A model generated the notes under the pieces. That model was not told where the DNA came from. It saw nothing but the letters and a program-made list of their open reading frames with translations, and ran no database searches. This document shows positions 1 to 64,000 of a stretch of 64,000 nucleotides of DNA, one piece after another. The stretch is from NCBI GenBank assembly GCA_963711105.1, contig CAVQCV010000003.1:39051-103050 (forward strand). The letters are read 5' to 3'. The DNA comes from an uncultured Chloroflexia bacterium. GTDB taxonomy: Bacteria > Chloroflexota > Limnocylindria > Limnocylindrales > CSP1-4. The position numbers and the translations under genes are program-made. Each line of letters begins with the position of its first letter. Within the stretch, counting starts at the first letter, position 1.

Positions 1-211
1 CATTCGAGGACGTCTACCGTTTCCTGGAGTTCGTCCGAGGTTTCGCCGACAGGACCGCCGGGGAGCCATAGCGGTTCGGGCCCTGGGAGCGCGGTCGCCC
101 GGCGTGCGGGTGCCGCTCGCACGAAGGTCGACGCCTACTCGTGCATACTGCCCGGAGCCCCGTTCGATCGGTCGTGCCGGCGGGCGCCGACAGCCGCAGC
201 TGAATAGGACC

Positions 212-1186
212 ATGGGAATCGCTCGTCACTCTTCATCCAGCCGCCTCCGAGCCCTTGGAGCCCTGACACTGGGTGCCGCCCTGGTCGCGCTCAGCACAGG
301 CTGCGCCGGCAGCACGGGCTCGGCCGCCCCTGCCACCGCGCCGGCCAGCCCCACGCCCACGGCCTCGGCGGATCCCACGCCGACCGACACGGTCGCCCCT
401 ACGCCATCGCCGACCGTCGAGCCGACGCCGACCGCCAGCCCCACGCCGGCCGGCTCGATGCAGACCGAGTGGGCCCTGAACCTGTACCGCTCCTCCGGTA
501 TTCGGCGCCAGTATCCCGATCTCTACGCCTGCACGGCCGCGGCGGTTCAGACGTCGCTGAACCTCATCGCCATGGACGGCGCCCTCCCGCAGTGGAAGCC
601 CACGACGGCGTATTCGATGCAGGAAACGATCCTCACCTACGAGCGAGCCCATATGACGATGAGACTGTCCAGCGTGGGCTCGGATCCGCACGGCACGCGC
701 AACGCCCTCAACTACTACGGCTGGGGCTCGATCTACGCGGGCGTCTACTCCGACGTGGCCGAGCCTTCGTTCGAGGCCGCCGCCAAGGCCATCGTGGCCT
801 CCATCGCCCGGACCCGCAAGCCGGCGATCATCTTCACCTGGTACGGCGAGCACTCGCAGGTCGTGACCGGCTACAAAGCCCACGGCCAGAACCCGGCCTA
901 CAGCGACGACTTCACGGTCGAGGGCATCTATCTCACGGACCCCCTGCTGGGCAAGTCATTCATCAACCACGGCGGGATTCGCGAGGTCACCGGCATCCGG
1001 CCCAACACCTGGGTCACGCTGGCGAGATGGAAGTCTGGTTCGGACCCCGTTCGGTTCACGGAGTATCTGCAGACCGACTCGCCCTATCGCGACCCTATCG
1101 ACGGCCAGATCGGCAGGGCGGAGTGGTCAGGGAAGTGGGTCGTAGTGCTGGCGGCGCCGCCGCTTCTGCCGCCGTCCCTCAGGTAG
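212..1186 (+). CDS. Secreted lipoprotein with a Pro/Thr-rich linker and a possible papain-like (C39-like) peptidase fold
   Basis: Signal peptide with lipobox LSTGC|AGS. A long PT-rich linker (APTPSPTVEPTPTASPTPA) follows. The C-terminal domain has a Cys in YACTAAAVQ and a His in WYGEHSQVVTGY, reminiscent of the C39 peptidase Cys/His motifs. Start is taken at the ATG at 212 (MGIARHSSS...), not the upstream ORF start. The antisense ORF 233..883 is Arg/Gly-rich junk. Confidence 0.55.
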   Translation: MGIARHSSSSRLRALGALTLGAALVALSTGCAGSTGSAAPATAPASPTPTASADPTPTDTVAPTPSPTVEPTPTASPTPAGSMQTEWALNLYRSSGIRRQYPDLYACTAAAVQTSLNLIAMDGALPQWKPTTAYSMQETILTYERAHMTMRLSSVGSDPHGTRNALNYYGWGSIYAGVYSDVAEPSFEAAAKAIVASIARTRKPAIIFTWYGEHSQVVTGYKAHGQNPAYSDDFTVEGIYLTDPLLGKSFINHGGIREVTGIRPNTWVTLARWKSGSDPVRFTEYLQTDSPYRDPIDGQIGRAEWSGKWVVVLAAPPLLPPSLR

Positions 1187-1222
1187 ACGGAAGCCCTCAG
1201 GGCGCGCCACTACGCCGCTGTC

Positions 1223-2245
1223 TCAGCGGCCGAACTCCGCCTTCGCGCCCGCCAGGCCGCGCTCGTAGACGGCGATCAGGCGGTCCATCCATTCGTCCAT
1301 TTCCGTGTCCACGGTCCGGCGGGCCCCGTCCGCGTCGAACCAGGCGATGGTCCGCTTGATGCCTTCGGAGAACGGCACGGTCAGCCGGAAGTCGGGCACG
1401 AACCGCTTGATCTTGCTGTTGTCGAAGACGAGGGTGTTCGAGGCGTCGCCGGCCAGCCGACCTTCCGTGTCGGGACGGCAGGCGACGATGAAGTCGGTCG
1501 CGATGTGGACGATCTTGCACTCGACGCCGGCCGCCGCCGCGACCTGGCGGTGGATCTCGTCCCAGGTGAGTGCCTCGTCGGAAACGATGTTGAAGGTATG
1601 GCCGATGGTCTGGCGGCGGCCGAGCAGACCCACGAGCCCCACGGCGAAGTCGGTGTTGTGCGTGACCGTCCAGAGGGTCTGCCCGTCGCCCGGGACGATG
1701 TTCGCCTTGCCGGCCCGCCAGCGGGCGATTGCGCTGTAGGGGTGCGACCAGCTCACGAGGGCGAGAGGCATCGACCAGTCGCCATAGGTATGCGATGGCC
1801 GCACGATCGTGATCGGGAAGCCTTCTTCGCGCAGCGCCCGCAGGCAGCGCTCCTCGCCGGCGATCTTGCCACGGGAGTAATCCCACAGCGGGTTCGACAG
1901 CGGCGTGTCCTCGCTGGTCAGCCAGTCGCCGAGCGGCTTCTTGTATGCGCTCGCCGAACTGACGAAGACGAACTGGTCCGTCCGGCCGCGGAAGAGCCGG
2001 ATGTCTCGCTCGACGTCTTCGGGGCCGAAGGCGATCCAGTCCACGACGGCATCGAACGTCTGGCCGGCCAGAGCCCGCCCGGCGGCGGCTTCGTCGTGGA
2101 CGTCGGCGACGAGGGTGGTCACGCCTTCGACCGGATGGGCGCCGCCACCGCGGTTTAGATGGACGACCTCTATGCCGCGCTCCAGCGCCAGGCGAGTGCA
2201 GGCCGTGCTGATGAGACCGGTGCCACCGACAAACAGGACTCTCAC
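1223..2245 (-). CDS. NAD-dependent epimerase/dehydratase (extended SDR family)
   Basis: N-terminal Rossmann motif VLFVGGTGLIS. Length 340 aa. SDR epimerase-like layout. Confidence 0.8.
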   Translation of the reverse strand: MRVLFVGGTGLISTACTRLALERGIEVVHLNRGGGAHPVEGVTTLVADVHDEAAAGRALAGQTFDAVVDWIAFGPEDVERDIRLFRGRTDQFVFVSSASAYKKPLGDWLTSEDTPLSNPLWDYSRGKIAGEERCLRALREEGFPITIVRPSHTYGDWSMPLALVSWSHPYSAIARWRAGKANIVPGDGQTLWTVTHNTDFAVGLVGLLGRRQTIGHTFNIVSDEALTWDEIHRQVAAAAGVECKIVHIATDFIVACRPDTEGRLAGDASNTLVFDNSKIKRFVPDFRLTVPFSEGIKRTIAWFDADGARRTVDTEMDEWMDRLIAVYERGLAGAKAEFGR

Positions 2246-2290
2246 GAACGCCCTCCTGGCTTACTCAGGTAATTCGCCGGCGTCCATTCG

Positions 2291-2575
2291 TCAGAAGTGC
2301 CGATGCAGCTGGTCGGCGTCCTCCGTGTCCCCGGGCGCGTCAGACATGCGGGGCGGCTCCTCCCAGCCCATCTGCTCCGCCTCGCGTTTGGCGAGGTTCA
2401 GGTGGACCACGTGGTGCTCGACGTTGGCGATTGCCGATGCGGGTACGTAGAGGGGGGTGGCGAGCATGCCTCTCGACGCGAGCACGTAGTTCTGGCCCAC
2501 CGAGTGCACGGAACCGACGCGGTGCCCGTCGTTCCCGACGATTTCCCAACCGGCCTTCAGGTCCGTCATGCGCAT
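2291..2575 (-). CDS. DUF2171-like small protein
   Basis: Motif LKAGWEIVGNDGHRVGSVHSVGQNYVLAS...VVHLNLAKREAEQMGWEEP matches my recollection of the DUF2171 consensus (IkeGmeVvgsDGehvG...yivL...VhL). Start is placed at the ATG at 2575 (MRMTDLK), with AGAGG about 11 nt upstream. The upstream part of the track ORF is probably not translated. Confidence 0.55.
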   Translation of the reverse strand: MRMTDLKAGWEIVGNDGHRVGSVHSVGQNYVLASRGMLATPLYVPASAIANVEHHVVHLNLAKREAEQMGWEEPPRMSDAPGDTEDADQLHRHF

Positions 2576-2707
2576 CGGCGATTGACCTCTGTCTTTCTCA
2601 ATATCGTCCACTCTAGTTGAGTTGACGCCGGTTCGTAGCCGAAACGCGAGCGGGGAGGCGGTTTCGCTCGCGGAATCCGGGCCAAGCACGCTTCCTCGTT
2701 GGGCCGG

Positions 2708-3427
2708 TCAGCCCCCGGTTTGGACCCCGATGATGCTGCCGACGGCAAACGTGACCGCAGCCGCGGCTCCGCCGAGCAGGACCTGCCGAGCGCTCGAGAA
2801 CAGCGCCGGTTTGTGGGTCAGGCGACTGATGCCGAAGCCGAGCAGGGCGAGCGCCGCCAGGCTCAAGCCGAGACTCGTCCCAAAGGCCCCGCCGCCGGTG
2901 AGCAGCACGTACGGGATGAGCGGCACGAGCGCGCCGATCGTGAACGCCACGAACGAGCTTCCCGCCGCCGCCGCGGGCGATCCGATCGACCGGGCGTCGA
3001 GCCCGACCTCCTCGAATATGAGCAACGTCGCCGCGTGCTCCGGATCGGAGAAAACTCGGTCCACGAAGTGGCTCGCCTCTTCCGCCGTGAACCCGCGCTG
3101 CTGATATACCCGAGCGAGGATCGCGCGTTCCTGATCCGGCGTGTCGCGGATCTGCGACCGTTCGAACGCGAGCTGGTGGTCCAGGAGTTCGCGCTGCGAT
3201 CGGACGGAGATGTACTCGCCGACAGCCATTGAGAACGCGCCCGCCAGGAGCCCGGCCACGCCCGCGAGAACGATCACCCCGGCCGCGGGATTCGCGCCGG
3301 CCACGCCCATCACCAGGGCCAGATTGCTGACCAGCCCGTCATTGGCCCCGAAGACAACCGGACGAAGCACGGCGTTGGCCTGCGTCTCGTGCGGGGAGGG
3401 CTCCTTGGCGGGGATCTGCCTCAACAA
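2708..3427 (-). CDS. VIT1/CCC1 family iron/manganese transporter
   Basis: Signature VFGANDGLVSNLALVMGVAG and about five TM segments. The real start is likely a TTG or GTG inside the track ORF near 3427 (candidate TTG at LLRQIP, GTG at AVLRP), which would give about 239 aa. Confidence 0.7.
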   Translation of the reverse strand: MLRQIPAKEPSPHETQANAVLRPVVFGANDGLVSNLALVMGVAGANPAAGVIVLAGVAGLLAGAFSMAVGEYISVRSQRELLDHQLAFERSQIRDTPDQERAILARVYQQRGFTAEEASHFVDRVFSDPEHAATLLIFEEVGLDARSIGSPAAAAGSSFVAFTIGALVPLIPYVLLTGGGAFGTSLGLSLAALALLGFGISRLTHKPALFSSARQVLLGGAAAAVTFAVGSIIGVQTGG

Positions 3428-3633
3428 GGGAACGCGATTCCAGAATCCGGGGGTCCTCAATTGGCTGCTCCGGCGATGTGGGTCTGACGAGTTTACCGAA
3501 GACGCCGTTTGCCCGGTTGCCCGACCGCCGGACGTCTCCGCCGCCTCACGTTGGGAGTAGCATCGGCCCAGACGTCCGGGCATCCGGCCGCGGACCGACC
3601 GCGCCGGCCCGGCCCCATTGAGCGGAGGAAACG

Positions 3634-4734
3634 ATGCCCGCCCTGGACCTCCGTCATCCCCGTGCGATCACGATGTGGGACATCTCCTGGCTTCTGCGGC
3701 GCTGGCCCGGCGCGGGTTACGAGGACTGGGACAAGGCCCTCGACGAGCTGATGGAGCGGGGCTACGACGCAGTCCGGCTCGAGGCCTTCCCGCATATGCT
3801 GGCCGTCGATCCGGACGCCGAATGGGAGTTCCTGCCGGGCGCCGATTGCCACGACTGGGCTGCGCCTCTGCCGGTCACAGCCAGACCGTGGCCCGCGCTC
3901 GCGGACTTCACGCGCCGCTGCCGCGACCGGGGCATCGCCGTCGGGCTCTCGACGTGGTTCCCTCCGGACGCCACGGAGGCTCGCCTGCGGATCTCATCAC
4001 CCCAGGATCACGCGGCCGTCTGGGCGCGCACGCTCGATCTGTTCGAGGCCGAAGGCCTGCTGGACGCCTTGCTCTACGTGGACCTGTGCAACGAATGGCC
4101 GCACTCCGCCTGGGCCCCCTTCTTCAAGGACCAGCCCGCCGGCGCCCAGCACGAGGACTGGAGCACCGAGCCGGCCATGGCCTGGATGCGCGCCACTATC
4201 GAGGCCTTCCGCCCGCATTCCCGAGGCCTGCCGATCACCTTCTCGGTCTTGCCGATGCGGGGCTGGGCGCGCCGGGATCTCGGGTTCATGGATTTCCTGG
4301 AGCCGCACATCTGGATGGTCCAGGCATCGGACTACTACGAGCGAATCGGCTACGACTACCCGACGCAGGGCCTGGGTGGCTACCGGATGCTGCAGCAGCA
4401 TGCCCGGCCCCTCTACGACGCCGAGCGCGACCACTGGCGGGCGGAACTGGTCCGGCTGATTCGTGAGACGGCCGAACTGTCGGTGGACCTCGACTGCCCG
4501 GTCGTGACGACCGAATGCTGGGCCCTGGTCGAGTGGCGGGACCTGCCCGGCCTGGACTGGGCTCTGATCAAGGACCTCTGCGAGCTGGGCGTCCGGACCG
4601 CGGTCGAGACCGGTCGCTGGGCGGCCATGGCGACGAGCAACTTCTGCGAGCCGCAGTTCGTGGGCATGTGGCGCGATGTCGCCTGGCACCGCGAACTGAC
4701 GACCCTGATCAAGTCGTCCGGTCAACCGGGCTGA
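3634..4734 (+). CDS. Cytoplasmic GH5-like (cellulase-like TIM-barrel) glycoside hydrolase
   Basis: LCNEWP (GH5 acid/base NEP-type motif) and VVTTECW (nucleophile xTEx motif). No signal peptide. Confidence 0.55.
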   Translation: MPALDLRHPRAITMWDISWLLRRWPGAGYEDWDKALDELMERGYDAVRLEAFPHMLAVDPDAEWEFLPGADCHDWAAPLPVTARPWPALADFTRRCRDRGIAVGLSTWFPPDATEARLRISSPQDHAAVWARTLDLFEAEGLLDALLYVDLCNEWPHSAWAPFFKDQPAGAQHEDWSTEPAMAWMRATIEAFRPHSRGLPITFSVLPMRGWARRDLGFMDFLEPHIWMVQASDYYERIGYDYPTQGLGGYRMLQQHARPLYDAERDHWRAELVRLIRETAELSVDLDCPVVTTECWALVEWRDLPGLDWALIKDLCELGVRTAVETGRWAAMATSNFCEPQFVGMWRDVAWHRELTTLIKSSGQPG

Positions 4735-4748
4735 GCCGGCGCCCCTCG

Positions 4749-5897
4749 ATGAAGCTGTTCTCGCATCTGATCGACCCGTTCGGACGAACCGGCAACGACA
4801 CCGTCGCGGCCAATTCGGCCCTCGGCCTGCTCAGGGAAGGTGGCGAACTCAGCCGTGCCGGCAAAGCCGACGAGGCCCTGGCCGTCCTCGACGACGCCAT
4901 CGAGCGATTCGGGGAAGACAGGGCAGAGCGGGACCTGGTCGTGTGGTGCCGGTTGGAGAGGGCCGTCGCTCTCGAGCGGCTGAACCGACCTGACGAGGCG
5001 CTGGCCGCTTTCCGCTCAGTGGTGCGGGTGGATGGCGGGCGCCCTTCGCCGTTCATCCGCGAGATGGTCGCAAGAGCGCGCGCAGGCATTGTCCTGAGCC
5101 TGCTCGACTCCGGTCGGCAGGGCGAGGCAATCCGCGTCGCGGACGACTCTCTGGCTCGACTGGCCCACCTTGGGGATACGCGTCTCGACGGCCAGGTGGC
5201 GATCCTCCTCCTGCTCAAGGCCGATGCGTTGGGCCGGGAAGGGCGCCGCGACGAAGAGCTGGCAACCCACCAGGAGTTGATCGATCGGTTCGGCGCCACG
5301 GTGGACGAGTCGGTGGCCCCGGTGGTGGGCAAGGCCCTGGTCGAGCGGGCGGCGGCGCTCGCCCAACTTGGCCGTTACGACGAAGCGTGCGCCGGGTACG
5401 ACCTTGCGCTCCACTGGATCGCGGATCGAGCAATGCAGTCGCCCGATCCCTCGCTGGCCGAACTGACCGCCGAGGCCCTGTCGGGCAAGGGGCTGTCGTT
5501 CTTCGACCGGGGCCGGTTCGAGGAGGCCATTGAGTGCTACGAAATGGCCCTCGCGCAGCTGGGCGATCCACCGGCGCCGGAGCTGGCCGTGGCTCGCAGC
5601 CTGGTGCTCAACAACCGGGGCGCGGCTCTCTCCGGGCTCGAGCGCTGGGGCGATGCGCTCGCCGACTATGAGGAGTGCCTGGCGATTCGCCTCAGCGGCA
5701 ATGCCGGCTACTCGAACCCGAGCATTGCCACGGTCATGGCAAACAAGGCCGAGGCCCTGGCCGCGCTTGCCAGATGCGGCGAAGCCGTGGCCACCTGCGA
5801 CGAGATCGAAGCTCGGCTGGCGGGAATCGCTCACCCGGTAGCGCGCACCGTGCTTGAGGAAGTGGCTCAAATCCGGCGGACCTGCGCGTCGCAGTGA
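4749..5897 (+). CDS. Tetratricopeptide-repeat (TPR) protein
   Basis: Repeated A-x-x-x-Y/L-x-x-A-L helical hairpins (LGRYDEACAGYDLALHWI, WGDALADYEECLAI). Start at the ATG at 4749 (MKLFSHL). Confidence 0.55.
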   Translation: MKLFSHLIDPFGRTGNDTVAANSALGLLREGGELSRAGKADEALAVLDDAIERFGEDRAERDLVVWCRLERAVALERLNRPDEALAAFRSVVRVDGGRPSPFIREMVARARAGIVLSLLDSGRQGEAIRVADDSLARLAHLGDTRLDGQVAILLLLKADALGREGRRDEELATHQELIDRFGATVDESVAPVVGKALVERAAALAQLGRYDEACAGYDLALHWIADRAMQSPDPSLAELTAEALSGKGLSFFDRGRFEEAIECYEMALAQLGDPPAPELAVARSLVLNNRGAALSGLERWGDALADYEECLAIRLSGNAGYSNPSIATVMANKAEALAALARCGEAVATCDEIEARLAGIAHPVARTVLEEVAQIRRTCASQ

Positions 5898-5937
5898 ACG
5901 TTGCCGGGCAGGCGGGTCCGCTGCCGGCGGGCCGCGG

Positions 5938-6228
5938 CTAGCTCTGGCTCACCCTGGCACGGGGCTTGAGGAGCATCAGGCGCTCGCCGTCGTCGCGCTT
6001 CTGAAGATCCACGACCGCGTTGTTGAGATCATCCGTGACATCCGGGGCCACGAAGAGGCGAATGCCGCGGCCCGCGGCGACGAGGTCTTCCGCGGCGGGT
6101 TCCGTGGCGAAGCCGAGCACGATCTTGCCGCCCTTGCGCGACAACCTGGGTTCGTAGGTTTCGGCCAGGCCGCGTCGCTTGCGGTCTTCGATAAGGCGGC
6201 TTGCTGCACGCGCGGTGATAGAGGGCAT
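5938..6228 (-). CDS. HesB/IscA-like fold protein lacking the conserved cysteines
   Basis: The 96-aa product MPSITARAASRLIE...GIRLFVAPDVTDDLNNAVVD parallels the IscA layout (ITLTxxAAxRI ... GVKVxVDPxS) but has no Cys. Start at the ATG at 6228. Confidence 0.4.
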   Translation of the reverse strand: MPSITARAASRLIEDRKRRGLAETYEPRLSRKGGKIVLGFATEPAAEDLVAAGRGIRLFVAPDVTDDLNNAVVDLQKRDDGERLMLLKPRARVSQS

Positions 6229-6368
6229 GGCGCCTCCTTCCGAAGCAGGTCTCAGCCTCGCTGAGCGAAGGCAAGGCGACTTCGGCATACGTCGGGATTG
6301 CTGCAGGGACCGGCGGTGCCTGGCCATTAAGGTTAGCATATGACAACTAATCCCGTTGAGTCGGAGAG

Positions 6369-6827
6369 ATGTCGTCCGAATCCGCCCGTCCGCTGCCCGA
6401 GCCTGATCTTCTGGACTCGCTCGAAGAACTCGCCTTCGCGACCGTCGGTATGACGGCGCTCGCACTCAATGAAGCCGGTCGATCGAAGGAGCTCACACTC
6501 GCCCAGTGGCGGGTGCTGGTGATCCTTGGGCACGGCCCGGTAAGGGTCGGCGCCGTCGCCGATCGGCTCGCCATTTCCCTTCCCTCGGCCAGCCGGCTGA
6601 TCGACCGAATGGAGGCTCACGGTCTGGTCGAAGCCTCGCCAGACGGTCGGGACCGGAGGGTGATGCTGGTATCTCTCACGGCCCTGGGCCGGAGCACGCG
6701 AGAAGGCGTCATTCAGCGCCGCCGCCGCCTGATCGATGAAGCGGTCGGCAGCCAGCGAGAATTCACGGACATGGACCTCGGGCACGGGCTGGCACTGCTG
6801 GCGGAGCGTCTCGCCAGCTTCTCGTGA
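6369..6827 (+). CDS. MarR family transcriptional regulator
   Basis: Winged-HTH region LTLAQWRVLVILGHGPVRVGAVADRLAISLPSASRLIDRMEAHGLV. Divergent from the upstream gene across an AT-richer promoter region at 6230-6368. Confidence 0.8.
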   Translation: MSSESARPLPEPDLLDSLEELAFATVGMTALALNEAGRSKELTLAQWRVLVILGHGPVRVGAVADRLAISLPSASRLIDRMEAHGLVEASPDGRDRRVMLVSLTALGRSTREGVIQRRRRLIDEAVGSQREFTDMDLGHGLALLAERLASFS

Positions 6828-6927
6828 AGTTCAAGTCGCTGGCGGGCCGGGGCGATCTTGAGTGGTCGACCGGACCCCGGCCTGAGTTTCCGAAGGCAAC
6901 CCAGAACAGCGAGGCAGGAGGCAGCCG

Positions 6928-8049
6928 ATGATCCAACTCGAACCCGCCCTCGAGAACTGGCTGATAGCGATCGGCGAGCTCGCGCTGGCCGTCGTCGCGG
7001 CCCTGGTGTTGCACTGGCTCCTCTTCGCCGTGGCGGATCGCGCCACCCGGCGAACCGTCAGCACGATCGACGAGTCCGTGGTGGAACACAGCCGCAACGC
7101 CGTGAGCGTGCTGATGCCGCTGGCCGCGGTCTTCCTGGCCATGCCGCTCGTGCCACTCCCGCCGGACGTGGCGACTCCGTTCCGCTACTTCCTGGGCTTG
7201 TGCCTGGTCGCCGGCACGGCGTGGCTGCTCGTGGCCCTGACGTGGATCGCCGATGACCTCTTCCTGGCCCATCTCGAGGGCAAGGACACGGAGACCTTGA
7301 GGGCGCGGTCAACGCTCACCCAGATCTCGATCCTGCGCCGCGTCCTGGCCGCGATCATCGTCCTGGTCGCCTTCGCGATCATGCTGCTCACGCTGCCCGG
7401 CGGCATGAGCATCGGCGCCAGCCTGCTGGCATCGTTGGGCGTGGCCGGCATCGTCTTCGGCATGGCGGCCGGGCCGGTCCTCTCGAATCTGCTCGCCGGG
7501 GTCCAGATCGCGCTGACCCAGCCGATCCGGCTCGACGACGTCGTCGTCATCAACGGTGAATGGGGCCGCATCGAGGAGATCAACACCACCTACGTGGTGG
7601 TTCGGATCTGGGACCTGCGCCGGCTCATCGTCCCTCTCACGGACGTCATCCAGAAGCCGGTCGAGAACTGGACGCGCAAGTCGACGAACCTGATCGGCAC
7701 GGTCACGGTCTATGCCGACTACTCGACCTCGGTGGACGACATACGGGCGGAGCTGGACCGCATCCTCAAGGAATCGGGCCTCTGGGACGGCGCCTCGTCG
7801 GGCGTCCAGGTAACCGAGGCGACCGAACGGACCGTGGCCGTCCGGGCCCTCCTGAGCGCCGCCGACTCGAGCGCGCTGTGGGACCTGCGCTGCCTGGTTC
7901 GCGAGAAGCTGATCGCCTATTTGAACGCCAGCCGGCCGGGGTCTTTGCCGAGGCTGCGGACCGAGATGGATGCGGCCGGCCTGCCGCGAACCGGCGACGC
8001 GGCCCCGCTCGAGCGGCGCGGCTCTTCCGGGGCGCCCGGTCGGGCCTAG
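6928..8049 (+). CDS. Mechanosensitive ion channel, MscS family
   Basis: N-terminal TM helices followed by an MscS beta-domain: GIVFGMAAGPVLSNLLAGVQIALTQPIRLDDVVVINGEWGRIEEINTTYVVVR. Confidence 0.8.
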   Translation: MIQLEPALENWLIAIGELALAVVAALVLHWLLFAVADRATRRTVSTIDESVVEHSRNAVSVLMPLAAVFLAMPLVPLPPDVATPFRYFLGLCLVAGTAWLLVALTWIADDLFLAHLEGKDTETLRARSTLTQISILRRVLAAIIVLVAFAIMLLTLPGGMSIGASLLASLGVAGIVFGMAAGPVLSNLLAGVQIALTQPIRLDDVVVINGEWGRIEEINTTYVVVRIWDLRRLIVPLTDVIQKPVENWTRKSTNLIGTVTVYADYSTSVDDIRAELDRILKESGLWDGASSGVQVTEATERTVAVRALLSAADSSALWDLRCLVREKLIAYLNASRPGSLPRLRTEMDAAGLPRTGDAAPLERRGSSGAPGRA

Positions 8050-9209
8050 GCGGCGAGCGCCGCCGGCTTGCCTCCGGTGGCTCTGGCGATCAGGCGGTAA
8101 CCGATCGGGGCGAGCGTGGCGCTGGCCGCGGCCAGCAGGACGATCATTGCCTCCAGATCCGCGTCGATCACGCCCAGCTCGACGCCGATCCGCGCAACCA
8201 CGATGATCAGCGACAACCGCGCCGACAGGAGCATGCCGGCGGCGGCGCCGCCGCGCAGACCGTGGCGCCGGCCCAGGACCGCGACCGACGGGATCAGCTT
8301 GACCGCGAACGCGACGACGATCATCAGGGCCACGAAGCCGATCGCCGCCGGGTCGCTCACGGCTGTCAGGCTGAAGCTCAGGCCCACGCCGATGAAGAAG
8401 ATGGGGATGAGGAATCCGTAGGCCAGCCCGTCCAGGGTGTGGTCCAGTTCGCCGCGATGGCGGAACACGGTCGCCACGCCGGTGCCGGCCAGGAACGCGC
8501 CCAGTGCGGCCTCTATCCCCAGGGCCGAAGCGAGGCCCGCGTACGCCAGGACCATGGCCATGGCGAAGCGAACGCCGAGCGCCTCGGGGTCGCGTGAATC
8601 GAAGAAGCGGCTGAACTCGTCCGGCCACCACCAGGCGGCCGCCCGCAGGGCCGCGAACGACACGGCCACGAGAGCCAGGAACAGCGGAAAGGCCAGCAGC
8701 TGCGCGTCCACTCCGACCCGCAGCACGAGAGAGATCAGCGAAACCGCTACCAGGGTGGTGAAGTCGGCGATCAGCGCGGCCATGAGGATGTCCTGGCCCA
8801 GGGGCGTTGAGAGCGTCCGTCCCGAGCGCAGCGTCGGGACTACCAGGCCGACGGAGGTGGTGGCCAGGACCAGGGTCATGAAGACACCCAGACCGAGAGC
8901 CAGCGCCCCGACCGCCGCCAGGGCGAGGGTCAGGCCGAAGAGCAGGGTCCCTCGCAGTACAGGGCGCGGTCCGGAACGTTCCAGCAGCCGGAGATCGATC
9001 TCGAAGCCGGCCAGGAAGAGCAGCAGCAGAAAGCCGAGTTCGCCCAGGGACTCGACCAGCGCGTCGGCCTTGAAGACGCCGAGCACCGGGCCGACGAGGA
9101 TCCCGAACAGGATCTCCAGGACCACGCCCGGCAGGCGCACGGCCGCGGCCAGGGCGGGCAATCCCAGTGCCGCCAGCGCGATGACGACCAGAGCGCTGGA
9201 GTCGTTCAT
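8046..9209 (-). CDS. Cation:proton antiporter, CPA2 (Kef-type) family
   Basis: About 12 TM segments with GVVLEILFGILVGP...LLLFLAGFEID motifs. ATGA overlap with the upstream TrkA gene. Confidence 0.8.
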   Translation of the reverse strand: MNDSSALVVIALAALGLPALAAAVRLPGVVLEILFGILVGPVLGVFKADALVESLGELGFLLLLFLAGFEIDLRLLERSGPRPVLRGTLLFGLTLALAAVGALALGLGVFMTLVLATTSVGLVVPTLRSGRTLSTPLGQDILMAALIADFTTLVAVSLISLVLRVGVDAQLLAFPLFLALVAVSFAALRAAAWWWPDEFSRFFDSRDPEALGVRFAMAMVLAYAGLASALGIEAALGAFLAGTGVATVFRHRGELDHTLDGLAYGFLIPIFFIGVGLSFSLTAVSDPAAIGFVALMIVVAFAVKLIPSVAVLGRRHGLRGGAAAGMLLSARLSLIIVVARIGVELGVIDADLEAMIVLLAAASATLAPIGYRLIARATGGKPAALAA

Positions 9210-10636
9210 CGGCGCCGGCCGGGGTCGGGCGGCACCACCAGCAGCGAGCCTTCCAGGCCCGCTGCCACGGCCGCCGTGAACGACGGCCGCAGGATGTTGC
9301 CGGGCGCGCCGCTGTGACTCAAGACCAGCAACGAAGCGGGCGGGACCTGCCTGAAGAGGCGAACCGGATTGGACCGGACGACTCGCCCGGTGACATCGAC
9401 CATCCGGACCGAACCCTCGTCTCGGAGTCGTGTCACCGCGTCCCGGACCGCCGCCTCGTCGTCGTCGGTCACGAGGAAGCGAGGCGTGCTCGCCCCGAGC
9501 GCCTCGACCGGCAGGCCGTTGTGGGCGGCGAGATCGAGGGCGGCCCAGGCCGCTTCCCAGGCACCCTGACTCGCCCGAGCAGGGATGACCAGCTGTTCGT
9601 ATCGGGCCACTCCGGCGCTGAGGAGGCTCGGGACGCCGGTCTGGACGAGCCGACCCAGCAGGGAGACGGCCGATCTGAGGCCGCGGGCTCGCGGCACCAC
9701 CAGGCAGCCCAAGTGCTGGGACTCGCGCATGCGAACTAGATCCGAAAGGCCGACCTGCTCTCCGTCGCCCTCGGCGAACTCGACACCCGGGCCGCTTTCG
9801 CGTATGGCCTCCAGGCGTTCATCCAGCTGGGCCGTGGCCGCGGCGTCGAGGCGAGAACGCCGTGGATGGATGACCACCAGAGCATCGGCGGCCGTCAGTC
9901 GGAAGAAGGCCCTGGCCTCGGCGATCACGTCGTCGTGCTCGCGGCTCAGCGGCACACCGATGCGCCGGCCGAACGAGAGCGGGAATCGAGCCTGGCTCTC
10001 CGTGAACACCCGGACCATGTCGGCGTGGTTCGTGGCCGGGCCGACGACCGTGACACGGTCGCCCGCGTCCAGGATCGTCCCGCCGTGGGGGACCGTCACT
10101 TCGCCTTCGCGCAGCACGGCGGCGACCAGCCAGCCCTTGAGGCCCAGATCCTGGAGCTTGCGTCCTACCAGCTTCGAATCCGGCGCGAGCCGGAACTCGA
10201 TGGCTTCGGCCCGGCCGTCGGCGAAGGCGGCGGAAGCGACGCGGCGTGGCTCCAGGGTCAGCTCAACCTGCCGGGCAGCCAGGCGATCGGGCGCGATCGC
10301 GGTCACGCCCAGATGCGTCAGCTCCGCGATCCGAGCCGCCGACACTACCATCGCCACGACGTGCGGCACGCCTGCCGCCCGGGCCAGCCGGCACACTTCC
10401 AGGGCGATTTCGTCGTCCCGCAAAGCGACGATGACGGCATCCGCGCCCGCGAGGCCCGCGCGCTCCAGGGTTACGCGGCTCGAGCCGTCGCCGTGGATCG
10501 ATTGGATAGAGCGTCTGTCGGCCAGCGCGGCAAGGCGATCGGCCTCGACGTCGATCGCCGTGACGTTCCAGTGTTCGCCCAGGCGTTCGAGGACGGCCCG
10601 TCCGATGCCGCCGGCGCCGACGAGGATCGCGCGCAT
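9206..10636 (-). CDS. TrkA/RCK-domain K+ transport regulatory protein (tandem TrkA-N/TrkA-C)
   Basis: Rossmann motif RAILVGAGGIGRAV at the N-terminus and again mid-protein (RFLVTDDDEA...). Start at the ATG at 10636 (MRAILVG). Translationally coupled to the CPA2 gene. Confidence 0.75.
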   Translation of the reverse strand: MRAILVGAGGIGRAVLERLGEHWNVTAIDVEADRLAALADRRSIQSIHGDGSSRVTLERAGLAGADAVIVALRDDEIALEVCRLARAAGVPHVVAMVVSAARIAELTHLGVTAIAPDRLAARQVELTLEPRRVASAAFADGRAEAIEFRLAPDSKLVGRKLQDLGLKGWLVAAVLREGEVTVPHGGTILDAGDRVTVVGPATNHADMVRVFTESQARFPLSFGRRIGVPLSREHDDVIAEARAFFRLTAADALVVIHPRRSRLDAAATAQLDERLEAIRESGPGVEFAEGDGEQVGLSDLVRMRESQHLGCLVVPRARGLRSAVSLLGRLVQTGVPSLLSAGVARYEQLVIPARASQGAWEAAWAALDLAAHNGLPVEALGASTPRFLVTDDDEAAVRDAVTRLRDEGSVRMVDVTGRVVRSNPVRLFRQVPPASLLVLSHSGAPGNILRPSFTAAVAAGLEGSLLVVPPDPGRRR

Positions 10637-10789
10637 GGTCTCTCCGCGATGGCCCACGCGGCCTGCCCGCGCTGGGATCCTGGGCCAAGTCTAGGCTATC
10701 GCGACTGGCCCGAGAGCCCGGTCGGCATCCGGGCCCGCCGAACTCCGCCGCGGACGACGGTCCAGCAAGTGGCCCCCTACGCGCGCGCC

Positions 10790-11728
10790 TCAGCGTAGCG
10801 AGTCGGTGCCTGGATCGGGCGCCCGCTCAACCTCGTCGTTCTCGCGAATTCGTCGCGCCAGCTCACGGACGAGCTCGTCGCCGTCGTCGGTGAACTTGCG
10901 GGCGAACAGGATTTCTCCCGGCCCGTACTGGTCGTCGTCACGGAATCGGGGCCTGGATGCCAGGAAATCCAGGTGACGGTCGGTCAGGTTGGCCGGACTG
11001 CGACCGCCCCCGCTCCAATCCGCATACGTGAGATTCCGAACGATCCGCGGCCGGAACTCCGAGTTGCCCAGAACGGTCTGGAAGAACGACTCGTCGGGGT
11101 TCCTGGTGTGCTTGTGGAACTCGACGAACCCTGGGTTGCGGATCGCGAAGTCCGATACGTACTGGCAGGCGGCGCGAGACAGGGCCCACCACGTCGAGCC
11201 GCCGTAGGGCGCCAGGCCGCCGAAGCTGGTCCTGTAGTCTCGTTCGGTCGGCAACACTCGGGCCATCAGGAGCAGTCGCTGGACGGCCCGGATGGGTCGG
11301 GGAGTGCTCGGCCGGAGCCTGTATCCGGTCAGCCTCGACATCGGCTTGCCCATCGCGTCGGACATGGGCACGACATTGATGAACTCCTTGTCGGAGTTGC
11401 GCTCGAAGAAGCGTTCGATGTAGCCGGCCGATCGGACGGGATAGTCGGCGCCGCTCAACAGGACGAAACGGTCGAAGTTGGCCGGGTGCGCAAGCGCCTC
11501 TCGCGTCAATACGAGGATGGCCTCGACCTGCCGGAAGTCCCCCCAGTAGACGGAGACCCGCTTCGCCGTGAAGTGGACTCTGTCGCTCGAGGCGGCCGTG
11601 AAGTCCGACAGGCGCGCCTTCCTGTCGACGTGGACGAAGAAGTGCGCCGAATCCGTCCGCAGCGCCGAGATCAATCTCGACAAGTGCTCGGGGGTGTTGT
11701 GAGCCAGAATGAGATAGGCGGTATTCAT
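10790..11728 (-). CDS. Glycosyltransferase family 14 (core-2/I-branching enzyme-like)
   Basis: Branch-domain hallmarks: MNTAYLILAHNTPEHLSRLISAL, GADYPVRS, GGSTWWALSR. Confidence 0.7.
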   Translation of the reverse strand: MNTAYLILAHNTPEHLSRLISALRTDSAHFFVHVDRKARLSDFTAASSDRVHFTAKRVSVYWGDFRQVEAILVLTREALAHPANFDRFVLLSGADYPVRSAGYIERFFERNSDKEFINVVPMSDAMGKPMSRLTGYRLRPSTPRPIRAVQRLLLMARVLPTERDYRTSFGGLAPYGGSTWWALSRAACQYVSDFAIRNPGFVEFHKHTRNPDESFFQTVLGNSEFRPRIVRNLTYADWSGGGRSPANLTDRHLDFLASRPRFRDDDQYGPGEILFARKFTDDGDELVRELARRIRENDEVERAPDPGTDSLR

Positions 11729-11836
11729 CGGGCTCTTTTCGAGCGGCGGACGACGGACGCGCGAAAGATAGCAGCCCGGATGATGCCGGTGTAGTGCGAC
11801 TGGCCGGCTGCCCGCCGTTGGCCCGAGCGCGCCGGC

Positions 11837-12739
11837 TCAGTTCATGTTGAAGGTCTCGAAGAAGTGCTGGGGGTACATGGTGGCGCCGGGCTTGGCCATG
11901 ACTATGAGCATGTAGAAGCGCTGGTCGGCGACCCAGTACCTGGCGTATCCGTCCAGCGACATTTCCGTGAACTTGATCTCACGCGCCGGGCACGACTTGA
12001 AGGTCAAGTAGCGGGAGCCACTGATCTTGCCCCCGACAGCCGTGATGCCCTGATCGATGCTCTCGAGCAACGCGTTCGTGTCGCCATTCAATGCAGAGCT
12101 GGGCAGATCCATGGCGGCAGCCTCATAGACCGTTCCGCCGTCCAGCGACATGTACATCTTCAGGTTCAGGGACCCGTAGATCGTGTCCATCGACTGGCTC
12201 ATGGTCTGCGGGTCGCCGGATCCGGGGAACATGACGCTCCACGATCCATCCGGGCTGGTGAACTGATTCCACGAGCTCCGCGGCGATGCCTCGGCATCCG
12301 GCTGCCAGCTGTCCGCGCGGTTGAGCAGCAGGTACCCACCCACGACGGCAATTACCGCTACCAGGGCAAGGCCGACGAGGATCGGCAACTTGGATCGACG
12401 CGCGGGGGTCTGGACCCACGCCGGGCTCAGGTCGAGCCCGCAGTTCGCGCAGATTCGGTAGCCGGGGTACAGGGGCGCACCGCAACGCCAGCAATTGGTT
12501 GGCATGGCGCCCGGCGCGGGCGCCTGCGGAGCTGCGGGCATGCCCCACTGCGGCTCGCCCTGCGGAGCTGCGGGCATGCCCCACTGCGGCTCGCCCCGCG
12601 GAGCTGCGGGCATGCCCCACTGCGGCTCGCCCTGCGGCGCGGCCGGGGCCGGAAGCGGCGTCAGTTCAGACCCACAATTCCTGCAAGTCGACTCGTCGCC
12701 GGCGCGCGGTGTTCCGCACTTCGGGCACTGGCTGAGCAT
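11837..12739 (-). CDS. Membrane protein with two zinc-ribbon motifs and a 12-aa tandem repeat
   Basis: CPKCGT..CRNCG and CWRCG..CANCG zinc ribbons. Three copies of GEPQWGMPAAP(R/Q), then a TM helix (ILVGLALVAVIAVVGGYLLL) and an extracytoplasmic domain. Confidence 0.65.
   Translation of the reverse strand: MLSQCPKCGTPRAGDESTCRNCGSELTPLPAPAAPQGEPQWGMPAAPRGEPQWGMPAAPQGEPQWGMPAAPQAPAPGAMPTNCWRCGAPLYPGYRICANCGLDLSPAWVQTPARRSKLPILVGLALVAVIAVVGGYLLLNRADSWQPDAEASPRSSWNQFTSPDGSWSVMFPGSGDPQTMSQSMDTIYGSLNLKMYMSLDGGTVYEAAAMDLPSSALNGDTNALLESIDQGITAVGGKISGSRYLTFKSCPAREIKFTEMSLDGYARYWVADQRFYMLIVMAKPGATMYPQHFFETFNMN
12524..12640. repeat. 36-bp tandem repeat x3 (plus a partial copy) inside the zinc-ribbon gene
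   Basis: Unit ctgcggagctgcgggcatgccccactgcggctcgcc is repeated head-to-tail. It encodes the GEPQWGMPAAP repeats on the minus strand. Confidence 0.85.
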
Positions 12740-12990
12740 CCCGGTCTCCCTCTGCTCGTCCTGGCTGAGCCGGACGCCGATGACGGTGCGGCGACCGGAT
12801 ACAGGCGGGGGCGCAATCGCGCCCTGTTCCCCGCTCGAATTGTAGCCACGGCAAGTCGAACCGGAACCGCCAGGCGACGGGGCCGGAGAGGGCCCTGTCC
12901 TGCAAGGCGGTACGAAACGGTCCGATCGGCCTGGCCGTTCGCCCGGTGGCTAGCATCTGCCCCTGTCAAGCACTCAGCAAGGGGGCAACG

Positions 12991-13545
12991 ATGCGGCGCG
13001 TTACCACACTCCTGGTATGTCTTCTGGCCATCGCCATGGCCGGCTGTGGGAGCTCGAGCGGCACGGGGGGAACCGAAGGCAGCCCCGGCGCCGGCGGAAC
13101 GGAAACGCCCACCCAGGCCGCGATGTCCGATGCGGCCACGCAGGCTCCTGTGGGAGCGCTGCCCGACGCCTGCTCGCTGCTTACCAAGGACGAGATCTCG
13201 GGCGTCCTCGGCCACCCCGTCCAGGACGGCGTACCCAGCACGAGCAATTCCTGCAACTGGGAACGTACCGACGTGCACTTCGTCACCGCGGACCTTCACC
13301 TGCTTGCACTGCCCGGCACGCTGCCGTGCCAGACCGGCAGGAGCACCCCGATCGACGGGTTGGGCGTGGAAGCGGCGTGGACCTATACGGATGTTGCCAG
13401 CACCGGCCACGTGGTGGCTTGCCCCGGACGGCTTCAGGTCGAGCTCGTGCTGGTTGGCGACAACGCCACGCACACCATTCCTGAAGCGGAACTGCAGGAC
13501 AAGGCCACGCAGCTGATGAAGCTGGTGCTGCCACGGCTCCCGTAG
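12991..13545 (+). CDS. DUF3558-type lipoprotein
   Basis: Lipobox LAIAMAGC|GSS with a Gly/Thr-rich linker. The DPCSLLT-like motif ALPDACSLLTKDEISGVLG is typical of actinobacterial DUF3558 lipoproteins. Start at the ATG at 12991 after AAGGGGG. Confidence 0.6.
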   Translation: MRRVTTLLVCLLAIAMAGCGSSSGTGGTEGSPGAGGTETPTQAAMSDAATQAPVGALPDACSLLTKDEISGVLGHPVQDGVPSTSNSCNWERTDVHFVTADLHLLALPGTLPCQTGRSTPIDGLGVEAAWTYTDVASTGHVVACPGRLQVELVLVGDNATHTIPEAELQDKATQLMKLVLPRLP

Positions 13546-13687
13546 CCCGAGCCGATCGCGCCACCTGCTGGCCGCCGCTCAGGGCTCCGGCCAACCCGAT
13601 ACCGGTTTCGCCGGGTAGCCGGTTCGACTGCTCGTCCGCCGTGCCCTAGTTTTCAGGTCGTCCTAATCCATCGAGAGGCGACCCGAA

Positions 13688-14260
13688 GTGACCGCAACAG
13701 CAGACACCTACCCGGCCAGGCTGGCCGTCGACTATCCAGGTCAGCTGAGCCGGCTGACGACGTTCTTTCGACCGATCCTGATGATCCCGATCGGGATCGT
13801 CCTGGGCGCGCTGTCCTGCAGCATTGCCTTCGCGACCGGGCTGATGATCTTGTTCCGGCGGCGCTATCCGCGCTGGTGGTTCGACTTCTCCCGGGAACTG
13901 GCTCGCTTCGGTCTCCGCGTTGGGGCCTACGGTCTCCTGCTCACCGACATCTACCCGTCCACCGAGGACGAACAGTCGGTGCATGCCGAGATTGACTATC
14001 CGAACGCCCAGACCGACCTGAACCGCTGGCTGCCACTCTTCAAGTGGCTTCTGGCCATCCCGCACTACATCGCCCTCTTCTTCGTGGGCATCGTGGCGTT
14101 CTTCGCCCTCGTCGTGGCCTGGATCTCGATCCTGGTCACGGGACGCTACCCACTCGCGATCTTTGACTTCATCGTCGGGGTGATGCGCTGGGGCCTGCGG
14201 GTCAACGCCTACGTTGCCCTGCTGGTGACGGATCGCTACCCGCCGTTCAGCCTGGCCTGA
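13688..14260 (+). CDS. DUF4389-like membrane protein
   Basis: Duplicated motif RYPRWWFDFSRELARFGLRVGAYGLLLTDIYP / RYPLAIFDFIVGVMRWGLRVNAYVALLVTDRYP. GTG start at 13688. Confidence 0.65.
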   Translation: MTATADTYPARLAVDYPGQLSRLTTFFRPILMIPIGIVLGALSCSIAFATGLMILFRRRYPRWWFDFSRELARFGLRVGAYGLLLTDIYPSTEDEQSVHAEIDYPNAQTDLNRWLPLFKWLLAIPHYIALFFVGIVAFFALVVAWISILVTGRYPLAIFDFIVGVMRWGLRVNAYVALLVTDRYPPFSLA

Positions 14261-14287
14261 GCAACAATCTCACCAGACGGGGGTTCC

Positions 14288-14330
14288 GAGGCGAGGCCAC
14301 GTTGCGGCCTCGCCTCCTCCCGCGTTTTCG
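14288..14330 (+). terminator. Rho-independent terminator candidate after the DUF4389 gene
   Basis: Perfect 11-bp stem gaggcgaggcc / ggcctcgcctc (14288-14298 and 14306-14316), followed by ctcccgcgttttcgg. Confidence 0.5.
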
Positions 14331-14605
14331 GCGGGGCGTTGCGGGTGGTGCGCCCGCGCGGATACAAAGGCTAAGTACGACGGTCCGCCCGCAAGTACCC
14401 CTCGCGGTCCCCGACCAATGGCGGTACATTCCCCTCGGAGGTATGCGGGCCATGTGGCTGTTGTTTGCCGCGCCGCGGGCATCCAGCCCCGACGCGGAGG
14501 CTGTCCAGGACGGCGTTGACACCGTTTCGGGTGCCCGCCATCGTCGGTCGGTTGGCGCCATTGCCAAACGGCGAGACGAACGCGCTTTTGCGATGAGGTT
14601 GAGCC

Positions 14606-16507
14606 GTGAGCCTCCTCAAGCGCATCGAGCGCGCCCAGCAAGCCAATCAGCAGTCGCAGGGGGTTGCGACCCCGTATAGGCCGCCGCTTCCGGGGCAGGC
14701 GCCACCCACCGGCGGCCCGCCTGCCGCGCCGCCGTCTCCAGCCGCGCCGACCCAGGCGCCCCCAGCCGTTGGGGCGCGCCAGACCCTCGGAGCGGCTTCT
14801 CACGGTATGGTCTCGAACCGCGAGGACTATCTGAACAACGTCCGCCGGCGGTTGCTCGACCAGGTAATCGGCGCCCAATCGTTGACCACGGGCGAGGACT
14901 CGGCCGTTCGAGGCGGCGTTGAAGGCATAGTCGACCGCGTCCTCGAGACGAATGGCTTCGTGATCCGGCGCGATGAGCGACAGCGCCTGATCGACGACGT
15001 GATGTCGGAGATCCAGGGCTTCGGGCCGATCGAGCTGCTCCTCAACGACGAGACCATCACCGAGGTCATGGTCAACGGCCCCAACCAGGTCTACATCGAG
15101 CGCAAGGGCAAGCTCATCCTCACCAACGTCGTGTTCCGGGATGAAGAGCACGTGATGCATATCATCGACCGCATCATTGCCCCGCTCGGCCGGCGCATCG
15201 ACGAGTCCAGCCCGCGAGTGGACGCCCGTCTCCCCGACGGCTCGCGCGTCAACGCGATCATCGCGCCGCTGTCGCTCATCGGCCCGGTCATCACCATCCG
15301 CAAGTTCTCCACCAAGCCGTATACGGTCGAGGACCTCGTCCGGTTCGGGACTTCGACGGCCGAGATGTTCCAATTCCTGAAGGCCTGCGTCGAGGCTCGA
15401 CTCAACATCTTCGTATCCGGCGGCACCGGTTCGGGCAAGACAACGTTCCTCAACGTGCTGTCGTCGTTCATCCCCAACGACGAGCGGATCGTGACAATCG
15501 AAGACGCGGCCGAATTGCAGCTCCGTCAGGAGCATCTCATCACCCTCGAGTCGCGGCCGGCGAACCTCGAAGGCGAGGGCGAAATCACCATCCGCAACCT
15601 CTTGCGCAACGCCCTCCACATGCGCCCGGACCGCATCATCGTCGGCGAGTGCCGCGGCGGCGAGACGCTGGACATGCTCCAGGCCATGAACTCCGGCCAC
15701 GACGGTTCGCTGTCCACCGGCCATGCGAATGGCCCGCGCGACATGCTCGCCCGCCTCGAGACGATGGTGCTCATGGCCGGCTACGAGATGCCGCTGCGGT
15801 CCATCCGCGAGCAGATCACTTCAGCCGTGGACCTCATCGTCCATACCGCCCGCCTGAAGGACGGTTCCCGCAAGGTCGTCGACATCACCGAGGTCTACGG
15901 GATCGAGGACGACGAGATCCTGACCCAGGACATCTTCTCGTTCGAGCAGACGGGTCTCGTCGAAGGCAAGGTCCAGGGCGACCTCAAGCCGATGGGCATC
16001 CGACCGACATTCATGCGCAAGTTCAAGGAATACGGCATCGCGCTGCCGCCGGACGAATACGGCATCCCGCCCGAGGATCCGGCCAAGCCCACCCGCGCCC
16101 GGCCTGAGAAGGCAAGGTTCGCGGGTGGCGAGGGGGCTGCCCCCATCGATCCATCGCTGCTTCGCTCATCCTCCGGGAAGGCGACCAAAGCCGGCGGCAT
16201 GGTCTACGTGTCGTCCGTGGGCCCCATCGATCCGAAGACCGGGCTGCTCGCCCCCGGGGGCATCAAGGAGCAGACCCGTCAGTGCCTGGCGAACCTGGAG
16301 GCCACGCTCAGGAACGCGGGCAGCTCGCTCGACAAGATCGTCTGGGCCAACTGGTCGCTCCGCGATCCGTCTGAGTTCGATGCCTTCAACAAGGAATGGT
16401 TGAAGGTTTTCCCCATCGACACGCCCATCGGCCAGGGCACGACGATGCCACCGCTGCATCGCCGGGCCGGCTTCCGCATCTCCATCGGAGTCATTGCCCA
16501 GGAGTAG
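14606..16507 (+). CDS. CpaF/TadA-family secretion ATPase (type II/IV secretion NTPase) fused in frame to a C-terminal RidA/YjgF-like domain
   Basis: N-terminal [11 protein letters not shown] plus a Pro-rich spacer. Walker [13 protein letters not shown], Asp and His boxes ([23 protein letters not shown]). The C-terminal approximately 125 aa align to RidA: [17 protein letters not shown]...[33 protein letters not shown]...[10 protein letters not shown]. There is no stop and no in-frame ATG or GTG between the two domains. GTG start. Confidence 0.75.
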
Positions 16508-16557
16508 GGTTGGTCGCGGGCCTGAGACGGCTTTCGACCCCTCGGCCTTCCGGGCGT

Positions 16558-18957
16558 CTACCAGTCGGCGGGAGCGTCCCCGACTGCGCCGGGCGTCTGC
16601 TCCAGTGCGGCCGGTGGGTACACCGGCGCGGGGGTCGGGGCCGCGGTCGGGGGCGTGGTCGCGAGCGGAGCTCCGACCATGAGCAAACCGTCCACCTTGA
16701 CGTACCTGGAGTTCCAGGTGTCCTTGTGGATGACTTTGCCGTTGGCGTCGGTCACGGTCCGGGTGCGGGAGGTGCTGAAGCCCGCCGTCGGATACTCGGC
16801 TCGGGCCGTCTTGCCCGGCGCCAGGGACGTGGTGTAGCTCTTCTTGTCGGTGGCCTTGACGACGTTGGCCTTGAACTCGGGGCTGAGCTCGAACTTCCGA
16901 CCCGTCGGCAGGCTCCACAGCTGGATCGTGATGTGGCTGGTCCGGCCCGTGGTGGCCCAGGATCGGATGATGATCGGGTTGTCCGTGTCGTTGGTCCAGC
17001 GCATGTTGTAGGTCGTATAGCCGTTGGAGAAGACGGTCGCGTCCAGGCCGACCGGGTAACGACTGATGTAGTAGGCATGGGCGTGGCGCTCGTCGATTTG
17101 CATGCCGGCTCGCATCGCGGCGTTGAACGCCGTCGTGGATGCGGAGCAGATCCCGCCGCCCATGGCGCCGGTGTGGTCGCTCTTGCCGTTCTTGATCACG
17201 CCGCCCAGGGTGTACCCGTGGGCTCTGTCGATGGGGCCGACCGCGTTCAGGAAATTGAAGTGGCCCCGGGCCGGCACGAGCTGGCCGTTTAGGAGCGCCG
17301 CAGGGACGCGGATGTTGGCTCCGTTGCCGTTGCTGATGTCCGGATAGAAGGTCGTCGTCCACTGTCCGATGACCTTGATGCCCTGGAGGCTGTCCAGAGT
17401 GACGCTCGGCGGGACGGCCTGGGAGGCGAGTGCTACGCCCCCGGCCGGGGCGGTGCCACTGCCCCGGGCCTCGAGATAGCCGGCCAAATCCTGGGCCGAC
17501 GCGGCTGCGTCGATCGTGGTGCCGGGTTTGCCGCCCTTGAGGCCGACGGGATTGCTCTGCGAATCCCAGATGACCGAGGGCTCGACCGGTTTGGTGGCGA
17601 CGGAGGCCGCGAGCGTTGAGACGTAGGTCTCGATCATGCCCTCGTCGAGCGTCGGACCGTAGCTCCCGTCGGGGAAGCGCTGGAAGACAATCCAGGTCCG
17701 CACCGTATCCGCGTCGACGGTGAAGGTCTTGAGCGGAGCGGGGCTTTTCGAGGCGGCCGCGGTGGCGGCCAGGGTGCTGGGGGTCGGGCTGGCAGAGGCC
17801 GCAATCGCCGCAAGCTGGGCCGCGGTCGGGTCCCAGCTCAAGGTCGTTTCGACCGCCATTCGTTCAGCTTTGGCGATGGCTGCCTGCGCGTCGGCATTCG
17901 TCACGTCGGCCTGCACGGTGATCAGCGCCGCTCCGACTTCGAAGCTGGAAGTCGCGTCGGGCTGGGCGAGGCGGTCGACGATTGCCCGCTCGATGGCCGT
18001 CTCGTCGATCATTCGGCCGTCCATCGCCGGCGAAACGCTGAACACGCCGCCGAGATTCGTGACGGCGGCATTCGCGGGATAGATCCGGGTCGAATCGAAG
18101 AGGGCTCGGACCTTGAGGGCGACGGCCTCGGGATCGACGCCGACGGACAGCGGGACGTCATACCTGTTGATCGCGGCCCGGCCGATGTTGACAGCGTCGT
18201 CGAGGGCGTTGCCGGTGTGGCCGACGGCCATGGCTTGATCGGCCATGAACGCGGCGTCGGGCACGCGACCGGCGTCGGCAAACGAAATCGTGGCCGTGCC
18301 GGTGGGCGTGGCGATGGTTACTGTGCCCTGGCCTACATAGGCGTAGTCGGCCTCGATCCGGGCCACGAGCTGGTCGCGGGTCAGGCCCGAGGCGTCCAGA
18401 GAGCCGACATGAACCCCAGGGGCAGTCTTGTCCGAGTAGGCACTGTCGACGACGAGGATGACTGCCACGAAGATGGCCAGGCATGCAGCCACGCCGAGGC
18501 CGAAGGCAATCAGCAGCCAGCCTGCGGCGCGGACGCGGCTGTGGCTCCTGGGCAGGGCGGGATCGACGGCCGAGGCCCGGCCGCGGTGGCGTCGGAGCGG
18601 CAGCGACGGGCGCGGAAACCGCGGCAGCGACAGCGAGTGGGGGAGATGCGGGCGGTGACGCAAGGAAGTACCGCGGGCACCCTCAACGGCTTCGGCGGCT
18701 TCGGCGGCTTCGGCGGCTTCGGCGGCTTCGGCGGCTTCGGCGGCTTCGGCGGCTTCGGCGGCTTCGGCGGCTCCGGGGACCACGGCCTCCGACGCGGCCG
18801 GTTCTTCGCTCGTCGAGGCGGGTGGGCTGCCGGTGGTTTTGGCGCCGGACCCCGCCAGTTCCGGCGCGTCCATGCCCCATGACTCCCGCCAGACCTTCTC
18901 TCCGCCGAACATCTGGTCTACCAGATCGATTTCTTCCCTCGACATCCCGCCGCTCAC
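16558..18957 (-). CDS. VanW-family protein with a cytoplasmic (AAE)n repeat tail and a single TM anchor
   Basis: VanW-domain motif GGGICSASTTAFNAAMRAGMQIDERHAHAYYISRYPVGLDATV. TM segment WLLIAFGLGVAACLAIFVAVILVV. The N-terminus has AEAAEAAEAAEA.... The precise start is uncertain. Confidence 0.7.
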   Translation of the reverse strand: MSGGMSREEIDLVDQMFGGEKVWRESWGMDAPELAGSGAKTTGSPPASTSEEPAASEAVVPGAAEAAEAAEAAEAAEAAEAAEAAEAAEAVEGARGTSLRHRPHLPHSLSLPRFPRPSLPLRRHRGRASAVDPALPRSHSRVRAAGWLLIAFGLGVAACLAIFVAVILVVDSAYSDKTAPGVHVGSLDASGLTRDQLVARIEADYAYVGQGTVTIATPTGTATISFADAGRVPDAAFMADQAMAVGHTGNALDDAVNIGRAAINRYDVPLSVGVDPEAVALKVRALFDSTRIYPANAAVTNLGGVFSVSPAMDGRMIDETAIERAIVDRLAQPDATSSFEVGAALITVQADVTNADAQAAIAKAERMAVETTLSWDPTAAQLAAIAASASPTPSTLAATAAASKSPAPLKTFTVDADTVRTWIVFQRFPDGSYGPTLDEGMIETYVSTLAASVATKPVEPSVIWDSQSNPVGLKGGKPGTTIDAAASAQDLAGYLEARGSGTAPAGGVALASQAVPPSVTLDSLQGIKVIGQWTTTFYPDISNGNGANIRVPAALLNGQLVPARGHFNFLNAVGPIDRAHGYTLGGVIKNGKSDHTGAMGGGICSASTTAFNAAMRAGMQIDERHAHAYYISRYPVGLDATVFSNGYTTYNMRWTNDTDNPIIIRSWATTGRTSHITIQLWSLPTGRKFELSPEFKANVVKATDKKSYTTSLAPGKTARAEYPTAGFSTSRTRTVTDANGKVIHKDTWNSRYVKVDGLLMVGAPLATTPPTAAPTPAPVYPPAALEQTPGAVGDAPADW
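18690..18761. repeat. 9-bp tandem repeat (cttcggcgg) x8 inside the VanW-family gene
   Basis: Perfect head-to-tail copies. Encodes (AAE)n on the minus strand. Confidence 0.9.
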
Positions 18958-19125
18958 TGCTGCCGATTGTTGAGTACGAGAGTAGTGGAACAGTGCGTTG
19001 GCGCACTCACCTGATGGTCATGTACCGGGCAGAGACGGGGGAGAGAGACCGCGAGTAACGGGCGAGACCGCTCCACGCAACCCGGGCCCGTGCTCGCGCC
19101 TCGCCGAGGTCCGTGCCTCACGCGC

Positions 19126-19689
19126 TTACTGCCCCGCCGGGGCGAGGGGATCGGACTCCCCGGCGTCGCTGTTGGCGGTGATCCACAGGCACTGGGCTCC
19201 GCCGCCCGTGGCCAGGGAGTTGTACAGCCTGGCGCTCGTCGCGTCCGGGTCGGTTTCGAGGATGGGCTGGGCCTGCAGGACCAGGTCCTTGTCGGAACAG
19301 GTTACGTCGCCTTCGCCGGTCCAGTAGGAGTAGATACGGAACCATGTGCCGGGTGTAGTGGAGGTCCAGCTCAGGTCCACTTCCTTGCAGAAGTCACCGG
19401 TCTCCGCGTTGGGGCTCGGGCAGGCCGTCGACCCGTCCTGGGCGACCGCCTTGAAGTCCTTGGGCGGCGATGGCGGGCTCGGCTGGGTCGGCACGTCCGT
19501 CGGCTCGGTCGGCATAGTCTCGTCCGACGACGTCGCCTCATCGGTAGCGGCGGTCGTCGCCGGAGTGGTCCCTGCGGCGGTGACCGTCGGCCCGCCGGCG
19601 GGAGGAGTGGCGGCGACGGAGCAGGCCGCCAGCAGCAGCGGCGCAAAGAGCAACAGCACTTTTGGATTGCGGCCGAGCATCTTCTTCAT
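19126..19689 (-). CDS. Secreted lipoprotein with a Pro/Thr-rich linker and a Cys-containing C-terminal domain
   Basis: MKKMLGRNPKVLLLFAPLLLAAC|SVA lipobox. Linker TPPAGGPTVTAAGTTPATTAATDEATSS. Four Cys in the C-domain. Start at the ATG at 19689, not the long upstream extension. Confidence 0.55.
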   Translation of the reverse strand: MKKMLGRNPKVLLLFAPLLLAACSVAATPPAGGPTVTAAGTTPATTAATDEATSSDETMPTEPTDVPTQPSPPSPPKDFKAVAQDGSTACPSPNAETGDFCKEVDLSWTSTTPGTWFRIYSYWTGEGDVTCSDKDLVLQAQPILETDPDATSARLYNSLATGGGAQCLWITANSDAGESDPLAPAGQ

Positions 19690-20000
19690 CCTCAGAGGGC
19701 GGTGTCGGTGGCGAACCGCTCCATTCTGGCACGGACTCCAGGACTCGATGGGAATGTGGGCCAACGTTAACGGTTTTGGTGTAAGTATTCGCGGCCACAA
19801 TCTTCGCTGACGTCGGTCGGTTAGCCCTCGGGGGCCCGACGACCGTCCCGGGCTTCTGATTCGGTGGGCCTGTGGCCATCCGGCGAAATGAAGCCCGCAC
19901 GGCCGTGCGCGGTACTGTCTCCCGGTCGGGTCTCCGGCGCCGCCGCAGGCAGTTTTCAGCACGTGTCAACACCGGAGGGTCTTGGGGCCCTCCTATGTAG

Positions 20001-20507
20001 GTGAAGGGAGTCTCCGTACTCGTGGGGGCACGAGATAGGGTCGATGCCGAATACAACCAGCTCTTCGCGGATCTCACGACGCTCTGCCGGGCGCTCGGCG
20101 CTGGCGCGAGCGCAGAGGACATCGCCCAGGAATCGATTCTCCATGCCCGCGAACGCCACGAGCAACTCCGAGACCACACCAAACTCCGCTCCTGGCTGCG
20201 GCGTATCGCCGCTCGCCGGACCTTCGAGTACCTCAGGCGCCAGCACCATGCGGACTCGGAGCTGCCCGAGATTGCGTTCGTCCCGACCGACCCGTCCATC
20301 TCCGTCGACGTCTCGGCCGCCGTGGCCCGCCTGCCCGAGCGGGAGAGGGTGGTGGTCCTCCTCGTCTACGGCCTCCAGTACGAGCAGGCTGAGGCCGCGG
20401 CCGTGATGAACGTCACCCGTGGCACGGTCGCCACGCTGCTCCACCGGGCCCGGCGCCACCTGGCCGAGAAGCTTGCTTCGTACGCGCAGGAAAGGGACCT
20501 GCCGTGA
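20001..20507 (+). CDS. ECF-type RNA polymerase sigma factor (sigma-70 family)
   Basis: Region-2-like DIAQESILHARERHEQLRD...LRSWLRRIAARRTFEYLRRQ. Region 4 LPERERVVVLLVYGLQYEQAEAAAVMNVTRGTVATLLHRARRHL. GTG start. The stop overlaps the next gene's start (GTGA). Confidence 0.7.
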   Translation: MKGVSVLVGARDRVDAEYNQLFADLTTLCRALGAGASAEDIAQESILHARERHEQLRDHTKLRSWLRRIAARRTFEYLRRQHHADSELPEIAFVPTDPSISVDVSAAVARLPERERVVVLLVYGLQYEQAEAAAVMNVTRGTVATLLHRARRHLAEKLASYAQERDLP

Positions 20508-22225
20508 GCGGCCATGTCGCCTCCGATCGTCTCGGCGCCGCCGCGGCCCACGGCGACCTGTCCGCTCTCCGCGATTCCGAGCGGGCCCACGTCCTGACTT
20601 GCCAGAGCTGCCGGCAGCTCTACGGCGGCTACCGGCTGACCGATCGGCTGCTGTCGGCGAAGTGGCGGGAGGTTCGCCTGCCGGAGTCCGCGCCGGTGCG
20701 GATCGCGCCGTGGCCGGCCTTTCTCGATCGGTTGAGCGGCCTCAACGCCCGTCGTTTGGCGCCCGGCCTGGCCGCGCTCGCGGTCGTGGCGCTGGTAGCC
20801 GCCGCGCTGGGCTTGCCTCGCCTGGTCACGTTCCCATCATCGAGCACCCACTCGCCGGCGGCCGCCGCGTCGCCGACCGAATCCGGCACGCCCGCCGCCA
20901 CCGATTCACCGGCGAGCGACGCTACCGAGACGCCCGCCGCCACCGGGTCGGCGGCCGCGATCAGGACGGTCGGCGGCGGCAGCGGCTCGTCCGCAGCACC
21001 CGCCACGCCCAGCACGATCGCGCTGTCGCTGGCCCGGGTTGCCGGTTCGCCGATCGGCTGGTCGCCCGACGGAACGCACCTTCTGGTTTCGATCAATGGG
21101 GGACGCACGGTCCAGATCCGCACCGCCGCAGGCCGTTTGACCGGATTGCTTACGGCGGACTCGGCGGCGTGGGTCAGCTCCAGTACGATCGTCTTCGCCA
21201 CTCGTGCGGACATTGGCCCACCCCCGACGGCGGTCGCAAGCCCATCCGCAACCCTCGCGTCGCCGTCGCCCTTGCCGACCGCGACGGCGTCGCGGTCGCA
21301 GGCCCATCCGTCCGGCGTTCACTGGGGCGGAGCCGAACCGAAGGTCGTTGCCTTGCCGGCGGCCTCACCCGGAAGTGGCGGCGGCGAAGTCGTCACGGCC
21401 GCCGGCTTAGGCCCGCGGTCCGAGGACATCCGCTTGGCCGATGTCAGCGGCAACGTTCTGACGGAGCTGCCGGACTCGTATAGCCAGTGGAGCGGCGTGG
21501 CCGGCGGCATCCTCCTGGGCAGTGGCGCCGGGTCGTTCACGGTCGCGGCCCAGAGGCCGGGCTCGGGCTGGCGTTTCGAGTTGTGGGTCGGCTCGGGTCG
21601 ATCCGCGTCGCGGGCAGGCTCTGGCGACGGCGTTCCGATCGCATTCTCTCGGGATGGTTCCAGGCTCGCCGTCCTGCACCCGGGAGTCGTCAATTCGGGC
21701 GCGACGTCCGGCTGGCTCGAGATCGTGTCGGTGCCCAAGCTCGAGGCGATCGCCTCGTTCCGCAGGTTGTCCATCCGCGCCGGCGCAGGCAGCCATGGAT
21801 CGGCCTTCGGATTTGACGCGGAATTCAGCCCGGACGGCCGCTCGCTGCTCGTCTCCGGAGTCCTGGTCAATCTGGCCGGCGGGTCGTCCGTTTCCACTGG
21901 CAACGGCGGCTGGCTCGCCGACGGCAAGCTGGCCACGGCGTCCAAGGCGGGCCTGCTCCGCTGGAGCGGCTCGAGTTCGACCCTCGACCCGCAGTTCGCG
22001 GGACCGGGACGGGCGTTCGTCTCGCGCCACGGCGAACTGATCTACATCTTCGACAGCGGCCGCGTACCGCTGCTGCTCGACACCAACGGGCAGCCGGCGT
22101 TGCTTTCGGCCGGCGGCGTGCGCTCATTTGCGCACCTGCTCATTTCACCCACCGGGCGAGCCATCGCCCTCGACGGCCGGGCCACGGACGGCTTGTCGAT
22201 TGCAGCCGTGGCGGCGCTGCCCTAG
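20504..22225 (+). CDS. Membrane anti-sigma factor (ZAS-type HxxxCxxC) with an extracytoplasmic beta-propeller/TolB-like sensor domain
   Basis: ERAHVLTCQSCRQ zinc-anti-sigma motif. TM helix LAPGLAALAVVALVAAALGL. The periplasmic part has WSPDGTHLL, FSRDGSRLAVL, FSPDGRSLLV repeats. Translationally coupled to the sigma gene. Confidence 0.6.
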   Translation: MSGHVASDRLGAAAAHGDLSALRDSERAHVLTCQSCRQLYGGYRLTDRLLSAKWREVRLPESAPVRIAPWPAFLDRLSGLNARRLAPGLAALAVVALVAAALGLPRLVTFPSSSTHSPAAAASPTESGTPAATDSPASDATETPAATGSAAAIRTVGGGSGSSAAPATPSTIALSLARVAGSPIGWSPDGTHLLVSINGGRTVQIRTAAGRLTGLLTADSAAWVSSSTIVFATRADIGPPPTAVASPSATLASPSPLPTATASRSQAHPSGVHWGGAEPKVVALPAASPGSGGGEVVTAAGLGPRSEDIRLADVSGNVLTELPDSYSQWSGVAGGILLGSGAGSFTVAAQRPGSGWRFELWVGSGRSASRAGSGDGVPIAFSRDGSRLAVLHPGVVNSGATSGWLEIVSVPKLEAIASFRRLSIRAGAGSHGSAFGFDAEFSPDGRSLLVSGVLVNLAGGSSVSTGNGGWLADGKLATASKAGLLRWSGSSSTLDPQFAGPGRAFVSRHGELIYIFDSGRVPLLLDTNGQPALLSAGGVRSFAHLLISPTGRAIALDGRATDGLSIAAVAALP

Positions 22226-22310
22226 AGCGCACCAGGCCACCCGCAGCAAGCGGGCAGAAAACCAGCTCACCAGGCCATCCACCACTCGAGTACCACCAGC
22301 GGAGGAAGAA

Positions 22311-23270
22311 ATGACGAACCGAAACCGAGGCCGCTACGCCTTTGCCGCGTTGCTGGCCGCAGGCCTGCTCGTCCTTTCGGGCGCCACAGTCCTGGCGCAT
22401 GCCGGCCCCGGCCGGCCCGACGGTTCTTTCAAGCCCGTCCTCGACCCGAGCAGCCGACCGTCTTTCAGCCATAAGCCTTTGCCGTCGCGTTCGCCCAAGG
22501 CCACCCGGCCCGAGGTCGACTGCTCGGCCCTGGCCAGTGCCCAGCCGCCCGCGAACACGTCCGGCGTGAAGGGAGCGGGCGGCCTCCGCACCGTGACCTG
22601 GGGCTGGCGGATGGGCGACGGTTGGCTCGCCGACCTCGACAACGGCAAGCTCAAGGACTGCAAGCCGGCCACGCTCGTCAAGGGCGTCGACAGCCGGGTC
22701 GCGGCCCTGATCGCGACGCTCGGAGACACGAAGACCTACGCCTCCAAGATCGCCGGTCTCGACTCGGGCCAGAAGGCAGCGCTGGCCAATGAGATCGACT
22801 CGGCCGTCGCCGAGTTGCAGGCCCTCGAGACCCAGATCGGCGGCGAACCAAACGGGACGCCCACCGCGGACGAACTCAAGGCCCTCAAGGCGGATCAAGT
22901 CATGGTCCGGGCGATCGTGCTCCAGGTCCGGGTGTTGAGCATGGACGAAGGTCTGATCGCGAAGATCCCGGCCCTTCAGACGAAGGCGGCCGACCTGGCC
23001 GGTCAGATCGGGGCGGCTCCTTCCGGTGTCGACACCGCCAAGGCGCAGCAGTTCCTTGACGACATGAACGCTCGACTCACGGACGCCCAGAACCTCGTCG
23101 GCCCGCTGCCGGCGAAGCTCCTCGGCCTGACCCTCACCCAGCTCAAGGCCGGTAAGGCGGATCCGGTTCTGGCCGCGTCCGTCAAGCAGTCGTGGCAGGC
23201 GAGCTTCGACGTTTGGAAGGCCGGCACCGACGCGCGAATCATCGCCGTCCTCCTGGTCGGCCACCCCTAG
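22311..23270 (+). CDS. Secreted hypothetical protein (signal peptide, mainly helical)
   Basis: RBS GGAGGAAG then ATG at 22311. Signal peptide MTNRNRGRYAFAALLAAGLLVLSGATVLAHA. No recognisable domain. Confidence 0.5.
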   Translation: MTNRNRGRYAFAALLAAGLLVLSGATVLAHAGPGRPDGSFKPVLDPSSRPSFSHKPLPSRSPKATRPEVDCSALASAQPPANTSGVKGAGGLRTVTWGWRMGDGWLADLDNGKLKDCKPATLVKGVDSRVAALIATLGDTKTYASKIAGLDSGQKAALANEIDSAVAELQALETQIGGEPNGTPTADELKALKADQVMVRAIVLQVRVLSMDEGLIAKIPALQTKAADLAGQIGAAPSGVDTAKAQQFLDDMNARLTDAQNLVGPLPAKLLGLTLTQLKAGKADPVLAASVKQSWQASFDVWKAGTDARIIAVLLVGHP

Positions 23271-23283
23271 TCGCGAATTCCCG

Positions 23284-23369
23284 CTCGGCCGTCTACCCCC
23301 GGCCGAGCTCACCCAGCCGGGTTCGTCCCGGCCCTTCACGCCGCCGCCCCTGCCCCCCGGGGCGGCGGC
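23284..23369. terminator. Two GC-rich hairpins between convergent genes (bidirectional terminator candidate)
   Basis: Hairpin 1: ctcggccg / cggccgag (23284-23307). Hairpin 2: gccgccgcccc / ggggcggcggc (23340-23369), followed by ttctc. Confidence 0.45.
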
Positions 23370-23372
23370 TTC

Positions 23373-23792
23373 TCATTCGACGAAGGCGTCGAGCGCGGCC
23401 CGATCCGCGTCGGAGAGATGGCCGCTGCGCGACTTCAACTCCAGCGCCGGCGCGGCCGTCTTGCCCGCGAGCGCGGCCCGCATCCTCGGGAACTGGCTGC
23501 CAGTGGCGAGCTTGAAAGTCGTGAACAGGGCCACCTTCGGGCGGGTCGCCGGCGGCATGTCGCGGACGAAAGCCAGCCACGGTTCGTCGGGGTGCTGGCG
23601 TATGACGAACAGTCCGCTCGTCCAGCAACCCAGCAAGAGGTAGTCGGCCCCGCTCAGGGTGGCGAAGTCCGCGTCGCCGACCGACGCGACGCCGGCGTCC
23701 AGCCCGCGCTCTCGCAGGTGGGCGGCTATCTCCTCGCCGTAGCGGCGAGTGACACCTGTGCGGCTTCGATAGACGACCACGGCGCGGGGCAT
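23373..23792 (-). CDS. Flavodoxin-like fold protein
   Basis: Start at the ATG at 23792, preceded by GGAGGAAG. MPRAVVVYRSRTGVTRRYGEEIAAHL resembles a flavodoxin phosphate-binding loop. Confidence 0.6.
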   Translation of the reverse strand: MPRAVVVYRSRTGVTRRYGEEIAAHLRERGLDAGVASVGDADFATLSGADYLLLGCWTSGLFVIRQHPDEPWLAFVRDMPPATRPKVALFTTFKLATGSQFPRMRAALAGKTAAPALELKSRSGHLSDADRAALDAFVE

Positions 23793-24012
23793 GCCGCTTC
23801 CTCCTCGATTGACGGGCGCGGATGAAACGCGTCGATGATCGGTCCGGGCCCGGCGCCGTGCAATCACCCGCTGGTCCGATGCCGGATCACCCGCGGGGAT
23901 GACGGCGCCGAAACGGGCTCGGCCCAGGATTGAGACATACAGCCCTTCCTGCCCGGACCGCCCCGGTCAAGACTGAAGGCGACCCGAACGAGACGCTACG
24001 AGGAGCACGCCC

Positions 24013-24480
24013 ATGACCACGCTCAAGCAGGTTGAGGACTTCCTGGCACTCAAGAGGATCGCCGTCGTGGGGGTTTCGCGGGACCCTAAGCACTTCAACC
24101 GGACGATGTGGGAGGAGTTCAGGCAGCGCCGCTACGACGCCGTACCGGTCAACCGCAACGCCACCGAGATCGACGGCCAGCCCTGCTACCCGAGCGTCAA
24201 GGACATCAAACCACCGGTCGAGGGCGCCCTCATCATGACCGACCGCGCCGACGCGGAACAGATCGTGCGCGAGTGCGCGGAGGCTGGCATCAAGCACGTC
24301 TGGCTGTACGGCGGTATGGCCCCGGGCGCTTCCTCCAAGGCCACGAAGGCGTTGTGCGACGAGAACGGGCTGGATCATGTCGACGGCCTCTGCCCGTACA
24401 TGTTCCTGGCCGGGGCGCCCGCCTTCCACGCGCCGCACCGGATGTGGAAGAAGCTCACGGGGTCCTATCCGAAGAATTAG
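24013..24480 (+). CDS. CoA-binding domain protein (YccU/CoA_binding_2-like)
   Basis: IAVVGVSRDPKHFNRTMWEEF...GIKHVWLYGGM layout typical of small CoA-binding Rossmann proteins. Confidence 0.7.
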   Translation: MTTLKQVEDFLALKRIAVVGVSRDPKHFNRTMWEEFRQRRYDAVPVNRNATEIDGQPCYPSVKDIKPPVEGALIMTDRADAEQIVRECAEAGIKHVWLYGGMAPGASSKATKALCDENGLDHVDGLCPYMFLAGAPAFHAPHRMWKKLTGSYPKN

Positions 24481-24493
24481 AGCTGCGTCGCTG

Positions 24494-24925
24494 GGGCTGC
24501 GTCGCGGGCGGCCGATAGCTTCGTTGGGCGTGCGCTCCTCGGCTCACAGGCCTCAAAGCCTGCTCGCCTCCGGTGCTCCGCCCGCCTCGCTCTCGGCTCG
24601 CCGGCTCCGCGAACGTAGTAGCGAGCGATAGGGCTGCGTCGCGGGCGGCCGATAGCTTCGTTGGGCGTGCGCTCCTCGGCTCACGCACCTTCAAGTGCGC
24701 TCGCCTCCGGTGCTCCGCCCGCCTCGCTCTCGGCTCGCCGGCTCCGCGAACGTAGTAGCGAGCGATAGGGCTGCGTCGCGGGCGGCCGATGGCTTCGTTG
24801 TCGCCGCGTCAGGCGAAGCCTGACGTGCGGTCCTCGCTCACAGGCGTCAAAGCCCGCTCGCTCCGGTCCTCACCTCCGACTCGGCCTCGACCCGCCGGCT
24901 CCGCGAATGCAATGGCGGGCGGCAG
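24494..24925. repeat. 137-bp intergenic element in three tandem copies (the third has a 20-bp hairpin insertion)
   Basis: Copies begin at 24494, 24631 and 24768. Each starts gggctgcgtcgcgggcggccgat(a/g)gcttcgttg and ends ccggctccgcgaa(c/t)g...agcg. The internal hairpin is caggc-ctcaaa-gcctg in copy 1, cgcac-cttcaa-gtgcg in copy 2, and caggc-gtcaaa-gcccg in copy 3. Copy 3 also carries a perfect 10-bp hairpin cgcgtcaggc-gaa-gcctgacgtgcg. A further copy lies at 59768. Confidence 0.75.
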
Positions 24926-24952
24926 GGATTGAGCGGCTGGTAACCTGACCGG

Positions 24953-25825
24953 GTGAGCGATTCGGTCGACATCCTCGAAGGTTCGGCCGGCCGAATCCTG
25001 CTCGGGGACAACCTGGCCGTCCTGGCCTCGCTGCCGGCCGACTGCGTCGATCTGATCTACGTCGATCCGCCCTTCAACACGGGCCGGCGTCAGACGCTGC
25101 GCCGGCTACGCACGGTTCACGACGAAGAGGCAGGCGATCGAACAGGGTTCGGCGGTCGGCGCTATCGGACGATCCAGCTCGGGTCGCAGAGCTACCTCGA
25201 CGTCCACGACGATTACCTCGACTTCCTGGAGCCGCGCATCGTCGAGATGCGGCGGGTGCTCCGGCCGACCGGTTCGTTCTACCTGCACCTGGACCCGCGC
25301 GAGGTCCATTACGCCCGGGTGCTGTGCGACGCGATATTCGGCCGGGACTGCTTCCTCAACGAGGTGATCTGGGCCTACGATTACGGCGCCCGAACGAAAC
25401 GGCGCTGGCCGGCCAAGCACGACAACATCCTGGTGTACGTGAAGGACCCGGAGCGCTATTTCTTCGACGCGGACGCGGTCGAGCGGATCCCCTACATGGC
25501 GCCCGGGCTGGTCGGCGCGGAGAAGGCGGCCCGGGGCAAGCTGCCGACCGATACGTGGTGGCAGACGATCGTGCCTCCCGGCGGCAAGGAGCGGACCGGC
25601 TATCCCACCCAGAAGCCCGTGGCCGTACTGCGTCGCGTCGTGGCGGCGTCGTGCCCGGCGGGCGGCGTCGTCGCGGACTTCTTTGCGGGCAGCGGCACCG
25701 CCGGCGCGGCGGCGCTGGAACTGGGACGGCGCTTCCTGCTCGTGGACTCGAACCCGGACGCGATCGCGGTGATGCGCCGGCGTTTGGGTGGCGCGGCGGG
25801 GGTCGAAGTCGTGGACCGAGGCTAG
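24953..25825 (+). CDS. Beta-class amino DNA methyltransferase (N6-adenine or N4-cytosine), apparently orphan
   Basis: Motif IV DPPF (LIYVDPPFNTG) lies near the N-terminus and motif I FxGxG (DFFAGSGTAGAAA) near the C-terminus. This is the beta-class permutation seen in CcrM, M.PvuII and M.RsrI. No restriction endonuclease gene is adjacent. GTG start. Confidence 0.8.
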   Translation: MSDSVDILEGSAGRILLGDNLAVLASLPADCVDLIYVDPPFNTGRRQTLRRLRTVHDEEAGDRTGFGGRRYRTIQLGSQSYLDVHDDYLDFLEPRIVEMRRVLRPTGSFYLHLDPREVHYARVLCDAIFGRDCFLNEVIWAYDYGARTKRRWPAKHDNILVYVKDPERYFFDADAVERIPYMAPGLVGAEKAARGKLPTDTWWQTIVPPGGKERTGYPTQKPVAVLRRVVAASCPAGGVVADFFAGSGTAGAAALELGRRFLLVDSNPDAIAVMRRRLGGAAGVEVVDRG

Positions 25826-25917
25826 GCCCGGGCCGTTTGCGCTCGGCCCCGGAATCGAGAGGCCCGGATCGAGAGGCCCGGATCGAGTTGCCTCGACCCG
25901 GGCCGTGATTCAGCCGA

Positions 25918-27705
25918 TCAAGACTGCGCAGGCCCGTCCGTCTTGGCGGCCGGCTCGGATTCGGCTGCGGTTGCGTCCGGCGCGGGCGCACCGCTCGGCG
26001 GCTGAGGCCAACCCTGCGGCGGCTGCACGGCCGGCGGCGGCTGCACGGCCGGCGGCCAGTTGCCCGGCTGTCCGGGCTGCCCGGGCATCGGAGGCCACGG
26101 CTGGCCAGGGTAGCCGGGGTAGCCGGGGTAGCCGGGGTAGGGCATTCCGGGCCAGGTCGGCGGCACCGGAGGAGTGGCATCGCCGCGCAGCGTCCAGAGG
26201 TGAGTGGCCACCAGGCCGCCGGCCACCAGGACGAATGCGAGCGGTGCCGCGATGTCCGCGCCGAAGTCCGCGATCTGCAGGCCGAAGATGCGCCGCAGGA
26301 TGGGCAGGAGCAGCATCGCCGCCGCGACGGCCAGGATCACCATCGCGCCCCCGGACACCAGGTAGAAGTACCAGCCCCGGGACGATGAGCTCGTCTCGTC
26401 GGCCCACGAGGTGTGGCGCCGCGAGCGAGCCGGGATCCAGGCCCAGATCCATAGCCCCAGCCCGACCAGGGCTACGGCGATGCCGCTCACGACTGTGACC
26501 TTCCACATGGACCCCATCAAGCCCGACTGGGGCCCGTAGTCGTAGTTGGACGACTTGGACAGAACCTGGCCCAGGATGGTGGCCAGCGCTTCGACAAGGC
26601 CGAGCGCCAGAGCGCCGACGCCGACGAGAGCTGCGATGTAGCCGGAGACACGCCACGGGGAGACGCCGGCCGGCCCGACCGGGGCTTCGGAGAAGGCGCG
26701 ACGGCGCGCCCACCAGAGGGCCACGAGCCATGGGGCGGCAGTCAGGACCGGAGCGAGCACCTCGTACCAGACGGAGAACGTGTCTCCGGTGCGCAGGTCG
26801 AAGGCCCATAGGAGCAAGGTGCTCAGTGAGGTGGAGAACTGGGTCGCCAGCGTCAACGCCGCGTCCAGGACGATCAGCATGAAGAATGCCGCGCGGACGC
26901 GAGATGCGCGCTCGTTCTGGGCCTGTTCGCCGTCGCCGGACCTGAGGCGGTTGGAATAGATCCAGTACCCCAGCAGAATCGGGACCCAGATCGCCATGGC
27001 CGCCAGGGTCGCCAGCAGCTCACCGAGGTACTGAGACCCGCCGATCGAGGTTGTCAGGCCGATGAGGACGTAGTTGCCGTACGCGCCCACGGAGCCGGCG
27101 ATCTGCTCGACGGCGTACCAGGCGGTGAGGTACAGAGCGATGCGGGACACCCAGGCGGCCGCGCCGCGGATCGCCGGGCCGCGGCGGACATCCCGGTCTC
27201 GGGCCCAGGCGTGGAGGGCCCAGGCGAGTGCGAGTGGGAGGATGACGGCCAGCGCGGTGGCGTCGTCGAGGGAGGCGAACGGGTTGATCGAGAAGATCAA
27301 GCCGAAATCACCCGTCGCCGGCTCGGTCAGGCCGCGGACCACTCTGGCCAGGTTCGCGGCGGCGAGAAGGCCGGCTGCGACGATGCTGAAGTAGAGCCAC
27401 AGGGCGAGATAGACGGACCGGATGACCGAGCGCCGCTCCGCAACGGCTGGATCGGATTCGCCGCGGACCATCCGCTCGACGAACAGCCAGTGCGTTGCCC
27501 AGAGCGCCAGTCCGACGACGCCGATGGCCATCGCCATGGCCAGCGTCTCTTTGTCGGCGGTCGAAACGGACGCGGATGGGAACGGGTGCGGCCCGACTCC
27601 GAGCTTGACCAGCAGCAGGCGGAGCATGTCCCCGCCGCCGAAGAGCAGCATGGCCAGGCCGACGGCCGAAACCAGGTAAAGGTACAGGCGCTTTGCTGTC
27701 GCCAT
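25918..27705 (-). CDS. Polytopic membrane protein, paralog A (12 TM built from four 3-TM modules, Pro/Gly/Tyr-rich C-terminal tail)
   Basis: MATAKRLYLYLVSA... Recurring R-x-x-Y-L-Y / HW..VERMVRG / ERRSVIRSVYLALWLY / ERASRVRAAFFMLIV / SSSRGWYFYLVSG modules. Tail PGMPYPGYPGYPGYPGQPWPPMPGQPGQPGNWPP. Confidence 0.65.
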   Translation of the reverse strand: MATAKRLYLYLVSAVGLAMLLFGGGDMLRLLLVKLGVGPHPFPSASVSTADKETLAMAMAIGVVGLALWATHWLFVERMVRGESDPAVAERRSVIRSVYLALWLYFSIVAAGLLAAANLARVVRGLTEPATGDFGLIFSINPFASLDDATALAVILPLALAWALHAWARDRDVRRGPAIRGAAAWVSRIALYLTAWYAVEQIAGSVGAYGNYVLIGLTTSIGGSQYLGELLATLAAMAIWVPILLGYWIYSNRLRSGDGEQAQNERASRVRAAFFMLIVLDAALTLATQFSTSLSTLLLWAFDLRTGDTFSVWYEVLAPVLTAAPWLVALWWARRRAFSEAPVGPAGVSPWRVSGYIAALVGVGALALGLVEALATILGQVLSKSSNYDYGPQSGLMGSMWKVTVVSGIAVALVGLGLWIWAWIPARSRRHTSWADETSSSSRGWYFYLVSGGAMVILAVAAAMLLLPILRRIFGLQIADFGADIAAPLAFVLVAGGLVATHLWTLRGDATPPVPPTWPGMPYPGYPGYPGYPGQPWPPMPGQPGQPGNWPPAVQPPPAVQPPQGWPQPPSGAPAPDATAAESEPAAKTDGPAQS

Positions 27706-27736
27706 TTCGTCGTTCCCCTTCAGGCGGATGCCCCTG

Positions 27737-28330
27737 CTAGTAGTCCAAGACTATGCTGTCGATCTTCCACCGGCCGCCCTCGTTGATCAGCATGGCATGG
27801 CCTTTGAGGGACACGTCGACGCCGTACGAGGAGAGCTGCTCGGAGAAGGAGACCGATGCCCGGTCGCCGTTGGGCATCGTGTCGGTTACCTGCAGTACCG
27901 GCTCTGCGTAGTCGCTGCCCAGATCGATGCCAAGCCCCAGGCCCGCGCCGAGATGGGTCGAGGATTCGCCCATGCTGAGCAGCCTCGCGGACAGGTAGGA
28001 ATCCGCGGTGGCGGTGTCGTGGCTTTGCAGCGCCCGGGCCCAGTCCAGCAGAGTCTGAGCGGGCGATCCATCCGCCGGCGTAGATGCGTTCGCGCCGCCG
28101 AAGAACACGAGCGATGTGGTGAGAACGGTCAAGATGACGAAGCCGATGACGATGGCGGCGACGGGCGAAGCCGCAGGCCGTCCGAATCCGGCGAGCCGCC
28201 GGGGGCCGGACTGGGGCCTGGGTGGAATAGCCGCGTTCTCGGGAGCGGCCGGAATCTCCGGCGCGGCCAGCTCGGAAGTCGAGGTATCGCCTGGATTGGC
28301 CGGATCGCTGTGCTTGCTTCTCCCGAACAT
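27737..28330 (-). CDS. Single-TM membrane-anchored protein with an extracytoplasmic domain
   Basis: Pro-rich N-terminus, then TM AAIVIGFVILTVLTTSLVFF. C-domain ...GHAMLINEGGRWKIDSIVLDY. Sits between the two paralogs on the same strand. Confidence 0.5.
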   Translation of the reverse strand: MFGRSKHSDPANPGDTSTSELAAPEIPAAPENAAIPPRPQSGPRRLAGFGRPAASPVAAIVIGFVILTVLTTSLVFFGGANASTPADGSPAQTLLDWARALQSHDTATADSYLSARLLSMGESSTHLGAGLGLGIDLGSDYAEPVLQVTDTMPNGDRASVSFSEQLSSYGVDVSLKGHAMLINEGGRWKIDSIVLDY

Positions 28331-28514
28331 GGAGCCCCTCCAGTAGCAGAACGCACGACGCTGCCGTTCGGGCGGAGCCTAGCTCATGCCGTAGCCAGCT
28401 GTACGGTCTGCGCGCAGTACCCGAGTGGCCCTGGCGCAAGCCACCAACGAGGCCCGCTCGGCACGAAGAAGGCGGCCCTCGCGGGCCGCCTTCGAACTGG
28501 ACTCGGTTCTGAGG

Positions 28515-30338
28515 CTACGGTTTGGCGCGGGGCGTCCGCTTCCGCGCGGGCTTCGCGGTTGCGGCCTTCGCGGTTGCGGCCTTCGCGGTCGCCGGTTTCT
28601 CCGCTGCCGGTTCTTCCGCAGCCGGCTTCTCAGCAGCTGGTTTCGCTGCATCAGGCTTCGCACTTGTTCTGCCTCGACCGCCGGCCGCCGACGTGGCGAC
28701 CGGAGCGGCCGGGTTTCGCATGGGCAGCACGAGCGCCTGCCCTTCCGGCGTGGCGGCGTCGCGCCTGTAGATCCAACTGTGGTACAGGAGCAGCGCGCCG
28801 GCCACGACCAGCAGGCCGATCGCGATCCCCGCAATGCTCGCCACGGGCGCCGGCTTGGGTCCCGTGATGGCCTCCGTGTACTGCCAGACGAACACGGCCA
28901 GACCGGCCGTGAAAGCCACGGCCGACGCGCCCAGGATCGCGTACAGGTAGTACATCCGCGACCACGCGGTGACATCGGTGGCCCGGTTGGCCGCCATCCT
29001 TACTTCGGCCTGGCGCCACATGTAGTACCAGACCGCGCCGCCAACCACGATGGCGCCGATGCCAAAGGCGACCGGAAGCTTCCACAGGTCGGCCGGGACC
29101 TTGGAGAAGATCTGGACGATGGCCGAGTCGATGACCTTGAACGCGCCCTGCGACGCGGCCGCGAGGCCGGCCAGAGCCGTCACGTAGAGCACTATGCGCG
29201 TCGCCGACAGACCGACTGGACCGGTCGGCTCCTCGTCCATGGCGACCTTCCGATGCCACCACCAGGCCGCGCCCGCGGGGATGGCCATGATCGGCAGGAC
29301 GAGAACCAGGTACCAGGTGGGCTCGGTGTTCTTCACGTCCGTGAAGGACGCGACGACCTGGCCCGCGCCGAAACCGACGTTCTCGATAACGACGCGCACG
29401 CCCCACAGGACGACCACGGCCAGGAAGGCCAGGCGAACCTTGGAGATTCGCTCCGCCTCGCCCTGCGGCGTCTTCGCGTCGCGCAGTCGGAGCGAGTACA
29501 GCCAGTGGCCATACCACGCTGCCCCGAACGCCAGCGCCGTAACCGCGGCTTCGGTGAACGGCCGGACCCAATCGGCGCCCGTGGGAACCTTGGCTGCCGC
29601 GAGCGGGGCGTGCCGGCTAAAATCGGTGGCATCCATGCCGGCGACCGACTGAACCGCGGCCCACTGGACGGCGAAGATCTCGACGATGCTCGAGACTGCC
29701 ATCAGGGCCACGACGAGCCCTACCAGGGCGGCGCCGTAGAGGTAGAAGCGGGACAGCCAGGCTGCGGCTCCGGAAATGAGATCGGTCTCGCGGAGGTCGC
29801 GGTCTCGGATCCAGACGTGGTAGACGAACATCGCCGTCGCCGCCACTCCGATGGCGAGGGTCCCGGAGTCGCCCGCGAAGGGATTCACTTGAGCTAGCAG
29901 GGCGGCGACCATCGCCGCCTGATCTCCGGCCCCTTCGCCCGGCACGGCCGGGGCTTGGGCTCGGTCGGCGACGATCTTCGCAATCAGGGTGGTCCAGGCC
30001 CACAACGCGATCGGCAGTGAAGCGCCGAGGGCCCAAACGAAGTACAGCGAGCGGACGATGGAGCGCCGCTCTCCCGCGGCCTCGTCGCTCGATCCGCGGA
30101 CCATCCTCTCCACGATGGCCCAATGGAAGACCCAGACGATCAGGCCGGCCACGAGCAGGCCAAAGCCTATGCTGAAGAACAATCGGTCGATGTCGGTGGA
30201 CTGGGCGGCCGTCGGGAACTGATTACCGACGTGCAGGTTGTTGACCAGGACCTGGAACAGGATCGTCGCGCCCAGCAGCCCGATGACGAGGCTGGCGGCC
30301 GACACTCCGTAGAGATACAAATGCTTGGCTGTCGCCAT
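28515..30338 (-). CDS. Polytopic membrane protein, paralog B (same four 3-TM module architecture as 25918..27705)
   Basis: MATAKHLYLYGVSA..., VFHWAIVERMVRGSSDEAAGERRSIVRSLYFVWAL, ERISKVRLAFLAVVVL: a clear paralog of the downstream gene. C-terminal Ala/Lys/Pro-rich tail (AAEKPAAEEPAAEKPATAKAATAKAATAKPARK). Confidence 0.65.
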   Translation of the reverse strand: MATAKHLYLYGVSAASLVIGLLGATILFQVLVNNLHVGNQFPTAAQSTDIDRLFFSIGFGLLVAGLIVWVFHWAIVERMVRGSSDEAAGERRSIVRSLYFVWALGASLPIALWAWTTLIAKIVADRAQAPAVPGEGAGDQAAMVAALLAQVNPFAGDSGTLAIGVAATAMFVYHVWIRDRDLRETDLISGAAAWLSRFYLYGAALVGLVVALMAVSSIVEIFAVQWAAVQSVAGMDATDFSRHAPLAAAKVPTGADWVRPFTEAAVTALAFGAAWYGHWLYSLRLRDAKTPQGEAERISKVRLAFLAVVVLWGVRVVIENVGFGAGQVVASFTDVKNTEPTWYLVLVLPIMAIPAGAAWWWHRKVAMDEEPTGPVGLSATRIVLYVTALAGLAAASQGAFKVIDSAIVQIFSKVPADLWKLPVAFGIGAIVVGGAVWYYMWRQAEVRMAANRATDVTAWSRMYYLYAILGASAVAFTAGLAVFVWQYTEAITGPKPAPVASIAGIAIGLLVVAGALLLYHSWIYRRDAATPEGQALVLPMRNPAAPVATSAAGGRGRTSAKPDAAKPAAEKPAAEEPAAEKPATAKAATAKAATAKPARKRTPRAKP

Positions 30339-30398
30339 GTGCGGACCCCTTCTCCTAGCGTCGCGGTCCTCCTCCGGACCGCGCCGACACGTCCTCGG

Positions 30399-30569
30399 CT
30401 AGTCGGCGATGACCATGACTACGAAGGTCAGGATCGTGAGCGCCGCAGCTCCCGCGACGATCTCCGGCAGCGGGAACGGCAACCAGTTGCGGTAGCGCCT
30501 GGCGTTGGCCAGGAGCCAGTCCGCCAGTCCGGGCCCTGCCGACGTGGCGGGCTGGTTGGCTTGGGTCAT
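30399..30569 (-). CDS. Small hydrophobic protein (56 aa) leading the paralog cluster
   Basis: Hand-translated from the minus strand: MTQANQPATSAGPGLADWLLANARRYRNWLPFPLPEIVAGAAALTILTFVVMVIAD. RBS GGGAGGAG lies 5 nt upstream of the ATG at 30569. TAG stop at 30399-30401. It is below the ORF-track size cutoff. Confidence 0.3.
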   Translation of the reverse strand: MTQANQPATSAGPGLADWLLANARRYRNWLPFPLPEIVAGAAALTILTFVVMVIAD

Positions 30570-30844
30570 TGGGGCTCCTCCCTACACGGTGGTGGCGGGA
30601 CGTTCTCGGTGAGCCTAACCCTTGGCGGCCCCGAAGACGAGCCCTTTCTACGCGCCGGGGCCCTCTTTGGTTAGCTCCGTTGCAAGGTCTGGGTCCTCTG
30701 GGCATCGGATTCGACCGAGCCAGAGAGTCTTTATAGCTATCGCCGCTGGTACTTGGCGCAGGCCGAATAGCTGCACTCTTGGCCGGCGCCAGCCGTTACC
30801 TCTGATGAACGGCCCGATGCTGACGGGCCCCGCGGAGCGAAGCG

Positions 30845-31354
30845 ATGCCGATCTTCACGCAAAGGCAAGTCGAGGGCAGGCGCGATCGGATGGTCCAGTG
30901 CCTGTTGCATACGCCGTCGGAGGAGCGCCGGTTCATGCTGATGTCGGCTTTCCAGACCGGCGAGCTACGACTCAGCGAAGCGGACGAAGTGCTGCGCATG
31001 GTCAGACGGCTCGAGCAAAGCGGGGGCGGACCGGCCGATAACCTCTGGCTCGAACCGGTGACCGCTGCCGAACAGGCCGGTCCGACGTCCGAACCAGTCG
31101 CCGCTGCCGATCCGACGTCCGAACCGGCGGGCCAACCATCCGCCGAACTGGAGTCGGCCCCCGCCGACCCTGCTGGCGAAGTGGAGCCGGCCGCGGTGGA
31201 GCCTGCCGCCGACGTGCCCCACTTCAACTACGTTCCCGACCCCGGCGACGTGGCCGACCCGTCCGGCTTCCTCGGCAGCTGGATCGACCCGTTCGCCGCC
31301 GCCCTCGCCCAGGCCGAAGCCGAAGCTGCCCGGTCGTTCGACGCCGTGGCCTAG
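30845..31354 (+). CDS. Hypothetical protein with an acidic repeat-containing C-terminal half
   Basis: Structured N-terminal approximately 65 aa, then PTSEPVAAADPTSEPAGQPSAELESAPADPAGEVEPAAVEPAADVP. Lies upstream of the GH10 gene. Coding status uncertain. Confidence 0.4.
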   Translation: MPIFTQRQVEGRRDRMVQCLLHTPSEERRFMLMSAFQTGELRLSEADEVLRMVRRLEQSGGGPADNLWLEPVTAAEQAGPTSEPVAAADPTSEPAGQPSAELESAPADPAGEVEPAAVEPAADVPHFNYVPDPGDVADPSGFLGSWIDPFAAALAQAEAEAARSFDAVA

Positions 31355-31441
31355 ACCTAGAAGCCCCCGCTTCGACTGTCCAGGCCCGGCACATCCCCGG
31401 CGGGCGCTATGCTGCGAGGCCCACCCCACAGGAGGCCGTGC

Positions 31442-32776
31442 ATGGGCGTCGAGTCGTTTCCGGCCGCGAGTACGGCCGTCATTCCTTCGATCGCGTCCAG
31501 CTCGCTCGAGTCCGCGATCCGCAGCCATCGCACGGCCGACGCGGCGGTCACCGTTTTCGGCCCGGACGGCAGGCCTGCCGCCGGAATCGAGCTGACCGTG
31601 GCCCAGCGCGCCCACGCGTTCCTGTTCGGCTCGACGGGCTTCGACGTCATCCCATACGTCAACGGCGAGCTGGCCGGCGACGACCACACCGCCGCGCGCG
31701 AGCGAGTGGAGCGGATCGCGGAACGCTGGCTGGCCCTCATGAACTTCGCGACCCTGCCGTTCTACTGGGGCGGGTTCGAGCCCGAGCGGGGCAAGCCGGA
31801 CACGGCCCGAATCCTGGCCTCGAGCCGCTGGTTCACCGAGCGGGGCATCCCGGTCAAGGGCCACCCGCTGCTCTGGCACACCAGCTGCGCGGATTGGCTG
31901 CTGCCGCTCTCGAACGAGGAAATCCTGGCCGAGCAGAAGGCGCGCATCCGCCGCGAGGTCGGAGACTTCCGGGGCGTGATCGACACCTGGGACGTGGTCA
32001 ACGAGGCCGTGATCATGCCGGTGTTCGACCGGTACGACAACGGCATCACCAGGATCTGCCGGGCGAACGGGCGGATCGCGACGATTCGGATGGCGTTCGA
32101 TGAAGCGCGCCGGACGAACCCGGACGTGTTTCTGCTGCTCAACGACTTCGACATGTCGACCGCCTACGAATGCCTGATCGAGGGCGTCCTCGAAGCCGGC
32201 GTGAAGATCGACGCGTTGGGGCTGCAGAGCCACATGCACCAGGGCTATTGGGGCGAGGAGAAGACCCTCGCCATCGTCGATCGCTTCGCCCGCTACGGCC
32301 TGCCTATCCATTTCACCGAGACCACGATCCTGTCCGGCGAGCTGATGCCTCCGGAGTTCGACGACCTGAACGACTACCGGGCGGATGAGTGGCCGACCAC
32401 GCCCGATGGCGAAGAGCGCCAGGCCGACGAAGTCGTGCGCCACTACAAGACGCTGCTTTCGCAGCCGTCGGTCAAGGCCGCCACGTGGTGGGATCTGGTG
32501 GACGGCGTCTGGCTCGGCGCGCCGGGCGGCCTGATCCGCACCGACGCCTCGCCCAAGCCCGCCTACGACGAGCTGCTCGGTCTGGTCAAGGGGGAGTGGT
32601 GGCTGGCCCCGACCACGGTCCGGACGGATGAGTCCGGGCGGATCGGGCTGAGCGGCTTCCTGGGCGAGTACGAGTTCACGGCCGGCCCTAGCGGCGCCGC
32701 GCCCGGCGGTCGGTCCGGCGGCGCGCAGTTCCGGTTGGATCGGCCCGGCTCCGTGGAGCTGGAGGTCCTTCTCTAG
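31442..32776 (+). CDS. Glycoside hydrolase family 10 (endo-1,4-beta-xylanase-like), no signal peptide detected
   Basis: GH10 acid/base motif WDVVNEA and nucleophile motif IHFTETTI. AGGAGG lies 6 nt upstream of the ATG at 31442. The 697-aa antisense ORF 30965..33058 is rejected. Confidence 0.8.
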   Translation: MGVESFPAASTAVIPSIASSSLESAIRSHRTADAAVTVFGPDGRPAAGIELTVAQRAHAFLFGSTGFDVIPYVNGELAGDDHTAARERVERIAERWLALMNFATLPFYWGGFEPERGKPDTARILASSRWFTERGIPVKGHPLLWHTSCADWLLPLSNEEILAEQKARIRREVGDFRGVIDTWDVVNEAVIMPVFDRYDNGITRICRANGRIATIRMAFDEARRTNPDVFLLLNDFDMSTAYECLIEGVLEAGVKIDALGLQSHMHQGYWGEEKTLAIVDRFARYGLPIHFTETTILSGELMPPEFDDLNDYRADEWPTTPDGEERQADEVVRHYKTLLSQPSVKAATWWDLVDGVWLGAPGGLIRTDASPKPAYDELLGLVKGEWWLAPTTVRTDESGRIGLSGFLGEYEFTAGPSGAAPGGRSGGAQFRLDRPGSVELEVLL

Positions 32777-32822
32777 TTCGGCCGTTCGGCCGCGGGCCGT
32801 TCGGGACGTTCGAGACGCGGCC

Positions 32823-33260
32823 CTACCTGATGAGGGGCGCCGCCTCCGCCAGATCCAGCATCGCGGAGCGATTGGTGTTGAGATGCGCGACGGCCGTGCG
32901 GATCGAGTCGAGCCGGACGTCGATCTCGCCGAGCAGCGTCGGCAGGTCGATGCCGGTTCGCTCGCCCCAGCCGGGATCCAGGTCCAGGGATGTGGCCAGA
33001 TGCTTGCGGGCGCCTTCGAGGTTGCGAGCCATGCCCACCGGGTTGCCGCGAATGGCATGGACGTAGCCGGCAGCCAGCTTGATGAGGCCCTGGTAGAGCG
33101 CCCGTTCGGCCAGATCGGATGTGCCCATCCAGGCCGGCTCGAGCAGCTCGTGGGCCTCGAAGAAGTCGCCCCGGGCGTAGGCCGCCAGGCCGGCCTCGAG
33201 AGCCTCGCGGCGCCGATCCGGAGGTATGGGCCGGTAGGCCTTGCGCCGATCGCCCTGCAT
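32823..33260 (-). CDS. DUF309 domain protein
   Basis: DUF309 signature GDFFEAHELLEPAWM. Start at the ATG at 33260 (MQGDRRKAY). Confidence 0.6.
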   Translation of the reverse strand: MQGDRRKAYRPIPPDRRREALEAGLAAYARGDFFEAHELLEPAWMGTSDLAERALYQGLIKLAAGYVHAIRGNPVGMARNLEGARKHLATSLDLDPGWGERTGIDLPTLLGEIDVRLDSIRTAVAHLNTNRSAMLDLAEAAPLIR

Positions 33261-33334
33261 GATCGTGCCGGGCCGATCGCCGGACGTGCCGGTCGAGTCG
33301 AGTTCCCCGAAATCGAAGCCCGCTTGACCAGCCG

Positions 33335-33778
33335 TCAGACCAGGTCCTCCAGTCTCTGCCGCCCGCCGTACCCGGTCGATATCTCGTGCCACCAGCCCAC
33401 CGACTCTTCGCCCAGCCGCCAGCACAGCAAGATCGGCCGGCCGGACACGAGCGCCGGGAAGTCCACGAGGCCGGTCTCGATCTGGCGGAGCTGCACGCCC
33501 CACTCGTCGATCTGGGCCACGGCCGCCTGCATCTGGTCGAAGCTGCCCTGGAGCCTCATGTGCAGGAGCCGCGACTCCTGCTGGACCTCGGCCCGGGCGG
33601 CCTGAGGCTGACCGGATCCACCGGTCGGGGCGCCGCCCGCGGCCGTGGGGTCGTTGAGTTCGACGAGCCTGTCGCGCAGGTCGACCACCTCCGCCCGCAG
33701 ATCGCGGAGACGGAGCAGAGTGTCGGTGAGCTGAGGTAGCAGGGCGTTGGCCCGGTCGATGTCGAAGTAGCCGGTCAC
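33335..33778 (-). CDS. DUF2203 domain protein
   Basis: TGYFDIDRANALLPQL...LVDFPALVSGRPILLCWRLGEESVGWWHEISTGYGGRQRLEDL matches the DUF2203 pattern. Putative GTG start at 33778. Confidence 0.6.
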   Translation of the reverse strand: MTGYFDIDRANALLPQLTDTLLRLRDLRAEVVDLRDRLVELNDPTAAGGAPTGGSGQPQAARAEVQQESRLLHMRLQGSFDQMQAAVAQIDEWGVQLRQIETGLVDFPALVSGRPILLCWRLGEESVGWWHEISTGYGGRQRLEDLV

Positions 33779-33816
33779 GACCAGATGGTATCCAGCCGGT
33801 CGAGGGCCGCCCACCA

Positions 33817-33898
33817 CCCGAAACGGTCGAACCGGCAACCGAAACCGGCAGGTAGGCCGATGGCCGTCTCGGCCCTGGCCGAGACGGACCGTTTCGGG
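33817..33898. promoter_or_regulatory. Nested perfect inverted repeats in a divergent promoter region
   Basis: Outer arms cccgaaacggtc (33817-33828) and gaccgtttcggg (33887-33898) are perfect reverse complements. Inside them is a perfect 11-bp hairpin ccgtctcggcc-ct-ggccgagacgg (33864-33887) and a direct repeat aaccggca x2. Confidence 0.45.
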
Positions 33899-33989
33899 GC
33901 CGGGTACGGGGATTCCTCGCCCGCTTGAACGAGCACCACGCCCGCTGTCATCATGTGGGCGGCGTCCCGGCAGAGAGCGAGGGAGCATC

Positions 33990-35198
33990 ATGAACTGGCG
34001 TGCTGTTGCCGTTCTGGTTCTGGCCGCGACTGCTATCACGGGTTGCGCCAACGAGTCGGGGACGGGCGCGCCGAGTACGCCGCCCGCCGGCCCCACGACG
34101 ACTGCGACGCAGAGTGCGGCGGCCACGCCGGCCGCGACGCCTGAGCCGAGTGGGCCTTGCCGGCGAGCGGCCGACGGCTCGGCCGGCTACATCCGGCTCA
34201 CCTGTTCGGTGGCTGCGCCGGCCCTTGCGAACAACATGCTCGGCGATCCCGCGACGCTGAAGTCGGCCGTCCTGCTGCCCGCCGACTACGACGCGACCAC
34301 GACCGCCTATCCCGTCGTCTACATCCTGGCCGGCTGGGGCGACAGCGGCGATTCCGTCGCCTCGGACATGCTTCGCAATCTCGGTCCGGCGTCCTCGGGC
34401 CGCAAGCTGATCCTGGTTTTCACCGACGGTACCAACAGCCTGGGCGGTAGCTTCTACGCGAACTCGAGCGTGACCGGCAACTGGGCCGACGCCGTGGCCA
34501 CGGACCTGGTGGACTTCGTCGATGCGAATTTCCGGACCGTGCCGAAGGCGACCGCGCGCGGCATTGCCGGCCACTCGATGGGCGGCGCCGGGGCTATCAA
34601 CATCGGCATTAGCCGGCCGGATCGGTTCGGGGCGATCTTTGCCCTCAGCGCCGGCTTGTTCGACGCCGACGGCTTCGACGACAGGTTCGGCGACACCGGC
34701 GACCCGATGACGATCCAGACCGTGCTGGACATCGGCGATCGGCTGGCCGCGCTGCCGGCGGCGGATCGCGGTAAGGGCCTGGTGGACCAGGCGAGCGGCA
34801 AGCGTTCGGACATCAAGTTCGCCCTGGGCTACGGCGCCGCCTTCGCCCCAAACCCCGGCGCACCGCTTCTGCTCGACTGGCCGTTCAAGCTGGCCGGCGG
34901 CAAGGCCGCCCGCGACCAGGCAGCCCTGGCGTCGTGGGAAGCCGGCTTCGGCAATCTCGCCGCCAAGATCAACGCACACGCCGCCACGCTAAAGGCCCTC
35001 AAGGGTTTCGGCGTCGAATACGGCACGCGGGAAGAGCAGCCCTTCATCAAGAACGGCGGCCACTACTTCGCCGGCCTCCTGGCCAACGCCGGCGTGAAAG
35101 TCACCGAGCACGCCTTCGAGGGCGGGCACGCCGACCACCTCGGCGACCGAATGGCCAACGGCATGCTGCCGTTCATGGAAGCCACGCTGGCGGCGTAA
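33990..35198 (+). CDS. Secreted lipoprotein esterase (putative esterase / esterase D-type alpha/beta hydrolase)
   Basis: Lipobox LAATAITGC|ANES with a Thr/Pro/Ala linker. Nucleophile elbow GHSMGGAGAI. C-terminal H in GGHYFAGLL / EGGHADH. Confidence 0.7.
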   Translation: MNWRAVAVLVLAATAITGCANESGTGAPSTPPAGPTTTATQSAAATPAATPEPSGPCRRAADGSAGYIRLTCSVAAPALANNMLGDPATLKSAVLLPADYDATTTAYPVVYILAGWGDSGDSVASDMLRNLGPASSGRKLILVFTDGTNSLGGSFYANSSVTGNWADAVATDLVDFVDANFRTVPKATARGIAGHSMGGAGAINIGISRPDRFGAIFALSAGLFDADGFDDRFGDTGDPMTIQTVLDIGDRLAALPAADRGKGLVDQASGKRSDIKFALGYGAAFAPNPGAPLLLDWPFKLAGGKAARDQAALASWEAGFGNLAAKINAHAATLKALKGFGVEYGTREEQPFIKNGGHYFAGLLANAGVKVTEHAFEGGHADHLGDRMANGMLPFMEATLAA

Positions 35199-35358
35199 TC
35201 GAAGCCGGCCGGGCGGCGAGCGGCACCGCCGACCCCGGGGGCTACAGGGACGCGCCACCGGATCGCCGGCAGAATGATCGACCGACCGGAGAGCGGCCAC
35301 GCCGGCCGGCCCTCCTGGGCGACAATAGGCTCCCGATCAGCCGCGGAGTGAGCGCCGC

Positions 35359-36129
35359 TTGAATCCGAACGATCTACAGACCTTCGCCCGGACATGCCTG
35401 GAGCCCCGGCTGCCCTCGCTGAAGCGGCGCGAGCAGTCCTGGCCTGAACCTTCGGACGACGCGTTCGTCTGCCCCGTGGAGTTCGTCGCCACGCCGATCG
35501 AGTGGATCAAGTGCTCGCTCGTCCTGGTCTCGCCGCCGGCACATCTTCAGCGCGAGAAGAGCGCCCTCGTCGGCTTCCGGTTCGTGGCGCTGTGGCGGCC
35601 CATGGCCCCGGATCTGGACATCGGCGTGAAGCGAAGCGGCCTGCTTGCGGCGATGTCGGCGTTCCGCCACCGCTGGCCCGTCGGCCCCGGGGCCGGCGAC
35701 AAGGTGGCCGACGAACTGGTGGCCGCCGTGAACGCGCAGTGGCCGGCCGCGTTCGAGGGCCCGGGCACGGTGGAGGGCTACGCCAGGGCGATCGGGCGGG
35801 GCGCGCAGAACACGGACAGCTGGGTCGCCTTCAACCGCCTCCCGACCCACGGCGACGTGCCCTGGCTCGAGACGCTGGCCTATGCCCACCTACTCATGGG
35901 CGATTCGGGCGCCGCCCACGACTGCGTCGTCCGGCTGCGCAAGCGCGACACGACCGGCAAGTACGTGGGGCGGGCCAACGAGATCGACCGGTACCTGTTC
36001 TCCAGCCCGGGCCTGGCCGTCGACCAGCTCTACGCCTGGCGCCACGAGCGCCTGGAGGCCGAAGGGCTGCTCGACTGGGCGGCCCCCCGGGGTTTCGCGA
36101 AGAAGCCGGGGAGCGGCCCGGGGCCCTAG
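35359..36129 (+). CDS. Hypothetical protein
   Basis: TTG-initiated ORF. Composition is balanced, unlike the Arg-rich antisense ORF 35374..35889. No recognisable domain. Confidence 0.4.
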   Translation: MNPNDLQTFARTCLEPRLPSLKRREQSWPEPSDDAFVCPVEFVATPIEWIKCSLVLVSPPAHLQREKSALVGFRFVALWRPMAPDLDIGVKRSGLLAAMSAFRHRWPVGPGAGDKVADELVAAVNAQWPAAFEGPGTVEGYARAIGRGAQNTDSWVAFNRLPTHGDVPWLETLAYAHLLMGDSGAAHDCVVRLRKRDTTGKYVGRANEIDRYLFSSPGLAVDQLYAWRHERLEAEGLLDWAAPRGFAKKPGSGPGP

Positions 36130-36135
36130 TTCGGA

Positions 36136-38118
36136 CTACGGGGCCGGCGTCACCGAAGGCTCGGCGGCTGCGGGCGACGCGGGTGCGGGCGCGACGGTCG
36201 GTTCGGGCGGGGCGCCGCACGGGTAGTACTGGTGCAGCAGCGACGAGGTGCAGGCCTCGTACGAGTAGTCGTTCGGGCCCTGCTGTCCCGGTCCAAAGAA
36301 CGGGAACGCGGCCAGGATCGCGAAGACCAGGTATACGACCAGGAGCTTGAGCGGGCTGACGCGTCGCAGCAGCCACCACGTCATGACGACCAGGCCGAGA
36401 GCGAGCGCGCCGGGGAAGATCGGGTCCAGGACCGAGGCCTGGATGTTGAGCCTGGCGCCCGCGATGTCGACGGTCGGCGCGAGATAGACGGTCACGAACT
36501 TGGCGGCGAGCGCGCCCAGGACCATGTTGCCCAGGACGCCCGCCCCGACCAGGACGCGGTCGATGGTGCCGGAGCGGAGGATGTCCGTGACCAGGGAGCG
36601 GCCGCGCCGGTAGCCCTGCATCCAGGCCGTGTAGCCGATGGCCACGATCACGATCGCCACGAGAACGGTGTAGATGATGGGGCCGAGTAGATTGCCTGTG
36701 CCGCTGAGGGTCGGAACGGCGGTGCCCGTGGCGCTGCCGCCGGCGATGCCGATGCCCAGGGCCAGCAGGATCGGCGTGATCGTGCTCTGGCTCAGGGTGT
36801 CGCCGATGCCGGCCAGCGGGCCCATCAGCCCCGACTTCACGGAGTTGATGGCGTCGTCGTCGATCGGGGCGCCGTTGGCCCGCTCCTCCTCCATGGCGAT
36901 GACGGTGCCGTGGACGATGTTGCCGAAGTTCGGCTCCGTGTTGAAGAAGACCAGGTGACGCTTGAGTGCGGACCGGATTTCGTCTTCGGTCTTGTAGAGG
37001 CGCTTGATGATCGGCGTCATGGCGTGGGCGAAGCCGGTGCCCTGCAGCCGCTCGTAGTTGTAGTTGGCGTGAGCGAAGAACGTCCACAGCGCCCAGGACT
37101 TGACCAGGTCGCCGCGGGTCAGGCGCGAGGCGGGCGCTGGCGTCTCGGGCGACGCGGGTGCGGGCCGGGCCTGGGCCGGCACCTCCTCGGCGGCTTCGGC
37201 GCCTCGGGCCGTCATGGCCGTCGAACCGGAGAAGCTCAGATGCAGGTAGGCCAGCGCGAGCCCCAGGGCGGCGACGACGACCAGGGAGATGGAGCCCGCG
37301 GAGATCGTCATCAGGATGAAGCCGATGAAGAAGTAGGGGACCACCGCGCCCCGGAAGATGAAGCGCATGTTCAGCGCGATGCCGATGGCGGGCAGGATGC
37401 CGCCGGCGATGATCAGCCCGTTGACGACCCACTGGGGCAGCTGGTTGAGTGCGTCCTGGACGTACTGCGGCCCGTTGTAGGCGAACAGGAAGACGGGCAC
37501 GAAGCTGGCGACGAACAGGAAGACCTGGCCGGGCAGCCAGTTCATCAGGGCGACGCCGGAGATGTCCGCCTTCTCGGCTCGCGCGTCCGCCCAGTGGGCG
37601 AAGACGGCGTCGACCGACATGCGGCTGTAGAAGATGATCGTCCCCAGGAGGCCGAGACCGAAGGCGATCGGGATTGCCTGAGCGGGACTCATGTGGCCGG
37701 CCAGCGCGACCGTCGTTCCGACCCAACCGGCGAACCCGGCGTCGGCGGGCAGACTGCCGCCGGCGCTGATGAAGCCCAGGTACGGGACGTTGATCGCCGC
37801 CCCGATGAGCGTGCCCTGGGCCGGGTCGCCCAGGATGCAGCCGACCAGGAACCCGGCGACGAGCGGCCGGTAGAGGGTGAAGTAAGCCAGGCCGAACAGC
37901 CAGGGCGAATTGGCCAGGTAGTAGCCGATCGCGATCAGGGCCGCCTGGAAAGCGGAAACGGAGATCGTGGGCCCGGCCGCGGTTGGGGCGATTGCGATGG
38001 CCGACGTGGCGCCGGCGCCACTGGCGGCGAACGCCGTGGCGGGCATGACGGCCGCGATCGTCGCGAGCCCCGCGAACAGCAGCGCGCCGCCTGCGACCGC
38101 CGCGAACCTCCTGAGCAT
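36136..38118 (-). CDS. PTS mannose/fructose/sorbose-family fused IIC-IID component
   Basis: The N-terminal half is an IIC-like polytopic domain. The C-terminal half carries an IID signature: LTRGDLVKSWALWTFFAHANYNYERLQGTGFAHAMTPIIKRLY...RHLVFFNTEPNFG...LMGPLAGIGDTL. Confidence 0.75.
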   Translation of the reverse strand: MLRRFAAVAGGALLFAGLATIAAVMPATAFAASGAGATSAIAIAPTAAGPTISVSAFQAALIAIGYYLANSPWLFGLAYFTLYRPLVAGFLVGCILGDPAQGTLIGAAINVPYLGFISAGGSLPADAGFAGWVGTTVALAGHMSPAQAIPIAFGLGLLGTIIFYSRMSVDAVFAHWADARAEKADISGVALMNWLPGQVFLFVASFVPVFLFAYNGPQYVQDALNQLPQWVVNGLIIAGGILPAIGIALNMRFIFRGAVVPYFFIGFILMTISAGSISLVVVAALGLALAYLHLSFSGSTAMTARGAEAAEEVPAQARPAPASPETPAPASRLTRGDLVKSWALWTFFAHANYNYERLQGTGFAHAMTPIIKRLYKTEDEIRSALKRHLVFFNTEPNFGNIVHGTVIAMEEERANGAPIDDDAINSVKSGLMGPLAGIGDTLSQSTITPILLALGIGIAGGSATGTAVPTLSGTGNLLGPIIYTVLVAIVIVAIGYTAWMQGYRRGRSLVTDILRSGTIDRVLVGAGVLGNMVLGALAAKFVTVYLAPTVDIAGARLNIQASVLDPIFPGALALGLVVMTWWLLRRVSPLKLLVVYLVFAILAAFPFFGPGQQGPNDYSYEACTSSLLHQYYPCGAPPEPTVAPAPASPAAAEPSVTPAP

Positions 38119-38181
38119 CTGGTCTCCTCCACCTGTGTGCGGCCGGCCGCGACGGGCGCGGTTGGCCGCGTTGCGTGCGGT

Positions 38182-38661
38182 CTAGCCGCGATCCAACGAG
38201 CGAAGCGGGATCGGCCGGTCGTCGGCCACGATCTGGATCTGGACCATCGTCCCGAGCCGCTCCAGTTCGTGCAGCTCACCCAGTTCCTCGGGGCTGATCG
38301 AGATCGTTTTGTGGAGTCGCTTGCGGCCGGGGCCCGCGCCCATGCCGCCCACGTCGACTACTTCCATCGGGACGCCGGCGTGGCGAAGCGCAAGCACGGT
38401 GCCGGGTTTGCGGGCCAGGACCATGACCGGCTCCGGGGTAGCGGCCAGTTCGATGAGCCGGACCGCGCCCTCGGCCACGTTCAGCACTTCCACCGGAACG
38501 CCGGGGGGAGCGGCCATGACCAGCACGTCGCGCAGGAACTCGTCCCGGGCCGTCGCGTCGTCCACGATCACGATCCGGTCCGCGCCCAGGGCGCGCAGCC
38601 ACACGGCCACGACCTGACCGTGGATCAGCCGATCGTCGATGCGAATCAGTCGCAGGCTCAT
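38182..38661 (-). CDS. PTS mannose-family IIB component
   Basis: MSLRLIRIDDRLIHGQVVAVW, the phospho-His motif of EIIB-Man. Confidence 0.75.
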   Translation of the reverse strand: MSLRLIRIDDRLIHGQVVAVWLRALGADRIVIVDDATARDEFLRDVLVMAAPPGVPVEVLNVAEGAVRLIELAATPEPVMVLARKPGTVLALRHAGVPMEVVDVGGMGAGPGRKRLHKTISISPEELGELHELERLGTMVQIQIVADDRPIPLRSLDRG

Positions 38662-38698
38662 GCGTCCAGCCGCGTTGCCAATGCCGGTACCGCCGCCG

Positions 38699-39106
38699 TC
38701 AGGAGGCGCGGCGAGCGCGGTGGCGCTCCGTTTCGACGATGCCGGAGCGGCCCACTTCGAGCAGCCGCTCGACGAAGGCGTCGTCGAGATCGCCGTCCGC
38801 CAGCGCGGCCTCGACGACCATCGGCAGATTCACGCCGGCCGCGCAGACCACGCGCGCGGAACGGCCCGCGATGGCCGCGCAAACGTTGTAGGGCGTGCCG
38901 CCGAGCAGGTCCGCCAGAACCAGGACGCATTTGTCGTCGTGGCCGATCGCCGCCCGCAGCCCCTCGGCGTAGTGGTCCGGTGTGTCGGCGGGCTGGAGGC
39001 CAACGGCCGCGATGTCGGCAATCGAGCCGCAGATCAACTCCGCCGTGGACAACAGCGCCGACGGCAGGGCCCCATGACCTGCGATTACGATCCGAAACGT
39101 GCGCAC
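38699..39106 (-). CDS. PTS mannose-family IIA component
   Basis: FRIVIAGHGALPSALLSTAELICG...VLVLADLLGGTPYN (EIIA-Man). The start is probably the GTG at 39106 with GGAGAA 4 nt upstream. The longer track ORF would add a Gly/Arg-rich leader. Confidence 0.65.
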   Translation of the reverse strand: MRTFRIVIAGHGALPSALLSTAELICGSIADIAAVGLQPADTPDHYAEGLRAAIGHDDKCVLVLADLLGGTPYNVCAAIAGRSARVVCAAGVNLPMVVEAALADGDLDDAFVERLLEVGRSGIVETERHRARRAS

Positions 39107-39267
39107 TGGTTCTCCAGAGGCTCCTTCGCCTGGGCTTGTCTCTCGGTCGCTTGTCTCTCGGCCACCGGCGTCGCGACCGCCGCTATTTCTGCCTGCAACT
39201 ATTATCACGCAACTACTTGCAGTGGTAGTATTGCCAGTATAGTCGGGGCCATGGTTCGGACTGTCAA

Positions 39268-40350
39268 GTGGAGGCCGTGCGGTTGAGCAGCTCGCAATCC
39301 GATCGACCGCCCGTCGAGGCGCCGCCGGCTCGAGGTTCAGCCGACGTCCCGGCGGCCGACGTCCCGGCGGCCGAAGTCCCGGCGGCCGAGAGTTCGACTG
39401 TCAGCCAGCGCGAGATGATGAGGCTTGTCGCCGAGCTGTACTACGTGCGCGGCCTGGGCCAGCCGGAGATCGCGACGCTCACCGGTTTCTCCGTTTCGAA
39501 GGTGTCGCGCCTGCTCGCCGCCGCCAGAACGTCCGGCATCGTCCGGATTTCGGTCGAGGGCACGCCGGTTGAACCGACCCCTATCGAACAGGCCCTCTCG
39601 GCCGCCCTGGGCGTCGAAGTCTGGATCACGCCCGGCCAGGATTCGACTCCGGCCGTCGCTGCCCGGTTGTGCGGCGTCGCCGCCGCGCCACGACTTGCGG
39701 ACGAGCTGCCGGAAGACGGGGCCATCGGCCTGACCGGTGGCTACACCGTGGAGTCGCTCGTGGCCGCCATGCCGGCCGTGGCCCGGCCGCGCGCCGTCGT
39801 CGTACCGCTCGTCGGGGGCTGGGACTCGAGCAACCCGCACCTGAACAGCAACGAGATCGCCCGCCGTATGGCCGAGCGCATGGGTGCCCAGGTCCGCCTG
39901 CTCCACGCCCCGGGCCTGCTCGACGACGAAGCCACGACCGCGGCGCTGCTGGCCGATTCCGCCGTCACCGCCACGACCCGCTTCTGGGGCGAGTTGCGGC
40001 TGGCCCTCGTGGGCATGAGCGGCGCGCCGCGGTACGTCCCCGGCTACGGCACCGTGATGGACCGATTGGACACCGCCGGGCGCGAGCGGCTGACGGCCCG
40101 AGGCGCGGTGGGCGACGTGGCCGGCCACCTGGTCCGCATCGACGGCTCGTTCCTCGCCGACGAGTGGGAGCGCCGCACGATTTCCATCCCGGTCGAGACG
40201 CTGCGCCGTGCCGGGCGTGTCGTGGGCATCGCCGCCGGCTCGAACAAGGTGGAGACGATCATCGCCGGCGCGCGCACGGGCCTGCTCCACCTGCTGATTA
40301 CGGACGAGACCACGGCCGCGGCGGCGCTGGCGCTGCTGGGCAAGGGTTAG
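39268..40350 (+). CDS. SorC/DeoR-type sugar-binding transcriptional regulator
   Basis: HTH LYYVRGLGQPEIATLTGFSVSKVSRLL followed by a SorC sugar-binding domain. Divergent from the PTS operon. The N-terminal approximately 45 aa Ala/Val/Pro-rich extension may not be translated. Confidence 0.75.
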   Translation: MEAVRLSSSQSDRPPVEAPPARGSADVPAADVPAAEVPAAESSTVSQREMMRLVAELYYVRGLGQPEIATLTGFSVSKVSRLLAAARTSGIVRISVEGTPVEPTPIEQALSAALGVEVWITPGQDSTPAVAARLCGVAAAPRLADELPEDGAIGLTGGYTVESLVAAMPAVARPRAVVVPLVGGWDSSNPHLNSNEIARRMAERMGAQVRLLHAPGLLDDEATTAALLADSAVTATTRFWGELRLALVGMSGAPRYVPGYGTVMDRLDTAGRERLTARGAVGDVAGHLVRIDGSFLADEWERRTISIPVETLRRAGRVVGIAAGSNKVETIIAGARTGLLHLLITDETTAAAALALLGKG

Positions 40351-40389
40351 CCCGGCGATTCGCGGCGCCCCGAGGTGGCCGTCAGAGGG

Positions 40390-41544
40390 CTACGAGCCCT
40401 GTGCGGCCGGTCGCCCGTAGACAACCAGGATGTGCCATAGGTCCTTGATCCGCGTCAGCGGATCCTCAACGTCGGTCCAGGGCTGCCACTCATTGGGCCG
40501 CTTGACGACCGTCACCGCCGCCCGGCCGAGTGTCGCGGCGTCGATGTGCCGTCGATCGGCCGCGTAGTCGCGGACCAGGCGGCGGGCCAGCTTCGCAGCC
40601 CGCCCATCGCCGCAGAACTCACCCCAGCGGAACCCTTCGGCCCCAGCCGGGACGTCGCTCGGGACCTCGTCGGCCGCGAGACGTAGACCGTCGTGCCACG
40701 CCACACCGAGATGGTGGCGTCGAGCGGCGTCCAGAAGCCTCTGCCCATCGGAAGTCCCGTGGAACGAGGGATCGATCACCACGGCTTCGACATCGGATGC
40801 GAGCGCGATCGGGCCGTGGACCTGGGTCTCGACGTAGCCATCGAGTGCGTGGTTCATCCCTGCGGCACCCGGCGCACCGGGGTCTGCGGCCATCAGGCGA
40901 TCCACGAGCGAGCCGACCGTCGTCGACACCCCGAGTTCTCCGCCGCGGGCGGCGCGCTCCAGCAATCCCGCGAGCACAGGTTCGAGTCGGTCGATCACGC
41001 CGCCGTCCTGGGGCTCGAGAACGCTGTCGCCGACGAAGAACGTCGAGCGATCCAACGCCGCGGCGCGAAGGCGGAGGTGGCAGGAGCCGAAGCGCGGACA
41101 GGCACCGTTGGCGAAGCCGAAAAGGTCCAGGCCACCGTATCGCGGTCGTTCGCCGGCATCGATGCCGGGGGCCTGGTATGCGCCGCCGAACATGGCGTCC
41201 TCCCAGCGATCGCGATCTCCACCGGGGTAGGCCGTAAGACCGCCGCTCGAGATCCCGGTTTCGAACTGGCTTCGATAGATCCCGCCCGAGGCAAGAGCTT
41301 CGGCGACGGAACGACCGTCCGGCGCCAGCCGGTCGGGATGGAAGTTGACGGTTGCGACGCCGATGCGGCGCAGACCGGCACACAGACCGTCCACATCCAC
41401 CGCGATCGAGGCGGCGCCCAGAACGCGGCGAATGCGAGCGGTGTCGCGGACGCGGTTGACCTCCGCGATCGTCCGAACGTGGGCGAGCGCCGCGAGGTTG
41501 GCCGCACTTGGGGTGGTTCCGGCCCCGGCCCTCGATTCCGTCAT
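40390..41544 (-). CDS. DUF3626-like hypothetical protein
   Basis: A 385-aa soluble protein resembling the actinobacterial DUF3626 family. Start at the ATG at 41544 (MTESRAGAG). Confidence 0.5.
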   Translation of the reverse strand: MTESRAGAGTTPSAANLAALAHVRTIAEVNRVRDTARIRRVLGAASIAVDVDGLCAGLRRIGVATVNFHPDRLAPDGRSVAEALASGGIYRSQFETGISSGGLTAYPGGDRDRWEDAMFGGAYQAPGIDAGERPRYGGLDLFGFANGACPRFGSCHLRLRAAALDRSTFFVGDSVLEPQDGGVIDRLEPVLAGLLERAARGGELGVSTTVGSLVDRLMAADPGAPGAAGMNHALDGYVETQVHGPIALASDVEAVVIDPSFHGTSDGQRLLDAARRHHLGVAWHDGLRLAADEVPSDVPAGAEGFRWGEFCGDGRAAKLARRLVRDYAADRRHIDAATLGRAAVTVVKRPNEWQPWTDVEDPLTRIKDLWHILVVYGRPAAQGS

Positions 41545-41693
41545 CCGCGTCACCCCAGGTGCTCGGTTGCACGATCCATGGAACCTCTCGGATGGGAACG
41601 ATAAGTCACCGCCGGCCAACGGCATCGGCGACGGCTGATCCTCGCTCGCCCGCCATCTGTATCCCGACGCCGGCGGGCGGCGCGTCTCACCTC

Positions 41694-41724
41694 TTGACCT
41701 TCAAGTGACTTCAAGGTGTAGCCT
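41694..41724 (+). promoter_or_regulatory. MerR-type promoter and operator: TTGACC-N19-TAGCCT with a dyad in the spacer
   Basis: -35 TTGACC at 41694-41699. 19-nt spacer. -10 TAGCCT at 41719-41724. The dyad ACCTTCAAGT-G-ACTTCAAGGT (41697-41717) has 9 of 10 positions palindromic. The ATG at 41731 is 7 nt past the -10, so the transcript would be leaderless. Confidence 0.6.
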
Positions 41725-41730
41725 CGCGGC

Positions 41731-42564
41731 ATGAGAGTCTCCGAACTCGCAAGTCGGGCCGGCATTGCCCCTTCCGCCGTTCGTTTCTATGAGGAGAGGG
41801 GCGTGCTGCCGGCCGCCGATCGGCGCGACAACGGATACCGGGAATACGGCGAGGATGCGCTCGCCAGGCTCAGGCTCGTCGTCACACTGCGGCGGCTCGG
41901 CCTTTCGCCGGTCGATGCCGGCAGGATGGCCCGGCTCTGCCTGGAGCACGGCGAGATCGACAGGGACCTCGCGCCGGTCGTTGCCGGCCAGCGGGTCGCG
42001 ATCGCCCGCCAGAGGGCCGATCTGGACCGGCTCGACTCTGAACTAACAGACCTCGAAATCACAATCCAGGCCGCCGGGCGTGCCCGGCGCCGCAAGGAGG
42101 GCAGCGCCATGTCTCCCGATCCCATCCGCGTCCTGTTCGTCTGCACTGGCAACTCCGCCCGGAGCCAGATCGCCGAGGCCCTGCTGCGCGACTTCGGCGG
42201 GGGCGACTTCGCCGCCTTCTCGGCCGGGACCGAGCCCAAGGGCGTGAACCCGTACACGGTCCGCGTCCTCGAGGAGATCGGCATCGACTGGTCGGCCGCC
42301 CGATCGAAGTCCGCGACGGAGTTCCTTGGCCAGCCGCTCGACTACGTGGTAACCGTCTGCGACCGAGCCCGCCAGAGCTGTCCAGTCTTCCCCGGCGAGC
42401 ACAACACGCTCCACTGGGGTCTCGAAGACCCGGCCGAGGTGGAAGGCGACGACGCGGCCAGGCTGGAGGCTTTCCGGCGCACCAGGACGGAGATCGCAGT
42501 GCGGCTTCGGCCGTTCGTCGAGCTGGCTCGAAAGGCCCGGAAGGAAGCGGCAACTCCGGCCTGA
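41731..42564 (+). CDS. MerR-family HTH regulator fused in frame to an LMW-PTP-type arsenate reductase (ArsC)
   Basis: N-terminus MRVSELASRAGIAPSAVRFYEERGVL (MerR HTH plus coiled-coil). C-terminus IRVLFVCTGNSARSQIAEALL...YVVTVCD (CX5R P-loop of thioredoxin-coupled ArsC). There is an internal ATG at 42109 after AGGAGGG. No stop separates the two halves. Confidence 0.7.
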   Translation: MRVSELASRAGIAPSAVRFYEERGVLPAADRRDNGYREYGEDALARLRLVVTLRRLGLSPVDAGRMARLCLEHGEIDRDLAPVVAGQRVAIARQRADLDRLDSELTDLEITIQAAGRARRRKEGSAMSPDPIRVLFVCTGNSARSQIAEALLRDFGGGDFAAFSAGTEPKGVNPYTVRVLEEIGIDWSAARSKSATEFLGQPLDYVVTVCDRARQSCPVFPGEHNTLHWGLEDPAEVEGDDAARLEAFRRTRTEIAVRLRPFVELARKARKEAATPA

Positions 42565-42680
42565 GGCCGGTCAAGCGGCCGGCCCGTCAGCCGCACCGAT
42601 CGAGCGCCGAGGCCCCGCGCCGGGACCGAGGTGCGGGTCGGAAGTGGATCGCCAGACGGCGTGCAATTAGTCTGAAGCCT

Positions 42681-43808
42681 GTGAGCAGGGCGGCGTCAGC
42701 AGCTACGAATCTGGAGGCAAATGGTCCCCGTCTTGAGTTGACGCGGGACCAGATACTGGCCCACCGCCGCGAGGCCGGCGCGCTCGACGACCGACTCCCA
42801 CCCGGCCCGGCGTCCCTTCGGCGAGCCGCTTGGATTGGATTGCAGGACAGCGTGCCTCGGGCGGCTCTTCACTCGATCCACGCCCGCATGGCAGGAACCA
42901 CACCTTCGGCCTGGGAAGACCCGTCCCTGGTGCAGCTGTGGGGACCGCGTTTCAGCGCCTACGTCGTGGCCGGCGTCGACGTCCCTGTCTTCTCGCTTGG
43001 AAGGCTCTCCGACGATCCGGACCGCCGGCGCTTCTGCGAGGACCTTGCCTCCCGCCTGGAGGGGTTCCTGGACGGAAGGACGATGGAGTACGGCGAGGCC
43101 GGGCGAGCGCTGGGCATGAACCCGAATATGCTCCGGTACGCTGCCCCGACAGGCAGGGTGCTGATCCGCTGGGAGGGCGCCGGGCGGCCGACGATCTGGA
43201 CGGTGCCCGCTCCCAGTGTCGATCGGTGCGACGCACGCCTGGAGTTGGCGCGCCGCTACCTGCACGTTCTCGGCCCCGGGACGCCTGCCACCTTCGCCGA
43301 GTGGGCCGGGATCAAGCCGGCTGGAGCCCGGACGGCATTCGCGTCGCTGACTGCGTCAGTCATGCCGGTACGGACCCCGATCGGGGATGGGTGGATCCTG
43401 GCCGAGGACGAGCAGTCGTTCCGCGGCGGCGTCGCCGCCGGGACTGTCGCCGGCGGGACGATCGCCGCAGGGACGATCGCCGGCGGGACGATCGCCGCAG
43501 GGACGATCGCCGGCGCTCGACTCCTACCCAGCGGCGACGCGTACTTCCTGTTTCACGGCGGCCGGGACCGCGAACTCCTCGTACCCGAGGCCGAACGCCG
43601 TCGCGAGCTCTGGACGTCTGCCGTCTGGCCAGGCGCGCTGCTCGTCGGGAACGAAGTGGTGGGAACGTGGCGGCGGGCCGGGAGGGCGGTGACGATCCGT
43701 ACCTGGCGCCCGCTCTCGGATCTAGAGCGCGAGGCGGTCGAGCGGGAGGCGGCGTCACTTCCGCTGCCAGGGGTCCGGGAGCCGGCCTTCGTCAGCTGGG
43801 TTGAGTGA
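42681..43808 (+). CDS. Winged-helix DNA-binding domain protein of the YcaQ/AlkZ-like family, with an inserted (GTIAG)n repeat
   Basis: N-terminus LTRDQILAHRREAGALDDRLPPG is typical of the family. Internal VAAGTVAGGTIAAGTIAGGTIAAGTIAG. Confidence 0.55.
   Translation: MSRAASAATNLEANGPRLELTRDQILAHRREAGALDDRLPPGPASLRRAAWIGLQDSVPRAALHSIHARMAGTTPSAWEDPSLVQLWGPRFSAYVVAGVDVPVFSLGRLSDDPDRRRFCEDLASRLEGFLDGRTMEYGEAGRALGMNPNMLRYAAPTGRVLIRWEGAGRPTIWTVPAPSVDRCDARLELARRYLHVLGPGTPATFAEWAGIKPAGARTAFASLTASVMPVRTPIGDGWILAEDEQSFRGGVAAGTVAGGTIAAGTIAGGTIAAGTIAGARLLPSGDAYFLFHGGRDRELLVPEAERRRELWTSAVWPGALLVGNEVVGTWRRAGRAVTIRTWRPLSDLEREAVEREAASLPLPGVREPAFVSWVE
43440..43514. repeat. 15-bp tandem repeat x5 inside the AlkZ-like gene
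   Basis: gggacgatcgccg(g/c)(c/a) units encode G-T-I-A-(G/A) pentapeptides. Confidence 0.85.
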
Positions 43809-43821
43809 CCGGTGGTGGCGA

Positions 43822-43940
43822 CGGCCGCCGTCGTGGTGCCGTGGTGCCGTGGTGCCGGCCGCCGTGGTGCGGCCGCCGTGGTGCCGGCCGCCGTGGTGCC
43901 GGCCGCCGTGGTGCCGGCCGCCGTGGTGCCGGCCGTGGTG
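43822..43940. repeat. 15-bp direct repeat array (ggccgccgtggtgcc, about 7 copies) between convergent genes
   Basis: Imperfect head-to-tail copies fill the 135-bp gap between the AlkZ-like stop and the response-regulator stop. Confidence 0.8.
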
Positions 43941-43943
43941 GCG

Positions 43944-44603
43944 CTAAGACCCCAGGTACGCCAGCACCGCCAGGACGCGGCGGTGGGCCGTTTCCGTTTC
44001 GGTCAGATCGAGCTTGCCGAAGATGTTGCTGATGTGCTTCTCGGCGGCGCCCTCCGAGATGCCGAGCGCGTTGGCGATGCCCAGGTTGGTGCGGCCTTCG
44101 GCCATGGCGGCCAGGACTTCGCGCTCGCGCGGCGTGAGCGACGAGAGCCGGTCGTCGCGGCGGCGCAGGACCATCAGCTGGCTTACGACCTCCGGGTCGA
44201 GGGCGGTACCGCCGCCGGCCACGCGATGCAGCGCATCCATGAACTCTGCCACGTCCGCGACCCGGTCCTTGAGCAGGTAGCCGACCCCGCCCGCGCCGTC
44301 CGCGAGCAGTTCGGTGGCGTACTGCCGCTCGACGTACTGGCTGAGCACCAGCACCGGCGTTCCGGGCACGAGCCGGCGGGCCTCGATGGCGGCGCGCAGT
44401 CCTTCGTCGCGCTGAGTCGGCGGCATGCGCACGTCCACGACCGAGACGTCCGGCTTGTGCTCCACGGCCGCGGCCACGAACGAGGGGGCGTCGGCGACCT
44501 TGGCGACGACGATGTTGCCGCTCTCCTGGATCAGCCGCGCCAGGCCCTCACGGATGAGGGCCGAGTCCTCTGCGATGACCACGCGCAGCTGTTTGCGTTC
44601 CAC
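43944..44603 (-). CDS. Two-component response regulator, NarL/FixJ (LuxR) family
   Basis: Receiver VVIAEDSALIREGL...VVDVRMPP. C-terminal LuxR HTH LTPREREVLAAMAEGRTNLGIANALGISEGAAEKHISNIFGKL. Confidence 0.85.
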   Translation of the reverse strand: MERKQLRVVIAEDSALIREGLARLIQESGNIVVAKVADAPSFVAAAVEHKPDVSVVDVRMPPTQRDEGLRAAIEARRLVPGTPVLVLSQYVERQYATELLADGAGGVGYLLKDRVADVAEFMDALHRVAGGGTALDPEVVSQLMVLRRRDDRLSSLTPREREVLAAMAEGRTNLGIANALGISEGAAEKHISNIFGKLDLTETETAHRRVLAVLAYLGS

Positions 44604-44632
44604 GAGAAAGGATGATGCACCAACCAGAGCCG

Positions 44633-44713
44633 CGCCGGAACGCCCAACGTGCGCCGGCGACGCGATGATCCGATGCCGCCGGAACGCCCACGCGCGCCGG
44701 CGACGCGAGGATC
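44633..44713. promoter_or_regulatory. Two 37-bp direct repeats just upstream of the response-regulator start
   Basis: gccggaacgcccaacgtgcgccggcgacgcgatgatc (44633-44670) and gccggaacgcccacgcgcgccggcgacgcgaggatcc (44677-44713). They lie 30-110 bp upstream of the RR ATG on the minus strand and may be a regulator binding site. Confidence 0.4.
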
Positions 44714-44951
44714 CGGGGCCTCTTTCTTCCTGATTCCGTCGCTCCCTGACTGATATGGAAGGAGTCTCCGCCAGAGGGCGAGCCGGGCGCGAGTCAGGGC
44801 GCTAGGTGGGGCCCGAAAGACGTACAGGACCCCTCGCACGGCTCGAAACTGGCTCTAGCGGTGCCCAGGGCAGCGCAACGAGAGAGGTTCCTTACATAAG
44901 AGTCCTGGCGTGGATAAGCCGGAGGGTTCTGGGGCCGCCGGACGAATCTGG

Positions 44952-45140
44952 GGGCCCCGTCCCCGCGCCGCGCCCCCGCGCCGCGCCCCCGCGCCGCGCC
45001 CCCGCGCCGCGCCCCCGCGCCGCGTCCCCGCGCCGCGCCCCCGCGCCGCGCCCCCGCGCCGCGCCCCCGCGCCGCGCCCCCGCGCCGCGCCCCCGCCGCC
45101 CCCGCGCCGCGCCCCCGCCGCCCCCGCGCCGCGCCGCGGC
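44952..45140. repeat. 13-bp tandem repeat (gcgccgcgccccc) x about 14 between the sensor kinase and response regulator genes
   Basis: Near-perfect copies run from about 44965 to about 45140 and end 4 bp from the HK stop codon. No spacers, so this is not CRISPR. Confidence 0.9.
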
Positions 45141-45143
45141 GAA

Positions 45144-46475
45144 CTACTGAGCCGGCCCGCCCACCGGGAACTCGGCGTGCAGAACGGTGGGACCGCCCGC
45201 GGGGCTGCTGACGAAGAAGCGGCCGTCCAGGGCTTCGACCCGATCGCGCAGGCCGGCCAGCCCGCCGCCTTCGGCCAGGGACGCGCCGCCCTTGCCGTCG
45301 TCCCAGATCTCGACGATCAGCCAGTCGCCCCGACGGTTGCAGCGTATCTCGCAGTGAGTGGCCTGAGCGTGTTTGGCCACGTTCGTCAGCGCCTCGGACA
45401 CCACGAAATACGCGGCCCGCTCGACGGCGTGGGGCTGGCGCTCGCCGGGCGCCAGGGTGCTCTCGACCATCGTCGGCACGGGGCATCGGCCGGCCACGGA
45501 CCCCAGCGCCGCCACCAGGCCGCGGTCCAGCAGGATCGCCGGCGCCGAGCCGCGGACCAGCTCCCGAAGTTCCGCCAGGGCCTGGCGGGCTTGCTCGCGT
45601 GCGTCGCCCATCAGCTGCTTGGCCGCGGCCGGATCGGATTCGACCTTGTCGCTGGCCAGGCTCAGGTCGATGGCCAGCATGACCAGGCGTTGCTGCGCGC
45701 CGTCGTGCAGGTCGCGTTCGATCCGCCGAAGTTCGGACGCCTCTATCTGCAGCATTGCCGAACGGCTGTCGCGAAGACTCTCGACCTTCTGCCGCAGTTC
45801 GGCCGTCTCGCTGGTGCACAGCAAGCCCTGCACCACGGCCCGGTGCAGGCTCATCAGGCCTTTCGAGAGCGACAACCAGACGGGGATCAGCACCAGACCG
45901 GCGATGAACAGCACGGTCAGCAGGCCCGGCATGGCGCTCTGGATCCGGGTGGGGATGTAGAGGTGGTCGCCGGCCACGTTGGTGATCTCGTAATAGAGGA
46001 GCGGCAGGAACAGGAGGCCCATGCTGATCGCCCACACGACCACCAGGACGGAGAACTCGAGCAGGGTCAGCGGGAACGAGATCAGCACGTAGATGACGTC
46101 GCGCCAGCGGCTCGCGTCCATGAATTCGCCTTCGGCCACGCCGCGCAGGCCACCCTCGAGGGCCCGGTAGGTGTGTGGCCGAAGAGGTCGCGGGTCCACG
46201 AGCGTCATCCGCCAGCGTTCGATCCGGGCCGAGAATCGGGCGATTTCGATGCCGAGGCCGATGATGGCGAAGCCGACCAGGATCACGAGCATCGAACCGC
46301 CGCTCGAAAAGGCGGCCGCCATGAAGCCAAAGGAGAAGACGCTGACGAAGAAGCCCAGCACGATCGAGCCGGCGGCACGCCAGCAGGCCGCGTCGAACGG
46401 CGACAGGACGAAGCCGCGCACGATGGAGCGGGGTCTGACCTCGACTCCGGGGAACGGAGCGCGAAAAGTCGTCAT
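45144..46475 (-). CDS. Sensor histidine kinase (HisKA_3/NarX-type) with an N-terminal membrane sensor domain
   Basis: H-box ERDLHDGAQQRLVMLAIDL. ATPase motifs VVSEALTNVAKHA, DDGKGG, GLAGLRDRVEALDGRF. Four to five N-terminal TM segments. The 632-aa overlapping ORF 44794..46692 is rejected. Confidence 0.8.
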   Translation of the reverse strand: MTTFRAPFPGVEVRPRSIVRGFVLSPFDAACWRAAGSIVLGFFVSVFSFGFMAAAFSSGGSMLVILVGFAIIGLGIEIARFSARIERWRMTLVDPRPLRPHTYRALEGGLRGVAEGEFMDASRWRDVIYVLISFPLTLLEFSVLVVVWAISMGLLFLPLLYYEITNVAGDHLYIPTRIQSAMPGLLTVLFIAGLVLIPVWLSLSKGLMSLHRAVVQGLLCTSETAELRQKVESLRDSRSAMLQIEASELRRIERDLHDGAQQRLVMLAIDLSLASDKVESDPAAAKQLMGDAREQARQALAELRELVRGSAPAILLDRGLVAALGSVAGRCPVPTMVESTLAPGERQPHAVERAAYFVVSEALTNVAKHAQATHCEIRCNRRGDWLIVEIWDDGKGGASLAEGGGLAGLRDRVEALDGRFFVSSPAGGPTVLHAEFPVGGPAQ

Positions 46476-46733
46476 GATGGCTAGACCTTAGCCGGGGCGG
46501 ACGAGTTAGAACAGCGGGCCAGCGCGCATGCCCGAGATGGTGCCAGCCCCAGTAGTCGGTTGCAGCCCGCTCCAGCCGGCGGCGGCAACCTCGTTCGGCC
46601 GACTCGATCGACCCGACCCGGCCGCCGCGGCGGTCCACGCTCGGCGTTCGCACCCAGCGCCGGGCAGAATAGCGGTAGCGGCCCGTGGCCACGCGGCAAC
46701 CGGCAGTGGGCAGTAGTGGAGGTCAGGGCTTCA

Positions 46734-47951
46734 ATGTCCGAATGGCCCGGGTCGGGTTGGGGGGCCGACCCAGATTCCCACGATCGCCGGCCGGGTCCGG
46801 CGCGTGAGATGCTGGCCGCGCTCGCGACATTGATCGTGCTGGGCCTGGACGCCCTCGTCCTGCCCTGGATCTACTGGGGCTTTGGCAGCGGCGGCGACTC
46901 GCAGGTCGTGAACGAGTTCAGCCTGTGGACGCTGTTCCACGGAGGCCAGGCCTCCGATCTGGGGGTGGGGTGGCTGATCCCGATTGCCTACGGCATGGGA
47001 GTGGCCCTGATCGGCACCCTGGCCGAGCTGGTCTTCCGGCCGACGCATCCCTGGCCGAGGTGGCTGAGCGTCGGTGGCTTCGCGGTCGCGCTGCTGGGTG
47101 CGTGCGTCGGTCTGATCGTGGGGTCCAGCAGTTCGGGCGACCTGTCCGGCGTCTTCTCGAACCCCATGACGACGGGCTTGGATGCCGGTTTCTGGATCGG
47201 GCTGGTGGGCGCCGGTTTCGGCACGGCGATGTCGGCCATCCACCTGCTCGCGCCCCCGAACGAAACCCAGAAGCCGCCGCCCTTCCGGCGCAGCCCGTGG
47301 GGACGTCCCGCGCCCGTCGCGCCGCCCGGCTTCATTCCGCCGCAACCCGATGCCTGGGTCGACTACATCCGGCGGGGCGAGGTGCCGCCCGGCTATGTGC
47401 CGCCGTCCTACGGCCCGGCCGTGTACCCGACCCCGGGCTTCATGACCCCGGCCTACATCGCCCCCGGATACAGGGGCAACGCGGCGTCGCCCTTCGCGGG
47501 CTCGGACGACGTGGGCGAGCCGCCGCCGGATGTCGTCGTGGCCCAGATGCGCGCTCGCGGCAGGGTCGTCGTGGCGGACGGGCCGCACGTCAGTACGTTG
47601 CTCGTGGAGCCGGGTCGGCGGCTGCTCGTCGGGCGCGACTCCGAGGCGGAGATTCGCGTGACGGACCACAGTGTCAGCGAGCGACACGCCGCGATCGAGC
47701 GTCGGGGCCTTGGCTGGGCGGTCCAGGACATCGACGCCTTCAAGGCCACCCGGCTGGTGGACGCGTGGGGGGCGCAAAGCCTGATCCGCGGCGAAGTCGA
47801 GATCCCCGCCGGCCAGCTCCAGGTCGGCAACGTCGTCGTCACGATGTTCCCCGTCCAACCCGAGAAGCCCGAGCCGCCGCCGGCCGAAGACGGGGACTCG
47901 GCACTCGCCGCCGGCTCAGACGGCGAGTCTTCGGGCGGTAAGTCGGGCTAG
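46734..47951 (+). CDS. Membrane protein with a C-terminal FHA domain and a Pro/Tyr-rich linker
   Basis: GGAGG lies 11 nt upstream of the ATG at 46734. Five to six TM segments. Linker PPGYVPPSYGPAVYPTPGFMTPAYIAPGY. FHA core LLVGRDSEAEIRVTDHSVSERHAAIERRGLGWAVQDIDAFKATRLV. Confidence 0.6.
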   Translation: MSEWPGSGWGADPDSHDRRPGPAREMLAALATLIVLGLDALVLPWIYWGFGSGGDSQVVNEFSLWTLFHGGQASDLGVGWLIPIAYGMGVALIGTLAELVFRPTHPWPRWLSVGGFAVALLGACVGLIVGSSSSGDLSGVFSNPMTTGLDAGFWIGLVGAGFGTAMSAIHLLAPPNETQKPPPFRRSPWGRPAPVAPPGFIPPQPDAWVDYIRRGEVPPGYVPPSYGPAVYPTPGFMTPAYIAPGYRGNAASPFAGSDDVGEPPPDVVVAQMRARGRVVVADGPHVSTLLVEPGRRLLVGRDSEAEIRVTDHSVSERHAAIERRGLGWAVQDIDAFKATRLVDAWGAQSLIRGEVEIPAGQLQVGNVVVTMFPVQPEKPEPPPAEDGDSALAAGSDGESSGGKSG

Positions 47952-47953
47952 CG

Positions 47954-48793
47954 ATGAGCTACGATTTGATGGTCTTCGACCCAGCCGCTGCGCCTTCAGG
48001 GCACGCCGAGTTCATGAAGTGGTACGAAGATCAAACCAAGTGGGAAGAACCCCATGGCTACGACGATCCGGCCGTTTGTATGCCAAGCCTTCGTGCCCTT
48101 CTCTTGGACCTCGTCGTTCGGTTCCCGGCGCTGAATGGCCCGCTGGCGCCACCGAAGCTACCGGAGGACGAGTCGGTGCCGGCGGACTATTCCATCGGAA
48201 GGCAAGTCGTGTACGTGGCCTTTGCTTGGTCGCGGGCCCAGGAGGCTTACTCCGTCCTTCGGGAGCTGGCAGGAAAGCACGGTGTCGGGTTCTTCGACGT
48301 GAGCGGACAAGAGGAAGAAGTGTGGCTGCCGTCAAGCGGTCGGGTCGTGCCGGCGCATAGCAAGCGAAATCAGTCGACGGGGTGCGTGCTGCAGGTCGAG
48401 GGCCGCTCACCAATCGCAAATCCGACAGACGAGCAGATCGGCACGGCCCTGAGCATGCTGAACTCAGCCGGCCCTTCCTTCGCGATCCTGGAATCGCCCG
48501 ACAAAGGCTACGTCCAGTGTGCAGGCGCGGCGGACAGGCTGACGGTGGAGTGGCGCAATGGCTCGGGCACCAACTTCAAGCACTTCGTAGGAGGCAAGGG
48601 GACCCCCAAAGCCGTCCGGGCGTTGTTTTCGCGGGGTACGGCGGCAATTCAGACCAGCGCTGCCCGCGTCATGGTTCGGAACGATCAGGTGCTCACGCAA
48701 GAAGACGCACGCGCGGTTTTCGTGGCCTTCTTGCACGGCAAGCCACTAACCGGACTGCTGAAATGGACGGACGCAACCAGCCAATTCGACTGA
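47954..48793 (+). CDS. Hypothetical protein, noticeably lower GC than its neighbours
   Basis: Starts 2 nt after the FHA gene's stop. N-terminus MSYDLMVFDPAAAPSGHAEFMKWYEDQTKWEEPHGYDDP. Codon usage is much less GC3-biased than in surrounding genes. Confidence 0.5.
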   Translation: MSYDLMVFDPAAAPSGHAEFMKWYEDQTKWEEPHGYDDPAVCMPSLRALLLDLVVRFPALNGPLAPPKLPEDESVPADYSIGRQVVYVAFAWSRAQEAYSVLRELAGKHGVGFFDVSGQEEEVWLPSSGRVVPAHSKRNQSTGCVLQVEGRSPIANPTDEQIGTALSMLNSAGPSFAILESPDKGYVQCAGAADRLTVEWRNGSGTNFKHFVGGKGTPKAVRALFSRGTAAIQTSAARVMVRNDQVLTQEDARAVFVAFLHGKPLTGLLKWTDATSQFD

Positions 48794-49029
48794 GACCAGG
48801 GCGACCCCTCGGCCCCAGGTCAATACCGATCCCGGATGCCGAGCCGACGATGCGCTGCTAAGGCGCGTTCCACCAAGTGCCCCCGTCCATTCTCCAGCCC
48901 TAGTGGAATTTCGGCCCATCCTGCCACCGCGCCTTTTCTCTGTTGATTGCCCGCGGGAACCCGGTCGAATACTCCGTATGGCACGCCCGAGAAGCACAGG
49001 CACGGGCGACTAAACGCAGGTCGACTGCG

Positions 49030-50925
49030 TTAGTAGACAAACCCGCCCGGAATCTCCGGCGACATGATCTCTACGACGCTGACATTCCGAAAGTCATTCT
49101 GGACGGACCGCTCGTCGGTCAGGATGACCTGGAGTGATGTGGCTCCAGTCGGCTGGTCGATGGCCAGAGAACCGATCCTCCAGCCGGAAGGTTCCGGCTC
49201 CCCGAAGGCGCTCGGCTGAGTCGACGTCCTGACTGTGCGCAGCGCCGCGCCGTGAGCATCGGGAACCGACGCCTCGACCCCGCAGTCGCCGCGTGCAAGG
49301 GGGCACCTGTACTCGAACCGGACCATGTACTGGTTCGCGGGAGCCACCGACAGGCTCTGGCTCACCGTCTTGGCGCCAGTCGGATCGGCCGAGATTGCGT
49401 CAAGGCGAGAGAGCGGGCCGTCACCGACTAGATCGGGGCCGGTCGTTGGTGCCGGATAGGCCACTATGCGCGCTCCGCTCACGGGCTGGCCGTCGATCAT
49501 CGTCGGATCGGGTGAGTCATAGATGACGAACGTCTGTACGTCCACCCGCCCCGACGATGGACCGGCGGTCATCTCGAGGATGTACCGGTACGGCGCGTCC
49601 CAGGACTCATACGGCCATTTCGTCACGAGCCGAACACTGAATGGCGCCCCACGCGCCTCCGACTCGATGGCCGCCACCTGAGCCTTCATGCTCGCCACAG
49701 ACCGCGGATCGACGGGCGCTGATCTCGCCGCCAGGAGCAGCGAGCCGCCGCCGACCGCGACGATACCCACGATCACGATGGCAGTGGCCGTATTCAGCAC
49801 GCCCGTGGCCTGTGGCTTCCAGGAGGTCAGCCGCTCACGCGTGGTCGCGAGGGCAAAGCCAGCGAAGAGAAGCGGCGCCGGGGCGAGGATGTACAGGTAG
49901 TAGTCCTGCATCGCCACGGGCCAGAACGCGTAGAGCAGCATCGTCGGTACGAGCAGGATGACGGCGAGGAGCGTGGGCCTGTTCTCGCCGAATGCTGCCC
50001 GTCTCGCAGCCCAGATGAAACCCACGGCCGCAGCGAGCCAGATGGCGAACCCGGCAGGCCCGGTGATGAACGTGCCAGCGATCTCGATAATGCTTCCGAG
50101 CTGGCTCGATGGTGCTGGCCCCGGGCTCCCGCTGCCATGGCTGAGGACGACCGCCACCATCGCTGCCGAGTTCGCGAAGTCGTGTGACAGCTCGTAGACC
50201 AGGAAGGGGGCAGTGACCAAGATTGCGAGGCCGAGTGATGCGGCCACCAGGCGAAGCGATACGCGAGGACGGACAATCGCCCACCAGACCGCGATCATCG
50301 GCAGGAGGAGCAGGGCTTGATCGTGCATCTGCCAGGCCATCGCCAGTGCTGGCATGAGCACGAGCAGACATTTCGAGCGGCCCTTCGAGAGGGCGAACAG
50401 ACACAGCAGAACCAGCATCTCGAGCGGGGCGATTACCTGCGGGTTCCACTCCATTCGTGCGTAGCCAACGGTCACACCGTTGGTGGCCCAAAATGCACCG
50501 GCCGTGAGGCCCGCGGCCCAACCAGCGACCTTCCGTCCGACGAGGACGAGCATCAGCACAGCCAGGACGTCTGCGATCACGTTGGTGAGGGCTCCTGCTA
50601 TTGGATCCCCGCCCGATAGCAGGAACGAAGGAAGCAACAAGTAGTACCAGACAGGCCCGCGATGGAAGGTCCCGGTGCTCGCGGTGGGACCGAGAAGGGG
50701 GAAACTGCCGTTGCTAATCATGTTCTCGACGATCGTCGAGTCGCGGCCCTGATCGCCGTAGTAGCCGCTCATGGCAGACAGGTGATCAATCCGCAGACCT
50801 AGAGCAATACCCACGATCGCGATGAGCGCCAGCCACGGCAGCAAGGCTCTCGCGGTGTCGCGATGCGAGCACGCGACCATCCCCTCGCGTTCGTTCAATC
50901 GGCGCATCGGGCCATACTCGCGCAA
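49030..50925 (-). CDS. GT-C fold membrane glycosyltransferase (family 39 / ArnT-PMT-like)
   Basis: About 11 N-terminal TM segments with YYGDQGRD in the first loop, which occupies the acidic-loop position of GT39/GT83 enzymes. Large C-terminal extracytoplasmic domain. Confidence 0.7.
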   Translation of the reverse strand: MREYGPMRRLNEREGMVACSHRDTARALLPWLALIAIVGIALGLRIDHLSAMSGYYGDQGRDSTIVENMISNGSFPLLGPTASTGTFHRGPVWYYLLLPSFLLSGGDPIAGALTNVIADVLAVLMLVLVGRKVAGWAAGLTAGAFWATNGVTVGYARMEWNPQVIAPLEMLVLLCLFALSKGRSKCLLVLMPALAMAWQMHDQALLLLPMIAVWWAIVRPRVSLRLVAASLGLAILVTAPFLVYELSHDFANSAAMVAVVLSHGSGSPGPAPSSQLGSIIEIAGTFITGPAGFAIWLAAAVGFIWAARRAAFGENRPTLLAVILLVPTMLLYAFWPVAMQDYYLYILAPAPLLFAGFALATTRERLTSWKPQATGVLNTATAIVIVGIVAVGGGSLLLAARSAPVDPRSVASMKAQVAAIESEARGAPFSVRLVTKWPYESWDAPYRYILEMTAGPSSGRVDVQTFVIYDSPDPTMIDGQPVSGARIVAYPAPTTGPDLVGDGPLSRLDAISADPTGAKTVSQSLSVAPANQYMVRFEYRCPLARGDCGVEASVPDAHGAALRTVRTSTQPSAFGEPEPSGWRIGSLAIDQPTGATSLQVILTDERSVQNDFRNVSVVEIMSPEIPGGFVY

Positions 50926-50969
50926 GTGCCGGCTAGCGAGACTCAGAAGGGCTCATCTGAGCGTGAAAT

Positions 50970-51044
50970 TGGAGGGCCGTGTGGGATTCGAACCCACGAC
51001 CAGCCGATTAAAAGTCGGCGGCTCTACCGCTGAGCTAACGGCCC
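50970..51044 (-). tRNA. tRNA-Lys (anticodon UUU)
   Basis: Hand-folded cloverleaf: acceptor GGGCCGU/ACGGCCC, D-arm GCUC-AGCGGUA-GAGC, anticodon stem GCCGA/UCGGC with loop CUUUUAA, T-arm GUGGG-UUCGAAU-CCCAC, 3' CCA encoded. Confidence 0.8.
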
Positions 51045-51218
51045 CGGAAAGGCCACGGGAACGCAGCCGGCCGGCGGCGCCGCGACGGTGCGCCCTATAG
51101 CGGCCTGACGGTGCGTTCGACCCGTGCGACCGGATAGTAGCCTGCCCCCGACGGCCACGTCACGCCGAGGCCGGGCCGTTCTGGGGTCCGGCCTTCGCCT
51201 CTGGAGTGGCGTCGTCGC

Positions 51219-53057
51219 CTAGTGCGGCGTCTGGCCGAGCAGGGTCAGGGCGGCCAGCAGCTGGCTGTCGCCCGACGAGTTCACGGTGGCGGCGGTCATC
51301 TTGTCGAGCTTGATCGGGTCTATCGGCTGGCCTCCGACCGGCAGCGCCACTGTCTGGTCCGGCTGGATGCCCACGCCGAAGATTCGGTGGCCCGAAGGCG
51401 TGAGCCAGTCCGCCACGCCGAGCAGGATGGCCGAACCGTCCGACAGAACGAACGGCTGGAGGACGGTGCCGGTGCCCACGGTGGTCTGGCCGACGATCTT
51501 GCCGCGCAGGTTGTCCTGCACCGCGCCGGCCACGATTTCAGCCGCGCTGGCGGTGTTGTGATCCACGAGGACGACCATGGGCAGGCTCGTGGCGGTCCAG
51601 GAGGTGTCAACGGTGATGCTGGTTCGCCGGCCCGAGGAGTTCTCCTCCTGGTAGATGGTGCCGGTGCTCAGGAATTCGCTGGCCACGTTGCGAGCTTCGC
51701 TGGCCAGCCCGCCCGGGTTGCCGCGCAGGTCCAGGACGATGCCGGTGGCGCCGGCTTTGGTAGCCCCGTCGATGGCTGTCTTGATCTGGTCGCCCGCGCC
51801 GTCGGCGAACTCGAACAGGGTGATGTCCGCCACTGTCGTGCCGGGCACCATGCCCCAGTCGACCAGCGGAGCCTTGATGGTCGCGCGCGTGACCGTTATG
51901 TCCACGGGCACGGTGGAGCCGGCATGGAGGATCGTCAGGGTAACCTGCGTTCCGGGCGTTCCTCGGACCTGGGCGGCCAGCTGGTCGAAGGTCTGGCCCG
52001 CGACCGATTTGCCGTTGACGGCGGTTATCTCGTCGCCGGTGAGAATGCCGGCCTGCTCCGCCGGCGACCCTGAGATCACCCGATCTATCACGAACGCGCC
52101 GCTGTCCGTGGTCAGGTAGACGCCGATGCCGGCGACGCTGCCGTTCAGCTGGCTGGTCATGTCGTTGAATTCCTGGGGCGTCAGGAAGCGGGTGTGGTTT
52201 GTGTCGCCGAGCGCGTCCACCATTCCCCGGATCGAGCCGTAGAGCAGCTGCTGGTCGGTAATCGACGCGCGGCCGACGTACTGGGACTTGATGTCCCGAA
52301 GCGCTTCTTCGTACACCGAGAAGCCCTGGAGCGGGCCGGAGGTCTGCGTTTGCGGCTGCGCGCTCACGACGACGGATCGATCCACGACCATGCCCAACGA
52401 GAACGCGATCAGGGCGGCGACGACGACGCCGGCGATGGCGGGCAGGCGACTCCTGCGGCGCCCGGACGGCTCGGGATACAGGTTCGAGAGCGACTGCCAG
52501 GGCTGCGGCCCGGGCGTCCAGCCGGACTGCTGGGCGGGCGGCCAGGAAGGTTGCTGGGCGGGCGGCCAGGAAGGTTGCGGGTTCTGGAAGCCGGGCTGCT
52601 GAGCGGGCGGCCAGGAAGGTGCGGGACCGGCGCCGGGGGGCGTGCCCCAGCCGGACTGCTGAGCGGGCGGCCAGGAAGGCTGCGGGCTCTGGAAGCCGGG
52701 CTGCTGAGCGGGCGGCCAGGAAGGGGCGGGACCGGGGCCGGAGGGCGTGCCCCAGCCGGGCTGCTGAGCAGGTGGCCAGTAGGGGTTCTGCGGATTCTGG
52801 AAGCCGGGGCCGGTGGGCGCCTGCCAGCCCGACTGCTGCCCGGACGGCCAGAATGGATTGTCCGCCCCGGGCGCCGGTCCCCACGGCCGTGCGTCCGTCG
52901 CGTTCGGGTCGGCCGCCTGAGCGTTCGCCTCCGCATCCGAGCCCGAAGGCAGTGCCTGATCGCCGTCGGCCGGGCCTCCGGATGGCCCGTCCGCCGGATT
53001 CGGTTCGTTGTCGTCGATATTCACTGCCGCTCTCGCTTTCCTGGTTGGTACGCACAT
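51219..53057 (-). CDS. S41 family C-terminal processing peptidase with a PDZ domain and a cytoplasmic Pro/Gln-rich repeat N-terminus
   Basis: N-terminal about 190 aa of degenerate repeats (WPPAQQPGWGTPSGPGPAPS, WPPAQQPGFQSPQPS). TM LPAIAGVVVAALIAFSLGMVV. PDZ GDEITAVNGKSVAGQTF. Catalytic region GIVLDLRGNPGGL. The 688-aa ORF 51607..53673 is rejected. Confidence 0.75.
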   Translation of the reverse strand: MCVPTRKARAAVNIDDNEPNPADGPSGGPADGDQALPSGSDAEANAQAADPNATDARPWGPAPGADNPFWPSGQQSGWQAPTGPGFQNPQNPYWPPAQQPGWGTPSGPGPAPSWPPAQQPGFQSPQPSWPPAQQSGWGTPPGAGPAPSWPPAQQPGFQNPQPSWPPAQQPSWPPAQQSGWTPGPQPWQSLSNLYPEPSGRRRSRLPAIAGVVVAALIAFSLGMVVDRSVVVSAQPQTQTSGPLQGFSVYEEALRDIKSQYVGRASITDQQLLYGSIRGMVDALGDTNHTRFLTPQEFNDMTSQLNGSVAGIGVYLTTDSGAFVIDRVISGSPAEQAGILTGDEITAVNGKSVAGQTFDQLAAQVRGTPGTQVTLTILHAGSTVPVDITVTRATIKAPLVDWGMVPGTTVADITLFEFADGAGDQIKTAIDGATKAGATGIVLDLRGNPGGLASEARNVASEFLSTGTIYQEENSSGRRTSITVDTSWTATSLPMVVLVDHNTASAAEIVAGAVQDNLRGKIVGQTTVGTGTVLQPFVLSDGSAILLGVADWLTPSGHRIFGVGIQPDQTVALPVGGQPIDPIKLDKMTAATVNSSGDSQLLAALTLLGQTPH

Positions 53058-53188
53058 GATGGCGCACCCGAGCCGACCGGGCCGGGTTGCCGGTCTCGGG
53101 TCCGGCTCGCGGGCCGGCGGGGACGCCCGGCGCGGCGGGGTAGGATGCGGACTGCGGCGATGCGGACTTCACCGTAGCGGGCGGGAAC

Positions 53189-54037
53189 GTGATGGCGAAC
53201 GCGATCGACTCGACCGAATCGAACGGCAGACCCGGGAGCCGAACCCGCTCATGGGCCGGCGACGTGGCCCGGGTTCGCCCCACCGTCCTGATCCTCGGCG
53301 GCTTCCTGACCCTGCCGCCGCTGTACCGGGCCTTCGCCGCGCGGCTCCTTCGCCGGGGAGTGGCCGGAGTTGTCGTGGCGCCGGTCTGGACCCCGGACTG
53401 GCTCCTCGTCGCCGCCCGGGGCCCCGCCGCGGTCGCGACCCGCTCTGGCCGCGCCCTGCTCGCCGCCGGCGAGATGGCCGCGGAGCTGTCCGGAGGGGCG
53501 CCGGTGCTCGTCGTCGGCCACTCGGCCGGCGGCCTGGTGGCGCGCATCCTGACCGCCCCGGAGCCACTGCCGGGGAGGCGATTCGGGGCGGCGCCGCGCA
53601 TCGGGGCCATCGTGACGCTGGGCACGCCGCACGTGATGGCGCGCGGGGAGGGGATCGGGAAACGGCTCAACACGTCGATCGCGGGCGTGGCCGACGCCGC
53701 GGCGCCCGGGACGTGCCACTCCCCGTCGATCGGCTACGTGGCGGTGGCCTCCCGCGCGGTCCGCGGCGATCCGGCGGGCACCGGCCGCGAACGGGCCGCG
53801 TACGTGCTGTACCGCTCGGTCATCGGCCGCGCGGCGACGCCCGGGACGGAGGGCGATGGGCTCGTTCCGCTCGTTTCGGCGATGCTGCCGGGGGCGCGGG
53901 CGGTCGTCGTTGACGACGCCATCCACGGCCCCGGTGCGGGTGCGCCGTGGTACGGCACTGACTCGCCGATGGACGTCTGGTGGCCCGAGGCGGTGTCCGC
54001 CTGGCGAGAGGCGCTGAGGTTCCGCGCGGGAGGCTGA
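53189..54037 (+). CDS. Alpha/beta hydrolase (lipase/esterase-like)
   Basis: Nucleophile elbow VVGHSAGGLVARIL. Gly-rich oxyanion region ILGGFLTLPPLY. About 280 aa. Confidence 0.65.
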   Translation: MMANAIDSTESNGRPGSRTRSWAGDVARVRPTVLILGGFLTLPPLYRAFAARLLRRGVAGVVVAPVWTPDWLLVAARGPAAVATRSGRALLAAGEMAAELSGGAPVLVVGHSAGGLVARILTAPEPLPGRRFGAAPRIGAIVTLGTPHVMARGEGIGKRLNTSIAGVADAAAPGTCHSPSIGYVAVASRAVRGDPAGTGRERAAYVLYRSVIGRAATPGTEGDGLVPLVSAMLPGARAVVVDDAIHGPGAGAPWYGTDSPMDVWWPEAVSAWREALRFRAGG

Positions 54038-54152
54038 GCGCCGGAGTTCGGGCCACCTGCGCGCCCCCCAATTCGGCCCCGATTCGACCTCGGCCGCCCC
54101 AGGCTCGCCCCCGATTCGCCCCGCGCCCGGCTCCGCCGCCAAGGGCGCCGGT

Positions 54153-54181
54153 TTGACTGGATGGGGTTGCACGGCTACTCT
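54153..54181 (+). promoter_or_regulatory. Sigma-70-type promoter for tRNA-fMet
   Basis: TTGACT (54153-54158), 17-nt spacer, TACTCT (54176-54181). The mature tRNA 5' end is 6 nt downstream. Confidence 0.55.
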
Positions 54182-54186
54182 TCGCG

Positions 54187-54261
54187 GGCGGGGTGGAGCA
54201 GCGGCAGCTCGTCGGGCTCATAACCCGAAGGTCGGCGGTTCGAATCCGTCCCCCGCAACCA
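54187..54261 (+). tRNA. Initiator tRNA-fMet (anticodon CAU)
   Basis: Near-identical to E. coli tRNA-fMet through the anticodon arm. Anticodon stem UCGGG/CCCGA has the three G-C pairs diagnostic of initiators. Loop CUCAUAA. Mismatched 1:72 pair (G1/A72). T-arm GGCGG-UUCGAAU-CCGUC. CCA encoded. Confidence 0.85.
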
Positions 54262-54274
54262 ACGCCGAAACCTG

Positions 54275-54299
54275 AAGCCCGGCCATCTCGGCCGGGTTT
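54275..54299 (+). terminator. Terminator hairpin after tRNA-fMet, followed by the shared 15-mer TGATGTACGCCCGGC
   Basis: aagcccggcc-atct-cggccgggttt, then c gTGATGTACGCCCGGC (54302-54316). The same hairpin-plus-15-mer arrangement recurs at 59502-59544. Confidence 0.5.
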
Positions 54300-54782
54300 C
54301 GTGATGTACGCCCGGCATGGGCGGCAGCCCGGAGGTGAAAGTCCTCTGCAGGAGGCGGTGGTGCCAACTGCTAGCCAAAGGCAACGGCGCCACGGTGAGG
54401 TGGGGTCGGAAGGAAGCCCGAGGCGAAGCTCTGACCCGAGGAACACGAACCGCATACAAGGCCTGGCAGCCTGGATGAGCCGGCATCACACGGTGAAGTC
54501 CGTCACCACCAAGGGGCTGTCAGGTAAATGCGGCGGGGCTAGAGCGAAGGCGGCCGTTCTTATCCGGGGAGACCTGATCGGGTGTTGGATTCGTCCGACC
54601 GTCGCCCCCGCGAGGTGGCGCCGGACCGGTCAGGAGTCAGCAGCGGCCATAGTACCGGCGGGGATCGATGACGCCGAGAAGGGCCAAACGTCAGTCCGAG
54701 GGTCGAACCGGACGGACTCGCGATCGGCGCATCGACCGCAGCCACTCCATCCCTGCGATGGACCTGCCGTTGAGGCGAGAGG

Positions 54783-56180
54783 GTGAAGCCCTCAGACGCA
54801 GCGGCAGAGCGCAGCGCCGACCCGGCGTCTCCCGAATCCAGCCCTCACCCCGCCCGAGCAGATGATCTCTGGGAGGTCTTCCTCTCGCGAGAGAACCTGG
54901 CCCGGGCGTTGCGGCGCGTCGAGGCCAATCGCGGCGCTCCGGGTCCCGACGGCATGAGCACGGCTGAGCTTCGGCCGTATCTCAAGACCGCCTGGCCCAG
55001 TCTCCGCGAATCACTCGACGCTGGCACATACCGACCCAGCCCAGCCAGACGGGTGACGATCCCCAAGCCCGGTGGCGGTGAGCGTGAGTTAGGCGTGCCG
55101 ACGGTGATCGACCGCTTTCTCCAGCAAGCGTTGAGCCAGGTTCTCTCTCCGGTCTTCGAACCAACGTTCTCGGATCGAAGCTTCGGCTTCCGACCCGGAC
55201 GGAGCGCTCACCAGGCGGTGGAAGCCGCACGGCGGGCAATCGAGGCCGGGCAGGGCTGGGTCGTCGATGTCGATCTGGACCGGTTCTTCGACCGGGTCCA
55301 GCATGATGCCCTCATGGCCCGCGTGGCCAGAAGGGTCGGCGACCGACGGATCTTGAAGCTGATCCGCCGTTACCTCGACGCAGATGTCATGGTCGGCGGC
55401 GTGAAGGTCGCGACAGAAGAGGGCACCCCGCAAGGGTCTCCGCTCTCACCGCTGCTCGCGAACGTCATGCTCGACGATCTCGATCACGAGCTGGAAAGAC
55501 GGGGCCATGCCTTCGTCCGTTATGCCGACGACCTCCGGGTCTACGTGGCAAGCGAGCGAGCGGCTCAACGGGTGCTCGAAGGCATCACGGTCTTCGTGGA
55601 GCGGCGGCTCCATCTCAAAGTGAACCCGGCCAAGAGTGGCGTATCCCCGGCGACCGTCCGGGGTCTGCTCGGCTTCGGCTTCTTTGGGCGCGACGGGCGG
55701 ATCAGAGTCAGGCTCGGACCAAAGACGAAGACTCGTCTGCGGGCCCGATTACGCGAACTCACCGACCGCCACCGCTCGATTGCCATGCCGATCAGGATCG
55801 CGCAGCTCAACCGGTTCATCGCAGGCTGGACCGCCTACTTCGCCCTGGCCGAGACGCCCTCGGTGTTCGAGGAGTTCGACGAGTGGCTCCGTCGCAGATT
55901 GCGGCAGGTGCGCTGGAAGGAGTGGAAGACTTGTGGCGCCAAGCGCCGCAACCTGCGATCGCTCGGCATCCCTGACGATCTGGCTCGCCAGTGGGCGGCC
56001 AGCCGGAAGGGCTACTGGCGGCTGGCGGCCTCCCCTCCGCTCAGTTGGGCCATGCCGATCAGCTACTGGACCGACCTTGGTCTTCTGCCGATCGGTGTTC
56101 GTGTCCGTCGTCTCCGGGAGCACTGGCGAACCGCCGGATGCGGACCCGCATGTCCGGTGGTGTGGGAGGGGCCGGGTTGA
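54783..56180 (+). CDS. Group II intron-type reverse transcriptase/maturase (RT domains 0-7 plus X/maturase, no En/HNH domain)
   Basis: IPKPGGGERELGVPTVIDRFLQQA, FGFRPGRSAHQAV, WVVDVDLDRFFDRVQHDALM, GTPQGSPLSPLLANVMLDDLD, FVRYADDLRVY (YADD), maturase RFIAGWTAYF...WLRRRLRQVRWKEWK. GTG start in the track; the true start is uncertain. Confidence 0.85.
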   Translation: MKPSDAAAERSADPASPESSPHPARADDLWEVFLSRENLARALRRVEANRGAPGPDGMSTAELRPYLKTAWPSLRESLDAGTYRPSPARRVTIPKPGGGERELGVPTVIDRFLQQALSQVLSPVFEPTFSDRSFGFRPGRSAHQAVEAARRAIEAGQGWVVDVDLDRFFDRVQHDALMARVARRVGDRRILKLIRRYLDADVMVGGVKVATEEGTPQGSPLSPLLANVMLDDLDHELERRGHAFVRYADDLRVYVASERAAQRVLEGITVFVERRLHLKVNPAKSGVSPATVRGLLGFGFFGRDGRIRVRLGPKTKTRLRARLRELTDRHRSIAMPIRIAQLNRFIAGWTAYFALAETPSVFEEFDEWLRRRLRQVRWKEWKTCGAKRRNLRSLGIPDDLARQWAASRKGYWRLAASPPLSWAMPISYWTDLGLLPIGVRVRRLREHWRTAGCGPACPVVWEGPG

Positions 56181-56217
56181 CCTCGGCCCCTACCCGATTC
56201 CCGCCGGCGCGCATACC

Positions 56218-57063
56218 ATGGGCGGCATGACGCCCTTCGACAGGACCGCCCTCGCGGAAGCACTGTTGAAGGGGCGCGACCCCGAGGCGATGGACGGCAA
56301 AGCGTACTGCCACGCCTATCGCAAGTGGCAGGGGCCGCACTGGACACTGGTGGGGCTGGCGACGATCGGCTACCCGGCTGGAGACGTATCGCTCCGGTCG
56401 CTCATGGCGAGCGTCGAGGAGTGGCTATTCCACCGGCAGCACATGAACCCTCCCGGCACCACCACGATCCCGGGCCAGGATGATCGGGTGCGGCGCTGCG
56501 CCTCCCAGGAAGGCAACGCCATCTGGTACGCGATCGTGCTGGGGCTGGAGACCGAACGAACAGTCCGGCTGGTCGATCGGCTGATCGGCTGCCAGTGGCC
56601 CGACGGCGGCTGGAACTGCGACCGCCGCCCGGGCGCCCGGACGTCGTCGTTCCAGGAGACGGCCATCCCGGCTCGAGGCCTGTGGGCCTACGGGCAACGC
56701 CACGGTTATGACCCGGCCCTGAAGGCTGCCGATCGAGCCGCCGAACTGCTCCTGTCGCGCCGCCTGCTCTGGCGCCGGACGGATGGGTCTCTCGTTGCGC
56801 CGGACTGGGGCGGGCCGTTCGATCTGATCCACTTCCCGATCCAGTTCTACGACGTTCTGTTCTCGCTCCAGGTCATGGCCGAGATGGGGCGGATCCACGA
56901 TCCCCGCTGCCGGGACGCCCTCGCGCTCCTGGAGTCGAAACGGCTCCGAGACGGCGGCTTCCCGCTCGAGTACCGCAATGCCACCACGTCGGATCGGGTC
57001 GCCAGCCGCGGAACCTACGCCGACTGGGGAGCCGGCGGCAGGAGTACGGCAATCCCCTGGTGA
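56218..57063 (+). CDS. Alpha/alpha-toroid protein with prenyltransferase/squalene-cyclase-type QW repeats
   Basis: RLIGCQWPDGGWN and LESKRLRDGGFP fit the [KR]..L...Q..DGG[WF] QW motif. The rest is aromatic-rich and protein-like. The ATG at 56218 is in frame with a longer track ORF. Confidence 0.5.
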   Translation: MGGMTPFDRTALAEALLKGRDPEAMDGKAYCHAYRKWQGPHWTLVGLATIGYPAGDVSLRSLMASVEEWLFHRQHMNPPGTTTIPGQDDRVRRCASQEGNAIWYAIVLGLETERTVRLVDRLIGCQWPDGGWNCDRRPGARTSSFQETAIPARGLWAYGQRHGYDPALKAADRAAELLLSRRLLWRRTDGSLVAPDWGGPFDLIHFPIQFYDVLFSLQVMAEMGRIHDPRCRDALALLESKRLRDGGFPLEYRNATTSDRVASRGTYADWGAGGRSTAIPW

Positions 57064-58179
57064 CGGAGTTCGCGGAGGAGGTCCTGTCCGCCGCCAGGGC
57101 GGCCAGACCGTAGGGTGTCTCGATCCCAGGAGGGGTGCCGGGCCGCTACTCCGCCTGGCTCGAGCGCAGGACGGCGCGGTGAAGGGCACGCGGACATCGT
57201 GAAACACTTCCGCCGAAATCAGGAATCCGGCGAAGAGGAACATCACGCCCAGCAGCTCGCCGACGAAGAACGGGCTGGTGTCGCCGAAGCGATTGAGGCC
57301 GCTCGTCATGGCCGGGACGAAGGCGCCGACGGCGATCAGCAGCGTGGCCGGGACACGGCTGTTCAGGCGACCGGTGACGAGGGCGCCCGCGGCGCCCGGC
57401 AGTGAGGCCGCCAGGTTAATCGCGATCGCGACGGGGGCGATCGCGAGGTTTCGGGCGTAGGCGGTCCGCGAACCGTCTCGATCCAGCGTGTACCGGATGA
57501 CGCGCCGCTTCGGCATGAAGATGTATGCGCTGTAGAGCCCGCCCAGAACCAGCGCGAAGGCGCCGCTTATGTTGAACAGAGGGGCGAGCAGGCGAAGGTA
57601 GCCGGGCATCAGGTCGCCCGTGGGGATGCCGGTGGCCGGATCGACGGCCCAGCCGGGTGACGGGATGGTCGCGAAGGCCATGAGTACGACCGAAGCGACG
57701 GTCCCGGCGACCACGGCTCCGGCGGCCAACCGGGGCCAATGCGAGCCGCCACGATACGTGTCCAGGGCAATGAGGGCGGCGACATGGGCGGCCACGATGA
57801 AGTAGACGGTGGCCGAGATCCCGGCGTCCGGATAGTCGTACTTCTTCTCGGCAAGCGAGGTGAACAGGCCGGCCAGGAAGAGCGAAACGGCGTAGGCATA
57901 GCCGAAGCGGGTACGGCTCATCAGCAAGACCGTCCCCAGGCCGAGCCAGCCGGCCACCCAGATGGCGCCGATCAGATACCAGGCTCGATACAACGGCTCA
58001 GACCAGCCGAACGCCCCGCCCAGGAACTCCGTGCCGGCCGCAAGGCCGTACCAGAGCATGCCCAGCGTCCACACCGCCTGGTAGGAGCGGCGTCTCGCCC
58101 GCCACTGGCCGAAGAGCATCGCGGCCATGGTCAGGCTGACGACCGACGAGCACAGCGGGAGTACGACGTTGAGGTTCAA
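56425..58179 (-). CDS. Integral membrane protein (8-10 TM). The ORF runs 640 bp past the plausible C-terminus, antisense through the previous gene
   Basis: The first approximately 345 aa (58179 to about 57145) are convincing TM protein (MNLNVVLPLCSSVVSLTMAAMLFGQW...). The remaining approximately 240 aa are Arg/Pro/Gly-rich and antisense to 56218..57063. No in-frame stop occurs until 56425. Confidence 0.5.
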   Translation of the reverse strand: MNLNVVLPLCSSVVSLTMAAMLFGQWRARRRSYQAVWTLGMLWYGLAAGTEFLGGAFGWSEPLYRAWYLIGAIWVAGWLGLGTVLLMSRTRFGYAYAVSLFLAGLFTSLAEKKYDYPDAGISATVYFIVAAHVAALIALDTYRGGSHWPRLAAGAVVAGTVASVVLMAFATIPSPGWAVDPATGIPTGDLMPGYLRLLAPLFNISGAFALVLGGLYSAYIFMPKRRVIRYTLDRDGSRTAYARNLAIAPVAIAINLAASLPGAAGALVTGRLNSRVPATLLIAVGAFVPAMTSGLNRFGDTSPFFVGELLGVMFLFAGFLISAEVFHDVRVPFTAPSCARARRSSGPAPLLGSRHPTVWPPWRRTGPPPRTPSPGDCRTPAAGSPVGVGSAAGDPIRRGGIAVLEREAAVSEPFRLQEREGVPAAGIVDPPHLGHDLEREQNVVELDREVDQIERPAPVRRNERPIRPAPEQAARQEQFGGSIGSLQGRVITVALPVGPQASSRDGRLLERRRPGARAAVAVPAAVGPLAADQPIDQPDCSFGLQPQHDRVPDGVAFLGGAAPHPIILARDRGGAGRVHVLPVE

Positions 58180-58310
58180 GCCGGCCTCATCTGCACTTGG
58201 GAGCCCGGGCCATGGAGCCCGGATCGCGGCACAGTAACCCGCCGGGGCAGCTTTGGCGCGCTTGTCTCAGGGGCCAGCCCGAGTGTTGTCCCGACGCGCC
58301 GCCTGATTCG

Positions 58311-58652
58311 TCAGCGGCGCTTCTTGGAGTGGCAGTCGACGCAGTCGGTGGCCCAGGGCAGGGCTTCGAGGCGGTCCGGGTTGATCGCCTTGCCGCAAAC
58401 CTCGCAGGTCCCGAAGCCACCGGCGTCGATGCGCCGCAGGGCGGCCTCGATCATGCCCAGGTGCAGCTCTTCCCGCTCGCGGAGCTGCTGGCCACGCTGG
58501 CTCTCCGAAACCTCGGTCGCGGCGGCCGTCTGGGCACCGTGAGCGACGCGCGGATGTTCGACCTCTTCGGAGAGCTCGAGCCGGATGCGGGCACGCTCGG
58601 ATTCGAGCGCCTGGCGGGCCTGATCGACGATTTGAGCGTCCATGCGTAGCAT
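58311..58652 (-). CDS. DksA/TraR-family C4 zinc-finger protein
   Basis: C-terminal CEVCGKAINPDRLEALPWATDCVDC zinc finger. N-terminal coiled-coil. Confidence 0.75.
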   Translation of the reverse strand: MLRMDAQIVDQARQALESERARIRLELSEEVEHPRVAHGAQTAAATEVSESQRGQQLREREELHLGMIEAALRRIDAGGFGTCEVCGKAINPDRLEALPWATDCVDCHSKKRR

Positions 58653-58869
58653 CGTACGCCGGTCGGAGAGGGCTTGTCGGCAAAATCGGGCGTTCTACGG
58701 GCGTCCCGGGGACCGAATCAGACAGCGGATCGCCCGCCGGCCCGGGTAGATGGCAAGGCGGCGCGCCGGGTCTAGACTGATCTCCAGGTTCGGGCTGAGG
58801 CGGCGCAAACGGCGAACCGGCTCCCGCCCGACGCTCGATTGACCCGATCCGGCAAACCAAGGAGAGCCG

Positions 58870-59037
58870 ATGGCAAGCGCGAAGGACCCCGTTTGCGGGA
58901 TGGAAGTCGATACGGATACCGACCTCAAGTTCGAATACGAAGGCGTGACCTACTACTTCTGCGGCCGCGGCTGCAAGCTCGACTTCGAGGAAGACCCGGA
59001 GAAGTACCTGGACCCCAACTACGAGCCCAGTATGTAG
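58870..59037 (+). CDS. YHS/TRASH-domain small metal-binding protein (55 aa)
   Basis: Hand-translated: MASAKDPVCGMEVDTDTDLKFEYEGVTYYFCGRGCKLDFEEDPEKYLDPNYEPSM (CGM...YYFCxxxC = YHS motif). AAGGAGAG lies 4 nt upstream of the ATG at 58870. Below the ORF-track cutoff. Confidence 0.55.
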   Translation: MASAKDPVCGMEVDTDTDLKFEYEGVTYYFCGRGCKLDFEEDPEKYLDPNYEPSM

Positions 59038-59193
59038 ACGTTCCGGCCCGGGAAGGAGCCATCGGTAGCCTTCGCACCGCCGCCGAAACGGCGCTTTCGG
59101 GCTCGGGTCGTGGTACGCTCACCGGGACGGTGCGGAGTGTCGACTGCGCCTCCTAGCTGACGATCGCCAACCTAGAAACCAGGAGAGAACCCG

Positions 59194-59481
59194 ATGGCTT
59201 ATGTGATCGCCGAGCCCTGCGTCGATACGCGGGATCGCGCCTGCGTGTCCGTCTGCCCCGTGGATTGCATCCACGAGGAGGAGAGCGCCGACCGCACCCT
59301 CTACATCGACCCGAACGAGTGCATCGATTGCGGCGCCTGCGAGCCCGAGTGCCCGGTCAACGCCATCTTCACCGAGGATGCGCTGCCGCCCGAGTGGGCC
59401 AAGTACACCGAGGTCAACGCCCTCTGGTATCAGGACAAGGCCGCGGCCCGGGCGATGGTGGACGAGCTCAAGCCCGCCTGA
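59194..59481 (+). CDS. 7Fe ferredoxin (FdxA-type [3Fe-4S][4Fe-4S])
   Basis: CVDTRDRACVSVCPVDC and CIDCGACEPECP cysteine clusters. AGGAGAGAA RBS. Confidence 0.85.
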   Translation: MAYVIAEPCVDTRDRACVSVCPVDCIHEEESADRTLYIDPNECIDCGACEPECPVNAIFTEDALPPEWAKYTEVNALWYQDKAAARAMVDELKPA

Positions 59482-59501
59482 TCCCGACTCAACGGAACAT
59501 C

Positions 59502-59557
59502 AAGCGCCCGGCCCAAAGCCGGGCGCTTCTGATGTACGCCCGGCCCCAGGCCGGGCG
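59502..59557 (+). terminator. Tandem terminator hairpins after the ferredoxin gene, containing the shared 15-mer TGATGTACGCCCGGC
   Basis: aagcgcccggc-ccaaa-gccgggcgctt (59502-59528), then cTGATGTACGCCCGGC (59530-59544), which runs into a second hairpin cgcccggcc-cca-ggccgggcg ending at 59557. Confidence 0.5.
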
Positions 59558-59767
59558 CTTGTGTCTCCCCGGTTTGCGGCTGGAAAATCGGCAAACTATG
59601 AGCCGTCTCCTCCCGGTTTCAGGATTACTTCAGCCTGCGGGCCCAATATCCGGGTCAGCTCTCCTCCTCCCTCCGCTGTACGGGCGAGACGAGTCAAAAC
59701 AGCCGGCCGCTTGATCCTCCCTCCCAAGCGACCGGCTCTCGTCTTTCTGGGGAGAAGCGCGCGCCTC

Positions 59768-59951
59768 GGGCTGCGTCGCGGGCGGCCAATGGCTTCGTTG
59801 TCGCCTGCGATGCTCGCTCACAGGCGTCAAAGCCTGCTCGCTCCGCTCCTCGGCTCCGCCTCGCCCTCGGCTCGCCGGCTCCGCGAATGCAATAGCGGTG
59901 GGCGGGGCTGCGTCGCCGGGCGGCCGATGGGGCTGCGTCGCGGGGCGGGGG
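59768..59951. repeat. Fourth copy of the 137-bp intergenic element plus two partial 5' copies
   Basis: gggctgcgtcgcgggcggccaatggcttcgttg...gctcacaggcgtcaaagcctgctcgc...ccggctccgcgaatgcaatagcgg is most similar to copy 3 at 24768. It is followed by ggggctgcgtcgccgggcggccgatgg and ggctgcgtcgcggggcggggg fragments. Confidence 0.7.
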
Positions 59952-60017
59952 ACCTCCACGGGATATTCGCGCGGAAACGGCCGATATGCCGGTTCAACCG
60001 CGCCTATACTCGGCCGC

Positions 60018-60941
60018 ATGTCGCCCCTTTCGTCCAAAACCGTCGCCACCATCGGCTCCGGTGTCATGGCCGAGGCCATCATCGCCGGCCTGCTGCGGGG
60101 CAAGCTCGTGGCTGCGAGCCAGATCGTCGGCAGCGAGCCGCGCCAGGAACGGCGCGACGAGCTCGTCAAGCAGTACGGCGTGCGCATGGTCGCCTCGAAC
60201 CTCGAGGCGGCGAGCCAGGCCGACGTGATCCTGCTGTCGGTCAAGCCGCAGACGCTGACCAAGGTCGGGCACGAGCTGGGCGGCCGGCTGCGCCCCAACC
60301 AGCTGGTCGTCTCGATCGTCGCCGGCGCGACGTGCAAGGTTCTGACGTCGCTGCTCGACCACCGCCAGGTCGTGCGCAGCATGCCCAACACCCCGGCCCA
60401 GATCGGGCGCGGGATCACCGTCTGGTACGCCACGCCCGAAGCCACCGAAGAGCAGTGCGACCAGGCCAGGGTGCTTCTCCAGGCGCTCGGCACGGACCTC
60501 CGCGTCGAGGACGAGCGTTTCGTGGAGATGGCCACCGCGGTCAGCGGGACGGGGCCGGCGTACGTGTTCCTGGTCATGGAAGCGCTGATCGACGCTGCCG
60601 TCCATCTCGGCTTTCCGCGCCACGTCGCCCACGACCTGGTGATCGAGACGCTGGAAGGCAGCACGGCCTTCGCCAAGGCCACGGCCCAGCACCCGGCGGT
60701 CCTGCGAAACATGGTCACGTCGCCGGGCGGCACCAGCGCGGCGGCGATCCACGAGCTGGAGTCCGGGCGGCTGCGAACGGTTCTTTCGGAAGCGGTCTGG
60801 GCCTCCTACCGGCGCACGGTCGAGCTCGGGGCCGATCTCGAGAAGGGGCTCGGCCTCAACGAAGGGGCGCCCGAGGATGGGGCCGACGGCCGAGCCGGCA
60901 ACGGGGCGAGGTCCGGCGCGGGTCGAAGGATCCCTCGCTAG
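60018..60941 (+). CDS. proC: Pyrroline-5-carboxylate reductase
   Basis: N-terminal NADP fold VATIGSGVMAEAIIAGLL. SVKPQ motif. C-terminal dimerisation domain GTGPAYVFLVMEALIDAAVHLG...SPGGTSAAAIHELE. Start at the ATG at 60018. C-terminal Gly/Ala/Arg-rich extension. Confidence 0.8.
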   Translation: MSPLSSKTVATIGSGVMAEAIIAGLLRGKLVAASQIVGSEPRQERRDELVKQYGVRMVASNLEAASQADVILLSVKPQTLTKVGHELGGRLRPNQLVVSIVAGATCKVLTSLLDHRQVVRSMPNTPAQIGRGITVWYATPEATEEQCDQARVLLQALGTDLRVEDERFVEMATAVSGTGPAYVFLVMEALIDAAVHLGFPRHVAHDLVIETLEGSTAFAKATAQHPAVLRNMVTSPGGTSAAAIHELESGRLRTVLSEAVWASYRRTVELGADLEKGLGLNEGAPEDGADGRAGNGARSGAGRRIPR

Positions 60942-60942
60942 C

Positions 60943-61815
60943 GTGGCCGGTCCCGGGACGCCCGCGGTCCCGCGCGGGTTGCTGTCGATCTTCGCCCACC
61001 CGGACGACGAGAGTTTCGGCGCGGGCGGGCTGATGGCCCTGGCGGCCGAAGCAGGCAATCCGGTATGGGTGCTGTGCCTGACCAACGGCGACCAGGGCGG
61101 CCGCCCCGGCGAGGTGGAAGTCGACCATTCGCTGGACCCCGAGATTCGGCGCGCGGAGTTGACCTGCGCCTGCGAAGCGCTGGGCGTGGCCGAACCGATA
61201 TTCCTGGGCTACCGGGACTCCGGGATGGAAGGCTGGGGCGCGCCGGAAGGCTCGCTCGATCGCGCCGATCCGGAGGAGGCGATCGAGCGGATCCTCGAGG
61301 TGATCCGGCGGCTGCGGCCGGCCGTCATCGCCACCTTCGACCCGGGCGGCGTGTACGGTCATCCAGATCACGTCAAGTGCTCGGCCGTGGCCACTGAAGC
61401 GTTCCGGCGGGCGGCCGCGGAGCCGGGCGGACCCATCGCCCTTTACCACCAGGCGCTACCCAAATCCCGTATCCGGGCCATGGCGGCCGCGATGGAGGAG
61501 GAGCAGCGAGCCTCGGGCAACACCACGCCCCCGACCGAAGACGACCGGCGCCAGCAGGAAGCCTTTGCCCGCCTGGCCCGGCCGGACGAGGACATCACCA
61601 CGATCCTCGACATCGCACCGGTCCTGGACCGCAAGCTCGCCGCCCTGGCCTGCCACGAAAGCCAGATGCGCGGCCGCGATTGGGACGATCCGAAGGTCCG
61701 GGAGGGGCTGAGCCAGATGTTCGGTCACGAGACGTTCGTGCGCGTGTACCCGGAACCGGCGGCCGGCGAAAGGGAGGATCGTCCGGTCGGGCTGGACTGG
61801 GACCCGCGGCGATGA
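60943..61815 (+). CDS. PIG-L/LmbE-family N-acetylglucosaminyl deacetylase (MshB/Mca/BshB-like)
   Basis: AHPDDESFGAGG zinc-binding motif. Second HPDH motif (VYGHPDHV). Putative GTG start at 60943 right after the proC stop. The 3' end overlaps the next gene (ATGA). Confidence 0.7.
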   Translation: MAGPGTPAVPRGLLSIFAHPDDESFGAGGLMALAAEAGNPVWVLCLTNGDQGGRPGEVEVDHSLDPEIRRAELTCACEALGVAEPIFLGYRDSGMEGWGAPEGSLDRADPEEAIERILEVIRRLRPAVIATFDPGGVYGHPDHVKCSAVATEAFRRAAAEPGGPIALYHQALPKSRIRAMAAAMEEEQRASGNTTPPTEDDRRQQEAFARLARPDEDITTILDIAPVLDRKLAALACHESQMRGRDWDDPKVREGLSQMFGHETFVRVYPEPAAGEREDRPVGLDWDPRR

Positions 61816-63899
61816 CCCTGCCTGGTGGCGCTGGTGAGGGACCGCGACGCGCCGACGCCACGTCCGACGAGACGGCCCGAGCGCTGACGCCGCGCGAAGT
61901 CGCCGAGGCGGCGCGAGCGACCCAGGAGGCGAGTCGCACCCGGAAGGCGTCCCGCGACGGCCTCACCGTGGAGCAGGCCGCGGCGATCGAATGGCCGCGC
62001 GAGTTCCGTCTCTCCCCGGATGGGCGCCGGGTGGCGTTCACGGCGGAGGCGGCCGGAGCCCGGCAGATCTTCGTGCTGTCACCCCGCGGCGGCTACCCCG
62101 AGCAGCTCACCGCCACCGAACGATCGGTCTCGGACCCGCAGTGGTCGCCGGACGGCCGGCGGCTGGCCTTCGTCCGCGACGACGCGATCTGGATGATCGA
62201 CGTCGAGGGCTCGCACCAGGCCCTGGTGACGCAGCATCCGGCGGGCAACCGATCGCCCCGCTGGTGCCCGGACGGCCACCAGATCGGCTTCATCTCACGG
62301 CGGCGCGGCTGGGACCAGTTGTGGCTGATCGACGCCCCGGTACCCCGGCGCGGCCGTCCGGCGACCCGACCCAGGGCCCCGGAAGCGGTGCCCATGACGG
62401 CCCCGGGCGTGGACGTGGACGAGTTCGTGTGGTCGCCGGACGGCCGCACCCTCGCCGTCACCTCCCAGCGCGGCCCGGATCTGCTCACGTCGCAAATCCA
62501 CCTGGTCGACGCCGTCACTTCCGTCGAGCGTCAGATCGCCGGTGAGGGGGCCTGGGAAACCGGGCCGCGCTGGCTGCCGGACGGCTCGGGCCTGCTCTTC
62601 GTCTCGGATCGCGACGGCTGGTTCCAGGTGGTCCACGTGGAGATCGGGAGCGGCGAGCGTCGCGTTCTCACGTCCGGCCGGCTCGACCACGGTGAGCCGG
62701 GCGGCGGCTGGGGCTACGTTCCCCTGCCTTCGCCGGACGGCCGGCGTTTCGTCCACGTCGAGGTTCACGACGGCCTCGTGGATCTGGTCGTCCGCGAGCT
62801 GGACGCCTCCGTGTCTGACGCATCGTCCACGTCGGCCACGTCGGCCACGTCGGCCCCGTCGGCCCCGTCGGCCCCGTCGGCCCCGTCGGCCCCGTCGGCC
62901 GCTCTGGTCAACCCGTTCGAAGGCGTGTGGCAGGCCATCGGCTGGCTGCCTGACGGTTCCGCGATCGCGGCCATCGGCCGCGGCTATCGCAACCCCGACG
63001 ACCTGTGGCTGCTGCCCATCGGCGAAGCTGCGGACCAGGGCGCGCGGCCGCGGCAGCTGACGATGTCGCTCCCCGCCGTCGTGGACACCTCCCGGTTCGC
63101 GGTTCCGCGCCGTATCCACTTCGAGGCGCGCGATGGCCGTCGGATCGAGGCCACGCTCTATCTGCCGGCGTCCGCCGCCGGCGACGACCCGGTTCGCGTT
63201 CCGTGTGTCGTACATTCTCACGGTGGCCCCTCTTCGTCGGCCCTGCGAGATTGGCTGCCCTTCCGCCAGCTCGTCGTCGAAGCCGGCATGGCCTTCCTGT
63301 CCGTGGACTTCCGAGGTTCGACGGGCTACGGCCGCGAGTTCCGCTGGTCCAACAGGGGCGAGTGGGGCCACGCCGACGCCCACGACGTCATCGACGCGGC
63401 CGGCTGGGCGGCGTCCCAGCCATGGTGCGACGGGCGCCTGGCCCACTACGGGGCTTCGTACGGCGGCTACATGACGCTGTGCGTCCTGACCGAGGAGCCG
63501 TCGCTGTGGAAGGCCGGCATCGACCTGTACGGCGACTCGGACATCGCCGAGAGCTACCGCCACGGCGACCGGCTGGGCCGGATGGACCTGGAACGGATGA
63601 TGGGCAGACCGGAGGATGCCGCCGCCGCCGACGCCTACCGGCGCGGGTCGCCGCTGTTCCGGGCCGAGCGCATCGAGGCCCCGCTCCTCATCCTTCACGG
63701 CCGCAAGGACAAGCGCGTCGTGCCGCTCATGACCGAGAAGATGGTCGAAGCATTGGAGATCGAAGGCAAGCACCACCAGGTTCACTGGTACGCGGAGGAG
63801 CCGCACGGCTGGCAGAAGCGGGAGAACCGGCGCGACGCCTGGAAGCGGTGCCTGGATTTCCTTAAGCGATACTTGCTCGAACAGACTGACGAGGATTAG
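61812..63899 (+). CDS. S9-family serine peptidase (beta-propeller plus prolyl-oligopeptidase-type alpha/beta hydrolase)
   Basis: N-terminal WD40-like propeller repeats (SPDGRRVAF, WSPDGRRLAF, WCPDGHQIGF, WSPDGRTLAV, WLPDGSGLLF). Catalytic GASYGGY nucleophile elbow with the usual D and H of S9 downstream. Start at the ATG at 61812 (MTLPGG) overlapping the PIG-L stop. Contains a (SAT/SAP)n insertion. Confidence 0.75.
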   Translation: MTLPGGAGEGPRRADATSDETARALTPREVAEAARATQEASRTRKASRDGLTVEQAAAIEWPREFRLSPDGRRVAFTAEAAGARQIFVLSPRGGYPEQLTATERSVSDPQWSPDGRRLAFVRDDAIWMIDVEGSHQALVTQHPAGNRSPRWCPDGHQIGFISRRRGWDQLWLIDAPVPRRGRPATRPRAPEAVPMTAPGVDVDEFVWSPDGRTLAVTSQRGPDLLTSQIHLVDAVTSVERQIAGEGAWETGPRWLPDGSGLLFVSDRDGWFQVVHVEIGSGERRVLTSGRLDHGEPGGGWGYVPLPSPDGRRFVHVEVHDGLVDLVVRELDASVSDASSTSATSATSAPSAPSAPSAPSAPSAALVNPFEGVWQAIGWLPDGSAIAAIGRGYRNPDDLWLLPIGEAADQGARPRQLTMSLPAVVDTSRFAVPRRIHFEARDGRRIEATLYLPASAAGDDPVRVPCVVHSHGGPSSSALRDWLPFRQLVVEAGMAFLSVDFRGSTGYGREFRWSNRGEWGHADAHDVIDAAGWAASQPWCDGRLAHYGASYGGYMTLCVLTEEPSLWKAGIDLYGDSDIAESYRHGDRLGRMDLERMMGRPEDAAAADAYRRGSPLFRAERIEAPLLILHGRKDKRVVPLMTEKMVEALEIEGKHHQVHWYAEEPHGWQKRENRRDAWKRCLDFLKRYLLEQTDED
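62831..62902. repeat. 9-bp tandem repeat (gtcggcc[ac]c) x8 inside the S9 peptidase gene
   Basis: Encodes SATSATSAPSAPSAPSAPSAPSA in a propeller loop. Confidence 0.85.
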
Positions 63900-63932
63900 C
63901 TTGGCCGGGCGCGATCGAACGACGGGAGGTGG

Positions 63933-64000
63933 CATGTTCGGAAGCGGGGGCGGGCCGGCAAAGCTGGATGCGGAGGCTCTCGAGGCCTTCTTCGACGCGA
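63933..64000 (+). CDS. 5' end of an unidentified gene (truncated by the window edge)
   Basis: ATG at 63933 then MFGSGGGPAKLDAEALEAFFDA... Open to the end of the window. Confidence 0.25.

Follow-up and report, generated by a model that had tools for sequence, protein, structure and literature searches.

A CpaF-type motor ATPase of uncultured Chloroflexota carries a C-terminal Rid-like domain that lacks the catalytic residues of RidA

Why would a pilus motor ATPase carry a RidA/YjgF domain at its C terminus, and what might such a domain do there? In Tad pili, one ATPase powers extension as well as retraction, and the choice of direction by this motor is an open question in the field. The window, which is the whole 64-kb stretch of DNA analyzed here, contains an open reading frame with a 633-residue product that matches two Pfam families: T2SSE at residues 137 to 416 (E = 3e-63) and Ribonuc_L-PSP (PF01042) at residues 526 to 607 (E = 3e-14; 53.4 bits against a cutoff of 27.3). 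This agrees with the original prediction, made from the sequence alone, of an in-frame fusion of a CpaF/TadA ATPase and a Rid domain. The junction was likewise found to be uninterrupted, as claimed, and the segment encoding residues 481 to 531 lacks stop, Met, and Val codons. The N terminus, MSLLKRIE, agrees with the family consensus, in which M1, L3, L4, and R6 are nearly invariant. In the AF2 model a helix at residues 2 to 17 is followed by a stretch with pLDDT values below 50 (residues 18 to 69), and this N-terminal segment, comprising the helix and the Pro/Ala-rich part, has a pairwise identity of 0.40 within the family. The layout of the gene and its surroundings is given in Table 1. Public records name the fusion proteins only "CpaF family protein," and literature searches combining CpaF with RidA, T2SSE with Ribonuc_L-PSP, and Limnocylindria with pili returned nothing relevant, in keeping with the earlier suggestion that a CpaF-RidA fusion had not been described.

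Table 1. Positions in the window of the fusion gene, its parts, and the flanking features
Feature	Coordinates	Strand	Basis
DUF4389 membrane protein, upstream neighbor, outside the unit	13688..14260	+	Pfam DUF4389, 7e-22
GC-rich hairpin, 11-bp stem, followed by U-run (GUUUU)	14288..14316	+	Sequence; folding versus shuffles
Shine-Dalgarno-like GAGG, 7 nt before the GTG start	14595..14598	+	Sequence
CDS, CpaF/TadA-family ATPase with C-terminal Rid-like domain	14606..16507	+	GTG start, 633 aa plus stop
N-terminal conserved helix (aa 2-17), then disordered Pro/Ala-rich segment (aa 18-69)	14609..14812	+	AF2 model
Three-helix N1 domain (aa 72-137)	14819..15016	+	AF2 helices 72-89, 98-116, 122-137; aligns to C. 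crescentus CpaF
ATPase core, N2 and C-terminal domain (aa 138-480)	15017..16045	+	phmmer, Foldseek, invariant columns
Walker A (aa 272-280)	15419..15445	+	Invariant in family
Linker (aa 481-520)	16046..16165	+	Length constrained, middle disordered
Rid/YjgF-fold domain (aa 521-633) without catalytic residues	16166..16504	+	Pfam, NCBIfam, PDB sequence matches, domain model, Foldseek
Gly609 codon GGC, at the position of essential RidA Arg105	16430..16432	+	Alignment
R619-R620 codons, part of the family-specific HRRAGF motif	16460..16465	+	Alignment
VanW/PG_binding_4 protein, convergent downstream neighbor, outside the unit	16558..18957	-	Pfam

An open reading frame of this kind could be produced by a sequencing or assembly frameshift, or by a trivial recent loss of a stop codon between two genes. 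Comparison with related genomes leaves such an artifact almost no likelihood. The same CpaF-Rid architecture was present in 118 of the 120 best database matches, at 63 to 95% identity, and 78 of 86 fetched loci, from independent assemblies, encode it as a single intact open reading frame, so the arrangement of two separate genes in relatives, which would have pointed to an error here, was not what we found. The gene is split by frameshifts in four loci (L014, L033, L068, and L074), which would favor an artifact, but two of these frameshifts fall within the ATPase, away from the junction. All four loci come from "MFD" metagenome-assembled genomes, which we take to be long-read assemblies, and we infer that indel errors account for the splits. 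Invariant residues in the linker also argue against a chance joining, as does selection: dN/dS was 0.085 for the ATPase core and 0.108 for the Rid-like domain, compared with 0.275 for the linker and 0.37 for residues 1 to 136, and both parts of the fusion are under strong purifying selection. Pairwise identity is 0.73 for the Rid-like domain and 0.83 for the ATPase. Family-specific C-terminal motifs were found in 335 GTDB species genomes, and the best 80 of these are nearly all Chloroflexota, many of them labeled Limnocylindria; the gene is apparently present in one copy per genome. The fusion is thus a real gene, conserved in hundreds of species of uncultured Chloroflexota from soil and freshwater. 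The only matches without a Rid domain among the top 120 (P0003 and P0057) come from a diderm tad locus, are tandem double CpaFs, and were rejected as orthologs. Stand-alone copies with fusion-type motifs were unconvincing, one lying on a 523-nt contig (P0135) and the other resembling a frameshift fragment (P0128).

The ATPase is complete, as had been predicted: Walker A, Asp box, Walker B, and His box are all present and are invariant across 65 aligned homologs. It is nearest to CpaF, rather than to PilB, PilT, GspE, VirB11, or FlaI, in both sequence and structure. A phmmer comparison with Caulobacter crescentus CpaF (9e24) gave an E value of 1.4e-120, and the top four Foldseek matches were CpaF structures (8rjf, 9e24, and 8rkd among them) at 44 to 47% identity, with TM scores of 0.74 to 0.81 normalized to the target; archaeal GspE and FlaI followed at 26 to 29%. 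No NCBIfam model scored above its cutoff on the ATPase; the best was the conjugal-transfer-associated TadA model TIGR03819, with 327 bits against the required 373. The fusion and C. crescentus CpaF (8rjf, 9e24) are 46 to 47% identical over ~410 residues and share all catalytic boxes and the same domain order, consisting of an N-terminal helix, a disordered segment, a three-helix N1 domain, N2, and the C-terminal domain. However, the Caulobacter protein stops 12 residues past the shared C-terminal motif, whereas the fusion has about 150 extra C-terminal residues (linker and Rid-like domain) and is encoded alone, outside a tad operon.

Residues through which Caulobacter CpaF contacts its platform have been mutated at the hinge (G147/G149), in loop 8 (D208), and in the central loop (E331-G334) (PMC11300603). 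Carried over to the present family, these positions correspond to G138, G140, D199, E322, G323, and G325, all of which are invariant, and the central loop E322-G325 has Glu324 at the position of Caulobacter Ser333. A second set of motifs, comprising P386/R387, the beta13-beta14 turn, and the C-terminal motif, has been assigned to the retraction face of CpaF (10.64898/2026.02.24.707734). Here P377, at the N terminus of alpha11 and equivalent to P386, is kept in 118 of 119 sequences, and R378, equivalent to R387, is Arg or Lys in 101 of the 119. The beta13-beta14 turn (residues 413 to 423) is nearly invariant, all 119 sequences agreeing at 7 of its 11 positions, and the C-terminal motif (residues 437 to 480) is retained. 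By these alignments, all the CpaF motifs reported to contact TadB and TadC are kept, those of one face of the ring as well as those of the other.

Rid superfamily proteins are normally homotrimers with pockets at the subunit interfaces. The C-terminal part of the fusion had been described as alignable to RidA along its whole length of approximately 125 residues; the likeness to RidA was upheld, but the alignment covers about 113 residues (521 to 633) and reaches RidA positions ~18 to 126 only, because strand beta1 is missing. RidA residues are numbered here as in Escherichia coli and Salmonella enterica RidA, checked against 1qu9 in an alignment that included E. coli YjgF. A model of the domain alone (pLDDT 81) was matched by Foldseek to solved Rid structures with rmsd values of 1.4 to 2.3 Å over ~110 columns. 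On the basis of this model, the domain has the chorismate-mutase-like alpha/beta fold of the Rid superfamily without the N-terminal strand beta1. Strands beta2 to beta6 are its most conserved parts, which is compatible with trimerization.

The chemistry of RidA appears not to have been kept. The position of Arg105 is Gly (Gly609) in 118 of 119 family members, Glu120 is replaced by Ser626, there is no Tyr at the position of Tyr17, and Gly31 and Cys107 are also not conserved. Loss of Arg105 by an Arg-to-Ala change almost abolishes imine hydrolysis by RidA (Niehaus et al. 2015, PMC4433059). The original prediction had implied that an enamine-deaminating function is coupled to the motor, and a functional RidA deaminase tethered to the ATPase would be consistent with the PF01042 score above the gathering threshold and with the annotation of the closest stand-alone relatives as 2-iminobutanoate/2-iminopropanoate deaminases. 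However, these relatives keep the Arg and the Tyr (in "PPARQG" and "YSQAV"), and the fused domain scores 51 bits against a cutoff of 106 with TIGR00004. The domain is very unlikely to deaminate enamines or imines, because Arg105, Tyr17, Glu120, and strand beta1 are lost, and we therefore regard an active enzyme fusion as highly improbable. In such proteins, a PF01042 match should not be taken to indicate RidA activity.

What the domain has gained is as distinctive as what it has lost. W580, W583, Q610, T612, R620, G622, and F623 are invariant, and G609 and R619 are each present in 118 of 119 sequences. W-x-x-W, GQ-T, and RRAGF make up an invariant surface motif of its own. Its closest relatives within the RidA/YjgF/UK114 family are a clade of stand-alone proteins of ~126 residues (P0161, P0164, P0171, and others), which are 40 to 48% identical to it and share the alpha/beta fold and sequence blocks including NEEW.KWFP. 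In contrast to these proteins, the fused domain has two invariant Trp residues on beta4 and a 2-residue insertion, in which R619 sits, with an invariant RR. The published signatures of the Rid4 to Rid7 subfamilies, which keep Glu120 and Tyr/Phe17 and have Trp (Rid4 and Rid7) or a variable residue (Rid5 and Rid6) at position 105 (PMC4433059), are not matched by Gly at 105, Ser at 120, and the absence of Tyr/Phe17. Covalent Rid fusions do occur, among them 3x-RidA and other multi-Rid proteins (Niehaus et al. 2015), but those are Rid-Rid tandems without an ATPase, and the Rid survey mentions no fusion to an ATPase or a secretion system (PMC4433059). Many three-domain Rid proteins were also seen among the database matches.

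The linker between the two parts is constrained in length, with 40 to 46 residues across the 480 to 525 stretch. P481, G486, I487, P488, and K502 are invariant and P495 and R504 nearly so, and in the AF2 model the middle of the linker is disordered (pLDDT below 50 for residues 497 to 513).

The ATPase had been called an orphan, and this description held over a much wider set of genomes. No tad/flp locus genes (tadB, tadC, flp, tadZ/cpaE, or prepilin peptidase) were found in the 64-kb window, and genes for T2SSF, Flp, TadE, and RcpC were absent both from the whole window and from within 10 kb of the fusion gene in 82 genomes. Tad genes were also absent from a syntenic sister contig (L006) and, by Pfam, from five homologous loci, and a tblastn search for them across the 1.43 Mb of the 86 loci gave no match. 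A control locus (L087) showed the expected canonical tad gene set, and in other Chloroflexota tadA is kept inside tad operons. The fusion gene is encoded alone at every locus inspected, with its own Shine-Dalgarno sequence, variable neighbors on either strand, and a median upstream spacer of 304 nt. Conserved synteny was ruled out, as no neighbor is shared over the 82 loci; the largest neighbor cluster, a response-regulator-like family, occurs in 16 loci and never closer than 1.7 kb, and the second, resembling leucyl-tRNA synthetase, occurs in 14.

We consider that there is about an even chance that the fusion is a stand-alone Tad-type motor ATPase of the Chloroflexota with a regulatory or oligomerizing, noncatalytic Rid cap at its C-terminal face. 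Under this hypothesis, a lineage of Chloroflexota, at least largely of the class Limnocylindria, would have gained the C-terminal Rid-fold domain early, through a Pro-rich linker of ~42 residues. The hexameric ATPase would most likely still drive a Tad-like platform encoded elsewhere in the genome; the partner machine is hypothetical, because no gene for TadB/TadC, Flp, TadZ, or prepilin peptidase lies in the window or in the 10-kb flanks in 82 genomes. The Rid-like domain probably forms trimers like other Rid proteins, and the six copies of a hexamer would then make two trimers. At the C-terminal, cytoplasmic ("retraction") face, the domain may stabilize the hexamer or gate that face. Gating could hinge on a bound ligand or partner and would therefore bias or regulate the direction or activity of the motor. 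Trimerization, the location of the domain with respect to the ring, any effect on regulation, and a distant platform are all inferred; the full-length model has a pTM of 0.53, and the domain placement in it is not reliable.

A precedent for such a cap is an engineered one. When mCherry is fused to the C terminus of CpaF, the C-terminal face is occluded and pilus retraction is lost, and in the model proposed there, which draws mainly on AF3 predictions, the ATPase ring is turned over (Whitfield et al. 2026 preprint, 10.64898/2026.02.24.707734). Both proteins have a folded domain added at the C terminus of CpaF, on the face proposed to meet the platform in retraction. In the Chloroflexota, however, the addition is natural, ancient, and selected, it is joined by a partly conserved linker of 40 to 46 residues, and it comes from a family that normally trimerizes. 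It is conceivable, though we think it distinctly unlikely, that the Rid-like domains are the natural, selected counterpart of the mCherry block and cap the face needed at the platform for pilus retraction. The motor would then be extension-only or, should docking depend on a ligand or partner held by the remodeled Rid pocket, would have its direction switched by that signal. The flexible 40- to 46-residue linker could keep the domain clear of the ring, so that the face need not be blocked, and the conserved retraction-face motifs are just as compatible with free use of that face. If such a block were real, a metabolite-repair enzyme fold without its chemistry would give a type IV filament motor a new kind of direction control. 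In any case, uncultured soil and freshwater Chloroflexota hold a conserved folded domain permanently at the exact site blocked by mCherry, and the fusion offers a natural test case for the ring-flip model. It may also be a case in which a catalytically dead Rid fold has become a regulatory module.

Two other roles have to be weighed against a noncatalytic cap. The domain may act as a metabolite sensor, in which a small molecule bound in a remodeled interface pocket would switch the ATPase allosterically and tie pilus activity to metabolic state. This overlaps with the preferred explanation, the key step being ligand binding rather than capping or oligomerization. Rid pockets hold small carboxylates through Arg105 (PMC4433059), and the best-conserved residues of the fused domain (W580, W583, N595, G609-Q610, T612, and R619-R620) lie on the strands and the loop that form the RidA pocket, with the new invariant Arg pair close in sequence to the lost Arg. 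However, the canonical carboxylate clamp is gone, no ligand can be inferred, and no metabolic genes are consistently linked to the fusion over the 82 loci. We consider a sensor of this kind fairly unlikely.

It is also possible that the protein is not a pilus motor, and that the orphan ATPase now serves a different process, such as another secretion or DNA-transfer machine or a soluble function, with the Rid-like domain as its adaptor. The isolation of the gene in 82 genomes, compared with the tad-operon tadA genes of other Chloroflexota and the canonical control locus, would favor such a recruitment, and so would the rank of TIGR03819, even below its cutoff. Against it, the platform-contact equivalents of Caulobacter CpaF are conserved (apart from the Ser333-to-Glu change) in an ATPase that is nearly half identical to CpaF, and an apparent single copy per genome together with the very low dN/dS is typical of a core machine component. 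Genes for conjugation or other secretion systems were not found near the fusion gene either, in the 64-kb window or at the homologous loci. Recruitment away from a pilus is, in our estimation, a rather improbable reading, and a motor with a noncatalytic cap is the one that we prefer.

The flanks of the gene are as first described, with a DUF4389 gene upstream and a convergent VanW gene downstream, both identified by Pfam. The sister contig, 95% identical, is the only other place where linkage to DUF4389 was seen; in another locus (L001) the upstream gene encodes 190 residues unrelated to the DUF4389 neighbor, and the VanW neighbor is not kept beside the homologs. A terminator had been proposed for the DUF4389 gene. 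A consensus terminator scan did not pick it up, but the hairpin followed by GUUUU folds at -41.9 kcal/mol (z = -4.45; none of 200 shuffles was as good) and is probably that terminator; the ATPase gene would therefore be a separate transcription unit. Folding downstream of the ATPase-Rid gene gave no significant terminator structure, and the 346-nt upstream spacer had no Rfam match, to a riboswitch or known RNA, at E values up to 1. PADLOC found no defense system among the neighbors; its only match, weak and at the domain level, paired the Rid region with PD-T4-2_B (34 bits), and a defense role was rejected. At the homologous loci, GGAGG-type motifs precede the start at the equivalent place. 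A search for conserved upstream elements recovered no more than a -10-like element, G.G.TA..CT, which is loosely conserved and occurs in 39 of 72 loci. Some upstream k-mers are common to about 10 loci and may stem from an upstream tRNA gene.

Pfam places a T2SSE domain (aa 137 to 416, E 3e-63) and a Ribonuc_L-PSP domain (aa 526 to 607, E 3e-14, above the gathering score) on one polypeptide. Both parts are also recognized by NCBIfam, yet every model scored below its curated cutoff, the top scores being 327 bits for TIGR03819 (cutoff, 373 bits) and 51 bits for the Rid model TIGR00004 (cutoff, 106 bits). The original prediction saw neither a stop nor an in-frame start at the junction, and residues 481 to 531 are indeed free of stop, Met, and Val codons. 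Support for the start codon comes from a GAGG 7 nt 5' of it and from an MSLLxRxE N terminus that is conserved in homologs. Pfam also bore out the proposed flanks, a DUF4389 gene upstream and, downstream, a convergent VanW/PG_binding_4 gene, and the proposed upstream terminator corresponds to a strong 11-bp GC hairpin that precedes a U-run (z −4.45); a simple consensus terminator scan did not pick up this hairpin. The sole PADLOC match was between the Rid-like region (aa 528 to 606) and positions 189 to 267 of the PD-T4-2_B profile (E 5e-9). This similarity suggests that a Rid-like segment is present within that defense protein, and we read the match as domain-level similarity only.

Coordinates of the fusion gene and of other features in the window
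Feature	Coordinates	Strand	Description
Fusion ORF	14606..16507	+	GTG start, 633 aa
Probable terminator hairpin	14288-14316		Upstream of fusion ORF
Double zinc-ribbon protein	11837-12739	−	Short in-frame peptide repeat, 3x PAAPQGEPQWGM
VanW protein, AEA repeats	about 18650-18750	−	Run of repeats near N terminus
DUF5671 protein	25918-27705	−	Large (~600 aa), near the next
DUF5671 protein	28515-30338	−	Large (~600 aa)
ORF between the DUF5671 genes			197 aa, no Pfam match
Mannose-type PTS operon	36136-40350	−	IIC+IID fused (660 aa), plus IIB, IIA; divergent Sugar-bind family regulator adjoins
MerR-type HTH fusion	41731-42564	+	Fused to low-molecular-weight phosphotyrosine phosphatase/ArsC-like (LMWPc) domain
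RVT_1 + GIIM ORF	54783-56180	+	Reverse transcriptase and group II intron maturase domains; probably a group II intron

When 5.8 billion clustered proteins were searched, PF00437 and PF01042 occurred together in 118 of the 120 matches listed (63 to 95% identity, 517 to 708 aa for the 118); the two exceptions, P0003 and P0057, were tandem double-CpaF proteins. A GTDB scan of one genome per species, queried with an alignment (A2) of the C-terminal region only, found relatives in 335 species genomes. All organisms involved are uncultured and the best 80 genomes are all MAGs, of which 77 are labeled Chloroflexi, Chloroflexota, Chloroflexia, Anaerolineaceae, or Candidatus Limnocylindria/Limnocylindrales, with Limnocylindria or Limnocylindrales explicitly named for 17. 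A single ORF spanned the ATPase and the Rid-like domain in 78 of the 86 fetched homologous loci; four were truncated by contig ends and four were frameshifted, all of the latter in "MFD" MAGs, which we take to be long-read assemblies. The frameshifts lie near the junction in L014 and L068 and inside the ATPase in L033 and L074, and we suspect indel errors typical of such assemblies, real pseudogenes being the less probable reading. Nei-Gojobori dN/dS, taken as the median over 40 close pairs, was 0.085 in the ATPase core and 0.108 in the Rid-like domain; the linker stood at 0.275 and the N-terminal part at 0.37. Given the single-ORF loci, the shared architecture, and the dN/dS values, relatives do not carry the two separate genes that the original prediction had named as counting against it. 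The CpaF-Rid fusion is real, and the probability of an artifact behind it is negligible.

The ATPase part is an intact CpaF motor. It is 46 to 47% identical to Caulobacter crescentus CpaF (phmmer, 1.4e-120), and its AF2 model (pLDDT 74.6) is closest to CpaF structures (TM 0.74 to 0.81, normalized to target), with the CpaF layout of an N-terminal helix, a disordered Pro/Ala segment (aa 18 to 69), three helices (aa 72 to 137), N2, and the C-terminal domain. Residue equivalences were taken from the phmmer alignment to C. crescentus CpaF and from invariant family columns. Hinge or platform-contact sites that have been mutated in Caulobacter CpaF, namely, G147/G149, D208, and E331 to G334 (PMC11300603), have invariant equivalents in G138/G140, D199, and, for E331, G332, and G334, E322, G323, and G325, whereas Ser333 corresponds to Glu324. 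Three motif regions that are needed for retraction and are degenerate in "single-orientation" CpaFs (Whitfield et al., 2026 preprint) are kept: of the P386/R387 equivalents, P377 is present in 118 of 119 family members and R378 is R or K in 101, the 11-residue motif of the β13-β14 turn hardly varies, and conservation extends to the C-terminal motif. Since platform-contact and retraction motifs are both retained, the sequence argues that the fusion ATPase most likely still engages a TadB/TadC-type platform. Sequence, structure, and functional motifs all place the protein in the CpaF/TadA family.

The C-terminal appendage is a selected, noncatalytic Rid fold. PDB sequence searches with this domain returned many Rid/YjgF matches (best, 2e-13), and its model (pLDDT 81) superposes on Rid/YjgF structures at 1.4 to 2.3 Å over about 110 columns. 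The implied deamination of enamines did not hold up, as the domain has lost its catalytic apparatus. In a MAFFT alignment with Escherichia coli YjgF (sequence identical to 1qu9) and the nearest stand-alone relatives, Arg105, Glu120, Cys107, and Gly31 of RidA become Gly, Ser, Gly, and Ser, the β1-Tyr17 segment is absent, and a 2-residue insertion holds R619, the first of an invariant Arg-Arg pair. The Arg105 position is Gly in 118 of 119 family members, and HMMER alignment to Thermus thermophilus TTHA0137 set G609 opposite the "PAR" arginine. The stand-alone relatives (about 126 aa, 40 to 48% identity; annotated in IMG as 2-iminobutanoate/2-iminopropanoate deaminase) retain "YSQAV" and "PPARQG," whereas the fused domain lacks the catalytic Arg and Tyr; this loss is thus confined to the fused copy. 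An Arg-to-Ala change almost abolishes imine hydrolysis, and the Arg-less subfamilies Rid4 to Rid7 retain Glu120 and Tyr17 (Niehaus et al. 2015, PMC4433059), so that the fused domain falls outside all described subfamilies. Its fold and Pfam score place it in the Rid superfamily. It is not RidA and matches none of the Rid1 to Rid7 signatures; an active deaminase fused to the motor is highly improbable. The domain has invariant residues of its own (W580, W583, N595, Q610, T612, R620, G622, and F623), and G609 and R619 are each found in 118 of 119 members. The linker is more than a tether: the 480-to-525 stretch is limited to 40 to 46 residues, with P481, G486, I487, P488, and K502 invariant. One apparently stand-alone Rid protein, P0135 (132 aa, on a 523-nt contig), has fusion-type motifs (VWANWSL, GQGTLMPP, and QRRAGF) in its C-terminal half and an N-terminal half resembling a normal YjgF; possible explanations are a chimeric assembly and a rare free form.

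The predicted orphan status was upheld in the rest of the 64-kb window, where Pfam detected no T2SSF, CpaE, Flp, TadE, or A24 peptidase, and in homologous loci. Precomputed Pfam calls placed no tad genes within 10 kb of five homologs, the neighbors differing in each, and synteny with the window was seen only in the 95%-identical sister contig. The positive control was L087, where a classic tad locus surrounds P0057 (Tad, TadE, RcpC, secretin, a CpaE-like gene, CpaF, and two T2SSF genes); tblastn of its tad components against the window and all loci (1.43 Mb) matched only the ATPase itself and receiver domains. No conserved partner emerged when 1,067 neighbor ORFs from 82 nonredundant loci were clustered, the best clusters occurring in 16 and 14 loci. 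Upstream neighbors lie on both strands (30 on +, 41 on −; median spacer, 304 nt), homologous loci have a GGAGG-type ribosome-binding site ahead of the start, and a −10-like GGTATGCTC-type motif occurs 60 to 160 nt upstream in 39 of 72 loci; Rfam matched no family in the upstream region. With no tad genes nearby, variable neighbors, and its own spacer and ribosome-binding site, the fusion gene is thus organized as a unit of its own. In other Chloroflexota classes, tadA stays within tad operons, whereas the fusion gene, outside any tad locus seen in the window or the 10-kb flanks, lacks this mark of CpaF/TadA membership. A block of common k-mers (GGTGGAGCT..., TTCTGAATGCCATTC, CAGACGCTCT, and CAGCTGAGC) with fixed mutual spacing lies 170 to 400 nt 5' of the gene in L007, L008, L017, L027, L034, L041, L064, L075, and L086 and may represent an upstream gene for a tRNA or another small RNA in a single subclade.

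Because Rid proteins are trimers (PMC4433059), the six Rid-like domains of a hexamer could form two trimers, which could stabilize the ring or cover its C-terminal face. Tagging the C terminus of Caulobacter CpaF with mCherry stops pilus retraction, an effect that the authors explain by steric hindrance at that face (Whitfield et al., 2026 preprint), and a natural domain there would thus be in a good position to gate motor direction or bias it, perhaps depending on a ligand or partner bound in the remodeled pocket. We hold with about even confidence that the domain is a nonenzymatic regulatory or organizing module on a Tad-type motor. More specifically, it might be a "retraction-face cap," which we consider quite unlikely; the CpaF inversion model is itself a preprint claim (Whitfield et al. 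2026). A variant in which the domain is a metabolite sensor is fairly unlikely, and a similarly doubtful alternative is recruitment of the motor to a nonpilus process, for which orphan status is the sole support.

Domain accretion on secretion ATPases is common. Public records name the present proteins only "CpaF family protein," and the original prediction, which knew of no description of such a coupling, agrees with full-text literature searches, which returned no paper pairing CpaF or T2SSE with RidA or L-PSP in the sense of a fusion and none discussing pili in Limnocylindria. Rid-Rid fusions are the only ones mentioned in a survey of the Rid family (Niehaus et al. 2015, PMC4433059). Its position, lineage-wide conservation, and dead-enzyme fold make the fused domain valuable as a natural test of how Tad motor reversal is currently modeled.

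The tandem proteins P0057 (937 aa; L087:10001-12814) and P0003 (919 aa) each contain two complete CpaF ATPase modules in one polypeptide, with each half 50 to 61% identical to the window ATPase. With CpaF covalently dimeric, the hexamer would be restricted to three dimers. In L087, a canonical diderm tad locus, a third, separate CpaF gene follows the tandem gene.

Follow-up and report, generated by a model that had tools for sequence, protein, structure and literature searches.

A tandemly arrayed and dispersed structured repeat in intergenic DNA of Limnocylindria (Chloroflexota)

Repeat units at two loci of the window

The stretch of DNA analyzed here (64,000 nucleotides, called the window below) carries a tandem array in the spacer between a CoA-binding gene and a DNA methyltransferase gene, and a further full copy of the repeated unit in the spacer between a ferredoxin gene and proC. 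Pfam assigns the gene upstream of the array to CoA_binding_2 (24013-24480) and the gene downstream to N6_N4_Mtase (24953-25825). At the second locus it identifies a 4Fe-4S ferredoxin gene (59194-59481) and proC, which encodes P5C reductase (60018-60941). Pfam thus confirms the gene context given by an earlier, sequence-only reading of the window. That reading had also described the array as a tandem triplicate with a fourth copy at 59.8 kb, as is now borne out by Tandem Repeats Finder and blastn. The methyltransferase and ProC both have their nearest named homologues in MAGs labeled "Candidatus Limnocylindrales bacterium," which belong to the Chloroflexota. Across more than 100 contigs the methyltransferase shows 82-89% identity; its gene is therefore a conserved core gene and not a recent acquisition.

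Tandem Repeats Finder reports a period of 137 bp between 24494 and 24800 (2.2 copies, 94% matches, score 551), and blastn of the unit against the window delimits three head-to-tail units, termed c1, c2 and c3, at 24494-24925. The first 20 nt of the unit, GGGCTGCGTCGCGGGCGGCC, occur exactly four times in the window, where 0.15 occurrences are expected, an expectation that allows three mismatches. A left-end fragment of 13 nt, AGCTGCGTCGCTG, was read directly at 24481..24493 (+ strand) and lies directly 3' of the TAG stop of the CoA-binding gene. Unit c1 occupies 24494..24630 of the + strand, with its core at 24495-24621, and scores 126.7 bits with a covariance model of the element. Unit c2 (24631..24767, + strand) is 94.2% identical to c1 (E 1e-57) and scores 124.1 bits; both belong to a subfamily that we call A. 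Unit c3 (24768..~24925, + strand; core 24769-24914) is 73% identical to the unit by blastn, scores 119.7 bits and belongs to a second subfamily, B.

All three units contain an apical hairpin on the + strand, which reads CAGGC-CTCAAA-GCCTG in c1 (24547-24562), CGCAC-CTTCAA-GTGCG in c2 (24684-24699) and CAGGC-GTCAAA-GCCCG in c3 (24841-24856). The c3 version has one A.C mismatch, which on the - strand is a G.U pair. Exactly eight positions (24548-50, 24554-55 and 24559-61) distinguish c1 from c2, all of them within the apical hairpin: three in each arm, so placed that pairing is kept, and two in the loop. The sequence-only reading had recognized this swap and had taken it as a sign of selection on the hairpin. 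The maintained pairing holds up. Because the eight changes are crowded into 14 nt and none occurs in the other 123 nt, the difference is best read as a short patch that was replaced, through gene conversion or template switching, from another variant of the family, and not as stepwise compensation in place. Unit c3 also carries a hairpin insertion at 24806-24825. Described at first as a perfect hairpin of 10 bp, it is actually 20 nt long and forms a stem of nine pairs, one of which is G.T. The insertion reuses the CAGGC/GCCTG arms and the GCGTCA string of the apical hairpin.

The distant full copy, c4, lies at 59768..59894 of the + strand (the blastn match extends to ~59897), is 86% identical to the unit and scores 138.4 bits. 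It belongs to subfamily B, and its apical hairpin, CAGGC-GTCAAA-GCCTG at 59821-59836 (+ strand), is of the type that it had correctly been said to share with c3, namely, CAGGC-GTCAAA-GCC[C/T]G. The copy is flanked by a terminator-like conserved noncoding region and by proC. Two truncated copies of the left (5') end, both on the + strand and in direct orientation, were found downstream of c4 by blastn, at 59905-59929 and 59930-59948, and are probably the remains of internally deleted units. A covariance-model search of the whole window with filters off yielded no additional accepted copy, so that the repeat occupies two loci in 64 kb. The only further candidate of that search, at 42190-42311 (23.6 bits), was rejected because it lies inside a phosphatase-like open reading frame.

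Both elements of the window lie just upstream of conserved boxes that resemble promoter sequences. A TAACCT box is found 6-7 nt before the start codon of the methyltransferase gene in the window and at the related loci L062, L064 and L076, and a conserved TATACT box is found 6-8 nt before the start codon of proC. These boxes suggest promoters for leaderless transcripts that would begin just downstream of the elements. The array ends ~25 nt upstream of the TAACCT box; thus, its last unit occupies the -35 region of the methyltransferase gene.

Copies in relatives and metagenomes, and their turnover

Beyond the window, seven further distinct copies were recovered from relatives and metagenomes, which gives an alignment of 11 distinct copies from five unrelated intergenic contexts. 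These additional copies support the sequence-only proposal of a family of REP/MITE-like structured elements. The close relative L062, whose methyltransferase is 97% identical to that of the window and whose DNA flanks are 91-94% identical, carries 3.15 tandem units of 137 bp in the orthologous spacer, that is, three units and an 18-nt left end. Upstream of proC, loci L080, L081 and L082 (ProC 91% identical) carry two units, which repeat every 127-129 nt and are joined at GCAATT|GGCTGCG, and an internally deleted third. The internally deleted unit, which lies at 9859-9921 in L080, may be compared with the truncated left ends at 59905-59948 of the window.

A metagenome scan with a pattern composed of the left end, 80-110 nt and the right end gave only three exact matches, all of them single copies; the pattern itself forced both ends of these copies to be invariant. 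One (L065) is located 3' of an unidentified gene and a terminator-like hairpin, another (L066) upstream of a shikimate-dehydrogenase-like gene, and the third (L067) downstream of a membrane-protein gene. In L067 and in three orthologues of one other locus, the element begins 0-2 nt after a TAG stop codon. The CoA-binding locus and L067 share the junction TAG|RGCTGCG, which is absent from the other three loci. At each of the five loci the element runs in the direction of the upstream gene, and in that of the downstream gene too wherever the latter is known. This uniformity could reflect the direction of transcription or of replication, and with five loci it is suggestive only.

Orthologous spacers differ in what they retain. 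Between the same genes as in the window, L076 (methyltransferase 89% identical) has only a degenerate left half; L064 has a spacer of 75 bp from which the element is absent; and L063 and L077-L079 have a DUF4389 gene in place of the element. Three states are seen upstream of proC: one unit and two stubs in the window, two units and a deleted third in L080, and a mere remnant in L083. Orthologous arrays thus differ by gain, loss, exchange and internal deletion of units.

Exchange shows in the distribution of the subfamilies. Subfamily A comprises c1, c2 and the L062 units, and subfamily B comprises c3, c4, L067 and L080B, which are 87-91% identical to each other. Unit c3 shares 90% identity with the distant c4 but only 72-77% with the adjoining c1 and c2. 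The unit at the position of c3 in L062, called L062c, belongs to subfamily A and is 73% identical to c3, which indicates that the third unit was replaced while the flanks diverged by 6-9%. At the proC locus, c4 and L080B are 89% identical, compared with 80-83% for the adjoining proC DNA. At this one pair of loci, the element either changes at a lower rate than coding DNA does or is homogenized between copies.

Because the sequence comes from a metagenome-assembled genome, and repeats are easily misassembled, the array might be an assembly artifact, or else a local duplication of the VNTR type that belongs to no family. Several contigs do break at the array: L081, L082 and P0121 all begin inside it or just after it, a pattern that fits a repeat that breaks assemblies. 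However, in independent ENA and JGI assemblies both loci also carry arrays, whose unit sequences differ, different subfamilies occur within one array, and copies exist in five unrelated contexts. We consider either form of this explanation extremely improbable.

Searches beyond these loci found few traces of the element. No copies were present in ~100 kb of flanking DNA from relatives, and a covariance-model search of 167 kb of related loci produced no new ones; the number of copies per genome may be low. No plasmid or phage sequence matched by blastn. A scan of a genome collection with the 20-mer of the left end returned 61 single matches in unrelated high-GC genomes, which blastn extended to no more than 20-24 nt and which are attributable to chance, and a scan of viral contigs with an 18-mer returned eight single matches, none with extended similarity. 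A near-match of nhmmer in L048 was rejected as a copy because it is inside a coding region. Rfam 15 contains no family that matches at gathering level in or near the elements; over 24400-25000, with a limit of E <= 10, the best E-values were 8.7 and 9.7, far below threshold.

Anatomy, base pairing and strand

The sequence-only reading had taken the element to be 137 bp long. That figure is correct for the period, but not for the element itself: the junction in the L080, L081 and L082 arrays sets the core at ~127 nt, and the 137-bp unit of the window consists of this core and a linker of ~10 nt. Only short and nonconserved open reading frames cross the element, which is without coding capacity, and the reading frame shifts between units because the 137-nt period is not a multiple of 3.

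The core is bounded by a left module of 31 nt, GGCTGCGTCGCGGGCGGCCGATAGCTTCGTT, and a right module, CGCCGGCTCCGCGAAYGYARY, that pairs with it to form a stem of ~20-25 bp. The left module shows no or almost no variation among the copies, even those recovered by synteny and not by the search pattern, and truncated copies retain part or all of it. The interior between the modules is variable and pyrimidine-rich and contains the 5-bp apical hairpin. Pairing between the modules is imperfect, because the left and right ends are only about 70% complementary and the stem is bulged. Taken singly, neither module is a significant hairpin (left, -5.0 kcal/mol and z = +0.5 relative to shuffles; right, z = +1.1). 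Thus, the ends are not classical REP palindromes.

In the RNAalifold consensus of the 11 copies, the left and right modules form an outer helix (15 pairs) and a second helix (six pairs), in which 92-100% of cells are paired. Over the consensus structure as a whole, 97.9% of cells are standard pairs, compared with 24-49% in controls that shift the partners by 1-3 columns. Both members of a pair have changed in 17 cells, whereas shuffles give 5.9 and none of 500 reaches 17. The outer helix never varies and is therefore uninformative for or against pairing. In the apical stem, three of the five pairs covary, and four fully complementary versions exist: CAGGC/GCCTG, CGCAC/GTGCG, CGGGC/GCCCG (in L066) and CGGAC/GTCCG (in L080A). 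In the long stem, four copies have G-C in place of A-U at pair 23/122. The test named beforehand as able to refute the proposed compensatory changes was an alignment of further copies; in the event, the changes are compensatory. Pairing is thus maintained in the apical hairpin and in one pair of the long stem. The covariation demonstrates this maintenance and does not identify RNA as the functional form.

Pairing might conceivably be kept by mutation and not by function. Template switching in quasi-palindromes and conversion of short patches would carry a change over from one arm to the other, or bring in an entire variant hairpin. Such a process would account for the clustering of the c1/c2 differences, for the presence of the c2-type hairpin in all three L062 units, for the exchange of whole units between loci, and for the c3 insertion, which is itself a hairpin built from the apical arms and could have been yielded by a template switch. 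However, it leaves unexplained the conservation of the entire element above its coding flanks, as well as the separate covarying pair of the long stem. As a complete account it is highly improbable. A mutational origin of the hairpin variants is compatible with the repeat-family explanation developed below, and is probably part of its mechanism more than an alternative to it.

If the element acts as duplex DNA, the 31-nt module might be the binding site of a host protein (a nucleoid-associated protein, an iteron-like or regulatory protein, or a recombinase), and an array of such sites might tune the downstream promoter. The near-invariance of the left module, its retention in truncated copies and the position of the last unit in the -35 region of the methyltransferase gene are all as expected of such an arrangement. 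Yet a duplex site has no need of an apical hairpin that is paired but free in sequence, and the covariation points instead to a folded single strand. In addition, the flanking genes are functionally unrelated, the same promoters occur without the element in relatives, and no candidate binding protein is encoded beside any copy. An array of protein sites is, in our estimation, quite unlikely.

The folded strand could be a transcript. In this case the element would be a functional structured RNA, either in cis (a hairpin that stabilizes 3' ends, a terminator, an insulator, or a site for RNase III between cistrons) or as the gene of a multicopy small RNA, and selection would act on the RNA fold. 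The covariation in the apical helix and the long-stem pair is consistent with such a role, as are the conservation above neighboring coding DNA, the co-orientation with the upstream gene at all five loci, and the start of the element directly past TAG in the three orthologues and L067. The gene contexts are less favorable. Since the flanking genes are functionally unrelated, a regulator of the riboswitch type is excluded; the element has been lost or has degenerated at orthologous loci of close relatives with no visible compensation; and there is no match in Rfam even at E <= 10. Moreover, c4 and the L065 copy lie 3' of terminator-like hairpins, and proC apparently has its own promoter. These upstream hairpins and the downstream promoter-like boxes mean that some copies may lie outside the transcripts of both neighbors. 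The units themselves have neither a sigma-70-like promoter nor a convincing U-tract terminator.

The evidence on strand is contradictory. At the tip of the outer helix, two pairs vary; they are G-C or G.U on the + strand and would be C.A mismatches on the - strand, so that wobble pairing is preserved on the sense strand only, which counts in favor of an RNA. In contrast, 10 of the 11 copies are predicted to fold better, relative to shuffles, as the - (antisense) strand, with a median z of about -2.9, compared with about -0.75 for the + strand. Pooling the two consensus structures gives 21 G.U cells for the + strand and 18 for the - strand, a difference that favors neither. With these observations combined, we regard a functional structured RNA as unlikely, although it deserves to be kept in mind.

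Interpretation and comparison with known systems

Some established classes of repeats and sites were considered and set aside. A CRISPR array was rejected because the stretches between the 31-nt modules are homologous (70-100% identical) and because no cas genes occur among the neighbors examined. Integron attC sites, which have R''/R' cores of the form RYYYAAC ... GTTRRRY and accompany cassette genes and an integrase or cassette array, were rejected for several reasons: the sequence GTTGGGC is present in subfamily A only, its counterpart in subfamily B being GTTGTCG; the genes on either side belong to the conserved core and keep their synteny; and the units abut with no cassette between them. 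No transposase partner or RAYT gene was found among the window's open reading frames scanned with Pfam, which cover part of the window, or at the fetched loci. The sole mobile-element gene seen in the window encodes a group II intron reverse transcriptase, and the intron (54.4-56.2 kb) has no sequence similarity to the units.

We conclude that the element is probably a lineage-specific, noncoding, imperfectly palindromic interspersed repeat family, of the same general kind as REPINs, ERIC elements and palindromic MITEs. On the best reading, the family disperses rarely and amplifies locally by recombination. Copies have reached at least five unrelated intergenic sites. Comparison of loci shows that, at a site, the element and its short linker are amplified, contracted, swapped and internally deleted, presumably through gene conversion among members of the family, slippage during replication and unequal recombination; the outcome is a head-to-tail array that ends in a truncated unit. 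At the one pair of loci compared, the element stays more conserved than adjoining coding DNA. The long stem and the apical hairpin stay paired while their sequences change, presumably because the folded single strand matters, either as single-stranded DNA for a trans-acting transposase or recombinase or as a transcript. Effects on flanking genes, such as a hairpin at a transcript 3' end or a displaced -35 region of the methyltransferase gene, would be by-products.

Several observations sit less comfortably with the repeat-family reading. No autonomous partner was found in the part of the window scanned, no target-site duplication or consistent target is visible at the single copies, copies may be few, and the left module alone is not a significant hairpin. 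In addition, purely selfish DNA would not obviously give one orientation at all five loci, and conservation above the coding flanks could equally mean a host function. A further possibility is purifying selection on a replicator that is useful to the host or autonomous-like and that is new to Chloroflexota. Such a replicator might be REPIN-like, with a domesticated single-copy transposase that recognizes the 31-nt module on a folded single strand, or might be a structured RNA with swappable hairpin "alleles." The conservation above coding DNA, the invariant left module, the uniform orientation and the replacement of the hairpin as a cassette leave room for this idea, which we nevertheless judge rather unlikely.

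Palindromic interspersed repeats such as REP/REPIN, ERIC and Correia elements have been well studied in Proteobacteria. A literature search found no description of such repeats in Limnocylindria, to judge by the titles and abstracts of the papers that it returned. The family widens the phylogenetic range of palindromic interspersed repeats. Its arrays could serve as VNTR-like markers for strain typing in an abundant, uncultivated lineage of soil and freshwater, and they explain recurring contig breaks in metagenome assemblies of these genomes. The family also offers a small and tractable case of concerted evolution, in which units are swapped between loci while the hairpin stays paired. Should a cognate transposase or a role as RNA come to light, the family would make a useful comparison for the REPIN-RAYT system.

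REPINs of Pseudomonas fluorescens SBW25 have conserved inverted ends and a variable spacer in which compensatory changes are common, and their tandem clusters include flanking sequence, the largest consisting of four REPINs and one extra REP (Bertels & Rainey 2011, PMC3116915). The element described here resembles them in being extragenic, noncoding and ~100 nt long, with inverted end modules that pair into a long hairpin; in its near-identical tandem units, which include flanks and are followed by an extra half element; and in its persistence at orthologous loci and the occurrence of truncated singlets, which are read as decayed elements (PMC3116915). Inverted conserved modules, a variable spacer with compensatory changes and tandem clusters that end in a half element (here the arrays of the window, L062 and L080) are common to both. 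Unlike REPINs, the end modules here are not significant palindromes, so that a module does not correspond to a REP. There is also no sequence similarity, no RAYT gene was found in the part of the 64-kb window scanned, and the host belongs to Chloroflexota and not to Proteobacteria. As with MITEs, the element is small and noncoding and has terminal inverted repeats. Its copies occupy two loci of the 64-kb window and, with relatives and metagenomes counted, five contexts. The flanks of c4, L065, L066 and L067 revealed neither a target-site duplication nor a common target, a result that covers four sites at which the ends of the element are uncertain. We have not filed the element as a REPIN or a MITE because its end modules are nonpalindromic, no target duplication is visible, and neither a RAYT gene nor a parent insertion sequence was found in the part of the window scanned.

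Correia (NEMIS) elements of Neisseria have near-perfect 26-bp inverted repeats and duplicate a TA target. The present element shares with them a size of ~100-150 bp, terminal inverted repeats, an intergenic location and a long hairpin that is a potential substrate of RNase III; Correia elements are co-transcribed with their neighbors, as some of the present copies may be. It differs in that neither a target duplication nor a consistent target is seen.

ERIC (IRU) elements of Enterobacteriaceae and Vibrio are imperfect palindromes of ~127 bp in transcribed intergenic regions, and some of them contain internal insertions. The likeness extends to size, to the long stem-loop, to location between co-directional genes and near stop codons, to internal insertions in some copies (here the 20 nt in c3), and to the lack of coding capacity and of a known dedicated transposase. 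However, ERIC elements have no sequence similarity to the family, reside in another phylum, are usually single and occur in both orientations. Mycobacterial MIRUs, of 46-101 bp, are not long palindromes and have been proposed to encode short coupled open reading frames. In contrast, the present element is a long palindrome with no conserved open reading frame and a period that is not a multiple of 3. Like MIRUs, it forms head-to-tail arrays in co-directional spacers, is oriented with transcription, differs in copy number between close relatives and is found at several loci. By analogy, ERIC would be the closest counterpart of the single unit, and MIRU the closest counterpart of the arrays.

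Spacer and conserved non-coding stretch upstream of proC

The spacer between the ferredoxin gene and proC was compared in the window (59481-60018) and in the proC loci of two relatives, L080 (8373-10001) and L083 (8723-10001). In both relatives, a Peripla_BP_2 gene, which encodes a periplasmic-binding protein of ~298 amino acids, resides between the two flanking genes. This gene is missing from the window, which explains why the non-coding spacer there is long. Directly 3' of the ferredoxin gene in the window are two tandem, GC-rich, terminator-like hairpins of near-identical sequence (59500-59562), which read AAGCGCCCGGC...GCCGGGCGCTT, then CGCCCGGCC...GGCCGGGCG, and then CTTGTGTCTC.

A non-coding stretch of ~170 nt, located upstream of c4, the solitary fourth copy of the repeat (window 59590-59760), is conserved in L080 (9455-9590) and L083 (9855-9975), relatives whose proC is merely 87-91% identical. 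It contains nested stems (GACGAGA/TCTCGTC and GCCGGYCGC/GCGACCGGC) with loops of the CUCCUCC type, and it ends in a U-rich tail. It has no match in Rfam. The stretch looks like a small RNA, or like a structured 3' end that includes an intrinsic terminator.

Assembly breaks and other elements

Three independent metagenome contigs start within or just 3' of the repeat array upstream of proC: L081 (1-102), L082 (1-121) and the P0121 contig. Short-read assemblies of this Limnocylindrales lineage are evidently broken by the repeat.

Other tandem repeats are also present in the window. These include 14 copies of the 13-nt unit CCCCGCGCCGCGC (44961-45135) and 3.2 copies of a 36-nt unit (12523-12637). 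Three more lie within ORFs, namely 9-nt units in a VanW-domain ORF (18687-18776) and in a Peptidase_S9 ORF (62830-62900), and 2.4 copies of a 105-nt unit in a Peptidase_S41/PDZ ORF (52552-52808). A further region (54187-56198) holds a tRNA gene (54187-54258) and, ~130 nt downstream, a group II intron, which has two Rfam domain matches (54389-54684 and 56129-56198) and an ORF for a reverse transcriptase/maturase with RVT_1 and GIIM domains (54783-56180).

Promoter-like boxes and the orphan methyltransferase

Comparison of window positions 24926-24955 and 59995-60020 with L062, L064, L076, L080 and L083, the corresponding loci of relatives, revealed conserved -10-like boxes 6-8 nt upstream of the methyltransferase and proC start codons. 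The box is TAACCT before the GTG or ATG start of the methyltransferase and TATACT before the ATG of proC. No Shine-Dalgarno sequence was found between these boxes and either start. This spacing, coupled with the missing Shine-Dalgarno sequence, suggests that both transcripts are leaderless. Because the tandem array ends ~25 nt upstream of the TAACCT box, it lies in the -35 region of the methyltransferase gene.

The spacer between the CoA-binding and methyltransferase genes is a hotspot of gain and loss. Whereas it carries the repeat array in the window, it is filled by a DUF4389 membrane-protein gene in L063 (9303-9914) and L077 (9294-9911), relatives whose methyltransferase is 87-88% identical.

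The N6/N4 DNA methyltransferase itself (window 24953-25825) is very widely conserved, with more than 100 homologues that are 82-100% identical; most are unnamed metagenome proteins, and the few that are named belong to Limnocylindrales. The gene order around it is stable, and the neighbouring gene encodes a DUF5671 membrane protein; no gene for a restriction enzyme adjoins the methyltransferase. Its behaviour is like that of a core orphan methylase of the CcrM type.

Follow-up and report, generated by a model that had tools for sequence, protein, structure and literature searches.

Bacterial group II introns of class C (IIC) are recognized by a CGC instead of an AGC triad, a domain V whose distal stem lacks 2 bp relative to IIA/IIB and an AGGAA ε′ bulge; further hallmarks of the class are a short IBS1–EBS1 pairing and, where IBS2 would lie, a terminator stem-loop (PMC1702495). 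B.h.I1 of Bacillus halodurans, an intergenic IIC intron found in multiple copies with different flanks, combines the CGC triad, the shortened domain V and the AGGAA ε′ bulge with a short IBS1–EBS1 pairing of 3–4 bp, no IBS2 and a terminator stem-loop 3–11 nt upstream of the splice site (PMC1702495). GsI-IIC of Geobacillus stearothermophilus figures in the reference list of 10.1101/2024.12.23.630110 as a proliferative IIC intron targeting sites behind terminators. The IIC-attC introns of integrons, which belong to the same class, also recognize a DNA stem-loop and a short IBS1; they enter attC recombination sites, and the outward-facing promoters that they carry drive the downstream cassettes (PMC3001079).

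In the window, i.e. the whole 64-kb stretch of DNA analyzed here, positions 54306–56198 of the + strand almost certainly represent an intact bacterial group II intron of class C (IIC), 1893 nt long and probably still mobile. The element is an ordinary selfish retroelement of this well-known terminator-seeking class, not a new system. The first-pass annotation had proposed an En-minus bacterial intron inserted behind a terminator hairpin, which proved correct and is now narrowed to class C/IIC. The intron shares with B.h.I1 the RNA features listed above, the stem-loop upstream of the splice site, the intergenic location and the multi-copy state with different flanks, but its potential IBS1–EBS1 pairing is 5 bp, not 3–4 bp, and its hairpin has a weak U tract. 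With GsI-IIC it shares the layout of RT, X/thumb and C-terminal DNA-binding region without endonuclease, the RT aligning over its full length; here, however, the host is high-GC, the 5′ end is GUACG and the protein has ~19 extra C-terminal residues, and the comparison is one of proteins. In contrast to IIC-attC introns, this one targets a hairpin that follows a tRNA gene, with no integron context, and a simple scan of 54000–56400 found no sigma-70-like promoter.

The intron ends were set by BLAST against related loci, independently of terminal consensus motifs. Homology began at query position 200–201 (corresponding to 54306) and stopped at ~2093–2094 (corresponding to 56198) in dozens of loci whose flanks are unrelated. 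These breakpoints, the Rfam matches and a second copy on contig L080 delimit a complete intron reading 5′ GUACG ... CCUACCCGAU 3′. Splicing would join 54305 to 56199, with the predicted junction ..UUUCGUGAU/UCCCGCC.. (..GGGUUUCGUGAU/UCCCGCCGGCGCG..). At least 528 relatives were present among species-representative genomes, the closest loci being labelled Chloroflexia/Chloroflexota MAGs, and several related genomes were multi-copy. The L080 copy is 99.95% identical (1 mismatch in 1899 nt), occupies another site with a different 3′ flank, and its homology ends 2 nt past 56198; L080 is a metagenome contig, not tied to the window's genome, and within the 64-kb window there is one copy only.

Uninterrupted junctions between tRNA-fMet and the downstream gene had been suggested as something to look for in related genomes, and one was found in L001, where the orthologous tRNA-fMet, hairpin and downstream gene occur without the intron. 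The match to L001 takes in sequence upstream of the tRNA, the tRNA itself and the hairpin with 91.5% identity (for that HSP), and the tRNA body is identical save for position 1. The comparison with this empty site is nucleotide-precise on the 5′ side only, because the L001 spacer differs from that of the window by ~85 nt, and a global alignment of the spliced junction with L001 was uninformative on the 3′ side. The argument is carried by the 5′ side and by the protein comparison: the downstream QW-motif protein and the L001 ORF 326–1336, located behind the intron-less tRNA-fMet site, share 70% identity over 250 aa. Copies at different sites, together with a site devoid of the element, correspond to the behavior of a retroelement.

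We then considered the RNA, all features of which lie on the + strand. Rfam models cover domains I–III and V–VI of a group II ribozyme (RF02001, RF01998 and RF00029). The domain I core (54389–54558; RF02001, group-II-D1D4-3, 134.7 bits, E 1.3e-27, full model 1–170) holds the ε′ bulge, the EBS1 hairpin and a GUAAAU stretch with the EBS3 candidate. AGGAA of the ε′ bulge, as in class IIC, is located at 54411–54415 (GAAGGAAG at 54409–54416); UCGGAAGGAAG, which contains AGGAA, falls in an unpaired stretch of the RF02001 alignment, and the bulge is kept as GA(A/G)GGAA across relatives. An EBS2 motif is presumably absent, to judge only by the small size of domain I (~270 nt) and by the hairpin at the IBS2 position. 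The region of domain II, J2/3 and domain III (54599–54684) matched RF01998 (group-II-D1D4-1) over the full model with 52.7 bits for a gathering score of 35.

Domain V had not been found in the first-pass annotation. RF00029 (domains V–VI) matched at 56129–56198 with 44.1 bits for a gathering score of 40, and places domain V, of 30 nt, at 56131–56160 and domain VI at 56163–56196, the latter as in the RNAalifold consensus. Overlap with the final 50 nt of the RT ORF hid both at first; the stop codon of this ORF (TGA, 56178–56180) lies within the domain VI loop. Domain V carries the CGC triad (56132–56134), a bulge of 2 nt and a distal stem of 3 bp; compared with the RF00029 model it has a 4-nt deletion in the distal stem/loop. 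The CGC and the shortened stem of class IIC are both present. Its sequence occurs once in the window. In domain VI, the branch-point candidate is the bulged A56192, 7 nt from the 3′ end. Among 24 distinct sequences, compensatory changes were observed in 5 pairs of the domain V and VI helices, three of them in the domain V basal stem. In the RNAalifold output for domain VI, pair 46–66 was GC and CG in 10 sequences each and AU in 4, and pair 40–72 changed on both sides. Domains V and VI agree with the family consensus.

The intron-encoded protein (54783–56180, +), in domain IV, starts with GTG and counts 465 aa with RT, maturase (X/thumb) and C-terminal DNA-binding region. The RT and maturase X domains, the YADD and the lack of an endonuclease described earlier were borne out: Pfam detected RVT_1 (residues 93–288, 1e-36) and GIIM (318–393, 9e-19) and no endonuclease domain in the 465 aa, and the motif reads ..VRYADDLRVY... 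The TIGR04416 group_II_RT_mat model gave 386 bits for a cut-off of 300. The protein's best solved relative is the class IIC prototype, the GsI-IIC RT (PDB 6ar1; E 2.2e-145, 54% identity, query 30–446 to chain 4–419). The four top PDB matches, 6ar1, 7uim, 5hhj and 5hhl, scored 488, 339, 275 and 275 bits respectively, the last three being RTs that we take to be of IIC introns, while LtrA (IIA) scored 119 and a IIB maturase 111. Given this bit-score gap between IIC RTs (275–488) and IIA/IIB RTs (111–119) among solved structures, the protein appears to group with class C IEPs. The ORF runs through domain V, and this read-through into the domain VI loop accounts for the C-terminal residues in excess of the GsI-IIC RT.

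An En-minus intron of class D, E or F, with RNA of IIB type, would also fall within the ‘classes C to F’ proposed at first, all of which are devoid of endonuclease (PMC4424553). This assignment is extremely unlikely: ribozymes of these classes are IIB (PMC4424553, Table 1), whereas the CGC triad, the shortened domain V stem, AGGAA and the hairpin at the IBS2 position are present here, and the RT follows that of GsI-IIC at 54% identity over its full length.

Structured upstream RNA beside RT genes occurs in defence systems, and weak matches to retron and DRT models do exist for this protein. A free-standing G2L RT, or a defence RT (retron, DRT/UG) preceded by an ncRNA, both evoked in the first-pass annotation, has nevertheless a negligible probability. 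Retron and DRT scores are far below their cut-offs (St85, 61.8 for 235; Drt2, 49.1 for 390; Drt3a, 39.4 for 200; Drt4, 30.5 for 450), and the best G2L structure (G2L4) reached 52.6 bits only. Moreover, the supposed leader consists of group II domains I–III, with domains V–VI after the ORF, hence ribozyme domains on both sides of it, and the whole 1.9 kb travels as one block, the ends of which are exact. A degenerate or ORF-only intron is contradicted by the full ribozyme, the exact boundaries and intact, covarying exon-binding pairings. The G2L, retron/DRT and degenerate-intron readings were accordingly rejected on the full ribozyme, the exact ends and the sub-cut-off model scores. Canonical domains V–VI and exon junctions were what the earlier description had named as the mark of an ordinary intact intron; since both were found, the class IIC element is just that.

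We further analyzed the exon side of the insertion site. The hairpin previously noted at 54275–54299 is real and folds as a GC-rich, terminator-like 12-bp stem with a 5-nt loop at 54273–54301 (+; −22.9 kcal/mol, z = −3.46). It ends 4 nt from the insertion point, within the 3–11 nt from the splice site known for IIC stem-loops, and is the stem-loop (DNA/RNA) that serves IIC introns in place of IBS2. Nearly all related copies have a comparable hairpin a few nt upstream. With only 3 U after the stem, it was not called by a simple terminator scan and is no textbook intrinsic terminator.

The 5′ exon ends in IBS1 (GUGAU, 54301–54305, +), 5 nt that match EBS1 (AUCAC, 54485–54489, +) by 5 of 5 Watson–Crick pairs; a hairpin of domain I exposes EBS1 in its 8-nt loop, GCAUCACA, the register of EBS1 being taken from the Rfam structure line. 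In L002 and L080, the same ..TGAT precedes an identical EBS1. For 32 distinct junctions, consecutive IBS1–EBS1 pairs counted from the junction formed a run of 3.1 on average, compared with 0.89 for permuted exons, and none of 10,000 permutations reached the observed value. The covariation persisted with one representative per loop (19 distinct loops).

The first nucleotide of the 3′ exon, read from the junction table, is the presumptive IBS3 (U56199, +), and the candidate EBS3 is A54527 (+), which would pair with it. Among related copies, 38 have T and 10 have C at this exon position. The candidate EBS3 column showed G in all 10 copies with a C-starting 3′ exon, and A (63%) or G (37%) in those with a T-starting one; A was never found opposite C. 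Since the aligned copies are related to each other, this signal is no more than suggestive of an A54527–U56199 pair as EBS3–IBS3.

The intron's 3′ end, AU, agrees with the AY consensus, but the 5′ end at 54306 is one base off GUGYG (A for G at position 3). No GUGYG end had been noticed at first; the variant GUACG is what is present, and the homology breakpoints fix the boundary there. The consensus 5′ GUGYG ... AY 3′ is one of ‘the vast majority’ (PMC4424553) and no strict requirement. Over 32 distinct related junctions, all in identical register, the 5′ end was GUACG in 17, GUGCG in 10 and GUGUG in 5. As the most frequent 5′ end of related junctions that occupy different sites, GUACG is a lineage trait compatible with spread. 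Compensation of A3 by an ε–ε′ change was sought in the alignment of relatives and none was found: the bulge, GGGGU[C/G]GGAAGGAA, does not track GUACG versus GUGCG.

The departure at position 3 and the lack of a compensating ε′ change are the points that favor a fossil, an intact-looking class IIC intron now unable to splice or move, for instance because of its GUACG end. We consider this very unlikely in view of the prevalence of GUACG at different sites (17/32), the intact ORF with YADD, domains V and VI that match the family consensus, the fully paired IBS1–EBS1 (5/5) and the copy with a single mismatch in 1899 nt at another site.

For the preferred reading, an intact and probably mobile class IIC intron, the steps of mobility can be proposed from published work on IIC introns (PMC3898094, PMC4424553). 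The intron would be carried on read-through transcripts from the tRNA gene, and the RT/maturase would bind the intron RNA and aid splicing. The RNP would then recognize the DNA stem-loop, IBS1 (GUGAU) and IBS3 (U), the latter two by pairing with EBS1 (AUCAC) and EBS3, and reverse-splice the intron into the recognized DNA. As the protein is devoid of endonuclease, the RT would copy the inserted RNA with a nascent strand at a replication fork as primer. The position behind a terminator, outside coding sequence, would keep the host cost low. By analogy, the window intron is expected to carry out both self-splicing and reverse-splicing.

On the 5′ exon side, outside the intron, the host context is an initiator tRNA-Met (CAT) at 54187–54261 (+; ARAGORN, Rfam tRNA 59.4 bits). 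Its initiator hallmarks can be read from the sequence: the anticodon stem has three G:C pairs (GGG/CCC) at its base, and G1.A72 is a mismatch. As described before, the gap between this tRNA and the RT, which measures 521 nt, contains no credible ORF, and the next ATG (56218) follows the RT stop after 37 nt. This ATG opens the downstream QW-motif gene (56218–57063, +), unless it starts at 56227 as homology with L001 indicates; its product had no Pfam match. The neighboring genes are bystanders and no functional partners of the intron.

The intron's 3′ end is placed 19–28 nt ahead of the start codon of this gene, whereas the spacer in L001 is ~108 nt. Because of this spacing, expression of the downstream gene may depend on the intron, by read-through from the tRNA promoter and splicing or by an outward-facing intron promoter as shown for IIC-attC introns. 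Separately, three traits are shared by the Chloroflexota/Actinomycetota sublineage to which the intron belongs: the GUACG 5′ end, an RT ORF that traverses domain V and stops in the domain VI loop, and members homing onto the 3′ end of other copies. Taken jointly, that the intron is no neutral passenger here and that this sublineage is perhaps worth a named subclass seems unlikely. Literature searches on tandem IIC arrays and on ORFs extending into domain V yielded nothing specific; the paper on tandem copies concerns a IIB1 intron.

For annotation, the labels stand-alone RT, defence system and unknown ncRNA do not apply to the 1.9-kb block, which is a class IIC group II intron, and its neighbors are not to be taken for functional partners. 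In such high-GC DNA, both boundaries hold a trap: the 5′ end is the GUACG variant, and the RT ORF runs through domains V–VI, so that space for them seems to be lacking. Since IIC reverse transcriptases that are thermostable or of high GC make useful enzymes, the abundance of this family in Chloroflexota and Actinomycetota is of modest practical interest.

Relatives of the element were collected with the RT as query in one genome per species, giving at least 528 confirmed relatives, of which 79 loci were fetched. Comparing the window element, extended by 200-nt flanks, with these 79 loci by BLAST located both boundaries: in dozens of loci, homology began at query positions 200-201 and stopped at ~2093-2094, corresponding to window positions 54306 and 56198, and the flanks of these loci were related neither to the window nor to one another. 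The element is 1893 nt long. The same junction pattern was found throughout: a GC-rich hairpin, a few nucleotides, then a 5′ end GU(A/G)(C/U)GCC... and a 3′ end ...CCUACCCGAU. The first-pass annotation had reported no GUGYG 5′ end. Strictly this motif is indeed absent, but the 5′ end exists as GUACG at 54306, a one-base lineage variant that was missed because the search was for GUGYG. GUACG was the 5′ end at 17 of 32 distinct junctions, the others carrying GUGCG (10) or GUGUG (5). We found no change in ε′ accompanying the A at intron position 3.

An Rfam scan of the whole window at gathering thresholds yielded three group II hits, correctly ordered and each on the + strand: the domain I core (54389-54558; RF02001, 134.7 bits, E 1e-27), domain II, J2/3 and domain III (54599-54684; RF01998, 52.7 bits) and domains V-VI (56129-56198; RF00029, 44.1 bits versus a gathering score of 40). 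The last match supplies the domain V that the first-pass annotation could not find. Domain V (56131-56160, 30 nt) has a sequence that occurs once in the window, and domain VI (56163-56196) carries the TGA stop of the RT ORF (56178-56180) in its terminal loop. Together they overlap the final 50 nt of the ORF, and for this reason the 37 nt between the RT stop and the ATG at 56218, correctly measured before, had looked too short to hold them. Among relatives, both-sided changes in five pairs of the domain V and VI helices keep pairing. As the ORF runs through domain V into the domain VI loop (56131-56180), its last ~17 codons are also catalytic RNA, and ribosomes completing it would unfold the ribozyme core. 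This read-through is common to most relatives, tblastn matches reaching residue 465; our literature search on ORFs extending through domain V found no paper discussing such an overlap.

We then asked how the intron recognises its exons. In the RF02001 structure line, a 4-bp stem is capped by an 8-nt loop, GCAUCACA. Within it, the exon-binding site EBS1 (AUCAC, 54485-54489) exactly complements the 5′ exon end GUGAU (54301-54305), the intron-binding site IBS1. The EBS1 loop was taken from the 32 distinct junctions, consecutive pairs were counted from the splice site and exons were permuted 10,000 times among introns. The mean was 3.1 consecutive pairs versus 0.89 (sd 0.20) in permuted sets, none of the 10,000 permutations reaching the observed value, and covariation persisted with one representative per loop (19 distinct loops). 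The rule is plain to see in multi-copy families: in Streptomyces blattellae, EBS1 begins ACG and every copy lies after ..CGT. L002, a related locus with the same EBS1 as the window, has a different hairpin upstream, followed by the same CGUGAU. For the IBS3-EBS3 pairing, A54527 is a candidate EBS3: its column is G in 10/10 copies with a C at the start of the 3′ exon, and A is confined to copies with a U there. These copies are related to one another, and the pattern is suggestive only.

Five features of class IIC described in PMC1702495 were directly seen in the window copy. The distal stem of domain V is 2 bp shorter in IIC, and the domain V seen here lacks 4 nt of the Rfam model in its distal stem/loop; CGC (56132-56134) replaces the AGC triad; the ε′ bulge carries the conserved AGGAA (54411-54415); IBS1-EBS1 is up to 5 bp here versus 3-4 bp in that study, which also lists the lack of EBS2 as a IIC feature; and where IIC introns have a terminator stem-loop in place of IBS2, the window has a hairpin whose end is 4 nt from the junction, inside the reported range of 3-11 nt. 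The first-pass annotation had proposed an endonuclease-less intron of classes C to F. Class C, that is IIC, stands; D, E and F are excluded, because their RNA is IIB-type (PMC4424553, Table 1). We conclude that the element is an ordinary group II intron of class IIC, intact and of a kind already known.

The RT ORF had been correctly delimited (54783-56180, +) and encodes 465 aa with RVT_1 (residues 93-288, YADD present) and GIIM (318-393) and no other domain, again as proposed. The protein scores above the equivalog cut-off for group II RT/maturases (386 versus 300 bits). Retron and defence-associated RT models scored far under their cut-offs and these identities were rejected. The best solved relative is the GsI-IIC RT (E 2.2e-145, query 30-446 versus chain 4-419, 54% identity). 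The structures ranked 2-4 (339, 275 and 275 bits) are presumably also IIC RTs. Outside this class, LtrA (IIA) reached 119 bits, a IIB maturase 111 and the group II-like G2L4 RT 53. The protein evidence agrees with the class given by the RNA.

The insertion site lies behind a tRNA-Met(CAT) gene (54187-54261) with the initiator traits expected from the earlier reading, namely three consecutive G:C pairs in the anticodon stem and a 1:72 mismatch, both read from sequence. The gap to the RT start, noted as 520 nt with no credible ORF, is 521 nt and holds only spurious high-GC ORFs. The hairpin seen at 54275-54299 is real: it forms a stem of 12 bp (54273-54301; -22.9 kcal/mol, z = -3.5) and lacks a long U tract.

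An intron-less counterpart, one of the checks proposed, is present in the Chloroflexia MAG L001, which has an intron of its own with the closest RT (82% identity). At the empty site, the orthologous tRNA-fMet and hairpin (98-212) are followed by no intron, sequence is conserved up to at most 3 nt from the insertion point (GGGUUUCGUCGU in L001 versus GGGUUUCGUGAU in the window) and ~108 nt on comes a gene homologous to the one downstream in the window, the products being 70% identical over 250 aa. The L001 intron lies 2.3 kb further along behind a different hairpin. The 1:72 mismatch is kept in both tRNAs, as G1 versus A72 in the window (from 54187) and the usual bacterial C1 versus A72 in L001 (from 98); the remaining tRNA sequence is identical. 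The L001 intron (2494-4419) pairs poorly: EBS1 is AUUGC and the 5′ exon ends ..CUUAGUU (run of 1), four pairs forming if the exon ended one nucleotide earlier (..UUAGU). The junction may have slipped by 1 nt, or the insertion may have been ectopic.

A second contig encodes the identical RT protein, in an element with 1 nt difference in 1899. This contig ends 4 nt upstream of the intron 5′ end (TGAT), and the 3′ flank is unrelated from 2 nt past the intron end. The second copy speaks for an element that moved recently rather than a fossil. The anatomy, the pairings, the insertion context and a polymorphism of both presence and position are thereby shown directly, while the mechanism is taken from published work: read-through from the tRNA gene would transcribe the intron and the maturase would aid splicing; the RNP would recognise the DNA stem-loop, IBS1 and IBS3 and reverse-splice into that DNA. 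Since the protein lacks an endonuclease, a nascent strand at a replication fork would prime cDNA synthesis.

Several related introns lie immediately behind another copy. In L009 (2466-6362) two introns are separated by a single T, and the introns of L054, L057 and L075 have the ...GGCGCCUACCCGAU end of another copy as their 5′ exon. L057, L074 and L075 share the EBS1 AUUGC, which can pair with the conserved 3′ end of the intron, CGAU. Because of this pairing and of copies sitting directly behind copies, domain VI and the 3′ tail seem to serve as hairpin and IBS1 target, yielding tandem arrays.

The downstream gene, encoding a QW-motif protein, starts 19-28 nt past the intron 3′ end (56199-56227), and no sigma-70-like promoter was found nearby (54000-56400). 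On this basis, expression of the host gene might depend on the intron, a mildly novel reading of low probability. In the intron-less L001 locus (213-326), ~108 nt separate the hairpin from the homologous start, and the product has an N-terminus ~40 aa longer. There, the ATG at 318 is out of frame and the real start is 326; by this homology, the window gene probably starts at 56227, not 56218. The QW-motif protein and the adjacent membrane-protein ORF are bystanders. Their convergent ORFs, 56218-57063 (+) and 56425-58179 (-), overlap by ~640 nt, and Pfam gave no match for either product. In the latter, the N-terminal ~330 aa resemble a membrane protein, and the Arg/Pro/Gly-rich C-terminal part either resembles the non-coding read-through of high-GC DNA or stems from a frameshift. 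Finally, the N-terminal region of a 612-aa ORF (51219-53057, -) is rich in Pro and Gln and contains repeats of the type SWPPAQQ(P/S)G(F/W); the part after it looks like a PDZ-containing C-terminal-processing protease.
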